This document shows positions 1-64,000 of a stretch of DNA of 64,000 nucleotides, piece after piece (the first letter of the stretch is position 1; each line of letters opens with the position of its first letter). Under the pieces are notes generated by a model. That model made no database searches and was not told where the DNA came from. It was given only the letters and a program-made list of their open reading frames with translations. The stretch covers positions 38,070,001 to 38,134,000 of the forward strand of contig CM119372.1 in NCBI GenBank assembly GCA_051294905.1, given 5' to 3'. The position numbers and the translations under genes were made by a program. The DNA comes from Botryllus schlosseri. Lineage: Eukaryota.

Positions 1-308
1 TCAAGTGAAAATCGCCAGGAATGACGCGAAATACGTAATGCGGACGTTCCAGCGGGTCATTCGGGTGTCAAATCAGAGTGATGTTCTTACTTTTTTCTTG
101 TCAACACAGCAAGATTTTCAGTAAATATTGCAAAATCAGCTGTTTTCAATTTCTGTAAACTATATAACTTTTATGCTTTGATAGTTAAGTTTCCTCCTTT
201 GCCGATTCCAAAATATGGTAAACCTATTCAGTTAGCAACATTGATACGGTTTGCGACTGGCGCCCACCCATAATACCGCATAAAGTTACTAAAAAAATAT
301 TCATAAAC

Positions 309-518
309 CTGGAGAGAAATCATTGCCAGAGTCACTATCCCTATTTTCCCAATGTGTCTTTTCCTCCAATTGTGAGTCCGCGTCCACATCACATTGTCTC
401 TCTGCCTCATGATGGAATTGTACTAGCGTTTCCCCATAGCATTGTGGCTGTGTCTCATCATCAAATTCATCACATGTGCTGAATGGGGGCAATTCAGCTG
501 GCATTAATCTCAGCTGTC
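309..518 (-). CDS. Second coding exon of the same gene (acidic: QLRLMPAELPPFSTCDEFDDETQPQCYGE...DSDSGNDFSP); the gene continues left of the window
   Basis: Acceptor TCCTATTTCAG, 210 nt open (phase 1-1), GT donor. Overlaps ORF 301..504. Confidence 0.65.
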
Positions 519-564
519 CTGAAATAGGAATAAGACGTTACTTGGCACTGGCATATGCACCAGC

Positions 565-1116
565 TAGTAGCCGCATTGCTACAGGAGAAGAAAGTTTCTA
601 TTTATTATATAAAAATAAATAGCAAAAAATTTGAAAATTTTCTGTTCACCCCATGAAAGTGTTAGGTTGTGTATAGAAACGATGTTCACCAAATTTGGTT
701 CAATTCCAACCAGTGGAAGCGGAGTTATGACCGTCGAAAAATTTGGATTATGAATAAAATCGTATTTACGGTGACCAATTCTTTAATTATTTATTCTAGT
801 GGTGCCCACCATAAATACTATTTTATTTAAATCCAAATTTTTCGACGGCAATAACTCCGCTTCCACTGGTTGGAATTGAACCAAATTTGGTGAACATCGT
901 TTCTATACACAACCTAATACTTTCATGGGGTGAACAGAAAATTTTTTGCTATTAATTTTTATGTAATAAATAAAAACTTCCTTCTCCTGTAGCAATGCGG
1001 CTACTGGTCGGAATTGAACCAAATTTGGTGTATAGGCTTAAATTAGGTAACCTAACGATTTTATCAGGTAGCCAGTACGATTTGAGAAAAAAAAAGTCAT
1101 TTTTGAAGAGCCCTAG
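565..1116. mobile_element. Palindromic (foldback) MITE, left end truncated
   Basis: About 210-bp arms 566-775 and 805-1005 are reverse complements. Other family members lie at 21843-22054 and at 54350-54432 plus 59955-60278. Confidence 0.85.
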
Positions 1117-1342
1117 TGTACCGTATATAATCAAGAAGACGAGATAAGAGGCAAGTTTTCGTTAGTTACTTATGGAGAGGACGTATGATAACCCTAAAAT
1201 TAGTGATACCATGACATCATGAATTTAAATTGTGACGTACCGTTACAGTTGATTGACACGTATGGCACTTTGGGACTTGAAATGGATAAAATAGGCCGCT
1301 TATGGCTCTTCGGGGGAAAAGGTTCTCAAACCATGCTGTACT

Positions 1343-1464
1343 CAGTGATTCGGAATGGGACTTGACTCGATGGTGAATTGAAAATGACTAGACTTGAATC
1401 GAGTAAAAACAATATAAGTAAGATTGACTTGTGACTCGGAACTTGTGACTTGGTTACAACCCTG
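1343..1464. mobile_element. Right-end fragment of the GACTC-repeat hAT-like family
   Basis: Ends GTGACTTGGTTACAACCCTG, as does the element at 18860-19411. Confidence 0.75.
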
Positions 1465-1663
1465 ATTGTAACTAAGAAATAACCGGAGATGTGCCATTAA
1501 TTTTAAAAGCAATCGAAGAAAAAAGTTGCTAATATTTATTGTTGACGCGATATGTTGTTTGGAACGCATCTTCAAATCATGCACACGACATAATGTATAA
1601 CATTATGCTGTTAACCCATTTTGATGTAATCAGACTGAATGTTAAGTCAGCAACGAGACTTAC

Positions 1664-1754
1664 TTCGTGTCAACAGCTGTTCACCCTCCAAAAAGTCTTC
1701 CTCAACACCCGAACCGAGATCGGCGTCTGCAGCCTCTGGGTAATAAAACTCCAT
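1664..1754 (-). CDS. First coding exon of an uncharacterised minus-strand gene (MEFYYPEAADADLGSGVEEDFLEGEQLLTR)
   Basis: ATG at 1754, 30 codons plus 1 nt open, then a perfect GTAAGT donor. Its phase-1 end matches the phase-1 start of exon 309-518. Confidence 0.65.
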
Positions 1755-2407
1755 ACTCTTACTGGCGGGCAGTTACAGTATTAGTATTCCAACAGATGCT
1801 TACTGACCTATCGTTGCAGTTGTTCTACTCATAGAATAATAATCTGCATAGAATAATTAGGTAATTAAACAGAAAGTTCTGCGTGACGTTGCCACCAATT
1901 CCACTCTGTGCAATCATAATAAATAGGCCTACCGTACAAGAAATTATGACTGAAGAAAAAGATGAAATGATAACAGGCCCTACTGGAATTTCGGTACGTT
2001 TTGCCTTATATAACAGGTGAGCAGCGATGATTCTCCAAGTTAAAGTAATTTAATATAAGTTATTTAAAAAAAATAAAACATAGCGTGAGCCGTGAGCACA
2101 GCCTGCACAGGAGACAGGCCAAACAGGGCGGCTGCTGCGGGTTTATCAAGTTAACTGCAGACGGTCTACAACAGAAAAACAAGTTTATTGTTGTCTTACG
2201 AAGTATATATTGATGATAACATTATGTAACACCTAATCTATATTAGTAAACATAATAAGTCAACGGAAATAATACTAATTATCATCAATCTGCAAATACA
2301 TATTGGATTCGCGACTCTACGAAAACAGGGAATTCCCCGACATGTCGTCTCTCGATTTCTCGATAAAGAGAGAAAGAGAGAGATTTATCGAGAGAAAATG
2401 CTTCATC

Positions 2408-2585
2408 GAGAGAGAGAGAGAGAGAGAATCTTTATTCGTACACATTAAATATCAACATTACACTACAAAAATTTAACAGCTTCTTGGAGGTACAGAACTT
2501 CAATATACAATTGAATAGTATATTCATATTGAAATGAACCCGAATATTTTCGGCTGACACTCGTCAGGGGTAATCGTCAGCAACT
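2408..2585 (-). mobile_element. Probable 3' end of a LINE/SINE with an AATAAA-(CT)n tail
   Basis: Minus strand reads CGAATAAAGATTCTCTCTCTC, resembling the tail of the LINE at 58885-58912. Confidence 0.5.
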
Positions 2586-2765
2586 AGTAGAGAATTGAAA
2601 AGAACATTGTATATCAACAATCGTATCACAAAATCGGCAAACATCTGTTAGATAATCCGATTTGTGCGAATAATTATCGAGACGACCGATTTCGAATCGT
2701 TGAGCGAGGCCGTTCACAATTCCATTTGTGTGCCGTAGAGTCGACTTTTATTAAAATACACCAAC

Positions 2766-2920
2766 CAGACATGGGGTAATCGCGATTAGTAATCGTAATC
2801 GATTACGACGATTACAGCATTTTCAAGTAATCGTAATCGCAATCGATTACATTCGAAAAAATTCCGAAGTAATCGTAATCGTAATCGTAATCGATTTCTT
2901 TGTGAAAGAACGATTACTTT
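2766..2920. mobile_element. Left terminus of a DNA transposon with (GTAATC)n subterminal repeats
   Basis: Begins CAGACATGGGGT followed by a GTAATC array. The inverse terminus is at 9366-9377. Confidence 0.7.
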
Positions 2921-3113
2921 TTATTTGTACAAGGACTATGAAATGAACTGAATATTCGAAAACAAGGAAGAGATGTTATACCAGTTACGTGATAGCACAA
3001 ACGTCTGATTTTCAAATGTCATTGCCCATTATTACGTCAGAGGTAGACTATATTAGCTTTGCTAGTGTAGAAGAAGTGGGTCGTCTGATAACCTGCTAGA
3101 GTTGTAACCTGAG

Positions 3114-5423
3114 CACTGGCGTAGCCAGCGAGGGGCGAAAGGGGCGATCGCCCCCCCCAAATTTTTGGAAAATTTTTCGTAAAATCAATAAATATGACAT
3201 TATTTTAGGGCAGATGAATGCAACCTAAAACATTTCTTCGCGCTTCGCGCGATTTAGTGTCCATGATCATAACTGTCTTGATTTTATTATTGGTGTCCCG
3301 AAAAAAATCTTCCGCAAATACCCACAATTGATTTTAGTTGCATTCTTAGTTATGAGAATACAACAGTACCAGTAGATAGACGAGAGTAACTCAAGGTCGT
3401 TGGGTTGACTGAGTTTAGGGTTGTCAGTTCAGTATGGGGATTGGGGACTGTTAGCTCCGACAATTCCCGTTACGGGACACACGAAGACATATAAAGTAGG
3501 TTACATGCGACTCCGCAAAGTGCGCTCCCAAATTGATTGACGGCCATAAAACCGACGCATGTATTCGATATAGATTTTCGGGTACTTAAATGGCTGGCGC
3601 CTAATGATCCTGTCCCTGCAATCAGACTTCTCCGACATGAATGCGACTGGCACAGGAAAATATCGCCATCTCCCTTTAAAAAGTGCTAATTTGAAATCGC
3701 ACGAGTCTGATCAAAAGATTTTTTTTTTAATTTGGTCTGGTATGTATATCAACAATTCCAATCTCTAAACTAGCATCAATCTTTACCAGAGGTCACTAAA
3801 TAACCGTGCTTCAACGAAGTAATTATTTGGAATGGAATCCACTTGCTCATATACACGCACCAATATTATTAATCAAATACTTTCATTTATTCAAAAACAT
3901 GTACGCTCCGCGCGACTGTCCGAAATGCACACTGCTTTTCAACTGGAAGCTTCCATAGGGTATGTGTGTGCGTGCGTCTAAGAAGAGTCTGAATAAAGGG
4001 TAGTGATGAAATTGCCCATGGCAGGATGTATGGTTCTGCGAGGTGTTCCCACGGGAGAGCTTCCCTAAACTCATAAAAATCGCCCCCCCCCCCCCCAAAG
4101 CAAAAAAAAATGTAATTATGGCTACGACCTTGTGTGTGAGCGATCTCTTGAGAGGTGACAGCTTTCTCCGCAAGTCATGAAGTAACAGCAATAAATGACA
4201 ACTGTCCCGTCCAGCGTCCACCCTATACAATCTCTAAACCAGTGGTTCTCAACCTTTTTGTCGTCGCGGACCCTCTTTGCAACTTCACGTACCCCGGCGG
4301 ACCTCCAGTTCTTATTTCAAATTTGCCTCTATTATCATGCAACCTTCATCTGCCTTGTGCAATTATTATCTGTAGGCTAGTGATAAACAACAGCGAAATG
4401 ACCTTTCTTGAAAATAACATCGACTTTTTATTATTTTAAAGCGAATTATGCAGCTGCATTTCTTGAAATACAGGGCTATGTCTTGAAAATCCAAGTCGTC
4501 GATTTGATATGAACGAGTGCCGAGAATCCATTTCCACAGAGATATGTGGTGGCGAATGTAATAATAACACGTAACGCGTCCGACGACACATTTGGCTATG
4601 ATGGCAACACACATGGATCAATATATCCTCCAGCCTATTAGTCATTTCTATCTAGCAGCGTATCGTGAAGTTATTCTGGAATAGCGGTCGGTGTATTTCA
4701 TAGGAGAAAATGGATCTCTGCATACAATTATTTCCAAAACCCCAGCAAAACATCCCTAAACAGCAATGTGTTCGTATAAGTAGGCTATTGGCAATTAAAA
4801 TGACTTTGCACGGTGGAATATTTCATCTCAGACGGCCATTCTCTGTTTATGTGAGTCCTGAACTTTCAGCAGTTATGAAGCGAAAGTGCTTCATCATCTC
4901 TCTAATTTAAAACACCAAAAATAGTTTATTATTATTAGGTTATCAACCATTTTGCAAATTTGGAGTTTCGTGGATCTCTTGAAAAGGCTTTGCGGACCAC
5001 CGGTTGAGAACCACTGTTCTAAATAGTCTTGCCGTGTGTTATGAACATAGTAGGCTACATAGTTCAAGTGTACTAGCCCTGAATGTTCGATGACACCACT
5101 TCTATCAGCTTTGCCGGTAAATCTGATAATGAAAACGTATTTGCAATATGCAAGTAAGAATATAATGAACAATTTTCATTCTTTAACCAAAAAATTTTCG
5201 CGCTTCGCGCGAAAGTGTTCACGTCAGAGTTTTCTACAATCACACATCACTTTATATGAGCGGAATATATGCATAAAGATCGCCTCAGATGTTGTGTTAG
5301 TCATCCAATAAGGGCCCAAGACCATCGTTTTAGCCCATTTTTCCTTATCTTAAGGTGGGAGGGGCTCATTTACGTCATCGAATTTTTCGCCCCCCCCAAA
5401 TATTTTTTCTGGCTACGCCCTTG
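3114..5423. mobile_element. Non-autonomous hAT-like element inserted in the LTR
   Basis: TIRs CACTGGCGTAGCCAG / CTGGCTACGCCCTTG; perfect 8-bp TSD AACCTGAG (3106-3113, 5424-5431). Confidence 0.9.
4240..5016. mobile_element. Charlie-like hAT MITE nested in 3114-5423
   Basis: TIRs CAGTGGTTCTCAACC / GGTTGAGAACCACTG; degenerate TSD CTCTAAAC/TTCTAAAT. Confidence 0.8.
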
Positions 5424-7831
5424 AACCTGAGTCCCACGTAATGGGTGGCTGGGTAGATATACTTAGCTCAGGGTAGTAGGCACACGTCCCTGCGTTAGTC
5501 CTTGGTCTGACAACTTCAACGTGAATCCAACGACAGTATTGCCTCAGATAGATATATTGGTCGAATATGCATGGAATATACAGTAGGGTACCGCATATGA
5601 GTCTGGTTTGTAATTGAAATGCACGAGCTGATAAATGGTAAGTCACGTGGTAGCGAGAAGAAAGATATAAATCACGTGATATACGATATGGGCGATGTAC
5701 CACAATGATGTTGTATCTTACAAAGTGTATGAACCGTGAGAGGGCGCAGGGCGTCCTACATCGCCTCTGCTAAAAAGGCGTGATTAGCGACAATAGAAAA
5801 TGAAATTTACATGCATTGAATAGCAGTACGATTACGAAACGTAATAATTTCAACATATAACACATAGCATGTGGTTTAACGAGGTAAGGCCGAAGTGTGT
5901 AGTTAATAAAGTATTGGTGGAAGGGTGATAACGTCAATTTAAAATGCGATATTGTATGACCGCACTATTTATACAACATGATAGCAATGAAACCGCATAG
6001 TGTATTGATAACACGTTAAGGCTAGGTTAGATATAGTCAAAATGGCGAATTGGTTATATCTGAGGCAATTTTTGTATTTTATTTAAAAGAACAATAAATG
6101 AAAGAAAAAATATGTTCACAAAGGAATTGACATTGGGTCTGGCGAATGCGTCATACGCTAGAACGAATTGGTGGTAACTCGAAAATGAGTGTCTGTTATT
6201 TGTAAAGGCAAAATCCTATAAGCGGATTTACCGTGTAAGGGTGGAAAAGTCCTGGATGGCTCCATATAGCAGTTGTAAGTCCAATTGTGTAGGAGGCGAT
6301 TCGTCCTTCGTTGAAGCTGAAATCATCTCACTCGGGGCACCATGTAGAAGAAGTGGGTCGTCTGATAACCTGCTAGAGTTGTAACCTGAGTCCCACGTAA
6401 TGGGTGGCTGGGTAGATATACTTAGCTCAGGGTAGTAGGCACACGTCCCTGCGTTAGTCCTTGGTCTGACAACTTCAACGTGAATCCAACGACAGTATTG
6501 CCTCAGATAGATATATTGGTCGAATATGCATGGAATATACAGTAGGGTACCGCATATGAGTCTGGTTTGTAATTGAAATGCACGAGCTGATAAATGGTAA
6601 GTCACGTGGTAGCGAGAAGAAAGATATAAATCACGTGATATACGATATGGGCGATGTACCACAATGATGTTGTATCTTACAAAGTGTATGAACCGTGAGA
6701 GGGCGCAGGGCGTCCTACACTAGTCATTGCGTACCACAGTAAATAGATATTCGATGTACATACACGTACATTAGTGTGATTGTAAGAACAGTCGCTGTGC
6801 TGTTTATCAGCTTATCAACACGTCTCACACGCCATAGTACCCCGCAGCAGGATAATTAATCACCACTTTTCCTAGTTTAAAATAGTAACTTGTGCATTAA
6901 TGTTTGGTTATGCTTAGTTAAACGCAGTTTGACCGTTGTTGATTGGCGAGCAGTAGGCCTATGTAGTACGTACGTTCACCGGAGAAAGATTTAAAATTTT
7001 GTACTCGTCAAATAAAACGAAGCATTAAACATCAACAGCTGCTGATACATATCATAACCGAACCGTTTTTGCCGTTTCTCGTAACGGCAGCTTGCAGTAC
7101 AGTATCTGTATTAAGTTCAAGGCAGAGTTTTATGTTCTCTGCATCTTATTCTCGTATGACTCTACTGCCGTCATAGCCATGGACTTATATATCATGCTAG
7201 CGTGGGATATACCTAGAATCAGAACCAAAACAACAATTCGTCCCCCACTCCAAACGTTGGTCTTTGGCCCCCATAGGGTGGTATTTTCAAGTTGAAGACT
7301 GAATGTCGTCAATAACATTGGTAATAGCATTATATTATTATTAATTTTTGATCCTCTCTCTGCCCCCGATGGTCAGATTTACGTCTGGTATCTTGTTATA
7401 ATTACTTTAGTGTATGTTGTTAATTCAAGGCCTCCGGTCTGTTATATAACCAAAAGATATTGTTGTATCCCAAACGTAGCAGACTAAAAGAAAAAAAAAA
7501 CTTTTGTGAGACGCACACACAAATTGTCATGTCTTTAATGTTCTGCGGGTGCCCGGGAGTGGCATTTGCATTGTGGATACAGATTGGAAGGACCAGACTA
7601 TTAGTCACGACCACCCAGCGCGGCTATTGACAATGGGCACACACCCTAAGTTTCGGCCAAGGTCTTTCTTTAGTAGCACACTTCGTGAAGTCGCGTGTTG
7701 GTCGAAACTACATGTGTGTCGTGGCACGGTATTGACTGGAACCTAAATGCCCATTACTATAAATTAGGGGTGCTTTTAGAACAAAATCAATTTAAAGAAA
7801 ACATGTTTAAAAGAAAGGCCCTTGTTTAAAA

Positions 7832-8639
7832 CATCATCATCATCATCATCATTGGTTTATTAGCAATTTTATCAGTTCAATACACCACAAAAAATGCGAT
7901 ACAATGAATAGACAGGAAGATGTCGAAGCGACTTGGATTTGTCAATGGAATCGGACACCCACCTTGGCCTAGGCGTAGTAAAGAGGAGGCATGCACACTG
8001 AATGAAAGTAAAGAATACAGTATAGAAAAAGAAAGCGACAAGAAATAGGGCGGCATGTCATTGGAAGCGAGATCGATAGGTCAGTCGTGGTCCGGTAATC
8101 TTGAGGATGGACTGTATTTATTTAGTAGTAATTGCTTGTATTTCGACTTGAATGTGGACATGCTCGTCGACTGTCGGATGGCCGGCGGGATACTGTTCCA
8201 CACATCAGGTCCGGCATATTTGATGGAGCGATGATCTTTTCGGTCGATCATATGATATTTGGACGACGTGGACGCGCGTGTGTTGTACTTGTGCGCTTTT
8301 GATTCAGGGGTAAAGAAGTCATTGAAATATTCGGGGCAACGACCGCAGTGAAACTGATACATAAACTTGGCGATTTCTAGTTTCCGCATATCTTCTATGT
8401 TTAGGACGCCGAATCTCTTCAGCAGCGACTTATTGGATGGGCAGCCAGGCCCCTTTGGGGCCCTAGCTATGATTCGGAGCACTTTATGCTGTAGTTTCTG
8501 CAGTGGCTTGAGTGCAGTTTTACTGGCAGCCCCTCAACAGAGGATGCCATAATGTAACTTCGATTGGATTAAGGATTTAAAGAGTATCAGGAGAACCCAT
8601 GCTGGCATGAAGCGCCCAAGGCTGTAGAACAGGCCGCAC
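7832..8639 (-). mobile_element. 5'-truncated CR1/L2-group LINE (ORF2 C-terminus, 3' UTR, AATAAA, (ATG)n tail)
   Basis: Encodes ...LHYGILC*GAA...KLEIAKFMYQFH...HKYNTR...YAGPDVWNSIP. Near-identical inverted copy at 9524-10326. Confidence 0.9.
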
Positions 8640-9217
8640 ATGTTTTTTATTGATTTATTTTTCAAGCAATGGCGTCACGAATGTGGATTGACATTGACAA
8701 TTGAAAATATAGGGGAAATATAGCTCCTTTGACGAAATATCTTTAATATAATTGTTGAACCGACTATTTTGAGGGGTTCCAACCCTCCTATATCGATGTA
8801 TGTCGGCTACATCGGGTGGCAATTGTCCGTATAGGCTCATACAACATGTTTTTTCGAAAGCATTTATACAAATATGGCATAATTTTACAACAATTTTACA
8901 ACACAATTTTTAAGTTATTTAAATCCCTCAAAAATACTCTATGATTTATGTAGGTTTACGAAATACTTTTGAGTCCCCTTCTAGCTCGCTCCCCACCCTA
9001 TTGGGAAATTTGGGATGGGCACTGGGCAGTCATGAACCTGGCAAGAATGCAAATCGTTGGGTGCGATAAATCGTCCACTATAAAAATGGGCAATATGTAC
9101 ATTATGACGTAACAAGCAAATGACGCATCTTTTTAAAGGAAGTTTGTTATCTCATTAGGCGTTTTCAGCGCAATCCATATATTGTCATCCAATAAAAATT
9201 CTAATATGCAAAATAAA

Positions 9218-9377
9218 TGTAATCGTGAGTAATCGTGATTACTTTTCCAATGTAATCGTAATCGTAATCGACTACTTCCCGATTTTGCTGTAATCGTAAT
9301 CGTAATCGTAATCGCGTCATTCAGAAGTAATCGTAATCGCAATCGATTACATTCATGAAGTAATCACCCCATGTCTG
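9218..9377. mobile_element. Right terminus of the (GTAATC)n DNA transposon family
   Basis: GTAATC array ending ACCCCATGTCTG, the inverse of 2766-2777. No matching TSD with the left end. Confidence 0.7.
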
Positions 9378-9523
9378 ATCTAGATTTCCGACCGAGAATT
9401 CGTATTGCTCGGTTTTGCAAGACTTGTAATTTCTGCAAATGTTTTTTTGCAGCAGGTCCCCAAACTAGGATCCCATAAATGAGATAGCAGTGAATTAAGG
9501 CATAGTAGACTGATCTGATCGAA

Positions 9524-10326
9524 GTGCGGCCTATTCTACAGCCTTAGGCGCTTCATGCCAGCATGGGTTCTTCTGATACTCTTTAAATCCTTAATCCAAT
9601 CGAAGTTACACTATGGCATCCTCTGTTGGGGGGCTGCCAGTAAAACTGCACTCAAGCCACTGCAAAAACTACAACATAAAGTACTCCGAATTATAGCTAG
9701 GGCCCCAAAGGGGCCTGGCTGCCCATCCAACAAGTCGCTGCTGAAGAGATTCGGCGTCCTAAACATAGAAGATATGCGGAAACTAGAAATCGCCAAGTTT
9801 ATGTATCAGTTCCACTGCGGTCGTTGCCCCGAATATTTCAATGACTTCTTTACCTCGGAATCAAAAGCGCACAAGTACAACACACGCGCGTCCACGTCGT
9901 CCAAATATCATATGATCGACCGAAAAGATCATCGCTCTATCAAATATGCCGGACCTGATGTGTGGAACAGTATCCCGCCGGCCATCCGACAGTCGACGAG
10001 CATGTCCACATTCAAGTCGAAATACAATCAATTACTACTAAATAAATACAGTCCATCCTCAAGATTACCGGACCACGACTGACCTGTCGATCTCACTCCC
10101 CATGACATGCCGCCCTATTTCTTGTCACTTTCTTTTTCTATACTATCTTCTTTACTTTCATTCAGTGTGCATGCCTCCTCTTTACATCGCCTATAGGCCA
10201 AGGTGGGTGTCAGATTCCATAGACTACTCCTTGTCGCTTCGACATCTTCCTGTCTTTTCATTGTATCGCATTTTTTGTGGTGTATTGAACTGATAAAATT
10301 GCTAATAAACCAATGATGATGATGAT
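9524..10326 (+). mobile_element. 5'-truncated CR1/L2-group LINE with an intact 175-aa ORF2 C-terminus
   Basis: ORF 9555..10082 carries the typical LINE ORF2 tail motifs YGILCWG, HKYNTR and GPDVWNSIP. Ends AATAAACCAATGATGATGATGAT. Confidence 0.9.
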
Positions 10327-10640
10327 CTGAGAGTTTGATGAGGAATTAAATTTTTAAGAAGATAGAGAGCCCCGACACCACGCCAGATTTTAGTTTTTAT
10401 ATTGTTGACATGATCAGACCATCCGAGTTTATCATCAATTATAACGCCAAGATATTTACCAGTTTTATGTGTATCAAGATGTGCGTCATTTACTATAATT
10501 TCACTTCGATTTACTTGTGTATGAAATTCGAGAGTTTTGGTTTCGGAGGCATTTAGCTGAAGTTGGTTGGATGCCATCCATTTTGACACTGTCGATAGCT
10601 TAGTGTTAATGTTGTGAAATACATCAGATAAATATTTACC
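10327..10640 (-). mobile_element. Fragment of a different CR1/L2-group LINE RT
   Basis: WMASNQLQLNASETK...KYLGVIIDDKLGWSDHVNNI is a LINE RT C-terminal signature. Confidence 0.85.
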
Positions 10641-11049
10641 GGGTATAACCAGCGTGTACTCAAAGGTGGTGTGGACACTCGGAAAATCACGTGACTGTCA
10701 CGCCCAGATAACTTTGACGACTTTGTTATCGTCGATCCGTCTACAACAGTAATTAAAGGCGAAGTCGCTATTGGTCTTTGTTGATTTTAACTGTGTTACA
10801 TATCGAGTTAGGTGGCAGGATTTAGTATGGTATATTTTGATTCTGTCATCTACACTGTAAAAATAATTCTTGTAAAATAGCTTGTAACAAGCTAATAAAT
10901 GCTTGATACAAGCTCGATGGAGCTTGCAAATGCCAAATGCAAGCATATAACAAGCTGTCATAGGTCGATGCTTATAATTGTGCTTGTAAATTGTTTATAT
11001 TTTCTGCAAGAAGAATGAACAAAAATAGCAGTCTGTACTCACTCAAGAT

Positions 11050-11235
11050 TCGTCACAGACATGATAACACACCCCAGACACCATAACACACCACAGACAT
11101 GCCCAGACACGATGTCCGAGTGTCAACACAGTTCGCACACGCCCCCCGACATGCCTCAGACATGTCCCAGACATGATGTGCGATCGAAAACGCAGTTTGA
11201 ACTTACTCCAGACATGCCTCAGACATGATTTCTTA
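11050..11235. repeat. Left part of a CAGACATG-rich tandem repeat (about 40-55 bp units)
   Basis: Recurrent CCCAGACATG / ATGTCCGAGTGTCAAC motifs; continues at 16770 beyond the Gypsy insertion. Confidence 0.8.
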
Positions 11236-11243
11236 CTGTCCAC

Positions 11244-14200
11244 TGTAGAGAACGTAGCGTTGTCGGATAATCTGCTGGAGCCGTAAGCCTGAGTCCAACG
11301 TAGGTTGTGACTTACGTACTTAACTAGCAGTGGCGAACGCCTGGCCCTGCGTTAGTCCTTGATCTGACAGCTCAACGATGCATGCGACGACAATTGCCTC
11401 AGATAGATGTATTGGTCGAATGAATATGAACAGTAGTAGCGTATGAGTCCCATGTGGGATATCTGAATGTGCGCGTTTATATATGGCGCGATACAAGAAG
11501 AAGGGCGTGGTCACGTGATATACAGCGTGGTACAATTTGAGTAATGGCGTGTTTTATATTACAGGGTGTATGAACCGTAAGAGGGCGCAGGGCGTTCCAC
11601 ATCGTCCTCATTTAAAAAGAGCTATTTATAGCGACAATCCCAATATATAGGAAAGTGGATATCATAATATTCACATGAATGAATGCGATAACAGCAATCG
11701 AAAGATGAAATAATGTATTGATGCAATATTTTAACACCGTGGTAGCAATGAAACGGTATGAGTTAGTGAATGAACTAACACGTTATGGGTTGGATTGAAT
11801 ATAACCTAATCAAAATGAAAAGGACAGTGAATTGCGTATCTGAGGCAAAATTTTGTATTTTATTAGAAGGACAATACCGGACGAAAACGAAAAATAAATG
11901 TGTGGAAAGGAAACGGCCTTATGTACGCAGTGTCCGTTATGTCGTAAAAACAACAGCCCGATTGGAAACCGAACTAAAATGCCGGGCAGATTTGGGCACA
12001 TGTACGGAGTATGGCGATATGCAATCGTATGGTCAATTGGATAGGTAGGCAATAATTGCAATATAACAAGTGTGTAATAATGTGTATGTTGGGAATACCG
12101 TATTCCTAAAGTGTGATAGCCGAAACACGTGGTTCAAGATACCATTGCATTACGGCATTAGGGTTAAGAAAAAGGCAATTGTATTATTGCTTTATTAAAA
12201 TGAAAGAGAAAAGGGGAAACGGATGGCGAGCACCAACAAAGGGATTCAAATTGCCGCCAATCGATCAAATATAGGGCAACAACCGTCACTGTGTTCTAAA
12301 TACTTGTCCACTGCGACGAAGGGATAATCAGTGTGGGAAGAATCCGGTAACCCTATTTACGAACGAAAATAGGACAACCAGATGTGTGTTTATTTTATGC
12401 CGTTAGAAATGCCATGACGATAACAGCTGCGAGAACGATTATCACATGATACGATACGGAAGCGGAGAAAATTATACAAAATTAAGTAGCAAGTATATTG
12501 AAATGTAGGGAAAAAGAAACCACGAAGAGGTTGCAGGAAATCGCTGTCAATCAAAATCCATTCCGGGTATAGCTCCGGCGATAATCGGTCGTGCAAGAAG
12601 AATGTGCTTTCCACGTGCAATGGCCGAGGAATAATATAATAATACCCCAGCAAAGGGATATATATAGAAAAGGTCCTGAATCATAATATTTCAAGTATTA
12701 CGAAATTCGCTGCGTTGTAAAATGCGAATGTGTCTTATGCAAAGATTATAACAGCTTTGCCATGTGGCTGCGAAAGTCAAATCAGTTCGTCCGCTGTGTA
12801 TGACAGCGAGAGCTATATATAAATTAGCCGTGGGATCGCGAAAATGCCGGTTAAGCGGTAAAGTTAGTGCTCCTTGATATATTTTATAAGGCCACTTTGT
12901 CCAGAGTGACTCTGCCGCGGAATTCTGGTATATTTGGTATACACGCGAACAACGAAAAATTCGCGTTGTGCTTCACGATTACGACGGGTTTAATCGTACC
13001 AAAGCGCGATAGGCGTAGCTGATGTCGTACAGTACATGGTACATGTATTCCCCGAGTAGTGAGGCCTTTATGGGTCGCGCAGCAAAAATAGTGTACCAGT
13101 TCCTAGTGTCCGGCGTATATTTTACCGGAGCGGCGAGTGAATAGTCCTTGTATGAGCATGAGCATGTCGGCATTCGGCGATCCCCGGCGGAGTGATACGT
13201 TTTTTCGAATATACGAATCTAAAACGAGACGAAAGCAGTATTTGCGAAAAAAATATGCATTTAATACCAAGCCTACACACGAAATAACAGGACGTGTAAA
13301 ATCAGGCAAATCGCAAATGCAATATGATAAGGAAGCCTTACGTAGCCGCGACCAGATATGTTTTGGTTGGGAATACCAATTGTATCTGAAAATGTTTCGT
13401 GACGCGCTAGCGTGACGTAAAGACCGCGTGCATTGCGTAATAAGAAATACTACATGCGGCTGGGACATGAAAACTATACCGGAGATTCCGGGTATTTTAA
13501 CAAAGTCGAAGGTTTTGATATTTGTGACAACAATTATTCGAGTGAACAAAGAAGAGACATTGCGCGTAGAATATGCCGTGTCATGTAATAATGAATATTA
13601 TTCCCGGACGCGCAGTGCTTAATATGCTTATACGAAGGCATTGAAGCGTTATATATAATGTTATGAGTAGCGTCAATTAAGAGACAAGTAATACGACCTC
13701 TTGGTGATAACGGTACGTCGTCGCTACTTTGTAACCGGGTTGAATATAGTTCCCAATCTAGAAGTCGATAGAAGTTATGCCGGATATTCCGGGTGTGTTG
13801 ACAAGCTCAAAAGTATAGTAAAGAAATATTAACATGGAAAGATGAATGCAATTGTAGCGTAACGCGGGGAATTCGTCATTTAATTATATAACGAAGTAAG
13901 TCGAGAAAGTAGAGTGTAAAAATTGTAAAGATAATGTAATAACAATAGCTGAAGTCATGAAAAATGTGTGTATTGTTAGGTAGCCTAATGGCATGTACGA
14001 ATTTAGTGCTGCGAACACGCAGTCATGTCAAAAAAGTCCCTAGCGATGTACGCCTCATGGTATACCACAAATCCAGACATATCGCTGAATCTGCGCGCCA
14101 TATGCTATCCAGATATAAAAAGGTTTCCGGAAATAAATTGACGTGTGCCGTTAAACACGCCGCGACAGGAAATGCACAAATGCGTAAGTAAGAATCGTGC

Positions 14201-16761
14201 TTCACATTAAAAGTATATATATCATATACATTGACTGTAACGCTTTTGTAAGTACGGACTTCCTAGTTGATCAAAGAATGCAACAGATTGCGATGCGAAC
14301 GTCAGCATCAGATTTCGTAAGTATCGCGAGTCTGAGCGCTGGAGACCACGAGTCTAATTACAACACTGACTCTGTCCAACCGCTTGATCAGGGCGGTAAT
14401 CCAGGACCAGATATGCAATCCCGTGGTCAACGCTCTTAGAACAGGCTCGGATACCCCCGGGTCGGAATAAGTGCCTTGGATCCCAACACAAAACTGAAGC
14501 GATTCTTGATTTCCTAGGTCGGAGTAGCATATATGAAACGGGAATGTCCGTGATCAAATATCACGGGGTGTTTAAATGATATTACTGCGTCCGAATGGCA
14601 TTGCAGGTAAAATATATATGTATCGCATGTGACTAGGTTGACGGTATCGCGGGTAAAAGGACATAAGTATTGCGGAAAAAAAATTCCAGCGTGTTAAAGC
14701 GCCCTTATTTAGGTAAAGGTAAATAGAAGTAAGCAAATATGTCAAAGACCTAGTATAAAGCTGTGTCCGTGAATTTATCACATTCCATGAATAGGGAATT
14801 TGGTAAGGACATAATGTACGCGCTAATCGCATTTGCGCGGAAAATAGTGTGAAGTTGTTGAACGTTATGGAAATTAATGAGCGGTGCGTAATATATAAGA
14901 ACGAACCGAAATTCAACAGACTGTTGGTAAAATTCCGAGTTTTGTATGTTAATATGCAACAACGAATGTTGAAGGTATCGAATCAACTGGCATAAAATGT
15001 CTCGGATATTACAAAAGTGGAAAATAACTTCCGTATTCATATAAATCCAAGCTCAATGTTGATGTAAGTTAAGGTGAATAACGATACTTAACGATATGTT
15101 CAAGTAACGCTGTAATGTAATTAAAATGATATCACCATTGTGGTAGAAATATATCAAGTAAGCAGGATGATTAGAACGCGTTTAACTTTGATGTTTATTT
15201 CGCGTTAAGGAGAATGTATGAGTTCAATCTTTTTTTATCTGCGCTGCACAGAAAGAATGGTAATGCTATATTGAAATGCGTAGTTAAAAACCAAAGTTTA
15301 GACCTTGATTTAGTGACCGATAATAACCACAGACATTTGCTTTAAATAGCGTTTAAATCTGCGGAACAGAATGGCTGAAGATGTTTCGTTGTGAATCTAT
15401 TGTTTATCGAAACAGACACACGCGTGCGGCAAGGAATTAAGAACTAACTAGCGCTTAGGTAACGCAGAGCAAATTAAAAATGGTTCCTCACCGATAATGA
15501 GGTCATATACGAACCAGATTGTGAGGGTGCGTTAGTACAGTTGAAATTACTGTTATAAATTGAGAATGAATTAGAACGACATCACGAAATAATGCACGTT
15601 TGTTTGCAAATGACAGTTGAGCATTATGACTGTTGAAATTAGCAGCGGACAATCTAAGCGCGAATCCCAAAAGCACGCGGGGAATAAATCTCCAAAGCAA
15701 TTGATGGAGTAGGGATCCCGTAAGTCCGTATTTGGATTAATATGCAATTCGATTGATTGTTAATATATGTATAGTCCGAGTATATAGACTTATAGAGTAC
15801 TCGAAAGTTAAAATGAAGAAGGTATTACTGGCCAATAACAAGGTGGCAACCATCAGTAATATCGAGGCATTGCGGACTTATGTTAAAGTCATGAATCCGA
15901 AACAAAATGGTGGAATAACGAATCAAAATTCGAAATTTTGTTGGGTTGTTTAAAAAAAAATGCAGAACGAACGTGGATTTTACATCACAGCCGTAAACGC
16001 GCTTATGTCGGCGTTTATAAGTAAACTCTGCACTTCAAATATGCGGTTGGAGCGCGGAAATTTCGAGGTATCGTCGAAGTAGCGAATCGAATGTTGGTTT
16101 CGAACGTTAGGAAATTATATTGATTTACCAAAACCAGAAACATGGCCGGATCGTTGCTACGTATTGCAGCGGCAGATATATAAACCATAGTACATGTAGC
16201 GAGCAATAACACACGAATTAAATGGAACTGTAAATGCAAAACTGCTTTCGTTCGACAATTCGTATATGCAAAAAACTGTACCGTAAGGTTTGGGAGTCCG
16301 AGTGCGGTTTCTGGAGTGTCCATAGTGGTTGACGAACTAAATCCGATATTGAGGCGGCGATGCGTCTTTCGTTGAAGCCGAAATCATCTCACGAGATGCA
16401 CCATGTAGAGAACGTAGCGTTGTCGGATAATCTGCTGGAGCCGTAAGCCTGAGTCCAACGTAGGTTGTGACTTACGTACTTAACTAGCAGTGGCGAACGC
16501 CTGGCCCTGCGTTAGTCCTTGATCTGACAGCTCAACGATGCATGCGACGACAATTGCCTCAGATAGATGTATTGGTCGAATGAATATGAACAGTAGTAGC
16601 GTATGAGTCCCATGTGGGATATCTGAATGTGCGCGTTTATATATGGCGCGATACAAGAAGAAGGGCGTGGTCACGTGATATACAGCGTGGTACAATTTGA
16701 GTAATGGCGTGTTTTATATTACAGGGTGTATGAACCGTAAGAGGGCGCAGGGCGTTCCACA
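11244..16761 (-). mobile_element. Gypsy-type LTR retrotransposon with identical 358-bp LTRs and a heavily decayed 4.8-kb internal region (non-autonomous)
   Basis: LTRs 11244-11601 and 16404-16761 (TGTAG...CCACA); 4-bp TSD CCAC; PBS TGGTGCATCTCGTGAG at 16388-16403. Faint pol relics in Gypsy order on the minus strand: LVLDYR ~14400, FDQLGS ~14265, FLYLDSI ~14110, LRRGSPNADML ~13175. No ORF over 148 aa. Confidence 0.92.
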
Positions 16762-16769
16762 CCACGCAT

Positions 16770-17470
16770 TTCGAACACACCCCAGACATGTCCCAGACAT
16801 GATGTTCGAGTGTCAACAACAGTTCGAACACACCCCTGACATGATGTTCGATTGACAACGCAGTCCGAACCTCCAGACATGCCTCAGACATGATGTCCGA
16901 GTGTCAATACAGGCCCAACACACCCCAGACATGCCCTAGACATGACCCAGACAAGATGCTCAAATGTAAAAACGCAGTCCAAACACATCCCAAACATGAT
17001 GTTCGATAGACAACGCAGTCCGAACCTGTTTCAGACATGCATCAGTCATGATGTCCGAGTGTCAACGAAGCTCGAACACCCCCCCCCCGTCGACATGCGC
17101 TGACATGTCCCAGACATGATGTTCGAGTGTCCACCGCGCTACAAATACCCCCTGACATGATGGGTGATTAACAACGTGGTCCGAACCTATCTCCAGACAA
17201 GCCTCAGACATGATATCCGAGTATCAATACAGGCCGAACACACCCCAGACATGCCCTAAATGTGTCCCAGACATGATGCTCGAGTGTCATAACGCAGTCC
17301 GAACACATCCTACCATGATGTTCGATAGACAACGCAGTCCGAACTTACTCCAGTCACGCCTCAGACATGATGTCCGAGTGTTAACGCAGTTCGAACACAC
17401 CCCTGACAAGCCCCTAAGATATGTGAATTGAAACGTTGTTCAAAAACACCCAGACATCATATCCGACAAT
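16770..17470. repeat. Right part of the CAGACATG tandem repeat/minisatellite, with about 320-bp higher-order structure
   Basis: Repeated CCCAGACATG...GATGTTCGA...CGCAGTCCGAAC units. The block at 16861-16940 recurs at about 17180-17260. Confidence 0.85.
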
Positions 17471-18265
17471 AGGAAAATGCACAAGACACAAAATACGATG
17501 CGATTCCAATGTTACTATTTTTCATTATCTTCCTTTTGGTCATTATATTTCAATATAAACTCCCAATTCACCCTGTTTGCACAAAATAAATCCGCCGGTT
17601 TTGGTTGAGCGGTTTATCAAAAAGGCGCGAAAAAGGCACAAACTTCCTTCTATCTTCTCTACAACTTTCACCCGAAATGTGCCTTTGAACTGCATATATT
17701 GTGTGATGGAACCACTCAATTTAATTAGTTTAATTAATCAGCTGACACGACTAGCGATCATGTAAGCAAGGCCGAACTGTCACGTTCTAGAATCTAGATC
17801 TTCTGAGAACCAATAACTGATACGAGGAACTTCCAATATGACACTAAATGTAATATATCTTCACGGCATATTGACTATGCGAAATACACACAGTGTTCAG
17901 TGAATATAAAACGAAGTCTTTTGGTTATCTTCATTCAGACTCTAATCCTTGCTGCTTTTCTTTCGCTTAAATCTCCATGCCCATCGCCAGGTAGCGACTC
18001 ACAGAAAGAGGGTACTGGCGATAGAATCGAACCCAAGTCGCCTGCGTATAAAAAATATCGAGTTCAGGGGCAGCACAGCTTGATATCATGTGAAACACGT
18101 CGTATAGTGGCGTGTTCAATGGGAACATTGTTGATCGGTACCATGGGGAACACTCACTCTCTCTGATCGTAAAACGAAGAAGCGCCTCAAAACTGAACAT
18201 TTTGCAACAGATAGTAATCATTTGACCTAGGTAGATTCCCTTGTCTATGCTTCCAGCTCACGTTA

Positions 18266-18398
18266 ATGGAACCAACGGTAAGTGACTCATGCAACATGTC
18301 GGTAAAGAAACCCCTAAACTGGACATCTCGGGAAACTTTGTCTGTGACCAAGACCACCGAAGTGTGCCGTCTCCCGGAAAACGGTAACAACGAGACAG
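18266..18398 (+). CDS. Putative first coding exon of the plus-strand TPR-like gene (MEPTVSDSCNMSVKKPLNW...ENGNNET)
   Basis: TTCCAG acceptor at 18256, ATG at 18266, open to a CAG|GTACCT donor. Phase 1 matches the next exon. Confidence 0.5.
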
Positions 18399-18859
18399 GT
18401 ACCTGAAGTGATTATACCCATTCCAACTGCCCTATACTATGGAAACTCGGTACGCTTTGCCTAATATAACAGGTGAGCAGTGATGTTTCTTCAAGGTAAA
18501 GTAATTTGATGAAAAATAAAATGAAAAATTGTGTTAGCACAGGACACCGATTCCGTACAGGTGCTGCCCAACCGTGTGAGCCTGAGTCAAGTTTTACGGC
18601 AATAGTACAAAATACCGTACCTAAGGCTGTCTTATTGATTACGGTATCAGTGAACTCGGCCCATAGTAAACTCGGCCCAGGGTGAATTTGTTGATAAAAA
18701 TTATTATAAACTTTGTGAGTCGTATTAGTTATTAAAGACAATGCCGGTAGTGAATTGGTGGTGGTGTTGGACATGACATGTCGTGTGAAATGTTACCGTA
18801 TATTATGCATATGGAGCTGTGTAAGTGTAATGAAGAGTGCAAAGCCTTGAGGATCAGAC

Positions 18860-19411
18860 CAGGGTTGTAATGACTCGGCTCGAGTCACGATTTTCTGATG
18901 ACTCGACTTGACTCGAGTCATTTTCTCAAAATGCGGAAATGACTCGACTCGAGTCAATCTTTGAAGTGACTCGAGTCATTGCACATGACTCTAACCAAGT
19001 CATATGACTCGAGACTGAGACGACCAAGACCGACATTTCATTGTAATTTCGAAGAATAGTAAAGTAACCACCCTGTTAGGATTTTGTCTATTGGTACTAG
19101 TACTTGAAAATGTGACCAGAAACTGCTAAAAGTGAGGAAATTAGTATATTATGGATGCGAACCATTCAATATCACCAAACAGAGTTATAAAAAGTGAGTT
19201 TAATAAGATTTTAACTGGAAACTGAGCAGTAAACACATTGACTTGGACTCGGACTCAAGTCATAATACTCGAGTCATGACTCGGACTCGACCCTCTGCTC
19301 GATGACTTGGACTCGGTCGTGAATTGAAAATGACTCGACTTGACTCGAGTCAAAACTGTAAAAGTGAGATTGACTTGTGACTCGGAGCCTTGTGACTTGG
19401 TTACAACCCTG
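18860..19411. mobile_element. hAT-like MITE with GACTCG/CGAGTC subterminal repeats
   Basis: TIR CAGGGTTGTAA / TTACAACCCTG; perfect TSD GATCAGAC. Confidence 0.9.
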
Positions 19412-19426
19412 GATCAGACTCTAGAC

Positions 19427-20665
19427 CAGTGGCTCCCAACCTTTTTCGGCTCATCGCCCCCTTTTGAAGCTCCACACCGATCATCGCCCCCCAAATATTG
19501 GGAAACTAAAAACAGCACTTCGTCAGCCCCACAAACATTGGTCTTTGGTCCCATAGGGTGATAAACCAAACCGCAGAACCCCCTCAGCCAGTGGGCCTTT
19601 TGTCGCTACATATCAGCTATACCCTATTTCATGTACTGTTTGGTGAGTCACCGTATTTCGCCTAATCGCGCGAAGCGCGATAAATTCATATAACTCATGT
19701 TTGAATCGGTCAATATGGTCGGGAATTGCATATATATCGCTATCAATTTTTTATCTTCTTTCTGCTCGCGTAATCAGATTTACCGGTAGAACTGAGTGTG
19801 ATGTATTGGAAAAGGTAGGACCCATAAATAATAATTAAACATCTTCGGCCGGAATCGTTGTTATATTGACTTCGTTACATGATGCTATTTCGTGACCTCC
19901 TATATCTGCTATGTCAGAAGATATGGAAATCGTCAAAACGTACCAAACTAAAAGACGCACATCATTTCAAATCGGTATTTCCGTACTGGCAAATAACTTT
20001 CTCCTTGCGGGATGGCATTTGTCCTGTAGGGTTAAGGTCGCCAGGACAGGAACATTCGACGCCAGCCATTGAGGCGCCTATGGATAATTAAACATATATG
20101 TATATCGAAGTTTCCTGTCAGCACAAGCGCATTCCTTTTCGGCCAAGGCCTTCTCGCTGCTGATCGTTCTGACACACTTCTCGGAGTCGCATGTTATATG
20201 GCCTCTAACTTCATATGTATTGGTGCGTCGTGGCGCAGTAATGATCGACGCCGAAGTCTCCCACTTCCATAAATGATGCGCATTTTTTTGGGGTGACGGG
20301 TACCACAAAATCAAGATATATGATATCATTAAATCGCGCGCAGAGCGAAAAATTTCTGAAAAAATTGGATGAATTTCTAAAAGATTACTCTATAATTATT
20401 GTTATTTCACGAAATAATTTAGGGCGCCCCTCGAGTTCGGGCCCCACCCCCAATTGGGGAGTTTGGGATGCGGTAGGTACGGTCTCGACTCCAATATAGC
20501 CGTTTTCACACGCCATCGCTCCCCTATCGCCCCCTTCGTTGCTTTCGCCCCCTATCGCCCCCTTCGTCCGTTTTCGCCCCCCTATCGCCCCCTTCGTTAT
20601 TTTCGCCCCCCTAGACTGCCAAATCGCCCCCTGGGGGGCGATATCGCCCACGTTGGGAACCACTG
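19427..20665. mobile_element. Charlie-like non-autonomous hAT element with CGCCCCC repeats
   Basis: TIR CAGTGGCTCCCAAC / GTTGGGAACCACTG; perfect TSD CTCTAGAC. Confidence 0.9.
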
Positions 20666-20667
20666 CT

Positions 20668-21060
20668 CTAGACAGAAGAAACCTCATTGCACATGGTGAA
20701 GTTGGTGTATCCCACCTGACCACCTCCAACCCTAATATCCCTCTTCCCCAACCGTAATATCTCCCCTCCAACCCTAACCCTCCCCAACCCCTCCTCAAAC
20801 CCTAATATATCCCCATACCCTAACCCACCTCCAACCCTAATATCCCTATTCCCCAACCGTAATACCCCTCAACCTGAACCCTAATATCTCCCTCCCCCAA
20901 CCCTAATATTACCCCTGCAACCCTAACCCTTCAAATCTAATCTTGGGACACCTTAACCCCTAACCCACCTCCAACCCTAATATCCCTAAACCCAAGCCCC
21001 TCCAACCCTAATCTTAGGATGCACCGAATTCACCATGTTTGATGAGGTTTTTCTGTCTAG
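20668..21060. mobile_element. MITE with about 45-bp TIRs enclosing degenerate CCCTAA (telomere-like) repeats
   Basis: CTAGACAGAAGAAACCTCAT..ACATGGTGAA / TTCACCATGT..ATGAGGTTTTTCTGTCTAG; about a dozen AACCCTAA-type units inside. Confidence 0.8.
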
Positions 21061-21451
21061 CTCTAGACTATGATCCTTGACGTTCTGCACTCTTCATCAA
21101 CATTACAGACTTCTCACCTACATAGCTCCATATGCCTAACAAGATTTCAAGCATCAGATACCGCCCCCCAGTGGGAATGAAATTCGTACGACATGTCCAG
21201 TGTCCACCACCGCCAATTCACCATTGACTTCAATAATTAATACAGCTGTCAACAATAATTTCTGTTAACAAAGTCACCATAGGCCGAGTTCACTAGTCAC
21301 CGTCTTATTACTACTTACTAGAATGAATTTTTAATCGCTTCGGGCAAGGTGGAAAGTTGCTGCTGATCAACCAATGCAAGATTTCACATCTTTTGATATT
21401 GTGATGTGTAATATAACTACTTCGCCTGTAGGGCCTTCTGTACATGTACTC

Positions 21452-22572
21452 CAGTGATGAGCGGACTGTGATATTTTTTCAGTCCCAGTCCAGACCTGAA
21501 AATTTTCATTCCAGTCCAACTCCATCCTGATCCAAAAATATTATTCAAATTCACAGTCCAACTTCATCCAGATCCAAAATTTCTTTCAAATCGCAAGTCA
21601 TATTCTATGACTGGCAAAATAAATACCCACGTTACAGAGAAAAATAATTAGGCTAGACTTCGCGTAATAGAACCCGGCTCTTGAATCCACAACATGTACG
21701 ATTATCCACTTCTCCAGCATGTCCACTGCACACCACATCATAGTACATTCTGCGTTACAGCAACAAGACAGCTAATCAAAACAAGCACGATGCCTGTGTA
21801 TACCTCAATAGTCACAACATGTATTGTATACATAATAGCCTACTAGAGGTGTTCAAAAATGACTTTTTTTCTCCAATCGTACTCGTACTGGCTAGTGGCT
21901 ACTTCATGAAATTGCTAGGTTACCTAATTCCAGCTTACACCCCAATTTGGTTCAATTCTAGTCAGTAGCCGCATTGCTACAGGAGAAGAAAGTTTCTATT
22001 TGTTATATAAAATGGATAACTAAAATTTAGAAAATTTTCTGCTCACCCCATGAATATATGTATACTGTATATATGTATGCCTATGTAAAAGATGAATTGC
22101 GCATTTGCTAAAATAGTTGCATGTAATGAATAATGATCCCTCTAATTTTTGACGAGTCATTTTTACGTTAACCAAATAACGGTATACCTTTGTCACATTT
22201 GTTAACTATGTGATTGCGTATCATGCAAACTATGAAAGACCACCACAGTGCCACGCTTTGAAAAAAGGAGACCGCCATCTAGTCTGTGAAGGCCATATTC
22301 GCAAACTTACTACCTGCTCTCGGCTCAACAACGTTGGTGGCTTTTGCACCAGTCCTGACATTATAAAGCAGAAACTTCCTGGAGTAACAACTTTCTCCTC
22401 GTCTTCCCAAGGATCTAGCGTACCCGAGTCCGGATTTTTCCGTGCTGAAAGTCCAAGTCCAACCGGATCCATTTTTTCTCAAAAATTACAATTTGGTCCG
22501 ATCCAGATCCAACGAATATAACCAATAGTACGGCTCCTGTCCAATTCAAGTCCAGTCCAGTGCTCATCTCTG
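21452..22572. mobile_element. hAT-like element with GTCCA/TCCAG repeats; contains a palindromic-MITE arm (21843-22054)
   Basis: TIR CAGTGATGAGC / GCTCATCTCTG; perfect TSD ATGTACTC. Confidence 0.88.
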
Positions 22573-22967
22573 ATGTACTCCTGTATGGGATCAGTGTCAT
22601 GTGCTCACACAATTCCTTATTTTTATTTTTTATCAAATAATTTTATTTGGAGAATCATCGCTGATCACCTGTTATATTAGACAAAACGTACCAAGACTCC
22701 AGTAGGGTGTAGCCTACACCCATAGTTTGTAATATGACATGTGCACTTTGTGCAGCCATTCCCTCTCGTCTGTCACTTATCAAATTTTATACGGACTACC
22801 GTCTATTTTACGTACTTTGTAAATACATTTCTAAAATTAGTTGCAGTATTCACGGAAGTTAGCCCATATTCAAGATAATGATCTCCGAATAGGTATAGCC
22901 TCGATATGCACTGAAGATTCTACAGTTCCCATTCGGCAAAGGCTAAGTAAATAGGATTTCTTTTCAG

Positions 22968-23063
22968 ATGGAACCGACCAACACAACGTCACTGATAAAA
23001 ACAATCAAGACGACAGTAGGAATACCTCTCTTGCGGACAAAGACACATCAAAAGTTACAACAG
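22968..23063 (+). CDS. Internal exon of the TPR-like gene (GTDQHNVTDKNNQDDSRNTSLADKDTSKVTT)
   Basis: Strong acceptor TTTCTTTTCAG, 96 nt open (phase 1-1), CAG|GTATAT donor. Confidence 0.65.
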
Positions 23064-23282
23064 GTATATATATATTACATACCCTTGAGCCCTATACTGT
23101 CAAAATCAATCCAAAGAATGATATAAGTCGCACCTGGTATAACAGACAGCCTATTATTTGTTCTGTGGCTTCCATTATTTGTCTGTATTGAACCTTTCTA
23201 TCTACGACACTAATATTTTGCAAACTCACTCAAATAGGAGCTTTTCAAACATACATGTATAGCTGACAACATCAAATCGATA

Positions 23283-24583
23283 CCCGTAAACCGGGGTAAC
23301 TTTGGACAATTCTCAACAATTCCGATTTGTATCTTGGAAATGCTATGGTGTAGGGGAGGCAAGTTTTGTGTTTTTATTGGGTCATGGAACAAAGATTAGA
23401 ATTAACCAATCCAAAATCTTCATGGTCATAAGTAAGTACCTTATTTTTGTAAATTATCCGTGTCCAAAGTTACCCCTGTATGTGGGGTAACTTTGGACAA
23501 TGTAGTTTTTTGTATGCCTTTACACTCTATTGTTTATGAAACCTCGTAAATGAGGCTTAATTGGCAAGAGTTGATGAGAGCAGTGACTAAAACTGAAACA
23601 AAATAGTATATGTCTGGCCTATTGCATGATTTTTACCTAATCCACCCCCCCCCCCCAAAAAAAAAGGTAGTTTATGAAGGCTAATGCCCCCTTATTCATC
23701 CCTTATCTCAATTTTCCCTCGTGCCTTCACCAATTGGGACTTATAAATAACATATGGTGACAAGCGGTATCCCACTGGCAGTGTTAGCAATCGACAGCAA
23801 ACATTAAGCATGTTAGCGTGATTTATTGCCGATTTCAATTATATTACTGTTCTTGAAAAGATACATTTTCCCTCTCCTATGTCCTCTGATGGATATATTT
23901 GTCGTAATTTATGATATCCCATATTCAGCAGGAGCATCTTTAGGAGTATGTGATAAGTTTTTGAAGTAGCTTACACCCGATTATAGTCTCTCAGCTCAGC
24001 TCATTGCCTACCCATTTTTTCATATTTTGGTAAACTCTTGATTTATTAACCTTCTCATTCCATTTTAAGAAGCCATCAGGCCGGTCATAAGGAATATAGT
24101 TGACGATACACTTTGACACAGATGAAGCAGCCACTTTCCAGAGCTCTAAATATCACATTTTTCACCGTCCAAAGTTGCCCCATTCTGATAAAATTTGACG
24201 GGGTAACTTTGGACATCACATTTTCTTGTATTAATCTAAGGGTGAGCCCACTGAGATGTTGGCCATGGATTAAGACTACTTAGAGGTATCAGCTGCCAAG
24301 TTTTGAATCTATGAATCACATGCTATCTATGTTTGGTTGTACGAAGTTTATTAGCCATCAATTTTGACGAAATTGACCCCCTCCATTACTTTATCAATGT
24401 TGGGTCAAGCTTATCTGGTAGTGAAATGAATCCACCTTTTATAGAGACTACTTGTGGTACTGTTGCCTCATGAAAAAGAATTGGACATCCAGCGGCAGCC
24501 CTTTTTCATCAATAACCATTTAAATCTTTTACTGCTTGGTGTCCAAAGTTACCCTTAAGTCCAAAGTTACCCCGGTTTACGGG
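23283..24583 (-). mobile_element. pogo/Tigger-type (Tc1/mariner superfamily) internally deleted element
   Basis: Perfect TIR CCCGTAAACCGGGGTAACTTTGGAC and TA TSD on both sides. Decayed HTH_psq-like relic (PKDAPAEYGIS) at about 23915-23950 on the minus strand. Confidence 0.88.
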
Positions 24584-24914
24584 TAGTTAGAAATATCTTT
24601 CTGGTTTGAAAGATCTTTAAAATGTCTTCCAATTGATATAATTCTCTCCCTTACTAAGATGTTGACTTTGCTCTGCTACAGGTGAAATCTCACACTGTAA
24701 AAAATTTAATCGTAATGCTACATGTAGGTGCACAAGGCGCCGGATGCTAATTTTGGCATACCTAGCATACCAAAGTTCAGCGCTAATGGCGGGCCATTAG
24801 CTGTGCGAGGCGTGAAAATTTTTCAAAGTTCATAGGTCAATAATATTGTTGCTTGAGTATATTGCGGGCCTGCTGTAGGCCTATATCGCAGGGCTTAGTT
24901 TGCAAGGACAGGAC

Positions 24915-27283
24915 CATAGGCGCCGACTTTTATTTTTTTACGAGGTGGCGAAGTCTTATGACGTCATAATTGTTACATATCGATGACGTCATCGTCGCAG
25001 GAAAACGCACTTTACTACATGCCGCTGGCGTACGTGCAGAGTTAAACCATTCGCTTGACGTTTTAATATCGGCCATGCACTCATTAATATCAAACCATGC
25101 AGCCGATCATTAAATGGAATCTTGAAACGGTACGATCATTCGGAAGTGTAACTACGGCCTGCGCTACCGACGGAATGCATCGAACAAAAATCAGAATTCA
25201 CGTCACCGAAGAATCTGGAGGTGCATCAATGTTATTCACGCGCAATTCGCCGTGTTGAGTAACGAAATACAATATGCAATGGCCTTGCAAGTAACACACG
25301 ACAACTCTCGAATATTTTAAGCAGACAATAATGATGATTACAAGCGCGAAATCGCGCTGCCAATCAGTAATTGTCTATTGCGGTTTCTTGCTTCGCGTTG
25401 ACCAACTCGCATCGCGGCAATTGTTTGCTGATTAAAACAGCGATTCGGGCGGCATTGGTGCATTTCCGATTTACGTTCGCGAAGCATTTCGGGAGTACAT
25501 TGGTCAATTCGCAAATTCAATTTGCATGTCGACGGCCGCCAACACATACTAATTAAATTACGTGTTGATAGCCGCACAAATTTGCTTCTATGGCCGCAGG
25601 TTGGCCACCCCTGGGCTAAAATTAATTCCACTTCTGGGCGCATGCCGCGATCTTATCATAGAAATCCGCTGTCTACCTAATGCCTAATAGTTTAATATTC
25701 GATATTGTTGTTCTCGATAAGAGTACATCCAGCTCAATCAAGTTTATCGTTGTTCAAACGAATCGAATAAAATCAGAATTTGTGCCACCCAGAATCTTGT
25801 GATGCATCAATATTTGACAATGGCATGACATGGCCTACTGCACGTTAATAATGAAAGGAACACTTAACAATGACTTTGTGCGTCAATTTCGCGGTACGAA
25901 TGTATCCAGTAGATAACAAGTAATATGGATGATGGGATGATGGCAAATGAGAAAGCGTGTATTCTAATCAGAATCGCCACGGATGGGTTTTGAGTCTGAC
26001 ACCGTATTGAGTAGCTTTCGTCGCGACAATTGTTTTCTCATTATATCGGTGTTTAGGCTGTATTGCTGCATTTCCCGATTAATGTCACTGGCAAAGCCTT
26101 GTGAGAGAAACGAATCTGCGCAGAAATGAATTCCAATTTGCTGACACACACCAACACACTCTCCAATTTCGCGCTCTGATTACCAAGACTATGAAGAAGC
26201 TAGTTAGCTCGTGAATGGTTTTGTACTAGAATATGGGCGCACATAATTTAGATTTCAGAAAAGGAGAACGTCTATTTGGGCGCCTGGTCGGGAGAGGAGA
26301 GGAGATTCAATTCGGGTTAAGTACATGTGTAAATGGCGATCATATAATCTGTTCGTATTGACGATTTTAGGCGTATGATAAGCATGCCAAATAGTCCGGG
26401 AGTGCTGTCAATTAGCGAGTCCCTGATATCTGGTGAACAATTTACGTTCAAGTATTAGCGGGAATCAATTACGCACGTTAAAGTCTGATTGCAGCGATTC
26501 GATGTTACTCAGTTCCGCGATGTCGCTTTTTAATCAATATGACATAAAACAATCACTAATTAGCGTAAACTCGACCGCATTGTCTCAAAACCAGCGAGAG
26601 ATAGGAGCCAAAGCACTTTATGCCCGAGACGCGATAGTTAGGCCAGCAATGATAGCTTTCGCACCAGGCCTATTGCAGATGCTATTGTGTAGGCCAGCGA
26701 TGATATCGTGCACCCAGGCTGAAGCCGCCAATGCAGATGCGATTGCGCAGGCAAGCGATGATATAGTGTGAACTGGGCCTATTGCAGATGCCATTGGTCA
26801 ATTGTTCATGTTTAAGCCTGCGGAACCAGGCTAGCTCGATACACTTAAATCAGGCTAGCGACGATTGCCACGCGCACAGGAATGAATGACCTAATTTCGC
26901 GACCATCTCAGCGGGAGAATATCACAGACTTTTCTCCCTAATTCACAACACGTTTCTCGCAAATCAGCCGCGCGGAACACTGATAACACAATTATTGAAT
27001 TGCAACCGAGTATTAGAGTTATAATGATCATTTCAAAATGACGGGGTTTCGCGTTTCAAATAGGAAAGTTCGACCCCCGAAAGCCCCGTGGCGACGAGCC
27101 TGGCACACGCGCGTATCGAAATCGAAGACGTCTCTAACGAGGTTGCATCGATTCGCCTGATTACAAATTACTGCTCACAAATCACTTGGGCGTTTGAGCA
27201 TTTTGTACGAGGTGGCCGCCACCTAGTAAATATGGTCACGAGGTGGCTGCGCCACCTCGTAACCGCATAAGTCGGCGCCTATG
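24915..27283 (+). mobile_element. 2.4-kb non-autonomous hAT-like element, copy 1
   Basis: TIR CATAGGCGCCGACTT / AAGTCGGCGCCTATG; perfect TSD GACAGGAC; no long ORF. Confidence 0.92.
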
Positions 27284-28480
27284 GACAGGACTATTCATCG
27301 CCTGGACATATCGATATCGAATGCTTCGGCCAAGATGCGTCAATCTTTTAGTGCAGTGGTTACCAATCTGTGGTGCGCGCACCACTAGTGGTAGTTATTA
27401 GTTCAGGTGGGGTTGATTTTAAATTTTTTGAAGTTTTTTGACTAGTGGTGAAAAACAATTCTATGCATCCCACCAACCCTGGCTGATAATAATGCCTAGT
27501 TTAATATAATTTGCTATTACTAGGGCAATTTCTAAGGACAGGGCAATTTCTAAGGACATGTCATAATTTTGTCAAATTGAAGCGTTTGGTCAAAAAATCG
27601 TCAAAATTGTATACAAAGTCAAAAAAATTTTGACCCCTCTATTTCGATTGTATCGTAGATTTTGCACTGTCGGTGAACTTATTATTTGATATTTTACAGC
27701 TTGTAGCCTACTTCATAGGCCTACCATTGTAGACGACCCAATGCCTGCTCATCATGAATCATTAACGGTCAAACGAAACAAAGAGGTTGACAATAGACAT
27801 GGTCTTATGCTCAACGTACTGCAATATCCGAACTGAAACAAGACTGCTTCGGCATCGCAAGGTTTTTGTATCAAGAAGCGCATGATAAAAAATTGTGATG
27901 TAGACACCATTGTCAGAATGAAGCAACACGATGTCACCATCAGTGTACGCACGCACAACTTCAGTGTTGTCAGCCAACAACTGCTGCTGTCGAACGTTTT
28001 TGTTGTAGTATCTTTCGTTGTGCTACATCAAATCTTAATTACAGTACCTCTACCATAATACGTGGTGTAGGCTAACTTAGTAACTACTGGAATTCTTCAC
28101 TTCGTCCAAAATTTCAATATTTCGGTACAGACCATCAATAGTTATATGGCTAACTATTAGTGATAGAATTGAGCTGGAATATCCCAGTATTTATAGGTGA
28201 CATCAAATTTTGTAAATAGAAAATAGGGTACTGGTATGAGGTATGGGCCGCTGTATGTATTGAATCAATATATGCTTCATTATCCTACAAACCTCAACTC
28301 CTGTCACAGTTACCAACAATTTGGATATACTGATATGTAGGCCTATGTGGTCTGGAAGTAGACAATTATTTATTTCAACTCTTGTGTTGATCATAAGTCA
28401 TAACCCATCCTTACGAAACCAGATAACTGAAAATATGTAACATGAATATCACTATCAAATTATGCTTCCTTCGCCTAAAC

Positions 28481-29580
28481 TAGGGTTACCATAATTTTGT
28501 GAAGCAAATTCCGGACACTCTTTAGCGCCCACTAGCGGATTTCAAAATGAGTTGTGACACATTGACCGTCAATATGACGTCACACTAGCAAAGCATTGCC
28601 CATCGACTGTATGTACTATACAGGAATGAAGTGGAACATAGGTCATGAATTGGGCCATCTGTAATGTGAGCTCTGGTGAATGCTACTTGATTGGGTTTGC
28701 AATAGATTCCTCCACGGGCCGGATGAAATCATCTGGAGGGCCGTGTCTTGTCTGTCAGGATTGTGTTTGACAGCCCTGCTATACAGTTGGGTCGGTGCGG
28801 CTATCAGTTTATGTGTTTTAATCAGGTCCGAAACAACATTATTTTCTCCCCCCTTCCGCCCAAAAAAGCACTGATCTTGGGCCCACCATAGGGTAGTCGA
28901 TGTAACTTGTTGGGCACTTACTATATGCATTTGGCTGTTGAATTTTATGTATGAATTCTGTCAATAATATCGATTCTCTGATATATTAGGCTAGCCTACT
29001 ATAAAATGCACCAGCAGGTTGCACATCCGGTGATTTCCAACCTTTTATGGTCACGACCTCATTTCCCCCTTGAAAATGTTCCGTGGCAAAGCTCAAAACT
29101 TGATAAGCTGATTACTAAAAAAATTCAGCTTGCCCGGCCTGGGAAGCTCATTACGTCCAACATCATCACGATCCCCAGATAAAGGCGGACGACCCCAAGA
29201 TTTGGAACCACTGCCTGTTATTGAAGCATCCGATCGGCCTTAACCAACTCTAGGAATATGCCGTTAGCTTCAAATTGCGATTACAATCAGACTTAATTCA
29301 GTAAATGATGGTTATTTATATTTATTTTGATTGCATTTTGTGGCGAGGGTGGTGCCTGGTACTCATACTAATATCATTATACGTTGCATTAACTCGCACG
29401 CGGCGAGAAGAACAATTTTGAATAGCATAAATCTGCTTGAAAATAATATTGTTAACGTTGATTTACGAAAAACTTTTGAGCCTGATTCCAGCCTTCAAAA
29501 TTCCGGACATTTAAGCATATTTCAGAAATTCCTCCCAGACGCAGATTTTTCAGTGAAATTCTGGACGTATGGCAACCCTA
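28481..29580. mobile_element. hAT-like element of TAGGGTTACCA type
   Basis: TIR TAGGGTTACCATA / TATGGCAACCCTA; perfect TSD GCCTAAAC. Confidence 0.88.
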
Positions 29581-30387
29581 GCCTAAACTCCCCCATCAAA
29601 TTCAAATGTCACAGCTCTATCTCTATTTAAAATGGGAGTGACAAATCATAAAACATCTTGAAGCATATGATGACATTCTGCGCTAACAAACTTTTCTCCT
29701 TTTGATTAAAGACAGTATGGGCAAACAATTTTGAAATATTTTTTGTGTGAGATTCATCCCCTGTTTTTTTCATATACCTGTTTAATGTAGCTACACCAAT
29801 TTTGTACTGACATCATGCTTCTCTTTTTGATGCCACCCATGCTTTAACTTTTCGCATTGCCAAGTTGAGATCTGATTCAGTGAACTGGCCCTTTGTGTGG
29901 ATTTCATTATTTACTTTCAAGAGATTGTATATGGGAGGGATAAGACCAACGTCTGCTGTATTGCAGTGATAAATATATTTAATAGCGTCAATCAAATATC
30001 GGTTTTAGGTTTATGGTATGCTGTCCCATACCCCAGCCTATTGAGGTATGGGCCCACCGATGCTCCAACCTGCTGAATGGCCCACACCTCAAACGCTCCT
30101 TCTTGGGGATTCTTACCATAATTTCAAGACAGAGAGATTGACAAAGCATTAAAACTATTCTCCATAGATAGCATATTTCTATAGCTTTCACGCCATAAAT
30201 AAGTCTAACTCAAACGTGCACATACATAGACTCAATCCCAAATTATTTATCTTTAGCCGAGTCAAAAACTCTGCTGGCGTCATGGCTGTGAGGAACATGT
30301 GTGAGTCTGGAGCCTTTCTCTTACAATCACAGAGCGTGACAAGCATGTGTGATGTCACAGTCGCCTGATATGGCAGTGGCCCATACC

Positions 30388-33124
30388 AATAGGCGCCGAC
30401 TTACGTGGTTACGAGGTGGCGGCCACCTCGTACAAAATGCTCAAACGCCCAAGTGATTTGTGACCAGTAATTAGTAATCAGGCGAATCGATGCGACATCG
30501 TTAGGGACGTCTTCGATCGCGCGGGTCGAACTTCCCTATTTGAAACGCGAAACCCCGTCATTTTGAAATGATCATTCTAACTCTAATATTCAGTTTCAAT
30601 TCAATGATTGTGTTATCAGTATCCCGTGCGGTTTTTGCGAGAAACGTGTTGTCAATTAGCGAGAAGAGTCTCTGATGATCTCCTGCTGAGATGGTCGTGA
30701 AATTAGGTCATTCATTCTCATGCGCGTGGCAATCGTCGCTAGCCTGATTTATCGCATCTCGAACAAGCCTGGTTCCGCAGGCTTGAACATGAACATTCGC
30801 ATCTGCAATAGGCCCAGTTCATAATATATCATCGCTTGCCTGCGCAATCGCATATGCATTGGCGGCTTTGGCCTGGTGCGCACGATATCATCGCTGGCCT
30901 AAACAATAGCATCTGCAATAGGCCTGAGTGCGAAAGATGTCATTGCTGGCCAACTATCTCGTCTCGGGCCTAGCATGCTTTGGCTCCATCTCTCGCTGGT
31001 TTGGAGACAATACGGTCGAGTTTACGCTAATTAATGATTGTTTTATCTCATTGACTAAAAAGCAACATCGCGAAACTGAATAACATCGAGTCGCTGCAAA
31101 CAGACTTTGACATACGTACGTAATTGATTCCCGCTAATACTTGAACGTAACGATCCGAAGATATGTATCATGGCTCAAGTTCATAAAGACGACATACGTT
31201 TGAAATCGGTGCCGTCAAGTTCGGACATTTTGATTTGTGAAAACCGTCGCCGAGACTGCGTAATACGCGCACGTATTTAATTGATAACCAGGGATCAGGG
31301 ACTCGCTAATTGACAGCTCTCCCGGACTCTTTGGCAAGCCTAAAATCGTCAATACGAAGAGATTATATGATCGCTAGGGCAAGTTTTTGTTGCAGTTAAA
31401 TCCGTGGAAAGTTGCATTTATTTTTGAAAAAAGTTGCAGAAGTTGCGTTTTGACCACATTTTGCTGGGTTGACTAAAAATAAATTTGAATTTGGACGTGT
31501 ATTTCACCAAAATCAAAAATACTTTTTTTGAAAAATCGAGAAAATTGCAAAATGTTGCAAAAAGTTGCATGAAAAAAATGGACAAAAGTTGGAAATAGTT
31601 GCACTATAAGATTCCTTCAAACAGCTTAAAACAATTCTTCATATCTTACGAGTATTTTAGAAGCTGTAAAAAAAGTTGCAAAAACTTGCCCTATTGATCG
31701 CCATTTACACATATACTTGACCCGAATTGAATTGATGCTATATTGGTAAGCTTGAAAAAAATCAAAATCCTACTAATTTTGCGACAGGCTACGCTCCTAG
31801 CGTGTGCTGAGAAGCACCATCCTAGATCTCCTCTCCAGACCAGGTGCCCAAATAGACGTTCTGCTTTTCTGAATTCTAAATTGTGTGCGCCCATATTCGT
31901 TTACAAAATTATTCATGAGCTAGCTAGCTTGGTGATAGTCTTGATAATCAGAGCGCGAAATTGAAGGGTGTGTTGGTGTGTGCCTGCAAATTGGAATTCA
32001 TTTCTGCGCAGATTCATTTCTCTAACAAGGCATTGCCAGTGACATTTATTGGGAAATGCAGCAATACAGCTTGAACACCGATATAATGAGAAAAACAATT
32101 GTCGCAACGAAAGCTACTCAATACGGTGTCAGACTCAAAACCATTTGTGGCGATACTGATTAGAATACACACTTTCTAATTTGCCATCATCCATATTTCT
32201 TTTTATCTACTCGATACACTCGTACTCCGAAATTGTCGCGCAAGGTAATTATTCAGTGTTCCTGTCATTATTAACGTGCAGTAGGCCATGCCAATGTCAA
32301 ATATTGATGCATCTCAAGATTCTAGGTGGCACAAATTCTGATTTTATTCGATGCGTTTGAACAGGGAACCTTCCACATTCCGATAAACTTGATTGCTGGA
32401 TGTACTGGTATCGAGAACAACAATATCAAACATTAAACTATTAGGCATTTGGTAGACAGTGGATTTCTATTGAAAAAATCGCGGCATGCGCCCGGAAGTC
32501 GTCAACACATAATTCAATTAGTATGTGGGGCGGCCGTCGATATGCAAATTGAATTTACGAATTGACCGATGTACTACCGAAATGCTTCGCGAACGTAAAT
32601 CGGGAAATGCACCAATGCCACCAAAATCGCTGTTTTAATCTGCAAACAATTTCCACGATGCGAGTTGGTCAACGCGAAACCGCAAGAGACAATTACTGAT
32701 TGGTTGCGCGATTTCGCGTTTGTAATCATCATTATCGTCTGCTTGAAATATTCGAGATTTGTGTGAGTTACTTGCCAGGCCAGTGCGTAGTGTACACAGC
32801 GCATTGCGCGTAATAACATTAATGCAACTCCTGATTCTCAGTGACGTAAAATCTGATTTTTGTTCGATGCATCCCGTCGGACGGACTGGTAGCGTAGTTA
32901 CTCTTTCGAATGATCGTACCGTCTCAAGATTCCAATTAATAACTCGACTGTATGGTTTGATATTAATGAGTTCACGGCCGATATTAAAACGTCACGCGAA
33001 TGGTTTAACGCCAGCGGCATGCAGTAATGTGCGTTTTAGTGCGACGATGACGTCATTGACATGGAACAATTATGACGTCACAAGACATCGCCACTTCGCA
33101 AAAAAATAAAAGTCGGCACCCATG
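30388..33124 (-). mobile_element. Copy 2 of the 2.4-kb hAT-like family, inverted relative to copy 1
   Basis: Reverse-complement homology to 24915-27283 along its length; TSD CCCATACC (30380-30387, 33125-33132). Confidence 0.9.
31375..31693. mobile_element. MITE with AAGTTGCA repeats nested in copy 2
   Basis: TIR TAGGGCAAGTTTTTG / CAAAAACTTGCCCTA; TSD ATGATCGC/TTGATCGC; absent from copy 1. Confidence 0.88.
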
Positions 33125-33233
33125 CCCATACCTACTCAATCTCCCCTACCCTCAATATGCAAGGATAAATTGGTATGGAAACTAATAAAGATGAGGCAAC
33201 TTGTGAACGTAATGAAATCCAGATATACTATTG

Positions 33234-34448
33234 CAGGGGTTCTCAACTTCCCTCGTATAACGGGCCGCATTTTCACTCCAAAAGACGCTGCGGGCCGCAG
33301 AACATTATCACCATGTATTTGTGGGCCACTATTAAATTTAAGCTACTGTATCCTATTTACCAGTCTTATACGGGTATTTAGTACATTTTTATGCATTCTA
33401 AAGCATTAATGGAGAGCGTTCGTTAGTTTGCAGTTGCCGTTTTTTGTTGGAATATCTATCTTCAAGTTGCGCAAGTAAATCCCTTCATGGAGCGTACATT
33501 CTGTTCGTTGCCATGCCAGTATATGCACCCTTTAAACCCTTCCACCTGAGAACGGAACTCTCTGTTTCAATGCGAGAGCGAGCAAGTATAAAATTAGGTG
33601 GACTTTTTCGTTTCAGAGGTTATTATCACTTTGAGCTCTCATGAGAAGAAGTCAGACGTTCAAGGTCATTTCTGAGCAAAGCAATCAACTCTTCTCCTTT
33701 CCTTCCATGGCTGGAGCCTTACACCAAAAGTTACAGAAGTCAGCTTTGTCAAATTGATGTTTTTCACTGTTCATCTAATCTACCCACGTTTGCCACGTCA
33801 GTATTTCCTCTGGAAATATGTCGACTCTGATAAAACGCACCTGGATAATTAGCTATGCAATGTGAGAGCACTGTGTGCAGTCGATGGATTCGTCCAATGC
33901 TAGGCTAAAGTAGTCTGTACGTGGCAACGTGTTTCAGAACATGCGATAAAAGATCGACTGAGACAGCTGTTACTCTTTTGGTGGCGGTTGAATCAGACAA
34001 CTGCAGCTTCGAAATTTGTCAGGTGATGTTGGACTTGCTGCTGTGTTCCGGAAACAGCGAATATTCGCACAGTACGTTGTAGTTTTATTGAAGTCACACA
34101 TTCTCTAGCAGATTCTTGGGTTTAGCGACATTCCAAGCAATTTTGAACAATGCGTCTGTCACGTCGTCGGAAATTTTTCAAATGCTTCGAAATATGGATT
34201 GTTGGGTTTGAAACCAAGCTAGCAACGTTTTCTCTCAAATCAGGCGATATGTATAACTCCAGATGAAACTATCGTGCTATCATTTCAAGATCCTAGGCTT
34301 TCTTACAACTGTTCTTCGACAAATGTGCCACATCGGTGTTCCATAACAATACTGTGCCAGTAGTAAATTGCGTTCATATTGAAAGATGTCGCGGGCCGCA
34401 AAAGAATCGTCTGCGGGCCACATGCGGGCCGCGGGTTGAGAACCCCTG
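33234..34448. mobile_element. Charlie-like non-autonomous hAT element
   Basis: TIR CAGGGGTTCTCAAC / GTTGAGAACCCCTG; perfect TSD TACTATTG; CGGGCCGC subterminal motifs. Confidence 0.9.
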
Positions 34449-34637
34449 TACTATTGGATGTAAGGAAACTAAACATTTACAAATTCTGAATAGCCTACTA
34501 TTTTCGCTAATAAGTGCGTACCTTGTTCAATCACCCATGAATTCATTCTATGGAGCATGGAATGGCGTAGTAGCGCAATATGACGTCCACGTGTTTTCAT
34601 GCTTTGTCATTTAATCTATATCCTGTTTCATTTCCAG

Positions 34638-34838
34638 GAAGAACGTTTGGCAATGTTGGAGGAGATGCAAGCCTCACAATTACAGGCAAAGGCCAATTGC
34701 GTCAACACGTTGGTGATCAAATCAGTAACCTGCTTCAAATCAATAGTACACTTTCAAACACTTACCGTATTTTTTTTTTAGTTACAAACAATCATATCGG
34801 GCAAGCAAAGTCAGCAGCCTCACCCCAGAATTCAGAAG
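34638..34838 (+). CDS. Two short exons of the TPR-like gene, 34638-34685 and 34782-34838 (or one exon if the 96-nt in-frame intron is retained)
   Basis: TTTCCAG acceptor; GRTFGNVGGDASLTIT, possible GC donor, strong T-tract AG acceptor at 34781, then VTNNHIGQAKSAASPQNSE and a GT donor. All phase 1. Confidence 0.55.
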
Positions 34839-35112
34839 GTGAAGAGCCTAACATTATTATATATAAGGATACATTAAGTAATTTATTATAGTACCGTAAC
34901 TTGGAAAAGTGCTCACTGCCACTCAGCAAAACGTTGAATAAGGCAGCTAATGGCCCACCAATTATTCAAAGATGCTGTGGCTCGTTTCTGATAGTCATGC
35001 TAATATCTTGGATGATTTCCGTCCAGACCACGAATTGTTTTGTTGTGGATCAACGGTGTGTCAGACAATGCTAATTCGTGCATTGCAAGTTTGAAATTGT
35101 ACCATCTGGCGA

Positions 35113-35540
35113 CAAGGGTGGTCATTGATCAAAGTATTCAAATAGAGGTAGAAGTAGTGAATTTCTACTTAATTTCTAGTTCAGCTACTGTAGCGAGTTT
35201 GAAGGCATGTTAAAACTACTTCGAGTTGAAGTAGAAATTGAAGATCCGAAAATTACTGAGGTTATAGTAGTTTCAACAGGTAGACAAGATTGAGACTTTT
35301 CAAATTTTTGCAACTTGGCGGATGGATTAGGGTGTGGGCAGGACCCGTCAAATTTGCTTGATGAGTCTTTGCTCTGTCGTTACCAATGACTGTAATTATT
35401 ATTTCCCGCGTCATATTACGCATGTGGATCATGACTAGGATGTTGATACTCAAGTAAAAGTAATTTAAATTTCTATTCAAGTGTGCAAGTAGAAATGGTG
35501 ATTTCCAAGACATCTCCAAACTGCTTTTAGTGGATCAGCA
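35113..35540. mobile_element. Decayed member of the GAAGTA-repeat family (compare 62266-63564)
   Basis: GGTGGTCA start followed by AGTAGAA / CTACTT / CTCAAGTA motifs. Confidence 0.5.
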
Positions 35541-35665
35541 AAACCAATTGAACAAAAATGGTACATATTTTGGAATACCGTTTTATTTTAAAATGCGATT
35601 ACAATTTATTCAGATTATCGTAAAGAAATGAGTAACCCATTGTCAGTTCAATGCTTTATTATCAG

Positions 35666-36256
35666 GTGCAGGTGATGCAATGAAACAGCTACATAATCAA
35701 GCAAGACCAAGTAAGGATTGTTATATGTAGGCCTATACTTATAAGAGGACTGTTGGATTAGCTCTGGAGTGATATTTCCCTGAGAATATGTAATATGCTT
35801 ATCGTCGAACTTGAGATTACACTTACTGTGATATAATGGTCTTCATGGTTAAACTTGCCTGTATTCAACATTTGTGCAGAAAGAAAATCTGCCGTGGATG
35901 TCCCATCGTCTTTGCAATCCTCTCAAACGAAAAAGCAAAAGAGGTCAGGTGGGTTGACCTGTTAACATTGCCTGCACCTAACCGCCATAAGTATAAACGG
36001 TTGATTGTATGTATAGATTTGACAAGCACAAAGAAATCGTCGCGTCAACTTTCGGAGTTGAAAAACTTCAAAGTATACGAACGATACGCAAAAATGGTAA
36101 ATTGATAGTGCTACTACCGTGTGATAAGTTATACAATAACTCTCAACGGGGGGAGTTTGAAATAGCAAATTCCTTTATATTCAACCTGTACTTTAAGGAT
36201 GTATATCAGAGACTAGCGCGACTGACTGCTACAAGAGGCACAATGATCAATTTTCC
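35666..36256 (+). CDS. Four short exons of the TPR-like gene: 35666-35710, 35880-35943, 36017-36096, 36198-36256
   Basis: AG/GT boundaries with consistent phases (1-1, 1-2, 2-1, 1-0) give GAGDAMKQLHNQARP-KRKSAVDVPSSLQSSQTKKQKR-FDKHKEIVASTFGVEKLQSIRTIRKN-GCISETSATDCYKRHNDQFS. The last donor is weak. Confidence 0.6.
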
Positions 36257-36628
36257 GTATAAACGACAACGGTCCGAGACAAATTCTTTAAGAGCGTTCG
36301 CCCAGTGGCATGTTATGTGTATCCAATATGTTTGATGTTTGTCAGTGTCCAAGAAATGAATAGCAGCAAACCTCGGACAATCTGCAGTGACAGATTTAGC
36401 AATTACAATCTAGCTTTGGTTAATGGATAATGTTGGATGAAGACGACACCTGTTTCGTGGTAAAATCGATTTTAAGATTTAATGGCATAATTTCTGTTTG
36501 ATTTTCAATTACTGCACTATAGTTGTTTTCCACGATGAGAACAACTGTCACCTCGACCTTTCAAGGGACGCTGCTCTAGTTGTGATGTGGTGTCAAATTT
36601 AAGATGATGATATTTTCCATTTCTATAG

Positions 36629-37405
36629 GGTAAGTTGAAGGAGAAGCGTACCCGATCTCAGGCACCGCAAGACATCATGGGTAGCGTGGAAATTCTGGTG
36701 TATAAAAACCGTAACAAAGAGGCTTCGGAGTGTTTCGCAAAGCTGCGTGAAAAACTTGACAGTCAGTCACATCCGTCGGCGAACGATTTTCAAATTTTAT
36801 CTGAATCTTGCCGGACAAAAGGCAAGAATCCTGTCCGAGTGACTTTATTTCATTTTGCATCCGCACAGAAGGAAGAGAAAGAGAACCCTGACAGACTGGA
36901 TATGACAAAGAACGTACTTTGCTATATTGAAAAAATTTCTCGAATCGTTTATGAACTAACTGCATCCAAAAGTGAGGCGCTGAAACATCTTGTGAGTGGA
37001 GGAGCCCATGCTCCTTCTGTTGCCAATTTCCTAGTCACCATAATGGAAGATATGTACCGCCATATTTGTAAGACAAGTCCTAGCGGCTCACTGATTGAAT
37101 TAAAGCTGAAAACATTGTCAACCCTAGCAACGTGTTTCTACAAAGTTAATCAGTTGGATAAAGTCATCGCTTTGACGAATGACAAGAAATTTCACTGGGA
37201 TGCAATTAAGAATGAAGATACGGTGCGTTTGATTATGATCCGGGGAATGTCATTTAAGGAAAAGGGTAAACAACAAAAGGCGCTCTTAGCGCTTGAAGAG
37301 GCGAAATCGCTGGCAAAAAGACTGGAAGCAAAACAACTCCTTGATGAAATAGATCATGAAATTAAAGATATAACCAAGAAACCACCCATACTTAACATGA
37401 AATAA
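36629..37405 (+). CDS. Terminal coding exon; alpha-helical protein with TPR-like repeats at the C-terminus
   Basis: TTTCTATAG acceptor, 258 open codons. TLSTLATCFYKVNQLDKVIAL and LIMIRGMSFKEKGKQQKALLALEEAKSL fit the TPR pattern. AATAAA at about 38220. Confidence 0.75.
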   Translation, partial: GKLKEKRTRSQAPQDIMGSVEILVYKNRNKEASECFAKLREKLDSQSHPSANDFQILSESCRTKGKNPVRVTLFHFASAQKEEKENPDRLDMTKNVLCYIEKISRIVYELTASKSEALKHLVSGGAHAPSVANFLVTIMEDMYRHICKTSPSGSLIELKLKTLSTLATCFYKVNQLDKVIALTNDKKFHWDAIKNEDTVRLIMIRGMSFKEKGKQQKALLALEEAKSLAKRLEAKQLLDEIDHEIKDITKKPPILNMK

Positions 37406-38960
37406 CTGAACTGATATATGTATGTACCCCACATGTCTTTTACCCAGAGGTGATCACTGATCAGTAACGAATTACCTCTGCTTTTCACAAGTACAGAAGT
37501 TGGTTTTGCTGATTTACTCAAGTGGTTGGGTTTTTAGAATACTTCCCACTTCTACATAATGGTATTTAGTTTGAACTACTTAATTTTAGACTTTGTATTT
37601 TGTAAAGTAAAAAGTAGGTTTCTGCTATCTTTCAACCACGTGTATGAGGTACAATATAATGACATATGGGCAAAAGAGCGCCTGTAACATGGTTACGGAT
37701 TATTTAATTGTATTTTCCCAAGTTGCACCTATTTGTAGTGCCATCAGTCTTTTTTGCGTTAGTCGCGAAGATGCCGACTCCGGTTTTCAAATTACTTTTA
37801 CAAAATACTCACTTGAGTAATTTTGAGATCTTCATTTTCTAGTTATATTTGAAGTAGTTTTAACATGTCTTGGAAATCGCACCTGGGGTCGGCAACCCGT
37901 TTTACTCACGTACCGGTTTCAAAATGAATTTTTTTTACCGAGTGGTCTTCCAAAACGCAGATGTTCAACAGGAGCCCACTGCCCAGTAAATTAGTTACAC
38001 ACTTGTCTCGATAACAGAGATTAATTTGACAATTTTAAGTTCTTATCCACGATCATGGCCACTATGCAAAAGTATATGAACTGCTCGCATACTGGCACTG
38101 GTCTGCGGGAGAGAGATTCCCGACCACTGCCATACAATAATTTTACCTAGGCTCTATTAAAAAGATATGGGGTGTCTACATATTAGCACCAGTACCCTTA
38201 GCGAGATGTGACTTTTCTCAATAAAGCATTTGTTCGTTCTCGGCTTTGATCGTGATGACTTTTTCATAATTCTGCTCGCAGCTATTTTCAGTGCCTATGC
38301 CAACATGTGACATGTCACTGCTGGAACTTAAACTAGAATTTGTACACTGTTCACTGTTATGCAATTATCCCTAATAGGTGCAGCACACTCGATGATCACT
38401 TTTTGTGTCTTTGTCTTACAATTACTATAATAATCATATGTTCGTACCAATATTCATTTTACATCTTCATTCATGAACTACATTTCGCGTACTGGATCCA
38501 ATCAATTCTTATGTGCTGCGTTGCGTAAAATGTGAACTCGATGTTTCAATTTTTGCGATGATAATTATATATCTGTCAGTTACATAGTGCTCCTGTTTTC
38601 CAATGTTCTCAAGTGGGTTTCGTCTACTCCCGTAATCGAAAAAGGGGATACTTTTTACAAGTCACAGAAGATGAAGTAGCAATGTAGCATTCATTATTGC
38701 ATGAAATTTGGAAATTTTACTACTAATAATCAATGTTCCTTATGAGCTGCACACACGCTGCTGACAAAGTCTGCGCGCACAAAAAAAAATCTACCTGTGT
38801 TTCGAAAACAATTATCACTACATTTTTCGCAAAAAGGCACTGATGATCATCAGACCAATTTGATGACCATTTCAGATGTACAAATGTACACCATTAATTA
38901 GTAATCAGTAATTCGTAATCAGACGAAGCGAATATCTTTTTGTAGAAAATGTATTAAAAT

Positions 38961-39440
38961 CAGGGTTGTAACCAAGTCACATGGCTCCGAGTCACAAGTC
39001 AATCTCCCTTTTATAGTTTTGACTTGAGTCATTTTGAATTCACCACCAAGTCATCGAGCAGAGGGTCGAGTCCGAGTCATGGTATTATGACTCGAGTCCA
39101 AGTCATTGTGCTGACTGCTCAGTTTCCAGTATAAGTCGTAAACCCACTTTTTACAACTCTGTTTGGTGATATCGAATGGTTCGCATTGGCATTTATAATA
39201 TACTAGTTTTCCTCACTTTTAGCGGTTTCTGGTCGCATTTTCAAGTACCAGTACCAATGGACGAAATCCCAATAGTGTGGTTACTTTACTCTTCGAAATT
39301 GCAATGAAGTCTGAGTCTTATGACTTGGCTCGAGTCCAAAGCGAGTCAATACATAGATTGACTCGAGTTGAGTCATTTCCGTATTTTTAGAACTTGAATC
39401 GAGTCATCATAAAATCGTGATTCGAGTCATTAGAACCCTG
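38961..39440. mobile_element. GACTC-repeat hAT-like MITE, inverted copy of 18860-19411
   Basis: CAGGGTTGTAA...TAGAACCCTG with internal homology; degenerate TSD. Confidence 0.85.
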
Positions 39441-40547
39441 ATTTAACTATGCGATAAAAAATTCGAGTGTCACGCGCTCCTGTCCAAAGGACCGCGCAGT
39501 GAGTTGATAAGTTTTCGCAGACTCGTGTAAAATTAGAGGGACATTGCTGCTGATATTGATGGTTGTCTGAGGCTATAAAGGATGGCAATTTTTAGATTTC
39601 TTGAAAAAGGATGACATATGTTAACACTACTCATGTCGGCCAAGTGGATACTTTTTAGACTAGATCCATTTATACTTCACAACAGTTTTTGAAATCAAGT
39701 GGCTCACTCTTCACATTTCAGTTGTTTCATGGGCCATCTAGTCCTAAAATTGTTGGTTAAAACCGCATTTCTGAATATGTAGTGACCCTGATCGATACAT
39801 GGGTAGTACGACAAGAAGATAGTGTCTGTACTGTAGTGAAGACATAGTCGGTGTCGTTTTATCATTCCATCGTAGATTTCAACTGTGTAATTCAAATAGA
39901 TTGTGAATTGAAGCCGAAACTGCGCATCATGTGGAAGCAGTGTGACTATTGGTGGGTGATCTTGATCTATCATGTTTTCCACGTACTACCTTGGAGTAAA
40001 TATATTCATATTATCGACTCCGATGAGACTTGTTGCATAGTCACAATATACAATTCGAAAATGGGATGAAGGAAACGCCGGCTATTGTCAGTTCGGTCCT
40101 GAAATCATTATAAACAATGTAAGAGCAACATGAATTGATTGTATCATTAGATTGAATCTTCTGACCTCCTAACTTCAGTTGGTACAAGACATACTGTGTA
40201 CACATTGTACAGAAGGCCTAAATTGTACATACATCTTGCATACTGAAAAATTCTTCATCCATTTCTCTGTAGCATCTCATTCACCAAGGAAGCTGGTCCA
40301 GACCCCTGGCACGCGTGCTCAAATTAGCACGAGCGATGATTTTTCGCGTTGTGCCAAATGATTTGACCCAAGCGACATATTAGAAGTGAAACAGACATTT
40401 TCAAAATGGAAATTCATCACGCCGTCGTAACGGGATTTCAAACAACAGCCTTAGTTTTGTTGTTAATGAGCCGATATGCTACACCATGGGACGGCAACCC
40501 AAGACAAGTGGAACACGAGATGATTTCATGCAAAGTGGGTTTATAAT

Positions 40548-40964
40548 TAGGGTTTGGCCTACCATGTTTTGGAAATATGAAAAGAGGACATTTTTCAAAA
40601 TTTTCAGACTTATTGCAATACCGGAGGAAAATCATGAAAAAATGGTAATTTATTGTACTTCGTCGTCGGTCGACTGAAAAAAAGGTCAACTTTCTGGCTC
40701 AGCTCCCAAAATACAGTTTTTCTGTCACATTATCAGTTGGTTGACTAAAAAAAAGGTCAACTTTCCGGCTCAGCTCCCGAAATAGCCGCCGGAGCGTTAT
40801 CACTTCCGTGCTGATTTACCGTATCGCAGTCGAATTTAACCAAAATTCTCAAATAAGAGGGCAAAATCTCAAAAAAGAGGACAATTGGGCGTCGTTCGAG
40901 GACACTATCAAAAAAGTCAAAAAAGAGGACAAATCCTCTTAAAAGAGGGCGTATGGTAACCCTA
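40548..40964. mobile_element. TAGGGTTACCA-type MITE with AGAGGAC repeats
   Basis: TAGGGTTTGG..ACCATG / TATGGTAACCCTA termini; related to 49394-49821. Confidence 0.65.
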
Positions 40965-41337
40965 CCTATAAGAAAAAGATTTCAACAGAAAATGCCACAA
41001 CAAAAACGTTCTCTCTATCGACGGGTCACACGAGCTCTGCTGGCCGCCACGACCATCAACCAACACTATTCAAACTAATCAACGAGCAATCAATCGGACG
41101 CAAGCGCTATTCTCCGGTGTTTGGATGACTCGAGTCGCCATTTTCGAATGACTTGACTCGACGCATCAGAAATGTGGATTGACTCGTGACTCGGAGCAAA
41201 AGTCACGAGTCAATTTCAAGTCATCAAGTAATCCGTGTCGATATAAATCACTGTATCTTGCATATGTTCGGATTGTTGGCGAAACGCTGGTGTAACCCGT
41301 GAGAGCGACCAATCATTCAATTGTCGTACGATACACC

Positions 41338-41610
41338 GAGCCTCCAGATAGCGCAGTGGTATAATCCGCGGCTGCAACGCCAATGGGTGCGGGTTGGAGT
41401 CCGACTGAGGTCGCTTTCCGAATTCCGATACTTAGGTGTTGGAGGTTTACCTAGGCTCCTCCTCGCCACCTCGTCCGCGGTGTCTTACAAAAGGCTAGAG
41501 GTGGGCCGTGCTATAAGTCGGCAGTTACGGAAAATAAGAAGAATATCGGCATGGTGTTAAATGATCATAGTAGTCGACAAACACCATGAATACCCCAAAA
41601 ACAAACAAAC
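41338..41610 (+). mobile_element. tRNA-derived SINE
   Basis: A box TAGCGCAGTGG, B-box-like GGTTGGAGTCC at tRNA spacing, (CAAA)n tail. Confidence 0.65.
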
Positions 41611-41737
41611 TGCTCTCTCACAAATAAATTGATGGTAAACGAAGTGACCGAAGCTTACATCTTGAGTAGTCGTATACTAGAAGTAATATAATATAATAGC
41701 AAAATGTCTATTTCTGTTCTCTGTTCTTCCCTTGATC

Positions 41738-43411
41738 CAGTGGTTCCCAACCTTTTTCCACCCACGTACCATTTCGAGGTTTTATGCAGTGCTCGCGTAC
41801 AACCTACATAAGTTACGCGTACCTAAGCCGGTCAAAGTTTTTCTGCCATTTATGACTTCATAATGACGTATTTGTCCTATGCGAGGTATAATAAGAAATT
41901 CTATTTAACTATAGGCCAGGGGTCGGCCACCCCCGGCACGCGTACCATTTGTGGCACGCGAGATGATTTTTCATAGCACGCCAAATGATTTGACGGAAAC
42001 GAGATATTATAACCATGTATTGTAAGAAATGAAACAAAAGTTTTTTTAAACGTACAAAGCTCGTATAGGCGACCCCAAAGTATTTCGCAAATAAACATAA
42101 AATAGAGTCTTTTTGGCAGATTTTATTTATCTAGCAAAATTTTCCGCGCATTGCGTGATTTACTGGGACCTGATTTCGTTATTATATTTTTTTTCTAATA
42201 TGCATAATGTGCAGAAATGAGTCCACCCGTATTAGCAGTTATGAAAGAACGGCAATTTATAATATCGTATGAAAACGTTCGAACGCTTTAGTGCAGCCTG
42301 CGAGAGCACGACTATAGTATGCTATATGAACTGGCATTTCGGCGCTGGGCATTTTCACGCTAGGAGACTTGACCTGGACATAACGTTTCGGGGAAACATG
42401 CGACCATTCGACTCCGTGCGGTTTAGTGCGCTGTCAAAGTGAATGGCGGCGATAATGAATAAAATAACCGCTACATTCCGGCCAGAACGTTCGACATTGA
42501 TGTGTTCACTGTCCAGGCGCCAAATGGTAAATCCCCCCCAGCTTGGTCCCCGCGTATCAAATGAGGCCCCCGAAGATAATAATGAGTCCGGTTTCGGAAT
42601 TCGAATTTGGAATCGTGTTCGTCTCACGAAAGGAGATATTCTTTCAGTTTCGTCTGATACGTGTTATCGAAATATATCTGAAGCAACGACCTTGACCGCT
42701 TTACCGCAACCTTTCGAGCTTTGCAGACAAATCTGGTGCCAGACCAACCCTAATGTGACATCAAACCGACATGTATGATACTGGGGTGGGCACATTTTTC
42801 ATCATCAGGCCATATCATCGTAACAACATTGATGTGCCTGTCATTTATTGGCTATATGGAACCGAATACAGCGGACTTGGAAATGATCAAAGCAACCACA
42901 GAATAGGCTATCGATCAGCACAGCGCGACTAAAAATAAATGATGCAAATATTACGTATATTAAGCATATTACATATAGTGCGGGAGCGACCAAAATTTAT
43001 TCCTTTCGCGACCAATACTTTAAGATTCACTGACGTAACTGATGTCGTTGCCAGCTGAAATCAAGCGGTTGGTGAGACTCCTTGCTTGAAACGCTAAATA
43101 TGACAAAATTAAAAATGTTTGGCACGCGAGTTGGTAATATTTTGTCATTTTGACAAGCTGCATGTGAAAGGTTGCCGAGCCCTGAACTTGGCATTATCAG
43201 CCAGGGTTGATGGAATGCGTGGAATTGTCTTTTCACCACCAGTCGCAAGAAGAACAACATAATGAAATAACAACAAAAAAACTTAAAATCAACACCACCT
43301 GAACTAATAACTCCATTCGGTCGAAAAAAAAAAACAGAATCTACTCGCGTACCACCTGGCAGACCTTCGCGTACCACTGGTGGTACGCGTACCACAGGTT
43401 GGGAACCACTG
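41738..43411. mobile_element. Charlie-like hAT MITE; a further element (CAGGGGTCGGC...GCCGAGCCCTG, 41917-43184) is nested inside
   Basis: TIR CAGTGGTTCCCAACC / GGTTGGGAACCACTG; TSD CCTTGATC/CCTTAATC. Confidence 0.85.
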
Positions 43412-44077
43412 CCTTAATCCCTTATTGAAATTGAATTCGAATATAGTACATTGGCACAGGCTCGAATTATATCATATCAATTCGTAAATGGGTAATGTAT
43501 TGCATTATCAATTCGTTTCTTTATTCTCTATTCTCTATTTTGGCTGGTAACTATAAACTAAGGCTCTACGTTATTTAACAGTTCTACGTATATGTGAGCG
43601 ATACAGCGTCTTCTTGCGTTTAGCTGTATTCGCTCATCTATTCTGAATCGCTGATCACTCAATCTGTTTTTCAAACAGCTATCGAAATGCAATGACGTAA
43701 TCATGCCTCATACTTCGAAAAAGCAACTTGACTTGAATTGTGACTTGACTCGTGACTTGACTTGACTCGACTTGAATCGAGTCACCTTTGAAAATCGATT
43801 TACTTGACTTAACTCGAGTCAAAATGTGCAATGACTCGAACTGACTCGTGACTCGAAGGTAGTGACTTGATCCCAACACTGCTATTCTCCGCGTTCTAGG
43901 CTACACGAAATCTACGCAAAGATTTTTCATGGCACGCCAAATGATTTGACATACGCGACATTCTATAACCAAAGTTAACCATATGTCTACTCAAAAAATT
44001 TAAAAGAGAGAGATCAGATTTATTTTCGCCTGCACCATCGAGATCCTTTGACGATGGAGATGCGATACGACCTTTAA

Positions 44078-44250
44078 GCAAGATTATCTAGTCTGCACCA
44101 CCTTATTTTTCTCCTCCATGCTATCCGTGGATGCTGAGCGCCTAGCTGGATAGCCGCAAATACCAGTTTTCGAGTCTTTGGTCTGACCCGGCCGGGGATT
44201 GAACCCACGACCTACCGATCGAGAAGTTGGACGCATACAACCATTAGCAC
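44078..44250 (-). mobile_element. tRNA-derived SINE with a Meta-SINE-like central domain
   Basis: Minus strand: B box GGTTCAATCCCC, then GGTCAGACCAAAGACTCGAAAACTGGTATTTGCGGCTATCCAGCTAGGCGCTCAGCAT, resembling the Meta domain as remembered. Confidence 0.7.
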
Positions 44251-45279
44251 TGGCCGACATTTTTCAACTTTTTTATTACTTTTTTTCAACGTGATTAATT
44301 GAGTTGACCTAATTTGACAATGCTGATTCCGAATTTGCCGTCAAAATTCACTCATCACGTCACAATTGTTCGCAAAAATCGAATGAAATTTTTACTCAAA
44401 ATGGCTGTATCAAGGACGCTTATGCTTCAATACAGGCCAAGAGGTCCGTATTTGATACGAAATACATCCTGCAAGGCTTTTAACTTACTTAATTCGATTT
44501 GAGGTTTTATTATCTTAAACTACCCTCCAAATAATCGAGATCCGTATTTCCAAGAAATTTAGATACAATTTCCATGAAAGAATTTTATGTATTTTTCTTT
44601 CTAAATCTGTCTTGGCAATAAGAAATAGATGGTTTTTGGTGAGCGTTCTGATTTGAGGTCCAACAGATACACCCTCTTTAACGTTCTCGGAACTCAAGGG
44701 AATAAACTTATCGCGAATGTATTTAGAACGTGCACTCTCTTTGTTCAGAGCGTGTCAAAACTTATTCATGAGTTCCAGTTTAATATATAATGATGGACTG
44801 ATGGAAATACAACATTAGATCTGTCGATAACATCAGGCTCTAAAACATTTTACAGCCTGGTGTAAGATACTCCCTCAACGGTCACTTTTACTTTTGATTC
44901 GATGACTTCTACTGTCCCATTCACACGTGAAACAAAGATACTTTGTAGTTCTGGATCCTTAAACCAGTAGCATATTTATGAGTTCAAAATCAACGGAAAC
45001 TTTCCACGTATGAGTAGTTTGAGTACTATATTGCGAATTTGAGAGTAAATAATTTTTCAAATTTTCGTACGACTCCTTGATGCTGTAGTTGTATGAGCTA
45101 CACAGATAGAAGCACATTGAATTGTATTGTGCAACGAAACAGCTTTTAGACTCGAGGCATTAATAAGGCGAGGCGTCATTCACTGTTCTGTTCGCAATTT
45201 CTCTGCAAGATCTTGAACATCCACAAAATAGACTAAAGAGGATTCAGAGGCAAAGAAAGCGTGCATATATTCTCTATCA

Positions 45280-47860
45280 CAGTGGTTCCCAAATGGTGGG
45301 GAATTCAATGGTTTCTGGTGGGGAATAGACGCATTTGTTCAAAATTATATATAGGACAGTCTACATATTCACGGAGACACAAGCGCAACTACCGCTACCA
45401 GTTAACTGCTCTGGAATGTATGTAACGAAAATTATATTGCGTGCTGTTCACAAAACCTCATTTTAACTCTTGATGGCCAATCATGGGGTCGAAAACGCAT
45501 CCAGCACGACTAGTTTGACGTAAAATAACGCTATCGCGAAATTTTCAGCGTTACTGGTATCGGTTCACAATACGTTTCATGTTGCAGTTATAGGCGATTA
45601 TCGTGCGTACTGATGTGGTTGTGAGTCTTGTGTAGTCAAATCAGCAAATAGCTGCTCTGTTATGACAAAAATGCTGGGTAGTGGGGAACAAGACCGTAAC
45701 TGCCGCATCCCAAACCCCCCAATTGGGGGGGGGGCGAGCTCGAAGGGCCCAAAATTTATTTCGTGAATTAACATAAATTGAAGTATTTTTTGAAATTTAT
45801 GCCACTTTTTCAAACAAATTTCGCGCTGGGTGCGCGGTTTAATATTTCCAATTATCTAACTAGTGTGTACCCTTCCCCCACGAAAATACGTAGAATTTAT
45901 AGAAATGGAGATTTCAGCTTCGGCCATTACTGCGCCACGACGCACCAAGGCATATGAAGTTATAGGTCAGGTCATGTAACATATGCAACTCCGAGAAGTG
46001 TGCCAGAACGATCAGCAGCGAGAAGACCTTAGCCGAGACGGAATGCCCTTGTCGTGACCAGGGCTTCGGAGCAGCCGTAAATTTGTATTGCTCCAGCTCC
46101 GGCTCCGGAGCTTTCTTCTATCATACATCAGCTCCGGCTCCAGCTCCGGAGCAGCATTATTACCACTGCTCCGGCTCCAGCTCCGGCTCCGGCTCTGAAA
46201 ACTATCGAAGGTGTCTGTCTGTATCAGGGGTGAGCAACCCGCGGCCTGCGGGCCATATGTGGCCCGCGAGAAGGCTTTGAGTAGCCCGCGAGCTAATTTC
46301 ACATTATATTATCGAAATTCTGTTATATTATCGAAATTGAATTGCTCAGATAGTGAACTCGCTAGGCCAACCAAAAATATGATTAGTCTGGCCGCGGCAC
46401 TTGGGATGTTGATGACTGGACTAAAATATCAGTTTCGACGCATTGGCAGATCCAGGGTCCAGTCACATTTTAGTAAATCGTCGTATATTACAATAAACTA
46501 AAAAAACACTTTACTCCGTGCCACAGCATTAAAATTCTGATGCGGCGTTTTAACACTGGCACTGTACTCATTACAATTAGGCCATACAGCTCAATTCAAT
46601 GTTTAAATGTGCGATTATTATTCAACTGTAACTGTAGTAAGGGCAAAATGGGCGGATATAGCGACGTGATCAAGAGAAATTCGATTTGTACCAAATGGCC
46701 AAATGGTTTGACGTTCGCTATTGGTGCACTCGTTACCAGTCCATCCGGTGTCGATCAAGTTTATCGGAATATAATATTTTCCCGTTGAAACGAATCGAAA
46801 AATCGAATTAAACACTTTGCCATGCACATTGCGCCATGCCCATAACGAATTAATGCAGTATGCACATTGCACATTTACAAGTTTACGAAACAGATGATTA
46901 CAAATTGGAAATCGCGTATCAAATCAGTAGTTTGTCTCCAACATAGAATACTATGGGGTTTTGGCCTACTCTTCTGCCATCCCCTATTTAAGCTCGAAAA
47001 TCCTTACTGGAGATGACAATGATGCGCAGTAATGAATTGCAATTAGCAAGCATAATTGCATACTCGCAATAACACTGTCCACTTTCGCGGCCCGACTAAA
47101 GAACTATCACGAAAAAACGAGTATTTGCTTATCCGATTCATAGCAATCATGAGACGGAATTTCTCGGCTCGTGCTCGTCATATCGGCATGTGCAACGAAA
47201 TCACGTTTTATCATCTCTCCCATTTCGCGTAATACACAGTAATTATTATTTTCGAACCGTATACAATTGGCCAACAAGGTTGTGCTGATGATGAAATTTC
47301 GGGTATGCCGAATACCCACAATATTCACAGGCATATGTGGCATACTGAGGTTCGGCACTCATGTATGAAAATTGAACATTGAACATACGACTGCTCTGCT
47401 GTTAAACCCCCAGGAACATGGTTAGTCGGAAAATGTAGCGCCAAAGAGGAAAAGATACTTAATTTCGCGAAGGCCTGCTGTTGAATTCGCTGAACTCAGC
47501 AGATATGGTTGTTGCATTTATAATAGCATCTTATGAAATACGTCGGAGCCGGAGCTACCCCTCAAATAACTGGCTCCAGCTCCGGCTCCGGCTCCGGCTG
47601 AATTTTATATAGAGCTCCGGCTCCAGCTCCGGTAAAAATGCACGGCTCCGGCTCCAGGCTCCGGCTCCGGCTCCAAAGCCCTGGTCGTGACCCACAACTT
47701 CGATATATATACAATATACATATAAGTTTAATTGGCTAAATGGCTGGCGCCGAATGTTACTGTCCTGGCGATATAAGCCCCACAGGACAAATACCATCCC
47801 GCAGGAAAAAATTATTTGTCAGTTGAGCAATACCAATTTGAAATTGGTTGGGAACCACTG
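45280..47860. mobile_element. Charlie-like hAT element inserted in the Chapaev3 relic
   Basis: TIR CAGTGGTTCCCAA / TTGGGAACCACTG; perfect TSD CTCTATCA. Confidence 0.9.
46059..47683. mobile_element. hAT-like element with (GCTCCG)n subterminal repeats, nested in 45280-47860
   Basis: TIR CAGGGCTTCGGAGC / GCTCCAAAGCCCTG; perfect TSD GTCGTGAC. A further MITE fragment lies at about 46225-46430. Confidence 0.9.
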
Positions 47861-48504
47861 CTCTATCACGATGCCTATACGAGGCAAAAGTGGCATCGGT
47901 TCTAAGTAGCATATACGTTTGACTTTTAATCGGGAACCTACAATAAGAGTATCTCCTTTGACAAATTCAAATATATGACAAGGTCATTTAGTTCCGCTTC
48001 ATTCACATTTGTATAGCTGCATGCTGATCACCATCACACTCATACTGAGAACATTCTTCAGACAAAAGACCGTTCACCGAGAGAATCTGCTACAACTGTA
48101 GGGAAAACTTTTGAAGGCAATGAAATTGCGATATCTGGCCCATGATGAGTCAATCGGTGTCTCGTTACTTCTAAATCAATATGTTCAACTTATTTCGAAT
48201 CGATTTTTCCTGGTTTTCTTGAAAGTTCGTCCGAAGGAAGTAAAATCCAATGTGGTAAGGAGTCACCCAGTGATTCTCAAACTTGCTAGAGCGTGAGTGA
48301 AATAATTTCTCGCAATCCAAGCCTCACGCATCGAAGGACACGATCTCTAATGCTAGTGTACTGTACATTTGACGTAGGGCCTACCCCTACGTGTATGAGA
48401 TATTAGCAAATGTGCAGATAACCAGTATAGTAGACCTACGCTGCGCAGTTCCGTGAAATTTGATTCATTACAATAAATCATTAAATCCAGAGAGTTGACG
48501 GAAA

Positions 48505-48880
48505 AGATAGCGTAAATGGCGGAGCGCCCGGCTTATTGATCAGTAGGTCGTGGATTCAATCCCCGGTCGGGTCTGGGTCAGACCACTCAAAAGATTTGGT
48601 GTACGGAACATATAATACACGAGGAAGCTAGAAATTGCCACGTTTATGTATCAGTTCCATGGTGGCCACAGTCTCACCCATTTCAATGACTACTTCGCAT
48701 TGGAATCAAAAACGCACAACTACAACATACGTGCGTCCTTGAAGAACAACCAACATATGACCTGGACAGAATACAAGCAAGCGCAGCGCTCTTTCAAGTA
48801 TGCCCGACCTGTAGTGTTGAATATAGCATCTCACCTGCTATCTAACGGTCGTCGAGTATTTTAATAAAATGATGATGATG
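48505..48880 (+). mobile_element. tRNA-SINE head (48505-48585) followed by a decayed CR1/L2 3' fragment (48586-48880)
   Basis: A box TAGCGTAAATGG, B box GGATTCAATCC; then LKRFGVRNI..RKLEIATFMYQFH..HNYNIR and an AATAAA-(ATG)n tail. Confidence 0.75.
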
Positions 48881-49049
48881 AAAAACTTGCGTAACCGATG
48901 CCTGCTTGAGATACTCTGGTGGAACGACAATTGTGTCAAAAATATGAAAGATTGGCACGGCAGTTGGTATTTTATTTTTTCATTTTGAACCCTACACCCG
49001 AAAGATTGCCGACCCCTGGCCTAGACGATATGAAGGTAGGCAAAATCGA

Positions 49050-49206
49050 TACATCAGATTGTGGTCCGGTAATCTCGAGCATTGCTTGTTTTTTGACTTG
49101 AATGTGGACAAAGGATATGTTCCACGAGTGTCGGGTTGGCGTCGAAATACATTTCCACGGCTGATGTGACCCGACACACTTAAAAGAGCGATGTGTTGTC
49201 ATGTAT
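49050..49206 (-). mobile_element. Short decayed fragment of the 9524-10326 LINE family
   Basis: GTGGTCCGGTAATCT and GACTTGAATGTGGACA match 8087-8160. Confidence 0.65.
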
Positions 49207-49393
49207 AGGCCTAGTTATTGTTGAGGATATCGCCTAATAGTACTGGCGGTGACTTGAATTTATTCTCAACACTGTGAATCCCCTGGAATATCCTCAAGAA
49301 ATAGATTCGCGTATGCTGATTCGCCCGAACACTGTAACTCACTTGGACGTAATTTGTAGTTTCAGTTTCACGATAGTGGCTCGCCTTGTTGAG

Positions 49394-49821
49394 TAGGGCT
49401 ACCAATCTTACCATACGTCCTCCTTTAGGAGGATTTGTCCCCTTTTTTGGGGGGGAAATGAAAAATATGTTCTGAGGACGCATAAATGTCATCCTTTTTG
49501 ACAATACGTCCACTTTTATAGCTTTGACAGCCAGGCGATCGGACAGGCCCAACTAAAAAACGGCATAAATGACGCGAAACCTGGAATCTGTATGTCCGAG
49601 AGGGTCATTCGGAAGACGAGTTTTAAAATGACCTTATTTTATTACGTTTTAGAGCGGGTCTTTCGAGAGTCGAGTTTGAAAATGACCTTTTCATTTTTTT
49701 ATTCAACACAACAGTATTTCCCGTAAAGATTTTCAAATTACCTGTTTTCTCGTCCGATAGTATAAATTTTGTGATTTGTAAAAGTGTCCTCTTTTCCGTA
49801 TCTCAAGATATGTTAACCCTA
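49394..49821. mobile_element. TAGGG(T)TACCA-type MITE
   Basis: TAGGGCTACCA / TGTTAACCCTA; TSD TTGTTGAG/TTGATGAG. A related right-end sequence occupies about 1-228. Confidence 0.75.
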
Positions 49822-51109
49822 TTGATGAGCAACAAATATAGAGCAACGATCGGGACTCTATATGCAACTATACTACATTACCGTTGAATAAACTGATTGT
49901 ATTGAGTATATCTGTTACGAAGAGCTTCACTACAAAGCAACGGGACTTCTCGAGTTAAGTATTCCAGTATAGCCGAAATCCCAAGATCCGCCAGAACACG
50001 CGCATCGAGCCCGGCGAAAAGCCCACCCAAGACCAATCCACTCAAGTCCGACGCAGAACAAGCAAAGACCACAAATAACTCCGCAATTGGCGAACTGCCG
50101 CCGTACAATCCCGCCTGCGCGACAAACCACCGAGAAGACAAGCGTGACCGATCTCAATAGAAAACAATGAGCTTTTGATCCACCCTACAAGTCACTCTCT
50201 CGATGTATTCACTATTTATATTATATTATATTCGTATTGTGCTTACGAAGGCCAATGAGTGTTACTCTCCGCCTCACATTCACCGCATTGGCAGTTAGAA
50301 TTCTCCGAACTTTGGAGGCATTTTCAGCAAATTTAGATTTACCTGCTAGGACTAGACCTACCTCTTATAAGCAATCAATTCTATAATAGCCTACGAAAAT
50401 CTGTGGAACCATACAGCAACCACTCATCGTCATGGACATTTGCAAGGGCGATGACGACTGAAGTGAACGATAAAATGGTATGTATCTGCCTTTGTGTCAT
50501 ATCTCACTTGATTTGACTTTGTATAGGAAGCAACTGTGATAGTATCAAATATCACATTCGATGGTGATAGCTTGTTTTGTCTGTAATAGAATCGACCAAA
50601 TACGTTGTGACATAGACCAATTCACAGTTTAACACCTTTAATTTTTCATACATCTAAAAAGAATGGTAGGAAGAGTTTGCATTCATTGATAATGAAGGTA
50701 AGCCACTGCGCCTTATCTGTCTATCAAAATTCGCTCAATAATTACAAAGCTAGTAACTAGAAACAAACAAACACGAAACCAAACACCAAATCTTTGCCAC
50801 GAGCTACCAACAAAGACAGCAGATTTGCGGAGTGTTACGATTACCGAGCTATGCACTGCTTTGACGTCATATCAGTCCGATTTCAAACACCTCGCAGCCC
50901 AGGCGGAGACGCATCGTTAACCGCACACTGATAAACTTCATTCGATAGCCTACATTTCTTTGCGACGGAATAATTCATATTTTTGTGTCGTTGTGGCTCT
51001 ATTAAGACTGAGATTTTTGATATGCGGTTCGCGCATGAAGCAGCTCTACCCACCCCTGGTATATACGGTATTATAAAATAGATTTCGTAGCTTTATCGTA
51101 CCAAACAAT

Positions 51110-51426
51110 TAGTGCGGAGCGGATCAACAAATTCTCTGATCCGGCTCCGGCCAAAAATGAAAAAGTCCGGTCGGGAATCCGGCCAAAACACGGTACTGTG
51201 GTTCCGTGAATTTATAAATATGACTCGTTTATTTTCGTACTGGCTTGGGGGTTACTTGCGTGTGGTTGATTGGTTAGTTGGTAGTTATTTATTTACAAAC
51301 GTCATACTTATCCATAAAGATTCTGGCCTTATCAAAAAAGTACTGATCCGGCTCCGATCCGGTCCGACCATAACTGAAGAAATCCGGCCGGATATCCAAT
51401 CTGGCTCCGGTCCATGCTCCGCATTA
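51110..51426. mobile_element. hAT-like MITE with TCCGG repeats
   Basis: TIR TAGTGCGGAGC / GCTCCGCATTA; perfect TSD CAAACAAT. Confidence 0.88.
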
Positions 51427-51762
51427 CAAACAATGCACTGCTGGGTTGTAGCCAACTAGCCGGTCGTCTCAAAATTCCGTGTGGGCAGGCTATTTACGTT
51501 CACAATGCACCACAATGCCTTAGCCCAGTGCTTCCCAACCGCGTCCGCTTGGGGGAAACAGTTTTAACACGAAGTTGGATCCACGAAATGAAGAGCGGCA
51601 TGAGAGTGAAAAGACGTGATTTTGAAGTTGGAAGAAGGCAAGTAACAGAATTCAAGTGAGCTGCGAGACGGGCTACAATCAGTAGGACATGCATAATGCA
51701 TATGCTGACTTTGCACGTGAATATTTTGACAGATTTCTGATGCGCAATCGCATGCTGCCGAG

Positions 51763-52324
51763 TAGAGGTCGACCGATATTGATTTTTACAGGCCGATACC
51801 GATACCGATATATCGGCTCACTCACAAGGCCGATACCGATATCATAGGCCGATATTAATATGGAAGGAGCAGAGAACAATTTCACCAAAAATATTATATA
51901 TTAGGCAAGATGGCACTTGTACATGCCACAGAAAGCTGAACAACAAACGAGAAAGCTGAAATTGAAAATAATTATTGCTTAATTTTGCACATTCGATGAA
52001 ATTTGGGATAACCCAAAAAGCAAAATATGATACAGAATTGCAGATCAGTCCAGAAAAGGTAGGTTGTAATGCAGGAAGCATAGTTTCTCTGCATGCTTAC
52101 CCAGCTAAACTCGACCTGCAAGAGTAAATCTGTCATATATCGCCCTTTGCGTCGTCGATTTCTTGAGATTGAGAACACGGAGCATTGAATTTCCGAAATT
52201 TTTGAATTTTTTAAATATAAAATATCGGCCGCGATATCGGCCTTCATAGGCCGATATCGATAATCGGGAAAGCTCTAAATATCGGCCTCGATAATCGGCC
52301 ATGTCGATAATCGGTCGACCTCTA
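51763..52324. mobile_element. hAT-like MITE with CCGATA/TATCGG repeats
   Basis: TIR TAGAGGTCGACCGAT / ATCGGTCGACCTCTA; perfect TSD CTGCCGAG. Confidence 0.9.
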
Positions 52325-53001
52325 CTGCCGAGGCTGATACTCATCCTGAAAATCAAAACACAATTTAACTGATATATATTTATTTTGTTTATTTCACCAT
52401 TTGGAAAATCACCCCGGTACAAATTAAAATACAGCGGCATCACACTTTATAGGGCGCGGCAATTTTATGACGAAATAAAATGCACCAGAAATGCACTATG
52501 AAGTCAATGTAAAGGTAGATCCGTAGGGCATATATCTAATACATGAAATAACATTGTAAACTAAGAGACTTTGCACATGCATATTACATATGAAGTAACT
52601 TAACATCAATACCGTTAAAAGCAGGTATAAATAGGCAATTAAGCATGGTGAATATTGCACAGTCAACACCGATAGGGCATTATACTGGTTATATAGAGGA
52701 GGTTAAACCGACATGGAATGTGACGGCACTGAATGAATTCAACTCGCGTAAAACAGACTTCCCATAATAACCCTTGCCAGGTCAACGTCGAATATGGCCT
52801 CGCTCAAAATTTTCAACATCATTATTAATGTCAGTGTGTTAACACCTTAGTGTGACGGCAGAAGGCATATAAATTATATTCATCCAATGTTTGCCGGTGG
52901 AACTTACACTACGCGATATATATTACTATCCATTGTGCAATTAGATGACGGTGCTACGGTCGAACTACAAATAGCCATTTTTTCGAGGCAAGGATGATTG
53001 A

Positions 53002-53442
53002 TCACAGACATTGACATTGCCTGGTCATGTCTTTTACGTCAATGGAAGCGTAGTAATACAGAAACTGGTGGAGAATACCACCAAGGATGAAGAACAGCAA
53101 AAACGTGAGCAGACCATCAATCTGGTATCGCAGAATGATGAGCAGTGTCATCGTTGTGCACATAATACCGTAGCAAATCAAGAATTTGATGACGATCGCT
53201 TTGAGTTGTAGCAGCACCTGACCTTCTCTTTCTTTTGCGGCTGGACTTTGACGCACGGTTGTATCTGACCTTTTCTTGACCAGGAAACGAACTATTGCGA
53301 TGCATAAGCCGATGATCACGATAGTGGGCACCAGGGATGACCAGATAGTGCTTTTCGAGACTCCGAATCCCTCCGACAACTTTAGTGTCTGAGGAAAACT
53401 CCCTCCGACTACGAAGAGCTCAATCATCAATGCCCGAAACAT
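53002..53442 (-). CDS. Rhodopsin-like GPCR C-terminal half (TM5-ICL3-TM6-TM7); terminal exon or pseudogene
   Basis: Three hydrophobic helices with class-A spacing: LVPTIVIIGLCIAIVRFL, basic loop KEREGQV, AIVIKFLICY, and GILHQFLYYYAS (degenerate NPxxY). In-frame stop just upstream. Confidence 0.55.
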   Translation of the reverse strand: MFRALMIELFVVGGSFPQTLKLSEGFGVSKSTIWSSLVPTIVIIGLCIAIVRFLVKKRSDTTVRQSPAAKEREGQVLLQLKAIVIKFLICYGIMCTTMTLLIILRYQIDGLLTFLLFFILGGILHQFLYYYASIDVKDMTRQCQCL

Positions 53443-54607
53443 CAGACATTACAGAGACTGCTCAACGAAAATGTCTTGCTAGATCACTAGGTTGAGATAG
53501 CTCGTGGCCAATCATACCATTTTACCCGTATCATTAGAGTGGCAAGCATGGTACACTTGGTAATGTGTTTTACCAAATAAATGTGATAATATGGTTAGCC
53601 TTATAGTATTGTCTACTCTCCAGTTCCAAATTGTTGTGCAGATGGCTGATTTTTATGCACTTGGCAATCATTCTTGCATGTTACCCGTCATATTACAACT
53701 TTACTAGGTGTCAACTGTGTGTGTTTTGGCTTGTAATCAATATGGTCTTCTGGTCAGAGCTATCCAAAGATATCGGGGACAAAAGTTACAACACTCCGAA
53801 AATTTATCTGTAGTAAACTCCGACTCCGCTCCGACTGGCACAAAATCGGCAAAACTCCGCTCCGAATACACTCCGACTCCGCTCCGATGCTCATCACTGG
53901 TGGGCACAAAAACACCCAATAATAATGATATCAGCGGTAATTCTTGCGTCCACATAGCAGGATTGGGGTGATTACCGCTGTCATTTCTCCGAGCACGCCA
54001 AGATCCGGGTTGATGCTCTCTGAGTGATTCGACTCCAGTAAATCTATCAGCATTTCTGATCCTTCTGTGCGTCGTTATCAGCAACTAAATAACTATACCT
54101 ATTGTAATTGACTTTCGCTTTAACACCTGGCGAAGAAGCGGCGCTCAGAAAGCTCGTGTAACGAAGAAAGTTATATTCATTTACGAGTGGATGTTAAATA
54201 GGGCGTGGAAGCTACCAAGATCTTACATTTACCTATTGTAATATAGCTTCCATTAACTCCAAACCCCAACTTACTTGGCAGTAGTTCTACTTACATATCC
54301 AGCGACTGATATTGGAAAATGCAGCAATATATCGAGTTGGATGACGAGAACTTATTGCCGTAGAAAAATTGGAATTATGAATAAAATAGTATTTACGGTG
54401 ACCAATTCTTCAATTATTTATTATAGTGGTGCCAGGCGCGTAGCCAGCCGAAAAATAAGTAGGGGGTTTTAAAATAATAGGGCGGGGTTTCGATATCTTT
54501 CGATTTCATATTTCATATTTTATTTCATATTTCATATTTATTGTGATAAGATATACGTATTGATAACTTATATCATTATATGCACTGCTGCACTGTGATG
54601 CTAGAAA

Positions 54608-55372
54608 ATGTCACAAAGATCCTCGTCCAAAAAGAATGTGGATTACGAAACTATACTATCGAAGCTGGATGCACTTTCAGACAAGATGGATGATCAAAAA
54701 CTACAAAATGGCCAGAAGTTCTCTGAACTCATGAAGGAAATCATAGAACTCAAAAAGAGTGCCGAATTCCTAAACGAAAAATATGAGGAGATAAAAGGTA
54801 AACTTGATACTACGAGCAAGCAACTGTCGAAGGTCGAATCGGAAAATAACTACCTGAAGAAAATTGTACACGACCTCCAAACATCCAACAGAGAGACCAA
54901 TAGAGCAATAAACGATCTGGAGCAATATGGAAGAATAGAATGCATTGAATTGCAAGGAATACCCTACCACGAGAAGGAGTGTACTGAAGATCTTGTAATG
55001 TCAGTTGCCAAAAAAGTAGATGTGACAGTCACAAAGCACGATATAAGTGTTTGTCATAGACTAGCTCAACCAACTGAAGACTATCCTGATCCTATCTTGA
55101 TAGTCAAATTTTGCTCGAGAAGAGTTCGTGACATGATCTACAACAGCAGATCAATACTGCACAAAACTAAAGAAAAAATATACATCAATGAGAGCCTTAC
55201 GAAGACTAACCGAAAAAGATTCAATGCATGCCTAAAATTCAAAAGAGCCAACAAGTTCAAATACATATGGACAAGGCAAGGAGTATCCTACTTGAGAAAG
55301 GACGACGAAAGCCAAATTTGGACAATCAGAAGTGATGATGATCTGACAAGGCATGGCATCCCCCTAGAATGA
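54608..55372 (+). CDS. LINE ORF1p (coiled coil plus L1-like RRM/CTD region), intact 254 aa
   Basis: Heptad-rich N-terminus, then NDLEQYGR..IELQGIP, ISVCHRL, ILIVKF, IYINESLT and KYIWTRQG motifs. Confidence 0.9.
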   Translation: MSQRSSSKKNVDYETILSKLDALSDKMDDQKLQNGQKFSELMKEIIELKKSAEFLNEKYEEIKGKLDTTSKQLSKVESENNYLKKIVHDLQTSNRETNRAINDLEQYGRIECIELQGIPYHEKECTEDLVMSVAKKVDVTVTKHDISVCHRLAQPTEDYPDPILIVKFCSRRVRDMIYNSRSILHKTKEKIYINESLTKTNRKRFNACLKFKRANKFKYIWTRQGVSYLRKDDESQIWTIRSDDDLTRHGIPLE

Positions 55373-55412
55373 ACTGTAACCACTAATTCAGCCTTGATCA
55401 ATAGATAAGAAA

Positions 55413-58400
55413 ATGCCCGTCTTATTTCCATGTGGCTCTTGCCACAAACCATGCAAGTCAAATCAGCCTTGCATTTGCTGTGATATCTGTGACTACTGGA
55501 CTCATTTGAAGTGCACCAAACTGACGACACCGCAATTCAATCTTATCGGAACTACTGATGAGTATTATTATTGCTGCCAATGCCTAAACTCGGAGTTACC
55601 ATTTTCATCACTTGACAACATGCAACTAACTAGGGAATTATCTTATGTCAAAAATTTATCTAGCTCTGACCTACCTAAGGGATTCTCTAATTATTATAGT
55701 ATAGAAGAATTTAATGCTCCTACTGATGATAGCCCTTATATTACTATGCTACATGCTAATGTAAGATCACTTCCTAAAAACAGTGGCTTAGTCACTTTGT
55801 TAATTTCTGAGTTTTCTAGACATCCCGACATACTTGCCATAAGTGAAACGAGATTATCTACTGTCCTTCCTTTTGACGTCCATATTGATGGATATACATT
55901 TATCAATGCAAATTCTCCCACAGTAGTGGGCGGAGTGGGGTTCTATATTAGGAACAATGTCCAATTCCATATCACTTCAGAGTTTGGCCTGAATCTTCAA
56001 GGCTGTGAAGACCTGTGGATTGAAATAACTTTGGTGAATAAAAAAAAGAGAGAAAACATCATAATAGGTGCAATCTACAGACACCCTCACCAATCGATGG
56101 CTCAATTCATAGATGCAATGGAAAATTGCTTCGAGAAGTTGACCCTACAACAAAAAACTTTTTACTTGTTGGGAGACTTCAACATAGACCTCCTTAAATC
56201 AGATAACAAATATTCTGTGGATCTGTCCAACCTAATATCATGTTTCTCGTGTCTTTCATTAATTAAAGATCCAACTAGAATAACTCATAACTCACAGACA
56301 CTAATTGACCTCATATTCACCAACAATCAGGTCGAGCACCAATCCGGAATATTAAGAAGCGATATATCTGATCACTTACCAACTTTCTGTAAAATCATGA
56401 ATGCTTCAGTAGGAGTGAAACACAAGCCTACACTCGTAACTATAGAAATCTCTCGGAGGACAACTTCTCGAATGAACTTTTTGATGTAATAAATGACCTT
56501 GAAGTCGAAAGTAGAACTCAAACTGATGATATAAATAATAACTTTTCATCTCTAATTAATACCATCAACTCCCTAATTGAAAAACATGCACCTCTCCGCA
56601 AAAAAACTCGCAGGGAGATGAGATACGCAAATAAACCATGGCTGACCTCTGCAATCCGAATCTCAATATAGCGACTCGACGCAAACTCTACAAGAGTCAT
56701 TTTCTTTCCGGTGTAGATAGCAAAGTGGAACTGTATAAAAATTACACAAATATATTAACCAAATTGAAGAAAAAGTCGAAGAGCAACTATTACAAGGATC
56801 AATTTTATAAGAACCAAGGTGATCAAACAAAAACATGGGGGCTCTTTAATAAACTTTTTAAATCAACTGAGCAAAAAAAATTTCCAACTTAAATCAGCAT
56901 AGGCAATACAACCGTAACATCTGAACTTGACATATGCAAGGCTTTCAACCAATACTTTGCAAATATTGGCAGAAACCTTGCTGACAAACATGTGCCTACC
57001 AATAACTACAAGAAATATCTCGATAAACCACAACAGAACTCTATCTTTGTCCAGCCAGTCGTTGAGAATGAAGTCATCGCGATAGTTCACTCATTTAAGA
57101 ATGATACAGCCACAGGCCCAGATTGTATTCCAGTCTTTATTCTGAAAGAGATCATATATACAATATTACCTATACTCACTAAACTGATCAATAAATGCTT
57201 CGAGCTTGGGATATTCCCTGATATTTTGAAAGTAGCCAGAGTCACGCCTGTTCTGAAGAAAGGCAATCCTAAAGATCTCACACCAATTATAGACCAATCT
57301 CTATTTTGCCTATTTTTTCTAAAATTATAGAAAAATTAATACTTAAAAGGCTAACTTGCTTCGTTGAGAAATTTAGCATAATATCCAGAAAACAATTTGG
57401 TTTCAGAGAGCGTCACTCAACCCAGCATGCTGTTATAGATAGTATAAATAACATCTCTAAAAACCTTTTCAGTAATCTATCCACCATCTGCATCTTTCTA
57501 GATCTAAAAAAGGCATTTGATACAGTGGATAGATCAATACTCTTGGAGAAATTATCTCACTATGGAGTTAGGGGTAACATGTATAAGCTACTACAGTCCT
57601 ATTTATGTAATAAATGGCAATTTGTTAAAAATGGTGAAGTCTCAACAGATAAGCTCGAAATTGAAATGGATGTACCTCAAGGATCAGTTCTGGGTCCTTT
57701 CCTATTTTTAATTTATATTAATGATATAGACAATGTATCGGACTTCACAATTCAACTGTTTGCAGATGATACATCTCTCATGCTGTCATCTTGTAATACG
57801 ACTGACCTTGAGTATTCATGTAATGCAAATCTAATAAAAATATATGACTGGATGTGTAGCAATAGACTAACAATAAATACTTCAAAAACACACTGTATGT
57901 TCTTTGGTAAAGGTACTCCAAAAGACATAGTACTGAAGCTCAATAATGAAAGACTTACTTTCCAGACGTCTCTATCCTATCTTGGCATAATTATAGATAA
58001 TAAGCTATCCTGGGGTGATCACATTAATTCAATTTGCATTAAACTATCGAAAGCCATAGGAATCTTAAGAAAAGTTCGTTTCCTATTACCACTTTCCACA
58101 CGACTAACAATATATCACACACTCTTCCACTCGCACTTGACTTATGGGGTCGTATTGTGGGGTTCAGCTAAAGCCAAATACTTGAATCGGATTAAAAGCC
58201 TGCAGAATAAAGCAATTAAATTGACTTGTCTCGCCAATCGCAGAGATAGTGTAAATCCTTTATATAGTCGCTTGAACATCTTAAAAGTTGAAGATATTCA
58301 CTTTTATGAAATAGGTAAGCTCATGCATGGCTACTACAATGAGAGCCTACCAGAAATCTTCCTAGACTATTTCACTCATATCACCAGTCACCATTCACAC

Positions 58401-58574
58401 AATACCCGAGGCTCTTCTATGAATCTATTCTTACCCCGAGAACATCCTAAGACTATCAGTTTCCAAGGTCCTCGTATATGGAACTCCATTCCACCCCATA
58501 TTAAAGATAAACCACTCCATATCTTTAAACAAGTGTTTCACGAATATCTTGTAGGAAAATATGAACATTCTTAA
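55413..58574 (+). pseudogene. LINE ORF2 (PHD finger, AP endonuclease, reverse transcriptase) broken by about 3 frameshifts and a stop
   Basis: C4HC3 PHD; ANVRSL, AISET, GDFNID and SDHLP (APE); DLKKAFDTV, PQGSVLGP, LFADD and YLGIIID (RT). Split over ORFs 55413, 56638, 56992 and 57306. Confidence 0.93.
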
Positions 58575-58771
58575 TAAATGTGTCAATCAGCGTCTCTTTG
58601 CCTAGTTTGTGTTCCTGTAGCCAGTGCAATTGTTTTATCTCGTCTATTCAGGTTACCTACTGTGATCCCACTTATTTTTTCATCTGTTTCTGATACATTG
58701 CGTATATGTTATATTTTTTGCTTGCAAATGTGTTATATTATGTGATAAGTTTCATATTACAACCATCCTTT

Positions 58772-58819
58772 CAGGCTGTAGCTGACTTGATGATCTCCCG
58801 ATCCCTTCGCTACAGCCTG
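58772..58819 (+). other. LINE 3'-UTR stem-loop
   Basis: Perfect 11-bp stem CAGGCTGTAGC / GCTACAGCCTG about 70 nt before AATAAA. Confidence 0.7.
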
Positions 58820-59954
58820 GTTTTGAATTATATATACTTTCCTTTGTATTTATCTATACCATGTGTATTATCAATGTTCATGGACCGAATAAATTCTCTC
58901 TTTCTCTCTCTCACTAATATAGCATCAATTCATTATGGTTAAGTACATGCGTAAATGACGATTATACAATATCCTCGTGTTGACGATTATACGCGCATGA
59001 TAAGCTTGTCGATGAGTCCGAAAGTGCTGTTAATTAGCGACTCCCTGATCTGTCGAGAACAAATAAATTACCCTCGCGTCGAACAACTAAATACGCGCGC
59101 TTATCAACGTGTCTTACGTAGCCTCGGCGACGATTTGCGCAAGTCAAAATGTCCGAGTTTTCATGGAATATGCGCTACAATGACGCCGATTTCAGGTGCT
59201 TCAAACCTGTCCTCTTTTAAAACTCAAACCTTGACGCACATCTTCCGATGGTTATGTTCAAGTATTAGCAGAAATCAATTCCGCATGTACTCACGCGTCG
59301 CACATGTTTGCGGACATTCGATGTCATTAAGTTTCGCGAAGTCACTCTTTAATCACAATCGCTAATCAGCATATACTTAACGGCACTGTATCCAAGCTAT
59401 CGAGAGATAGGAGCCAAACCATGCTAGGCCTAAGACGCGATAGTTGGGCTATAGGCTAGCGATGAAGTTAGGCTAACGATGATATATTTTTCGTATTAGG
59501 CCTATTGCAGATGCGATTGTGTAGGCCAGCGATGATATAGTGCACACTACGCAAAGCAGATGCATGATTGTGCAGGCCATCGATGCTATAGTGCGCACTG
59601 CCGGCACCGGGCCTATAGTACAGACGCGATTCTTCGAGCCAGCGGCACTAGGCCTGTTGGAGACGCGATCAATCAGGCGACGATTGCCGAGCGCGTGGTA
59701 ATCAATGACCTGATTGTGCAATCATCTCTGCGGGAGATCGTGTCGCGTTACATTGTGCAGTGCAAGGTGCACCGACAATCTTGCTAATTCGAAACACGCC
59801 TCTCGCTGATTGGACGCGCGCAACACTGATAATACGACTTACTGAATTGCAATCGAGTATTAGCGTCTGAACGGTCATTTCAAAAGCACGGGGTTTCGCG
59901 TTTGAGGAAGGGGTTTCGCGCTTCACATGAAACCCCCCTCTGGCTACGCGCTTG

Positions 59955-60278
59955 AGTGGTGCCCACCGTAAATACTATTTTATTCAAATCCAAATTTTTC
60001 GACGGCAATAACTCCGTCTCCACTGGTTAAAATTGAACCAAATTTGGTGAACATCGTTTCTTTAGAAAACCTAACACTTTCATGGGGTGAACAGAAAATT
60101 TTCAAATTTTTTGTCATTTATTTTTATATAATAAATAAAAACTTTCTTCTCTTGTAGCAATGCGGCTACTGGTTGGAATTGAACCAAATTTTGTGTGTAG
60201 GCTTAAATAAGGTAACCTAACAATTTTATCAAGTAGCCAGTACGATTTGAGGAAAAAAGTCATTTTTGAAGACCCGTA
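59955..60278. mobile_element. Right arm of a palindromic MITE (family of 565-1116)
   Basis: Direct homology to 798-1116. The left-arm remnant is at about 54350-54432. Confidence 0.88.
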
Positions 60279-60339
60279 ATGAACACTCATGTCGTTTTCA
60301 GTCATTCTATCAATATTAACATGACCTGATGCGAGAACT

Positions 60340-60980
60340 TTGTTTGTTAAAAGAGCAGTCTGTCAAGCCTAAAAATTGTACTTTTGCACAATGGAAATAT
60401 ATTTTCTCCTGTACCAATTGGTCATTTTACCAAGATGAAAGAGGAGTATAAAGCTATCAAGTTTGTTTCTGGAAATCTTAACTAAAATATTCATATGAGT
60501 CACAGCTCTTTTCACTTATAAAAGGATAATCTTCCGTGAAGCCAACAAAGTGGGTAGCCTATACCTAGTATCCATCTAAAACGAGAAGCTTAAATCTGGA
60601 ATCTTTGATGGATTTCATATTCGAATACGGACTAAGGATTACAATTTCATATTAAGAAAGGTGGTCACTGCATAGAATCCCTTCTAGGATGTAGTAAATA
60701 AAACTTTTTGGAAGATCACAAAGCACCCAACTACAAATAGTTGGTCCGAGAATTGGTATCTGCATATGGAAACCTTGGAGCAAACATGAACATTAAATAT
60801 CACTTCCTGCTCAGTCATCCTGATATATTTTCTGATAATATTGTTGATTAAGGGAATAGAAAGGGGAAAGTTTCCACCAATACATCAAAACAAGAAAAGA
60901 AAGATATCAGTGCAGATGAGACGAACATATTGTGGCAGTTACATTCCATTATGGCAGACTATTGCTAGAACCTTTCGAAA
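60340..60980 (+). pseudogene. Second decayed, internally deleted Chapaev3-like transposase
   Basis: SLKIVLLHNGNIFSPVPIGHFTKMKEEY...NFLEDHKAPNYK*LVRELVSAYGNLGANMNIKYHFLLSHPDIF...ERYQ...MADYC. Confidence 0.8.
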
Positions 60981-61339
60981 AACTGCACTAAATTGCTCGA
61001 AATCGATAATATAGTTCGGGGGTGGGCAATTATTTTTCTTCGCGGGGCAAATGAGAAGCAGAAATATGTTGGCGGGCCAAGTCAGAAATTTTACAATATC
61101 CCGCGTATTGATTTTATTTCTAAATTGGGAGCAGTGAATTGCAAGAATTGGTGCTCAGTGGATGTTTTGATATTGAGGAATGACAAAGTGACGGTTAATT
61201 ACCTAAAAAAATATTTATTTGCCGTCATATTTTGAAACAATATTAAACATGATACATTTTAAAGTCTCTTTAAACCCCAATCCGCGTTTTTCTATCATTA
61301 CATTAAAATAGATTTGGAATGGCGGAAACAACCCGTCGT

Positions 61340-62160
61340 CATCCCCCAAACGTTGGTCTTGGGCCCCCCATAGAGTTCTAAACCACGCTCCTGGGGGCTT
61401 CGCCCCCAGATCAGCCCCAATCGAGATACACGATGTACGAGATGTCTTGTATACACTAATTGGCAACGTTTATATGCCCTAATCGCACGAAGTGCAGAAT
61501 TTTTCATGATTCATGATTCAATCGCTAAATAATATTGGTAATTGCATATATATTGCTATATTTTTAACCTCTCTCAGCCCACGTAGTGGCCTACTCAGTT
61601 TTACCGCTAGAGCTGAGTGAGGTACTGTCTTGGAAATATTTGGAAGGGCGCGTTACATGTTGTTATTTCGTGACCTCCCGTCTGCTCTGTGAAAAGATAT
61701 TGAAATCGCCAAAGGGTACCAAACTAAAAAGACGCACCCGATTCAGGATTGATATTTCTTCACTTGCAAATATTGCCTATATGCACAATTGGACTTCGTG
61801 GTTTTCAGTCAACATAAGGGCAGTCCTTTTCGGCCAAGGTTTTCTCGGTGTCGAGCTTTCTTCCCTTTACTATAGTTAATTTGATTAGCGTTTACAATTG
61901 CAGTGCCTTCTCTGAATCCGTTGTTGGCCTAAAGTTCATTTATCTTGGTTCGTCGTGGCGCGGTATTGGCTAACGCCGAAATGCCCAATTCTAAAGACCA
62001 TTGATCTCTAAATCGCGCAGAGCGCAAGAAAAATTTGAATGAAGTTGCATAAATTTTCAAAAAAATACCCTATAATTTATGTTCATTCACGAAATAATTT
62101 TGAGTGCCCGTCGAGCTCGCCACCCAATTGGGGGGTTTGGGGTGCGGGAGTTACGGTACT
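61340..62160 (+). repeat. Dispersed repeat body homologous to the interior of 19427-20665
   Basis: Shared blocks CAAACGTTGGTCTT, TATTTCGTGACCTCC, GTACCAAACTAAAA, CCTTTTCGGCCAAGG, CACGAAATAATTT and CCCAATTGGGGG. Confidence 0.8.
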
Positions 62161-62265
62161 GAGGATAATATAGGGCTTATTGTCTTGGTAGCTGGTTTCG
62201 GAGACGTGTGCACTGCGCAGCTTGCCGAAATGTCCTCGTTGTTTAGCCAAGGTTGCAGTTATTAC

Positions 62266-63564
62266 CAGAGGTGGTCAAAGTAGTCAAGAAATCTACTCAA
62301 GTAGAAGTAGAAGTAGCGACGAAAAAATCTACTTAAGTACGAGTAGAAGTACTTCTTCCATAAGTAACCTAAAACTACTTGAAGTCGAAGTAGAATTGAC
62401 TGACTTTAAAAGTACTCAAGTAAGTAAGTAGTTATGAAAACGATCCTAATTCGTTCACATGGACTGTAAAAAGGTGCAAATTGAGCTATGCGATAGGTGA
62501 CGAGCTTGATTCATATTGATGCATACCAGCAGGTATCCAATTTTCGCTAGCATAGGTATTCGTTCGCATCATGGGATGAAAATGATAGTATTGATATGGA
62601 AATGCGATGCTAATCCTCTGTTTTCTCGAACAGCACGTTTTAGAAAATAGCATGGTACGGCGCCATTCCCCATATTATAAGGCTCGTAGTTTAGTCGAAG
62701 AGCAGTACGGAGAAGTTGCATAGGATACGGTGTAAACACTTTGCGCGATTAGTAAACGTTAATAAAATATATGGCGGACCGTAAAAATGCCATATTGTGT
62801 AGCTTTATTTCCAGAAATTAAAGGCATTACTATTACACTTGCTTTTATACTTCAACATGTATGTTATCCAGACAAAAGAACCGATAATAATAATTATAAC
62901 TCAAAGTATATGATACTGGGAATTGAAAGTGAAATATAAATACTACTTCTAAAAGCAGAACATGTATTTCATGTTTTAGTCCAGAGAGTTTCAAAGGTGG
63001 TATGCTAGAACAGCTCGAAAACTAAAAAAAAAGTGAGAGTCCACTTTTACAGATTTGGACACGCCATGGTCATGGTCATGTTAGATTACGACATGACAAG
63101 TAAATGCTAGATTGCGAAATATCAGTTTCAAACGTTATATACTGTGATGAATTATTTGATATGGACGAAGGGCGACAATGTGGTGTGAGCGGAACCACGC
63201 CAACCCTCTATCTAAATTATATTCCCCGATACTTTCGTAAAATCATACTGGTCACTCCGTATCCAGCACTGCGCGCGAGGTGCAACGAAAATTCCGGGCT
63301 TTACTAAACTTTTATGAAAATTAAATGTTGATACTCCGTGAAATCAGCCCCGAAATTCCTCAGGCTATCTTCCTCATTGGAAGATTGAACTACTTCTACT
63401 TGACAAACTGAAAATAGCGAAAAGTAAGTAAGTGGATCACAAAATATTACGAAGTAGAAGTAGAAGTAACGAAAATAAGATCTACTTGAGTAAGTACCAG
63501 AAGTGAAAGAAAACTACTTGAGTACTTCGAAAAAGTAGAAGTACTTCGATACTGACCACCTCTG
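62266..63564. mobile_element. hAT-like element with (GAAGTA)n subterminal repeats
   Basis: TIR CAGAGGTGGTCA / TGACCACCTCTG; perfect TSD GTTATTAC. Confidence 0.9.
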
Positions 63565-64000
63565 GTTATTACCCATCTTTGAATTTCAACTTTCGGCTTT
63601 CTTTTTTCGACATCCTTTATGGGTGGTGATATATTCATAGAAATGATGAGCACTGATTCACTTGTGATACGAATTATGGATTTGGAAACACACCACGTAA
63701 CAATTTGAAACACAGACCGTGTAATGCGTAATGTGAGAATGGTAACAAAGAAGCTTTGGTGACTTCTTGTGACTTTAATTCTAGCTACATAATTTGATAC
63801 ATTGACTTTACTTTGAATCTGGATTAGGCATGTGAGGTACGTATAAGCTGCGTAATCGCGGTATGTTAATAAAAAGGCTTGATAGTAAACGAATTTCCGG
63901 TTCAGTTTATACTTCCTATGGTTTTAGTCCACGCAGCAACATTAAAAAGTAGGTTTTATATTTTAAATTTCAAGCGACCTTTGGCGGGCCGCACAGAATC

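What the first reader, a model, noticed from the sequence alone, without database searches (positions are those of the whole stretch)
11244..16761. Recently inserted Gypsy-type element whose gag-pol is almost unrecognisably decayed
Seen: two 358-bp LTRs that look identical by eye, a perfect CCAC TSD and a PBS, yet 4.8 kb of interior with no ORF over 148 aa and only faint RT/RNase H relics. Known: LTRs are identical at integration. Inference: the interior decayed long before this insertion, so this is a long-lived non-autonomous (LARD-like) lineage mobilised in trans that has kept near-genomic length, perhaps for packaging.
Basis: partly seen in the sequence, partly recalled or inferred. Interest (0 to 1): 0.7.

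Follow-up and report, generated by a model that had tools for sequence, protein, structure and literature searches.

The report
Young, gene-less LTR retrotransposon family
This is a recently inserted 5.5-kb jumping element that encodes no proteins and must borrow them from another element, a kind already known from plants, mosquitoes and mice, and the claimed traces of old retroviral-type genes inside it could not be shown.

Summary
Structure confirmed: a minus-strand LTR element with LTRs identical at 358 of 358 bases, a CCAC target duplication, a primer site and no ORF over 148 aa. The interior is not private or an assembly error: 20 of 24 listed runs (11 studies) hold it, and other copies are mostly 90-99% alike; the best-covered span keeps most stops. 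So it is a multi-copy non-autonomous (LARD-like) family, most likely moved in trans. The 'RT/RNase H relics' are not established: Pfam, PDB, a 1.84-billion-protein search and a local frameshift-aware Gypsy profile were blank; a global alignment gave only a borderline signal (4-10 of 150 controls as high). 'Length kept for packaging' is weakened by a 1.3-kb sister element 5 kb away that also has identical LTRs. Extras: strand-skewed, U-rich composition and a primer site drifted from tRNA-Met. No partner was found; the genome was not available. New member of a known kind.

The parts
16404..16761 (-). 5' LTR, 358 bp, TG...CA; TATA-like box at LTR position 119
16388..16403 (-). primer-binding site abutting the LTR; 12 of 16 bases match a tRNA-Met-type site (sister element: 15 of 16); the changed bases form a small hairpin
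11602..16403 (-). 4,802-bp non-coding interior; sense strand T 0.337, A 0.265, C 0.231, G 0.167; AG-poor, CG-rich
12205..14127 (-). path of the best relaxed alignment to a Gypsy RT-RNase H-integrase profile; borderline, not established
13817..14419 (.). stretch with about 2-5 times the contig depth of the rest of the interior in both DNA runs; unexplained
   Evidence: table 2
14267..14510 (.). candidate small insertion inside the interior: 7-bp direct repeat on both sides, imperfect 12-bp inverted ends, weaker compositional bias; not tested against chance
11602..11613 (-). weak polypurine tract (10 of 12 purines) after a T run; homologous in the sister element
11244..11601 (-). 3' LTR, identical to the 5' LTR
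11240..11243 (+). target-site duplication CCAC, left copy
16762..16765 (+). target-site duplication CCAC, right copy
11054..11243 (+). left part of the degenerate satellite-like array that the element interrupts (continues 16766 to about 17405)
   Evidence: uninterrupted units seen in other runs, tables 5c, 7
3066..6719 (-). sister element B: 377-bp identical LTRs, 582-bp interior, CTAG target duplication, about 70% alike to element A in LTR, leader and 3' region; TRIM-sized (1,336 bp without its insert)
3114..5423 (.). DNA-transposon-like insertion (short inverted ends, 8-bp duplication) that splits B's 3' LTR

Best explanation
A young copy of a multi-copy, non-autonomous LTR retrotransposon family (LARD-sized). 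Shown: intact cis parts (identical LTRs, 4-bp target duplication, primer site, purine tract), no coding capacity, and the same non-coding interior in other samples. Inferred: the LTR promoter makes a genome-length RNA, which is packaged, reverse-transcribed and integrated by Gag, RT and integrase of an autonomous element elsewhere in the genome, probably a Ty3/Gypsy element primed by tRNA-Met. The lineage has been non-coding for a long time and has split into long (A) and short (B) forms about 30% apart, both recently active. Whether the interior descends from gag-pol is open (about 0.5); if it does, it has moved roughly 0.4-0.7 substitutions per site or more, with many frameshifts.
For: LTR identity 358/358 and 377/377 with clean 4-bp duplications in two neighbouring relatives. 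20 of 24 listed runs, 11 studies, 3 organism labels hold the stretch, 12 with half or more of its words. All 24 interior bins are covered in both DNA runs laid; one contig over 14632-15164 differs by 1 substitution and 2 gap letters where the window has 13, 4 and 6 stops in the three sense frames; listed length variants are mostly 1-2 bases. Sense-strand skew T>A (z 6.4) and C>G (z 7.0), not reached jointly in 0 of 123 other 4.8-kb stretches of the window, and opposite to the A-rich sense strands of two intact pol loci: in-place decay would not be expected to give this (inference). A few sense-oriented RNA reads from other copies of the interior in one single-cell run (depth 6-9 at 12209-12610).
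Against: No autonomous partner seen and no genome to search (pattern scans found no relative). Only one full copy of A was seen, so LTR identity is one observation; gene conversion is not excluded. No orthologous empty site shown: the uninterrupted flank may be another satellite unit. No contig spans the whole element. The primer site matches the tRNA-Met type at only 12 of 16 bases. The RNA evidence is thin (294 reads over the whole stretch, many with loose ends like element B) and the second RNA run laid 0 reads.
Confidence: 0.82

Rival explanations
1. One reading: the interior is a whole, colinear gag-pol that decayed while the lineage kept replicating in trans, and full length is kept by selection for packaging.
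For: Total length 5.5 kb fits a compact Gypsy element. With relaxed penalties the best path runs profile columns 79-726 along 14127-12205 on the sense strand, where pol would lie. Global Forward score exceeded by 1 of 50 and 4 of 150 controls with the Gypsy-only profile, antisense and reversed lower. Power analysis shows such a relic can be invisible beyond about 0.4-0.7 substitutions per site.
Against: Other settings gave 8 and 29 of 50, and 31, 7 and 3 of 40; with a broader profile 7 and 10 of 150, and the antisense strand scored as high or higher. A non-Gypsy stretch of the window scored 29.7 bits against a shuffle maximum of 22.2, so shuffles understate the background. No triplet periodicity (z -0.6 to 0.2; weak test). 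The 1.3-kb sister is also recently inserted.
Confidence: 0.25
2. The interior never was this element's gag-pol: it is captured or reshuffled non-coding (or antisense coding) DNA between LTR-derived cis parts, as in most of mouse ETn or the Culex non-autonomous families. This is a version of the best explanation, not an alternative to trans-mobilisation.
For: All library searches blank; positive controls detected at 95 and 160 bits; the plus strand, not the sense strand, has the A/G-rich make-up of coding DNA; a candidate small insertion lies inside.
Against: No host source found in the window; the same skew marks the short sister's interior and is even along the length; borderline pol-like diagonal.
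Confidence: 0.4
3. An old dead insertion whose LTRs were made identical by gene conversion or by a collapsed or polished assembly.
For: Not directly testable here; LTR variants exist in other runs (a 50-base replaced stretch).
Against: Two separate relatives have identical LTRs; the assembly keeps 4% differences between 670-bp inverted arms 0.9 kb apart; target duplications are perfect; other samples carry the same broken interior at 95-99% identity, which independent decay of old copies would not give.
Confidence: 0.1
4. The element primes itself with its own RNA like Tf1, as earlier scan notes propose for other families of this genome.
For: A 7-8 base stretch about 28 bases past the LTR pairs with the LTR at the homologous place in A and B; A's primer site is a poor tRNA-Met match.
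Against: The site abutting the LTR begins TGG and matches a tRNA-Met-type site (15 of 16 in B; a metagenome locus shows this site running on into a tRNA body with a CAT anticodon); matches of 7-8 bases are near chance for a 40 by 358 comparison.
Confidence: 0.05

Closest known systems
LARDs (large retrotransposon derivatives) and other long non-autonomous LTR elements (PMC3532108, PMC4558846, PMC2533021, PMC13570524; passages read)
   Same: Over 4 kb, LTRs, primer site, purine tract, target duplication, no coding capacity; in sugar beet 57 of 115 non-autonomous families exceed 4 kb, 43 keep coding remnants and 61 have no traceable partner.
   Different: Probably an animal host (inferred); short 358-bp LTRs, unlike the 4.4-kb LTRs given for barley LARDs; strand-skewed U-rich interior.
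Mouse ETn (partner MusD) and VL30 (partner MLV) (PMC6466679; passages read)
   Same: Non-autonomous LTR elements (a VL30 insertion of 5.5 kb is cited), recently active, ETn with no coding capacity and only traces of retroviral homology, moved in trans.
   Different: Those derive from vertebrate retroviruses and have a known partner; here the partner is unknown and the structure is Gypsy-like.
38 non-autonomous LTR families of Culex quinquefasciatus (PMC3286476; passages read)
   Same: Invertebrate, 3-15 kb, short LTRs, tRNA primer site, 4-5 bp duplication, no master copy found.
   Different: Those carry tandem repeats inside; Tandem Repeats Finder lists none in this interior.
TRIMs, including PbTRIM of ants and ta-TRIM of tapeworms (PMC3532108, PMC4558846; passages read)
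   Same: Sister element B fits this size class; partner assigned in tapeworms by shared LTR end, primer site and duplication length.
   Different: Element A is four times longer; long and short forms sit side by side here.
Morgane of wheat (named in PMC2844528, passage read; its degenerate pol is recalled, paper not read)
   Different: No coding remains are demonstrable here.

Membership tests
LARD / long non-autonomous LTR retrotransposon | paired LTRs with TG...CA ends and target-site duplication | tested here: met
LARD / long non-autonomous LTR retrotransposon | primer-binding site and polypurine tract | tested here: met
   primer match 12 of 16, tract 10 of 12 purines, both weak but conserved in position in the sister
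LARD / long non-autonomous LTR retrotransposon | length over 4 kb with no coding capacity | tested here: met
   5,518 bp
LARD / long non-autonomous LTR retrotransposon | multi-copy family sharing the non-coding interior | tested here: met
   (short contigs of other runs; no full-length second copy seen)
LARD / long non-autonomous LTR retrotransposon | mobilised by an autonomous partner | not testable with these tools
   no genome held; pattern scans found no relative
Ty3/Gypsy superfamily | pol with RT-RNase H-integrase order and Gypsy-type RT | tested here: inconclusive
   blank; borderline
Ty3/Gypsy superfamily | 4-bp target duplication (typical of many animal Gypsy lineages; recalled, not diagnostic) | tested here: met
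   CCAC in A, CTAG in B
BEL/Pao superfamily | BEL-type pol; 5-6 bp duplication (recalled) | tested here: inconclusive
   duplication is 4 bp; no BEL reference obtained (blank), Pfam blank
Tf1-like self-priming elements | site abutting the 5' LTR pairs with the element's own RNA start instead of a tRNA | tested here: not met
   no complement of 9 or more bases; site is tRNA-Met-like
TRIM (element B) | short non-coding LTR element with primer site, tract and duplication | tested here: met
   1,336 bp; (within the 1.5-kb extended definition in PMC13570524)

The most novel reading that the evidence does not exclude
A full-length, colinear gag-pol that has lost all coding constraint yet kept replicating for so many rounds that its RNA strand has drifted from A-rich to U/C-rich and its primer site away from tRNA-Met, with one internal stretch (about 14.0-14.4 kb) held by selection as an RNA signal. 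The family would then be a natural record of the in vivo mutation spectrum of a borrowed reverse transcriptase, free of protein selection, and a pointer to a packaging signal inside pol.
Probability: 0.2. Interest if true: 0.55.

Novelty: new member of a known kind. Interest (0 to 1): 0.3.

Why it matters
As a class it is known: long gene-less LTR elements that stay mobile are described in plants, mosquitoes and mice. The family itself seems unrecorded by this scan and would be missed by domain-based annotation. Its value would rise if the interior proves to be pol-derived, since copies would then show how an RT mutates sequence without coding constraint and which internal RNA parts a parasite must keep. 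Long and short young relatives side by side allow a direct test of whether length matters.

Tried and rejected
Pfam on six whole frames (0 families in 6 of 6) and 30 sense-strand segments (one unrelated hit, E 0.4). PDB sequence search: 0 hits in 3 of 3 (one search used a frame other than the one intended). phmmer of one sense frame (733 residues) against 1.84 billion proteins: 0 hits. tblastn with five references: best E 0.24. hmmsearch with a 58-row pol profile: best E 0.48. Anchored 40-column scans: no colinear run on either strand. Rfam: 0 matches. Folding z-scores along the element: 3 of 36 windows below -2, nothing at the high-depth stretch. No depletion of poly(A) or splice-type words beyond dinucleotide content, so my idea that AG loss reflects splice avoidance is unsupported. 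LTR and primer-site patterns: nothing in viral contigs or metagenomes; one search gave 2 loci, neither related to the family., 40 gave three phage-type tRNA-Thr/Leu genes with a similar 3' end, so the 16-base site alone does not name the tRNA. One search returned plant badnaviruses, of use only as distant controls; one search gave 1 protein. BEL motif scan blank. No RNA holder listed; run X21 laid 0 reads (no test). Protein-language-model look-alikes remain unchecked. The profile is built mostly from one insect Gypsy clade, so other clades and BEL/Pao are under-tested. Literature: 7 searches; the one on strand-skewed composition in non-autonomous LTR elements found 0 papers with 4 of 5 terms, which is a narrow search and no proof of absence. 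Supplements were not opened.
Full report
Observation. The element spans 11244-16761. Its two LTRs (11244-11601, 16404-16761) are 358 bp and differ at 0 positions, end TG...CA and are flanked by CCAC on both sides. With 0 of 358 differences the 95% upper bound on LTR divergence is about 0.8% (rule of three, my calculation). A TGG-starting primer site follows the right-hand LTR on the minus strand and a weak purine tract precedes the left-hand LTR, so the element reads on the minus strand. It interrupts a degenerate satellite-like array.

A sister element. Five kb away lies element B (3066-6719, minus strand): 377-bp LTRs that are also identical, a 582-bp interior, a CTAG duplication, and about 70% identity to A in the LTR, the leader and the 3' region. 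Its 3' LTR is split by a 2.3-kb insertion with short inverted ends and an 8-bp duplication. So the wider family has long and short non-coding forms about 30% apart, both recently inserted. This argues against a need for genome length.

Is the broken interior private? No. Of 24 runs listed, 20 (11 studies, 3 organism labels) hold the stretch, 12 with half or more of its words, best share 0.62; the best holder could be the source sample. I laid 4 of these 24 runs. Both DNA runs cover all 30 bins, 24 of them interior. Contigs laid (flank repeats included) fall at 99+/95-99/90-95/under 90% identity as 1768/1751/1229/199 in X3 and 69/78/73/17 in X1. One X1 contig over 14632-15164 differs by 1 substitution and 2 gap letters where the window has 13, 4 and 6 stops in the sense frames, so most lesions there are shared; a contig over 12677-13425 (12 substitutions, 20 gap letters; 6, 11, 7 stops) is less telling. 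The 12 best-supported length variants shown are 1-2 bases (45 more not shown), and gaps of 41-253 bases occur. No contig spans the element. A loose end joins the left flank to the right-flank sequence, but the flank is a repeat, so this is not proof of an empty orthologous site. Depth is about 2-5 times higher at 13817-14419 in both runs; loose ends there look by eye like diverged homologues, so more distant subfamilies may stay alike only in this stretch. This is unexplained, and folding shows nothing special there.

Is the interior a decayed gag-pol? Not shown. Pfam, PDB sequences and 1.84 billion proteins gave nothing. I fetched intact Gypsy pol proteins and built a profile from 58 rows (55 of the 120 homologues plus 3 locus ORFs). 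tblastn and hmmsearch were blank. A frameshift-aware local alignment under a DNA-decay model scored 18-20 bits, equal to controls, while held-out natural controls scored 95 and 160 bits. Five motif-like stretches that I picked by eye ranked 131, 1812, 45, 946 and 3136 of about 4,740 positions. With relaxed penalties the best path ran columns 79-726 along 14127-12205, the usual place of pol, but 31, 7 and 3 of 40 controls scored as high at the three settings. A global Forward score was reached by 1, 8 and 29 of 50 controls, by 4 of 150 on repeat, and by 7 and 10 of 150 with a broader profile, under which the antisense strand scored as well. A stretch at 4221-4547 that looks like a DNA-transposase remnant (motif recalled) scored 29.7 bits against a shuffle maximum of 22.2, so shuffles understate the real background. 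The power analysis says a Gypsy pol 34% identical to the seed stays visible at 0.5 substitutions per site with one frameshift per 60 codons, or 0.3 with one per 30, and is lost beyond. The blank therefore fits either very deep decay or a non-pol origin; I put these at about even odds.

Composition. The sense strand is T 0.337, A 0.265, C 0.231, G 0.167; T exceeds A at z 6.4 and C exceeds G at z 7.0, a joint skew reached in 0 of 123 other 4.8-kb stretches of the window. AG is depleted (z -7.5) and CG enriched (z +8.4) in 16 of 16 bins; the two intact ant-type pol loci are also CG-rich (1.4) but A-rich and T-poor. B's interior leans the same way (z 1.9 and 3.4). Decay in place should erase strand skew, so the skew suggests either long evolution through RNA and reverse transcription or a skewed source sequence (inference). 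The unpolarised differences among copies show no strand bias once base content is allowed for, so this is not confirmed.

Primer site. B matches at 15 of 16 bases a site that, in metagenome locus L008, runs on into a tRNA body with a CAT anticodon, which points to tRNA-Met; three phage-type tRNA-Thr/Leu genes have a similar end, so the assignment is likely, not certain. A matches 12 of 16, and its changed bases make a small hairpin (-3.6 kcal/mol). An X1 contig over 15967-16403 has only 3 substitutions, two of them placed elsewhere, so the altered site is largely shared. A switch of primer, or tolerance of mismatches, is possible. Earlier scan notes propose self-priming for other families of this genome; the test here found only a 7-8 base leader-LTR match, near chance.

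RNA. Single-cell run X23 gave 294 reads from about 3% of the run, peaking in the LTR (11405-11605) and in the sense direction if the second mate reads the RNA strand (usual for droplet libraries; recalled). Many have loose ends like element B. Interior reads at 12209-12610 (depth 6-9) carry letters of other copies. This is weak support for transcription of the family, not of this copy. Run X21 laid 0 reads.

Mechanism. Shown: intact cis parts, no coding capacity, shared interior, two young relatives. Inferred: LTR-driven RNA is packaged, copied and integrated by an autonomous element, probably Gypsy-type, since a 4-bp duplication and TG...CA ends need an LTR-type integrase. No partner was found and the genome was not held. 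Collapse of the assembly is unlikely because inverted arms 0.9 kb apart keep 4% differences; gene conversion is not excluded.

Comparison. From passages read: LARDs are over 4 kb and non-coding (PMC4558846, PMC3532108, PMC2533021); in sugar beet 57 of 115 non-autonomous families exceed 4 kb, 43 keep coding remnants and 61 have no traceable partner (PMC13570524); Culex has 38 such families without a master copy (PMC3286476); mouse ETn has no coding capacity, only traces of retroviral homology, and is moved by MusD, and VL30 by MLV (PMC6466679). Morgane is only named in PMC2844528. The element meets every LARD feature that could be tested; Gypsy membership is inconclusive. The scan had no look-alike of this stretch.

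Verdict. A real, young, non-autonomous LTR element of a known kind. Interest 0.3.

Noticed in passing
window 3066-6719: TRIM-sized sister element with identical LTRs, one of them split by a later 2.3-kb DNA-transposon-like insertion (3114-5423), which itself seems to hold a decayed transposase-like stretch near 4221-4560.
   Followed up: partly
window 13817-14419: Contig depth 2-5 times that of the rest of the interior in two DNA runs; possibly a conserved internal RNA signal or a separately amplified piece.
   Followed up: partly
window 16388-16403: Primer site differs from the tRNA-Met type at four central bases that create a hairpin; could be one template-switch event or a primer change.
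   Followed up: partly
window 14260-14517: 7-bp direct repeat 251 bases apart with imperfect inverted ends inside; candidate small transposon carried by the family.
   Followed up: partly
window 7839-10326: Inverted repeat with 670-bp arms at 96% holding two opposed copies of a LINE-like ORF2 C-terminal fragment (ORFs 8081-8533 and 9519-10082).
   Followed up: no
window 24915-33124: Large foldback structure: many inverted arm pairs at 87-95% spanning about 8 kb.
   Followed up: no
window 54605-58574: LINE-like element with ORF1-like, PHD/endonuclease-like and RT-like frames (by eye).
   Followed up: no
window 36629-37405: 258-aa open frame with a helical-repeat look; not searched.
   Followed up: no
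L008 641-708 (minus strand): An unrelated LTR-like element whose primer site runs on for about 48 bases of tRNA-Met sequence, past the anticodon loop.
   Followed up: partly
window 12089-13792: Several short CCGG- or GGAATAC-based hairpin motifs recur in the interior (for example 13475-13513 and 13776-13814, 77% alike); chance not excluded.
   Followed up: no
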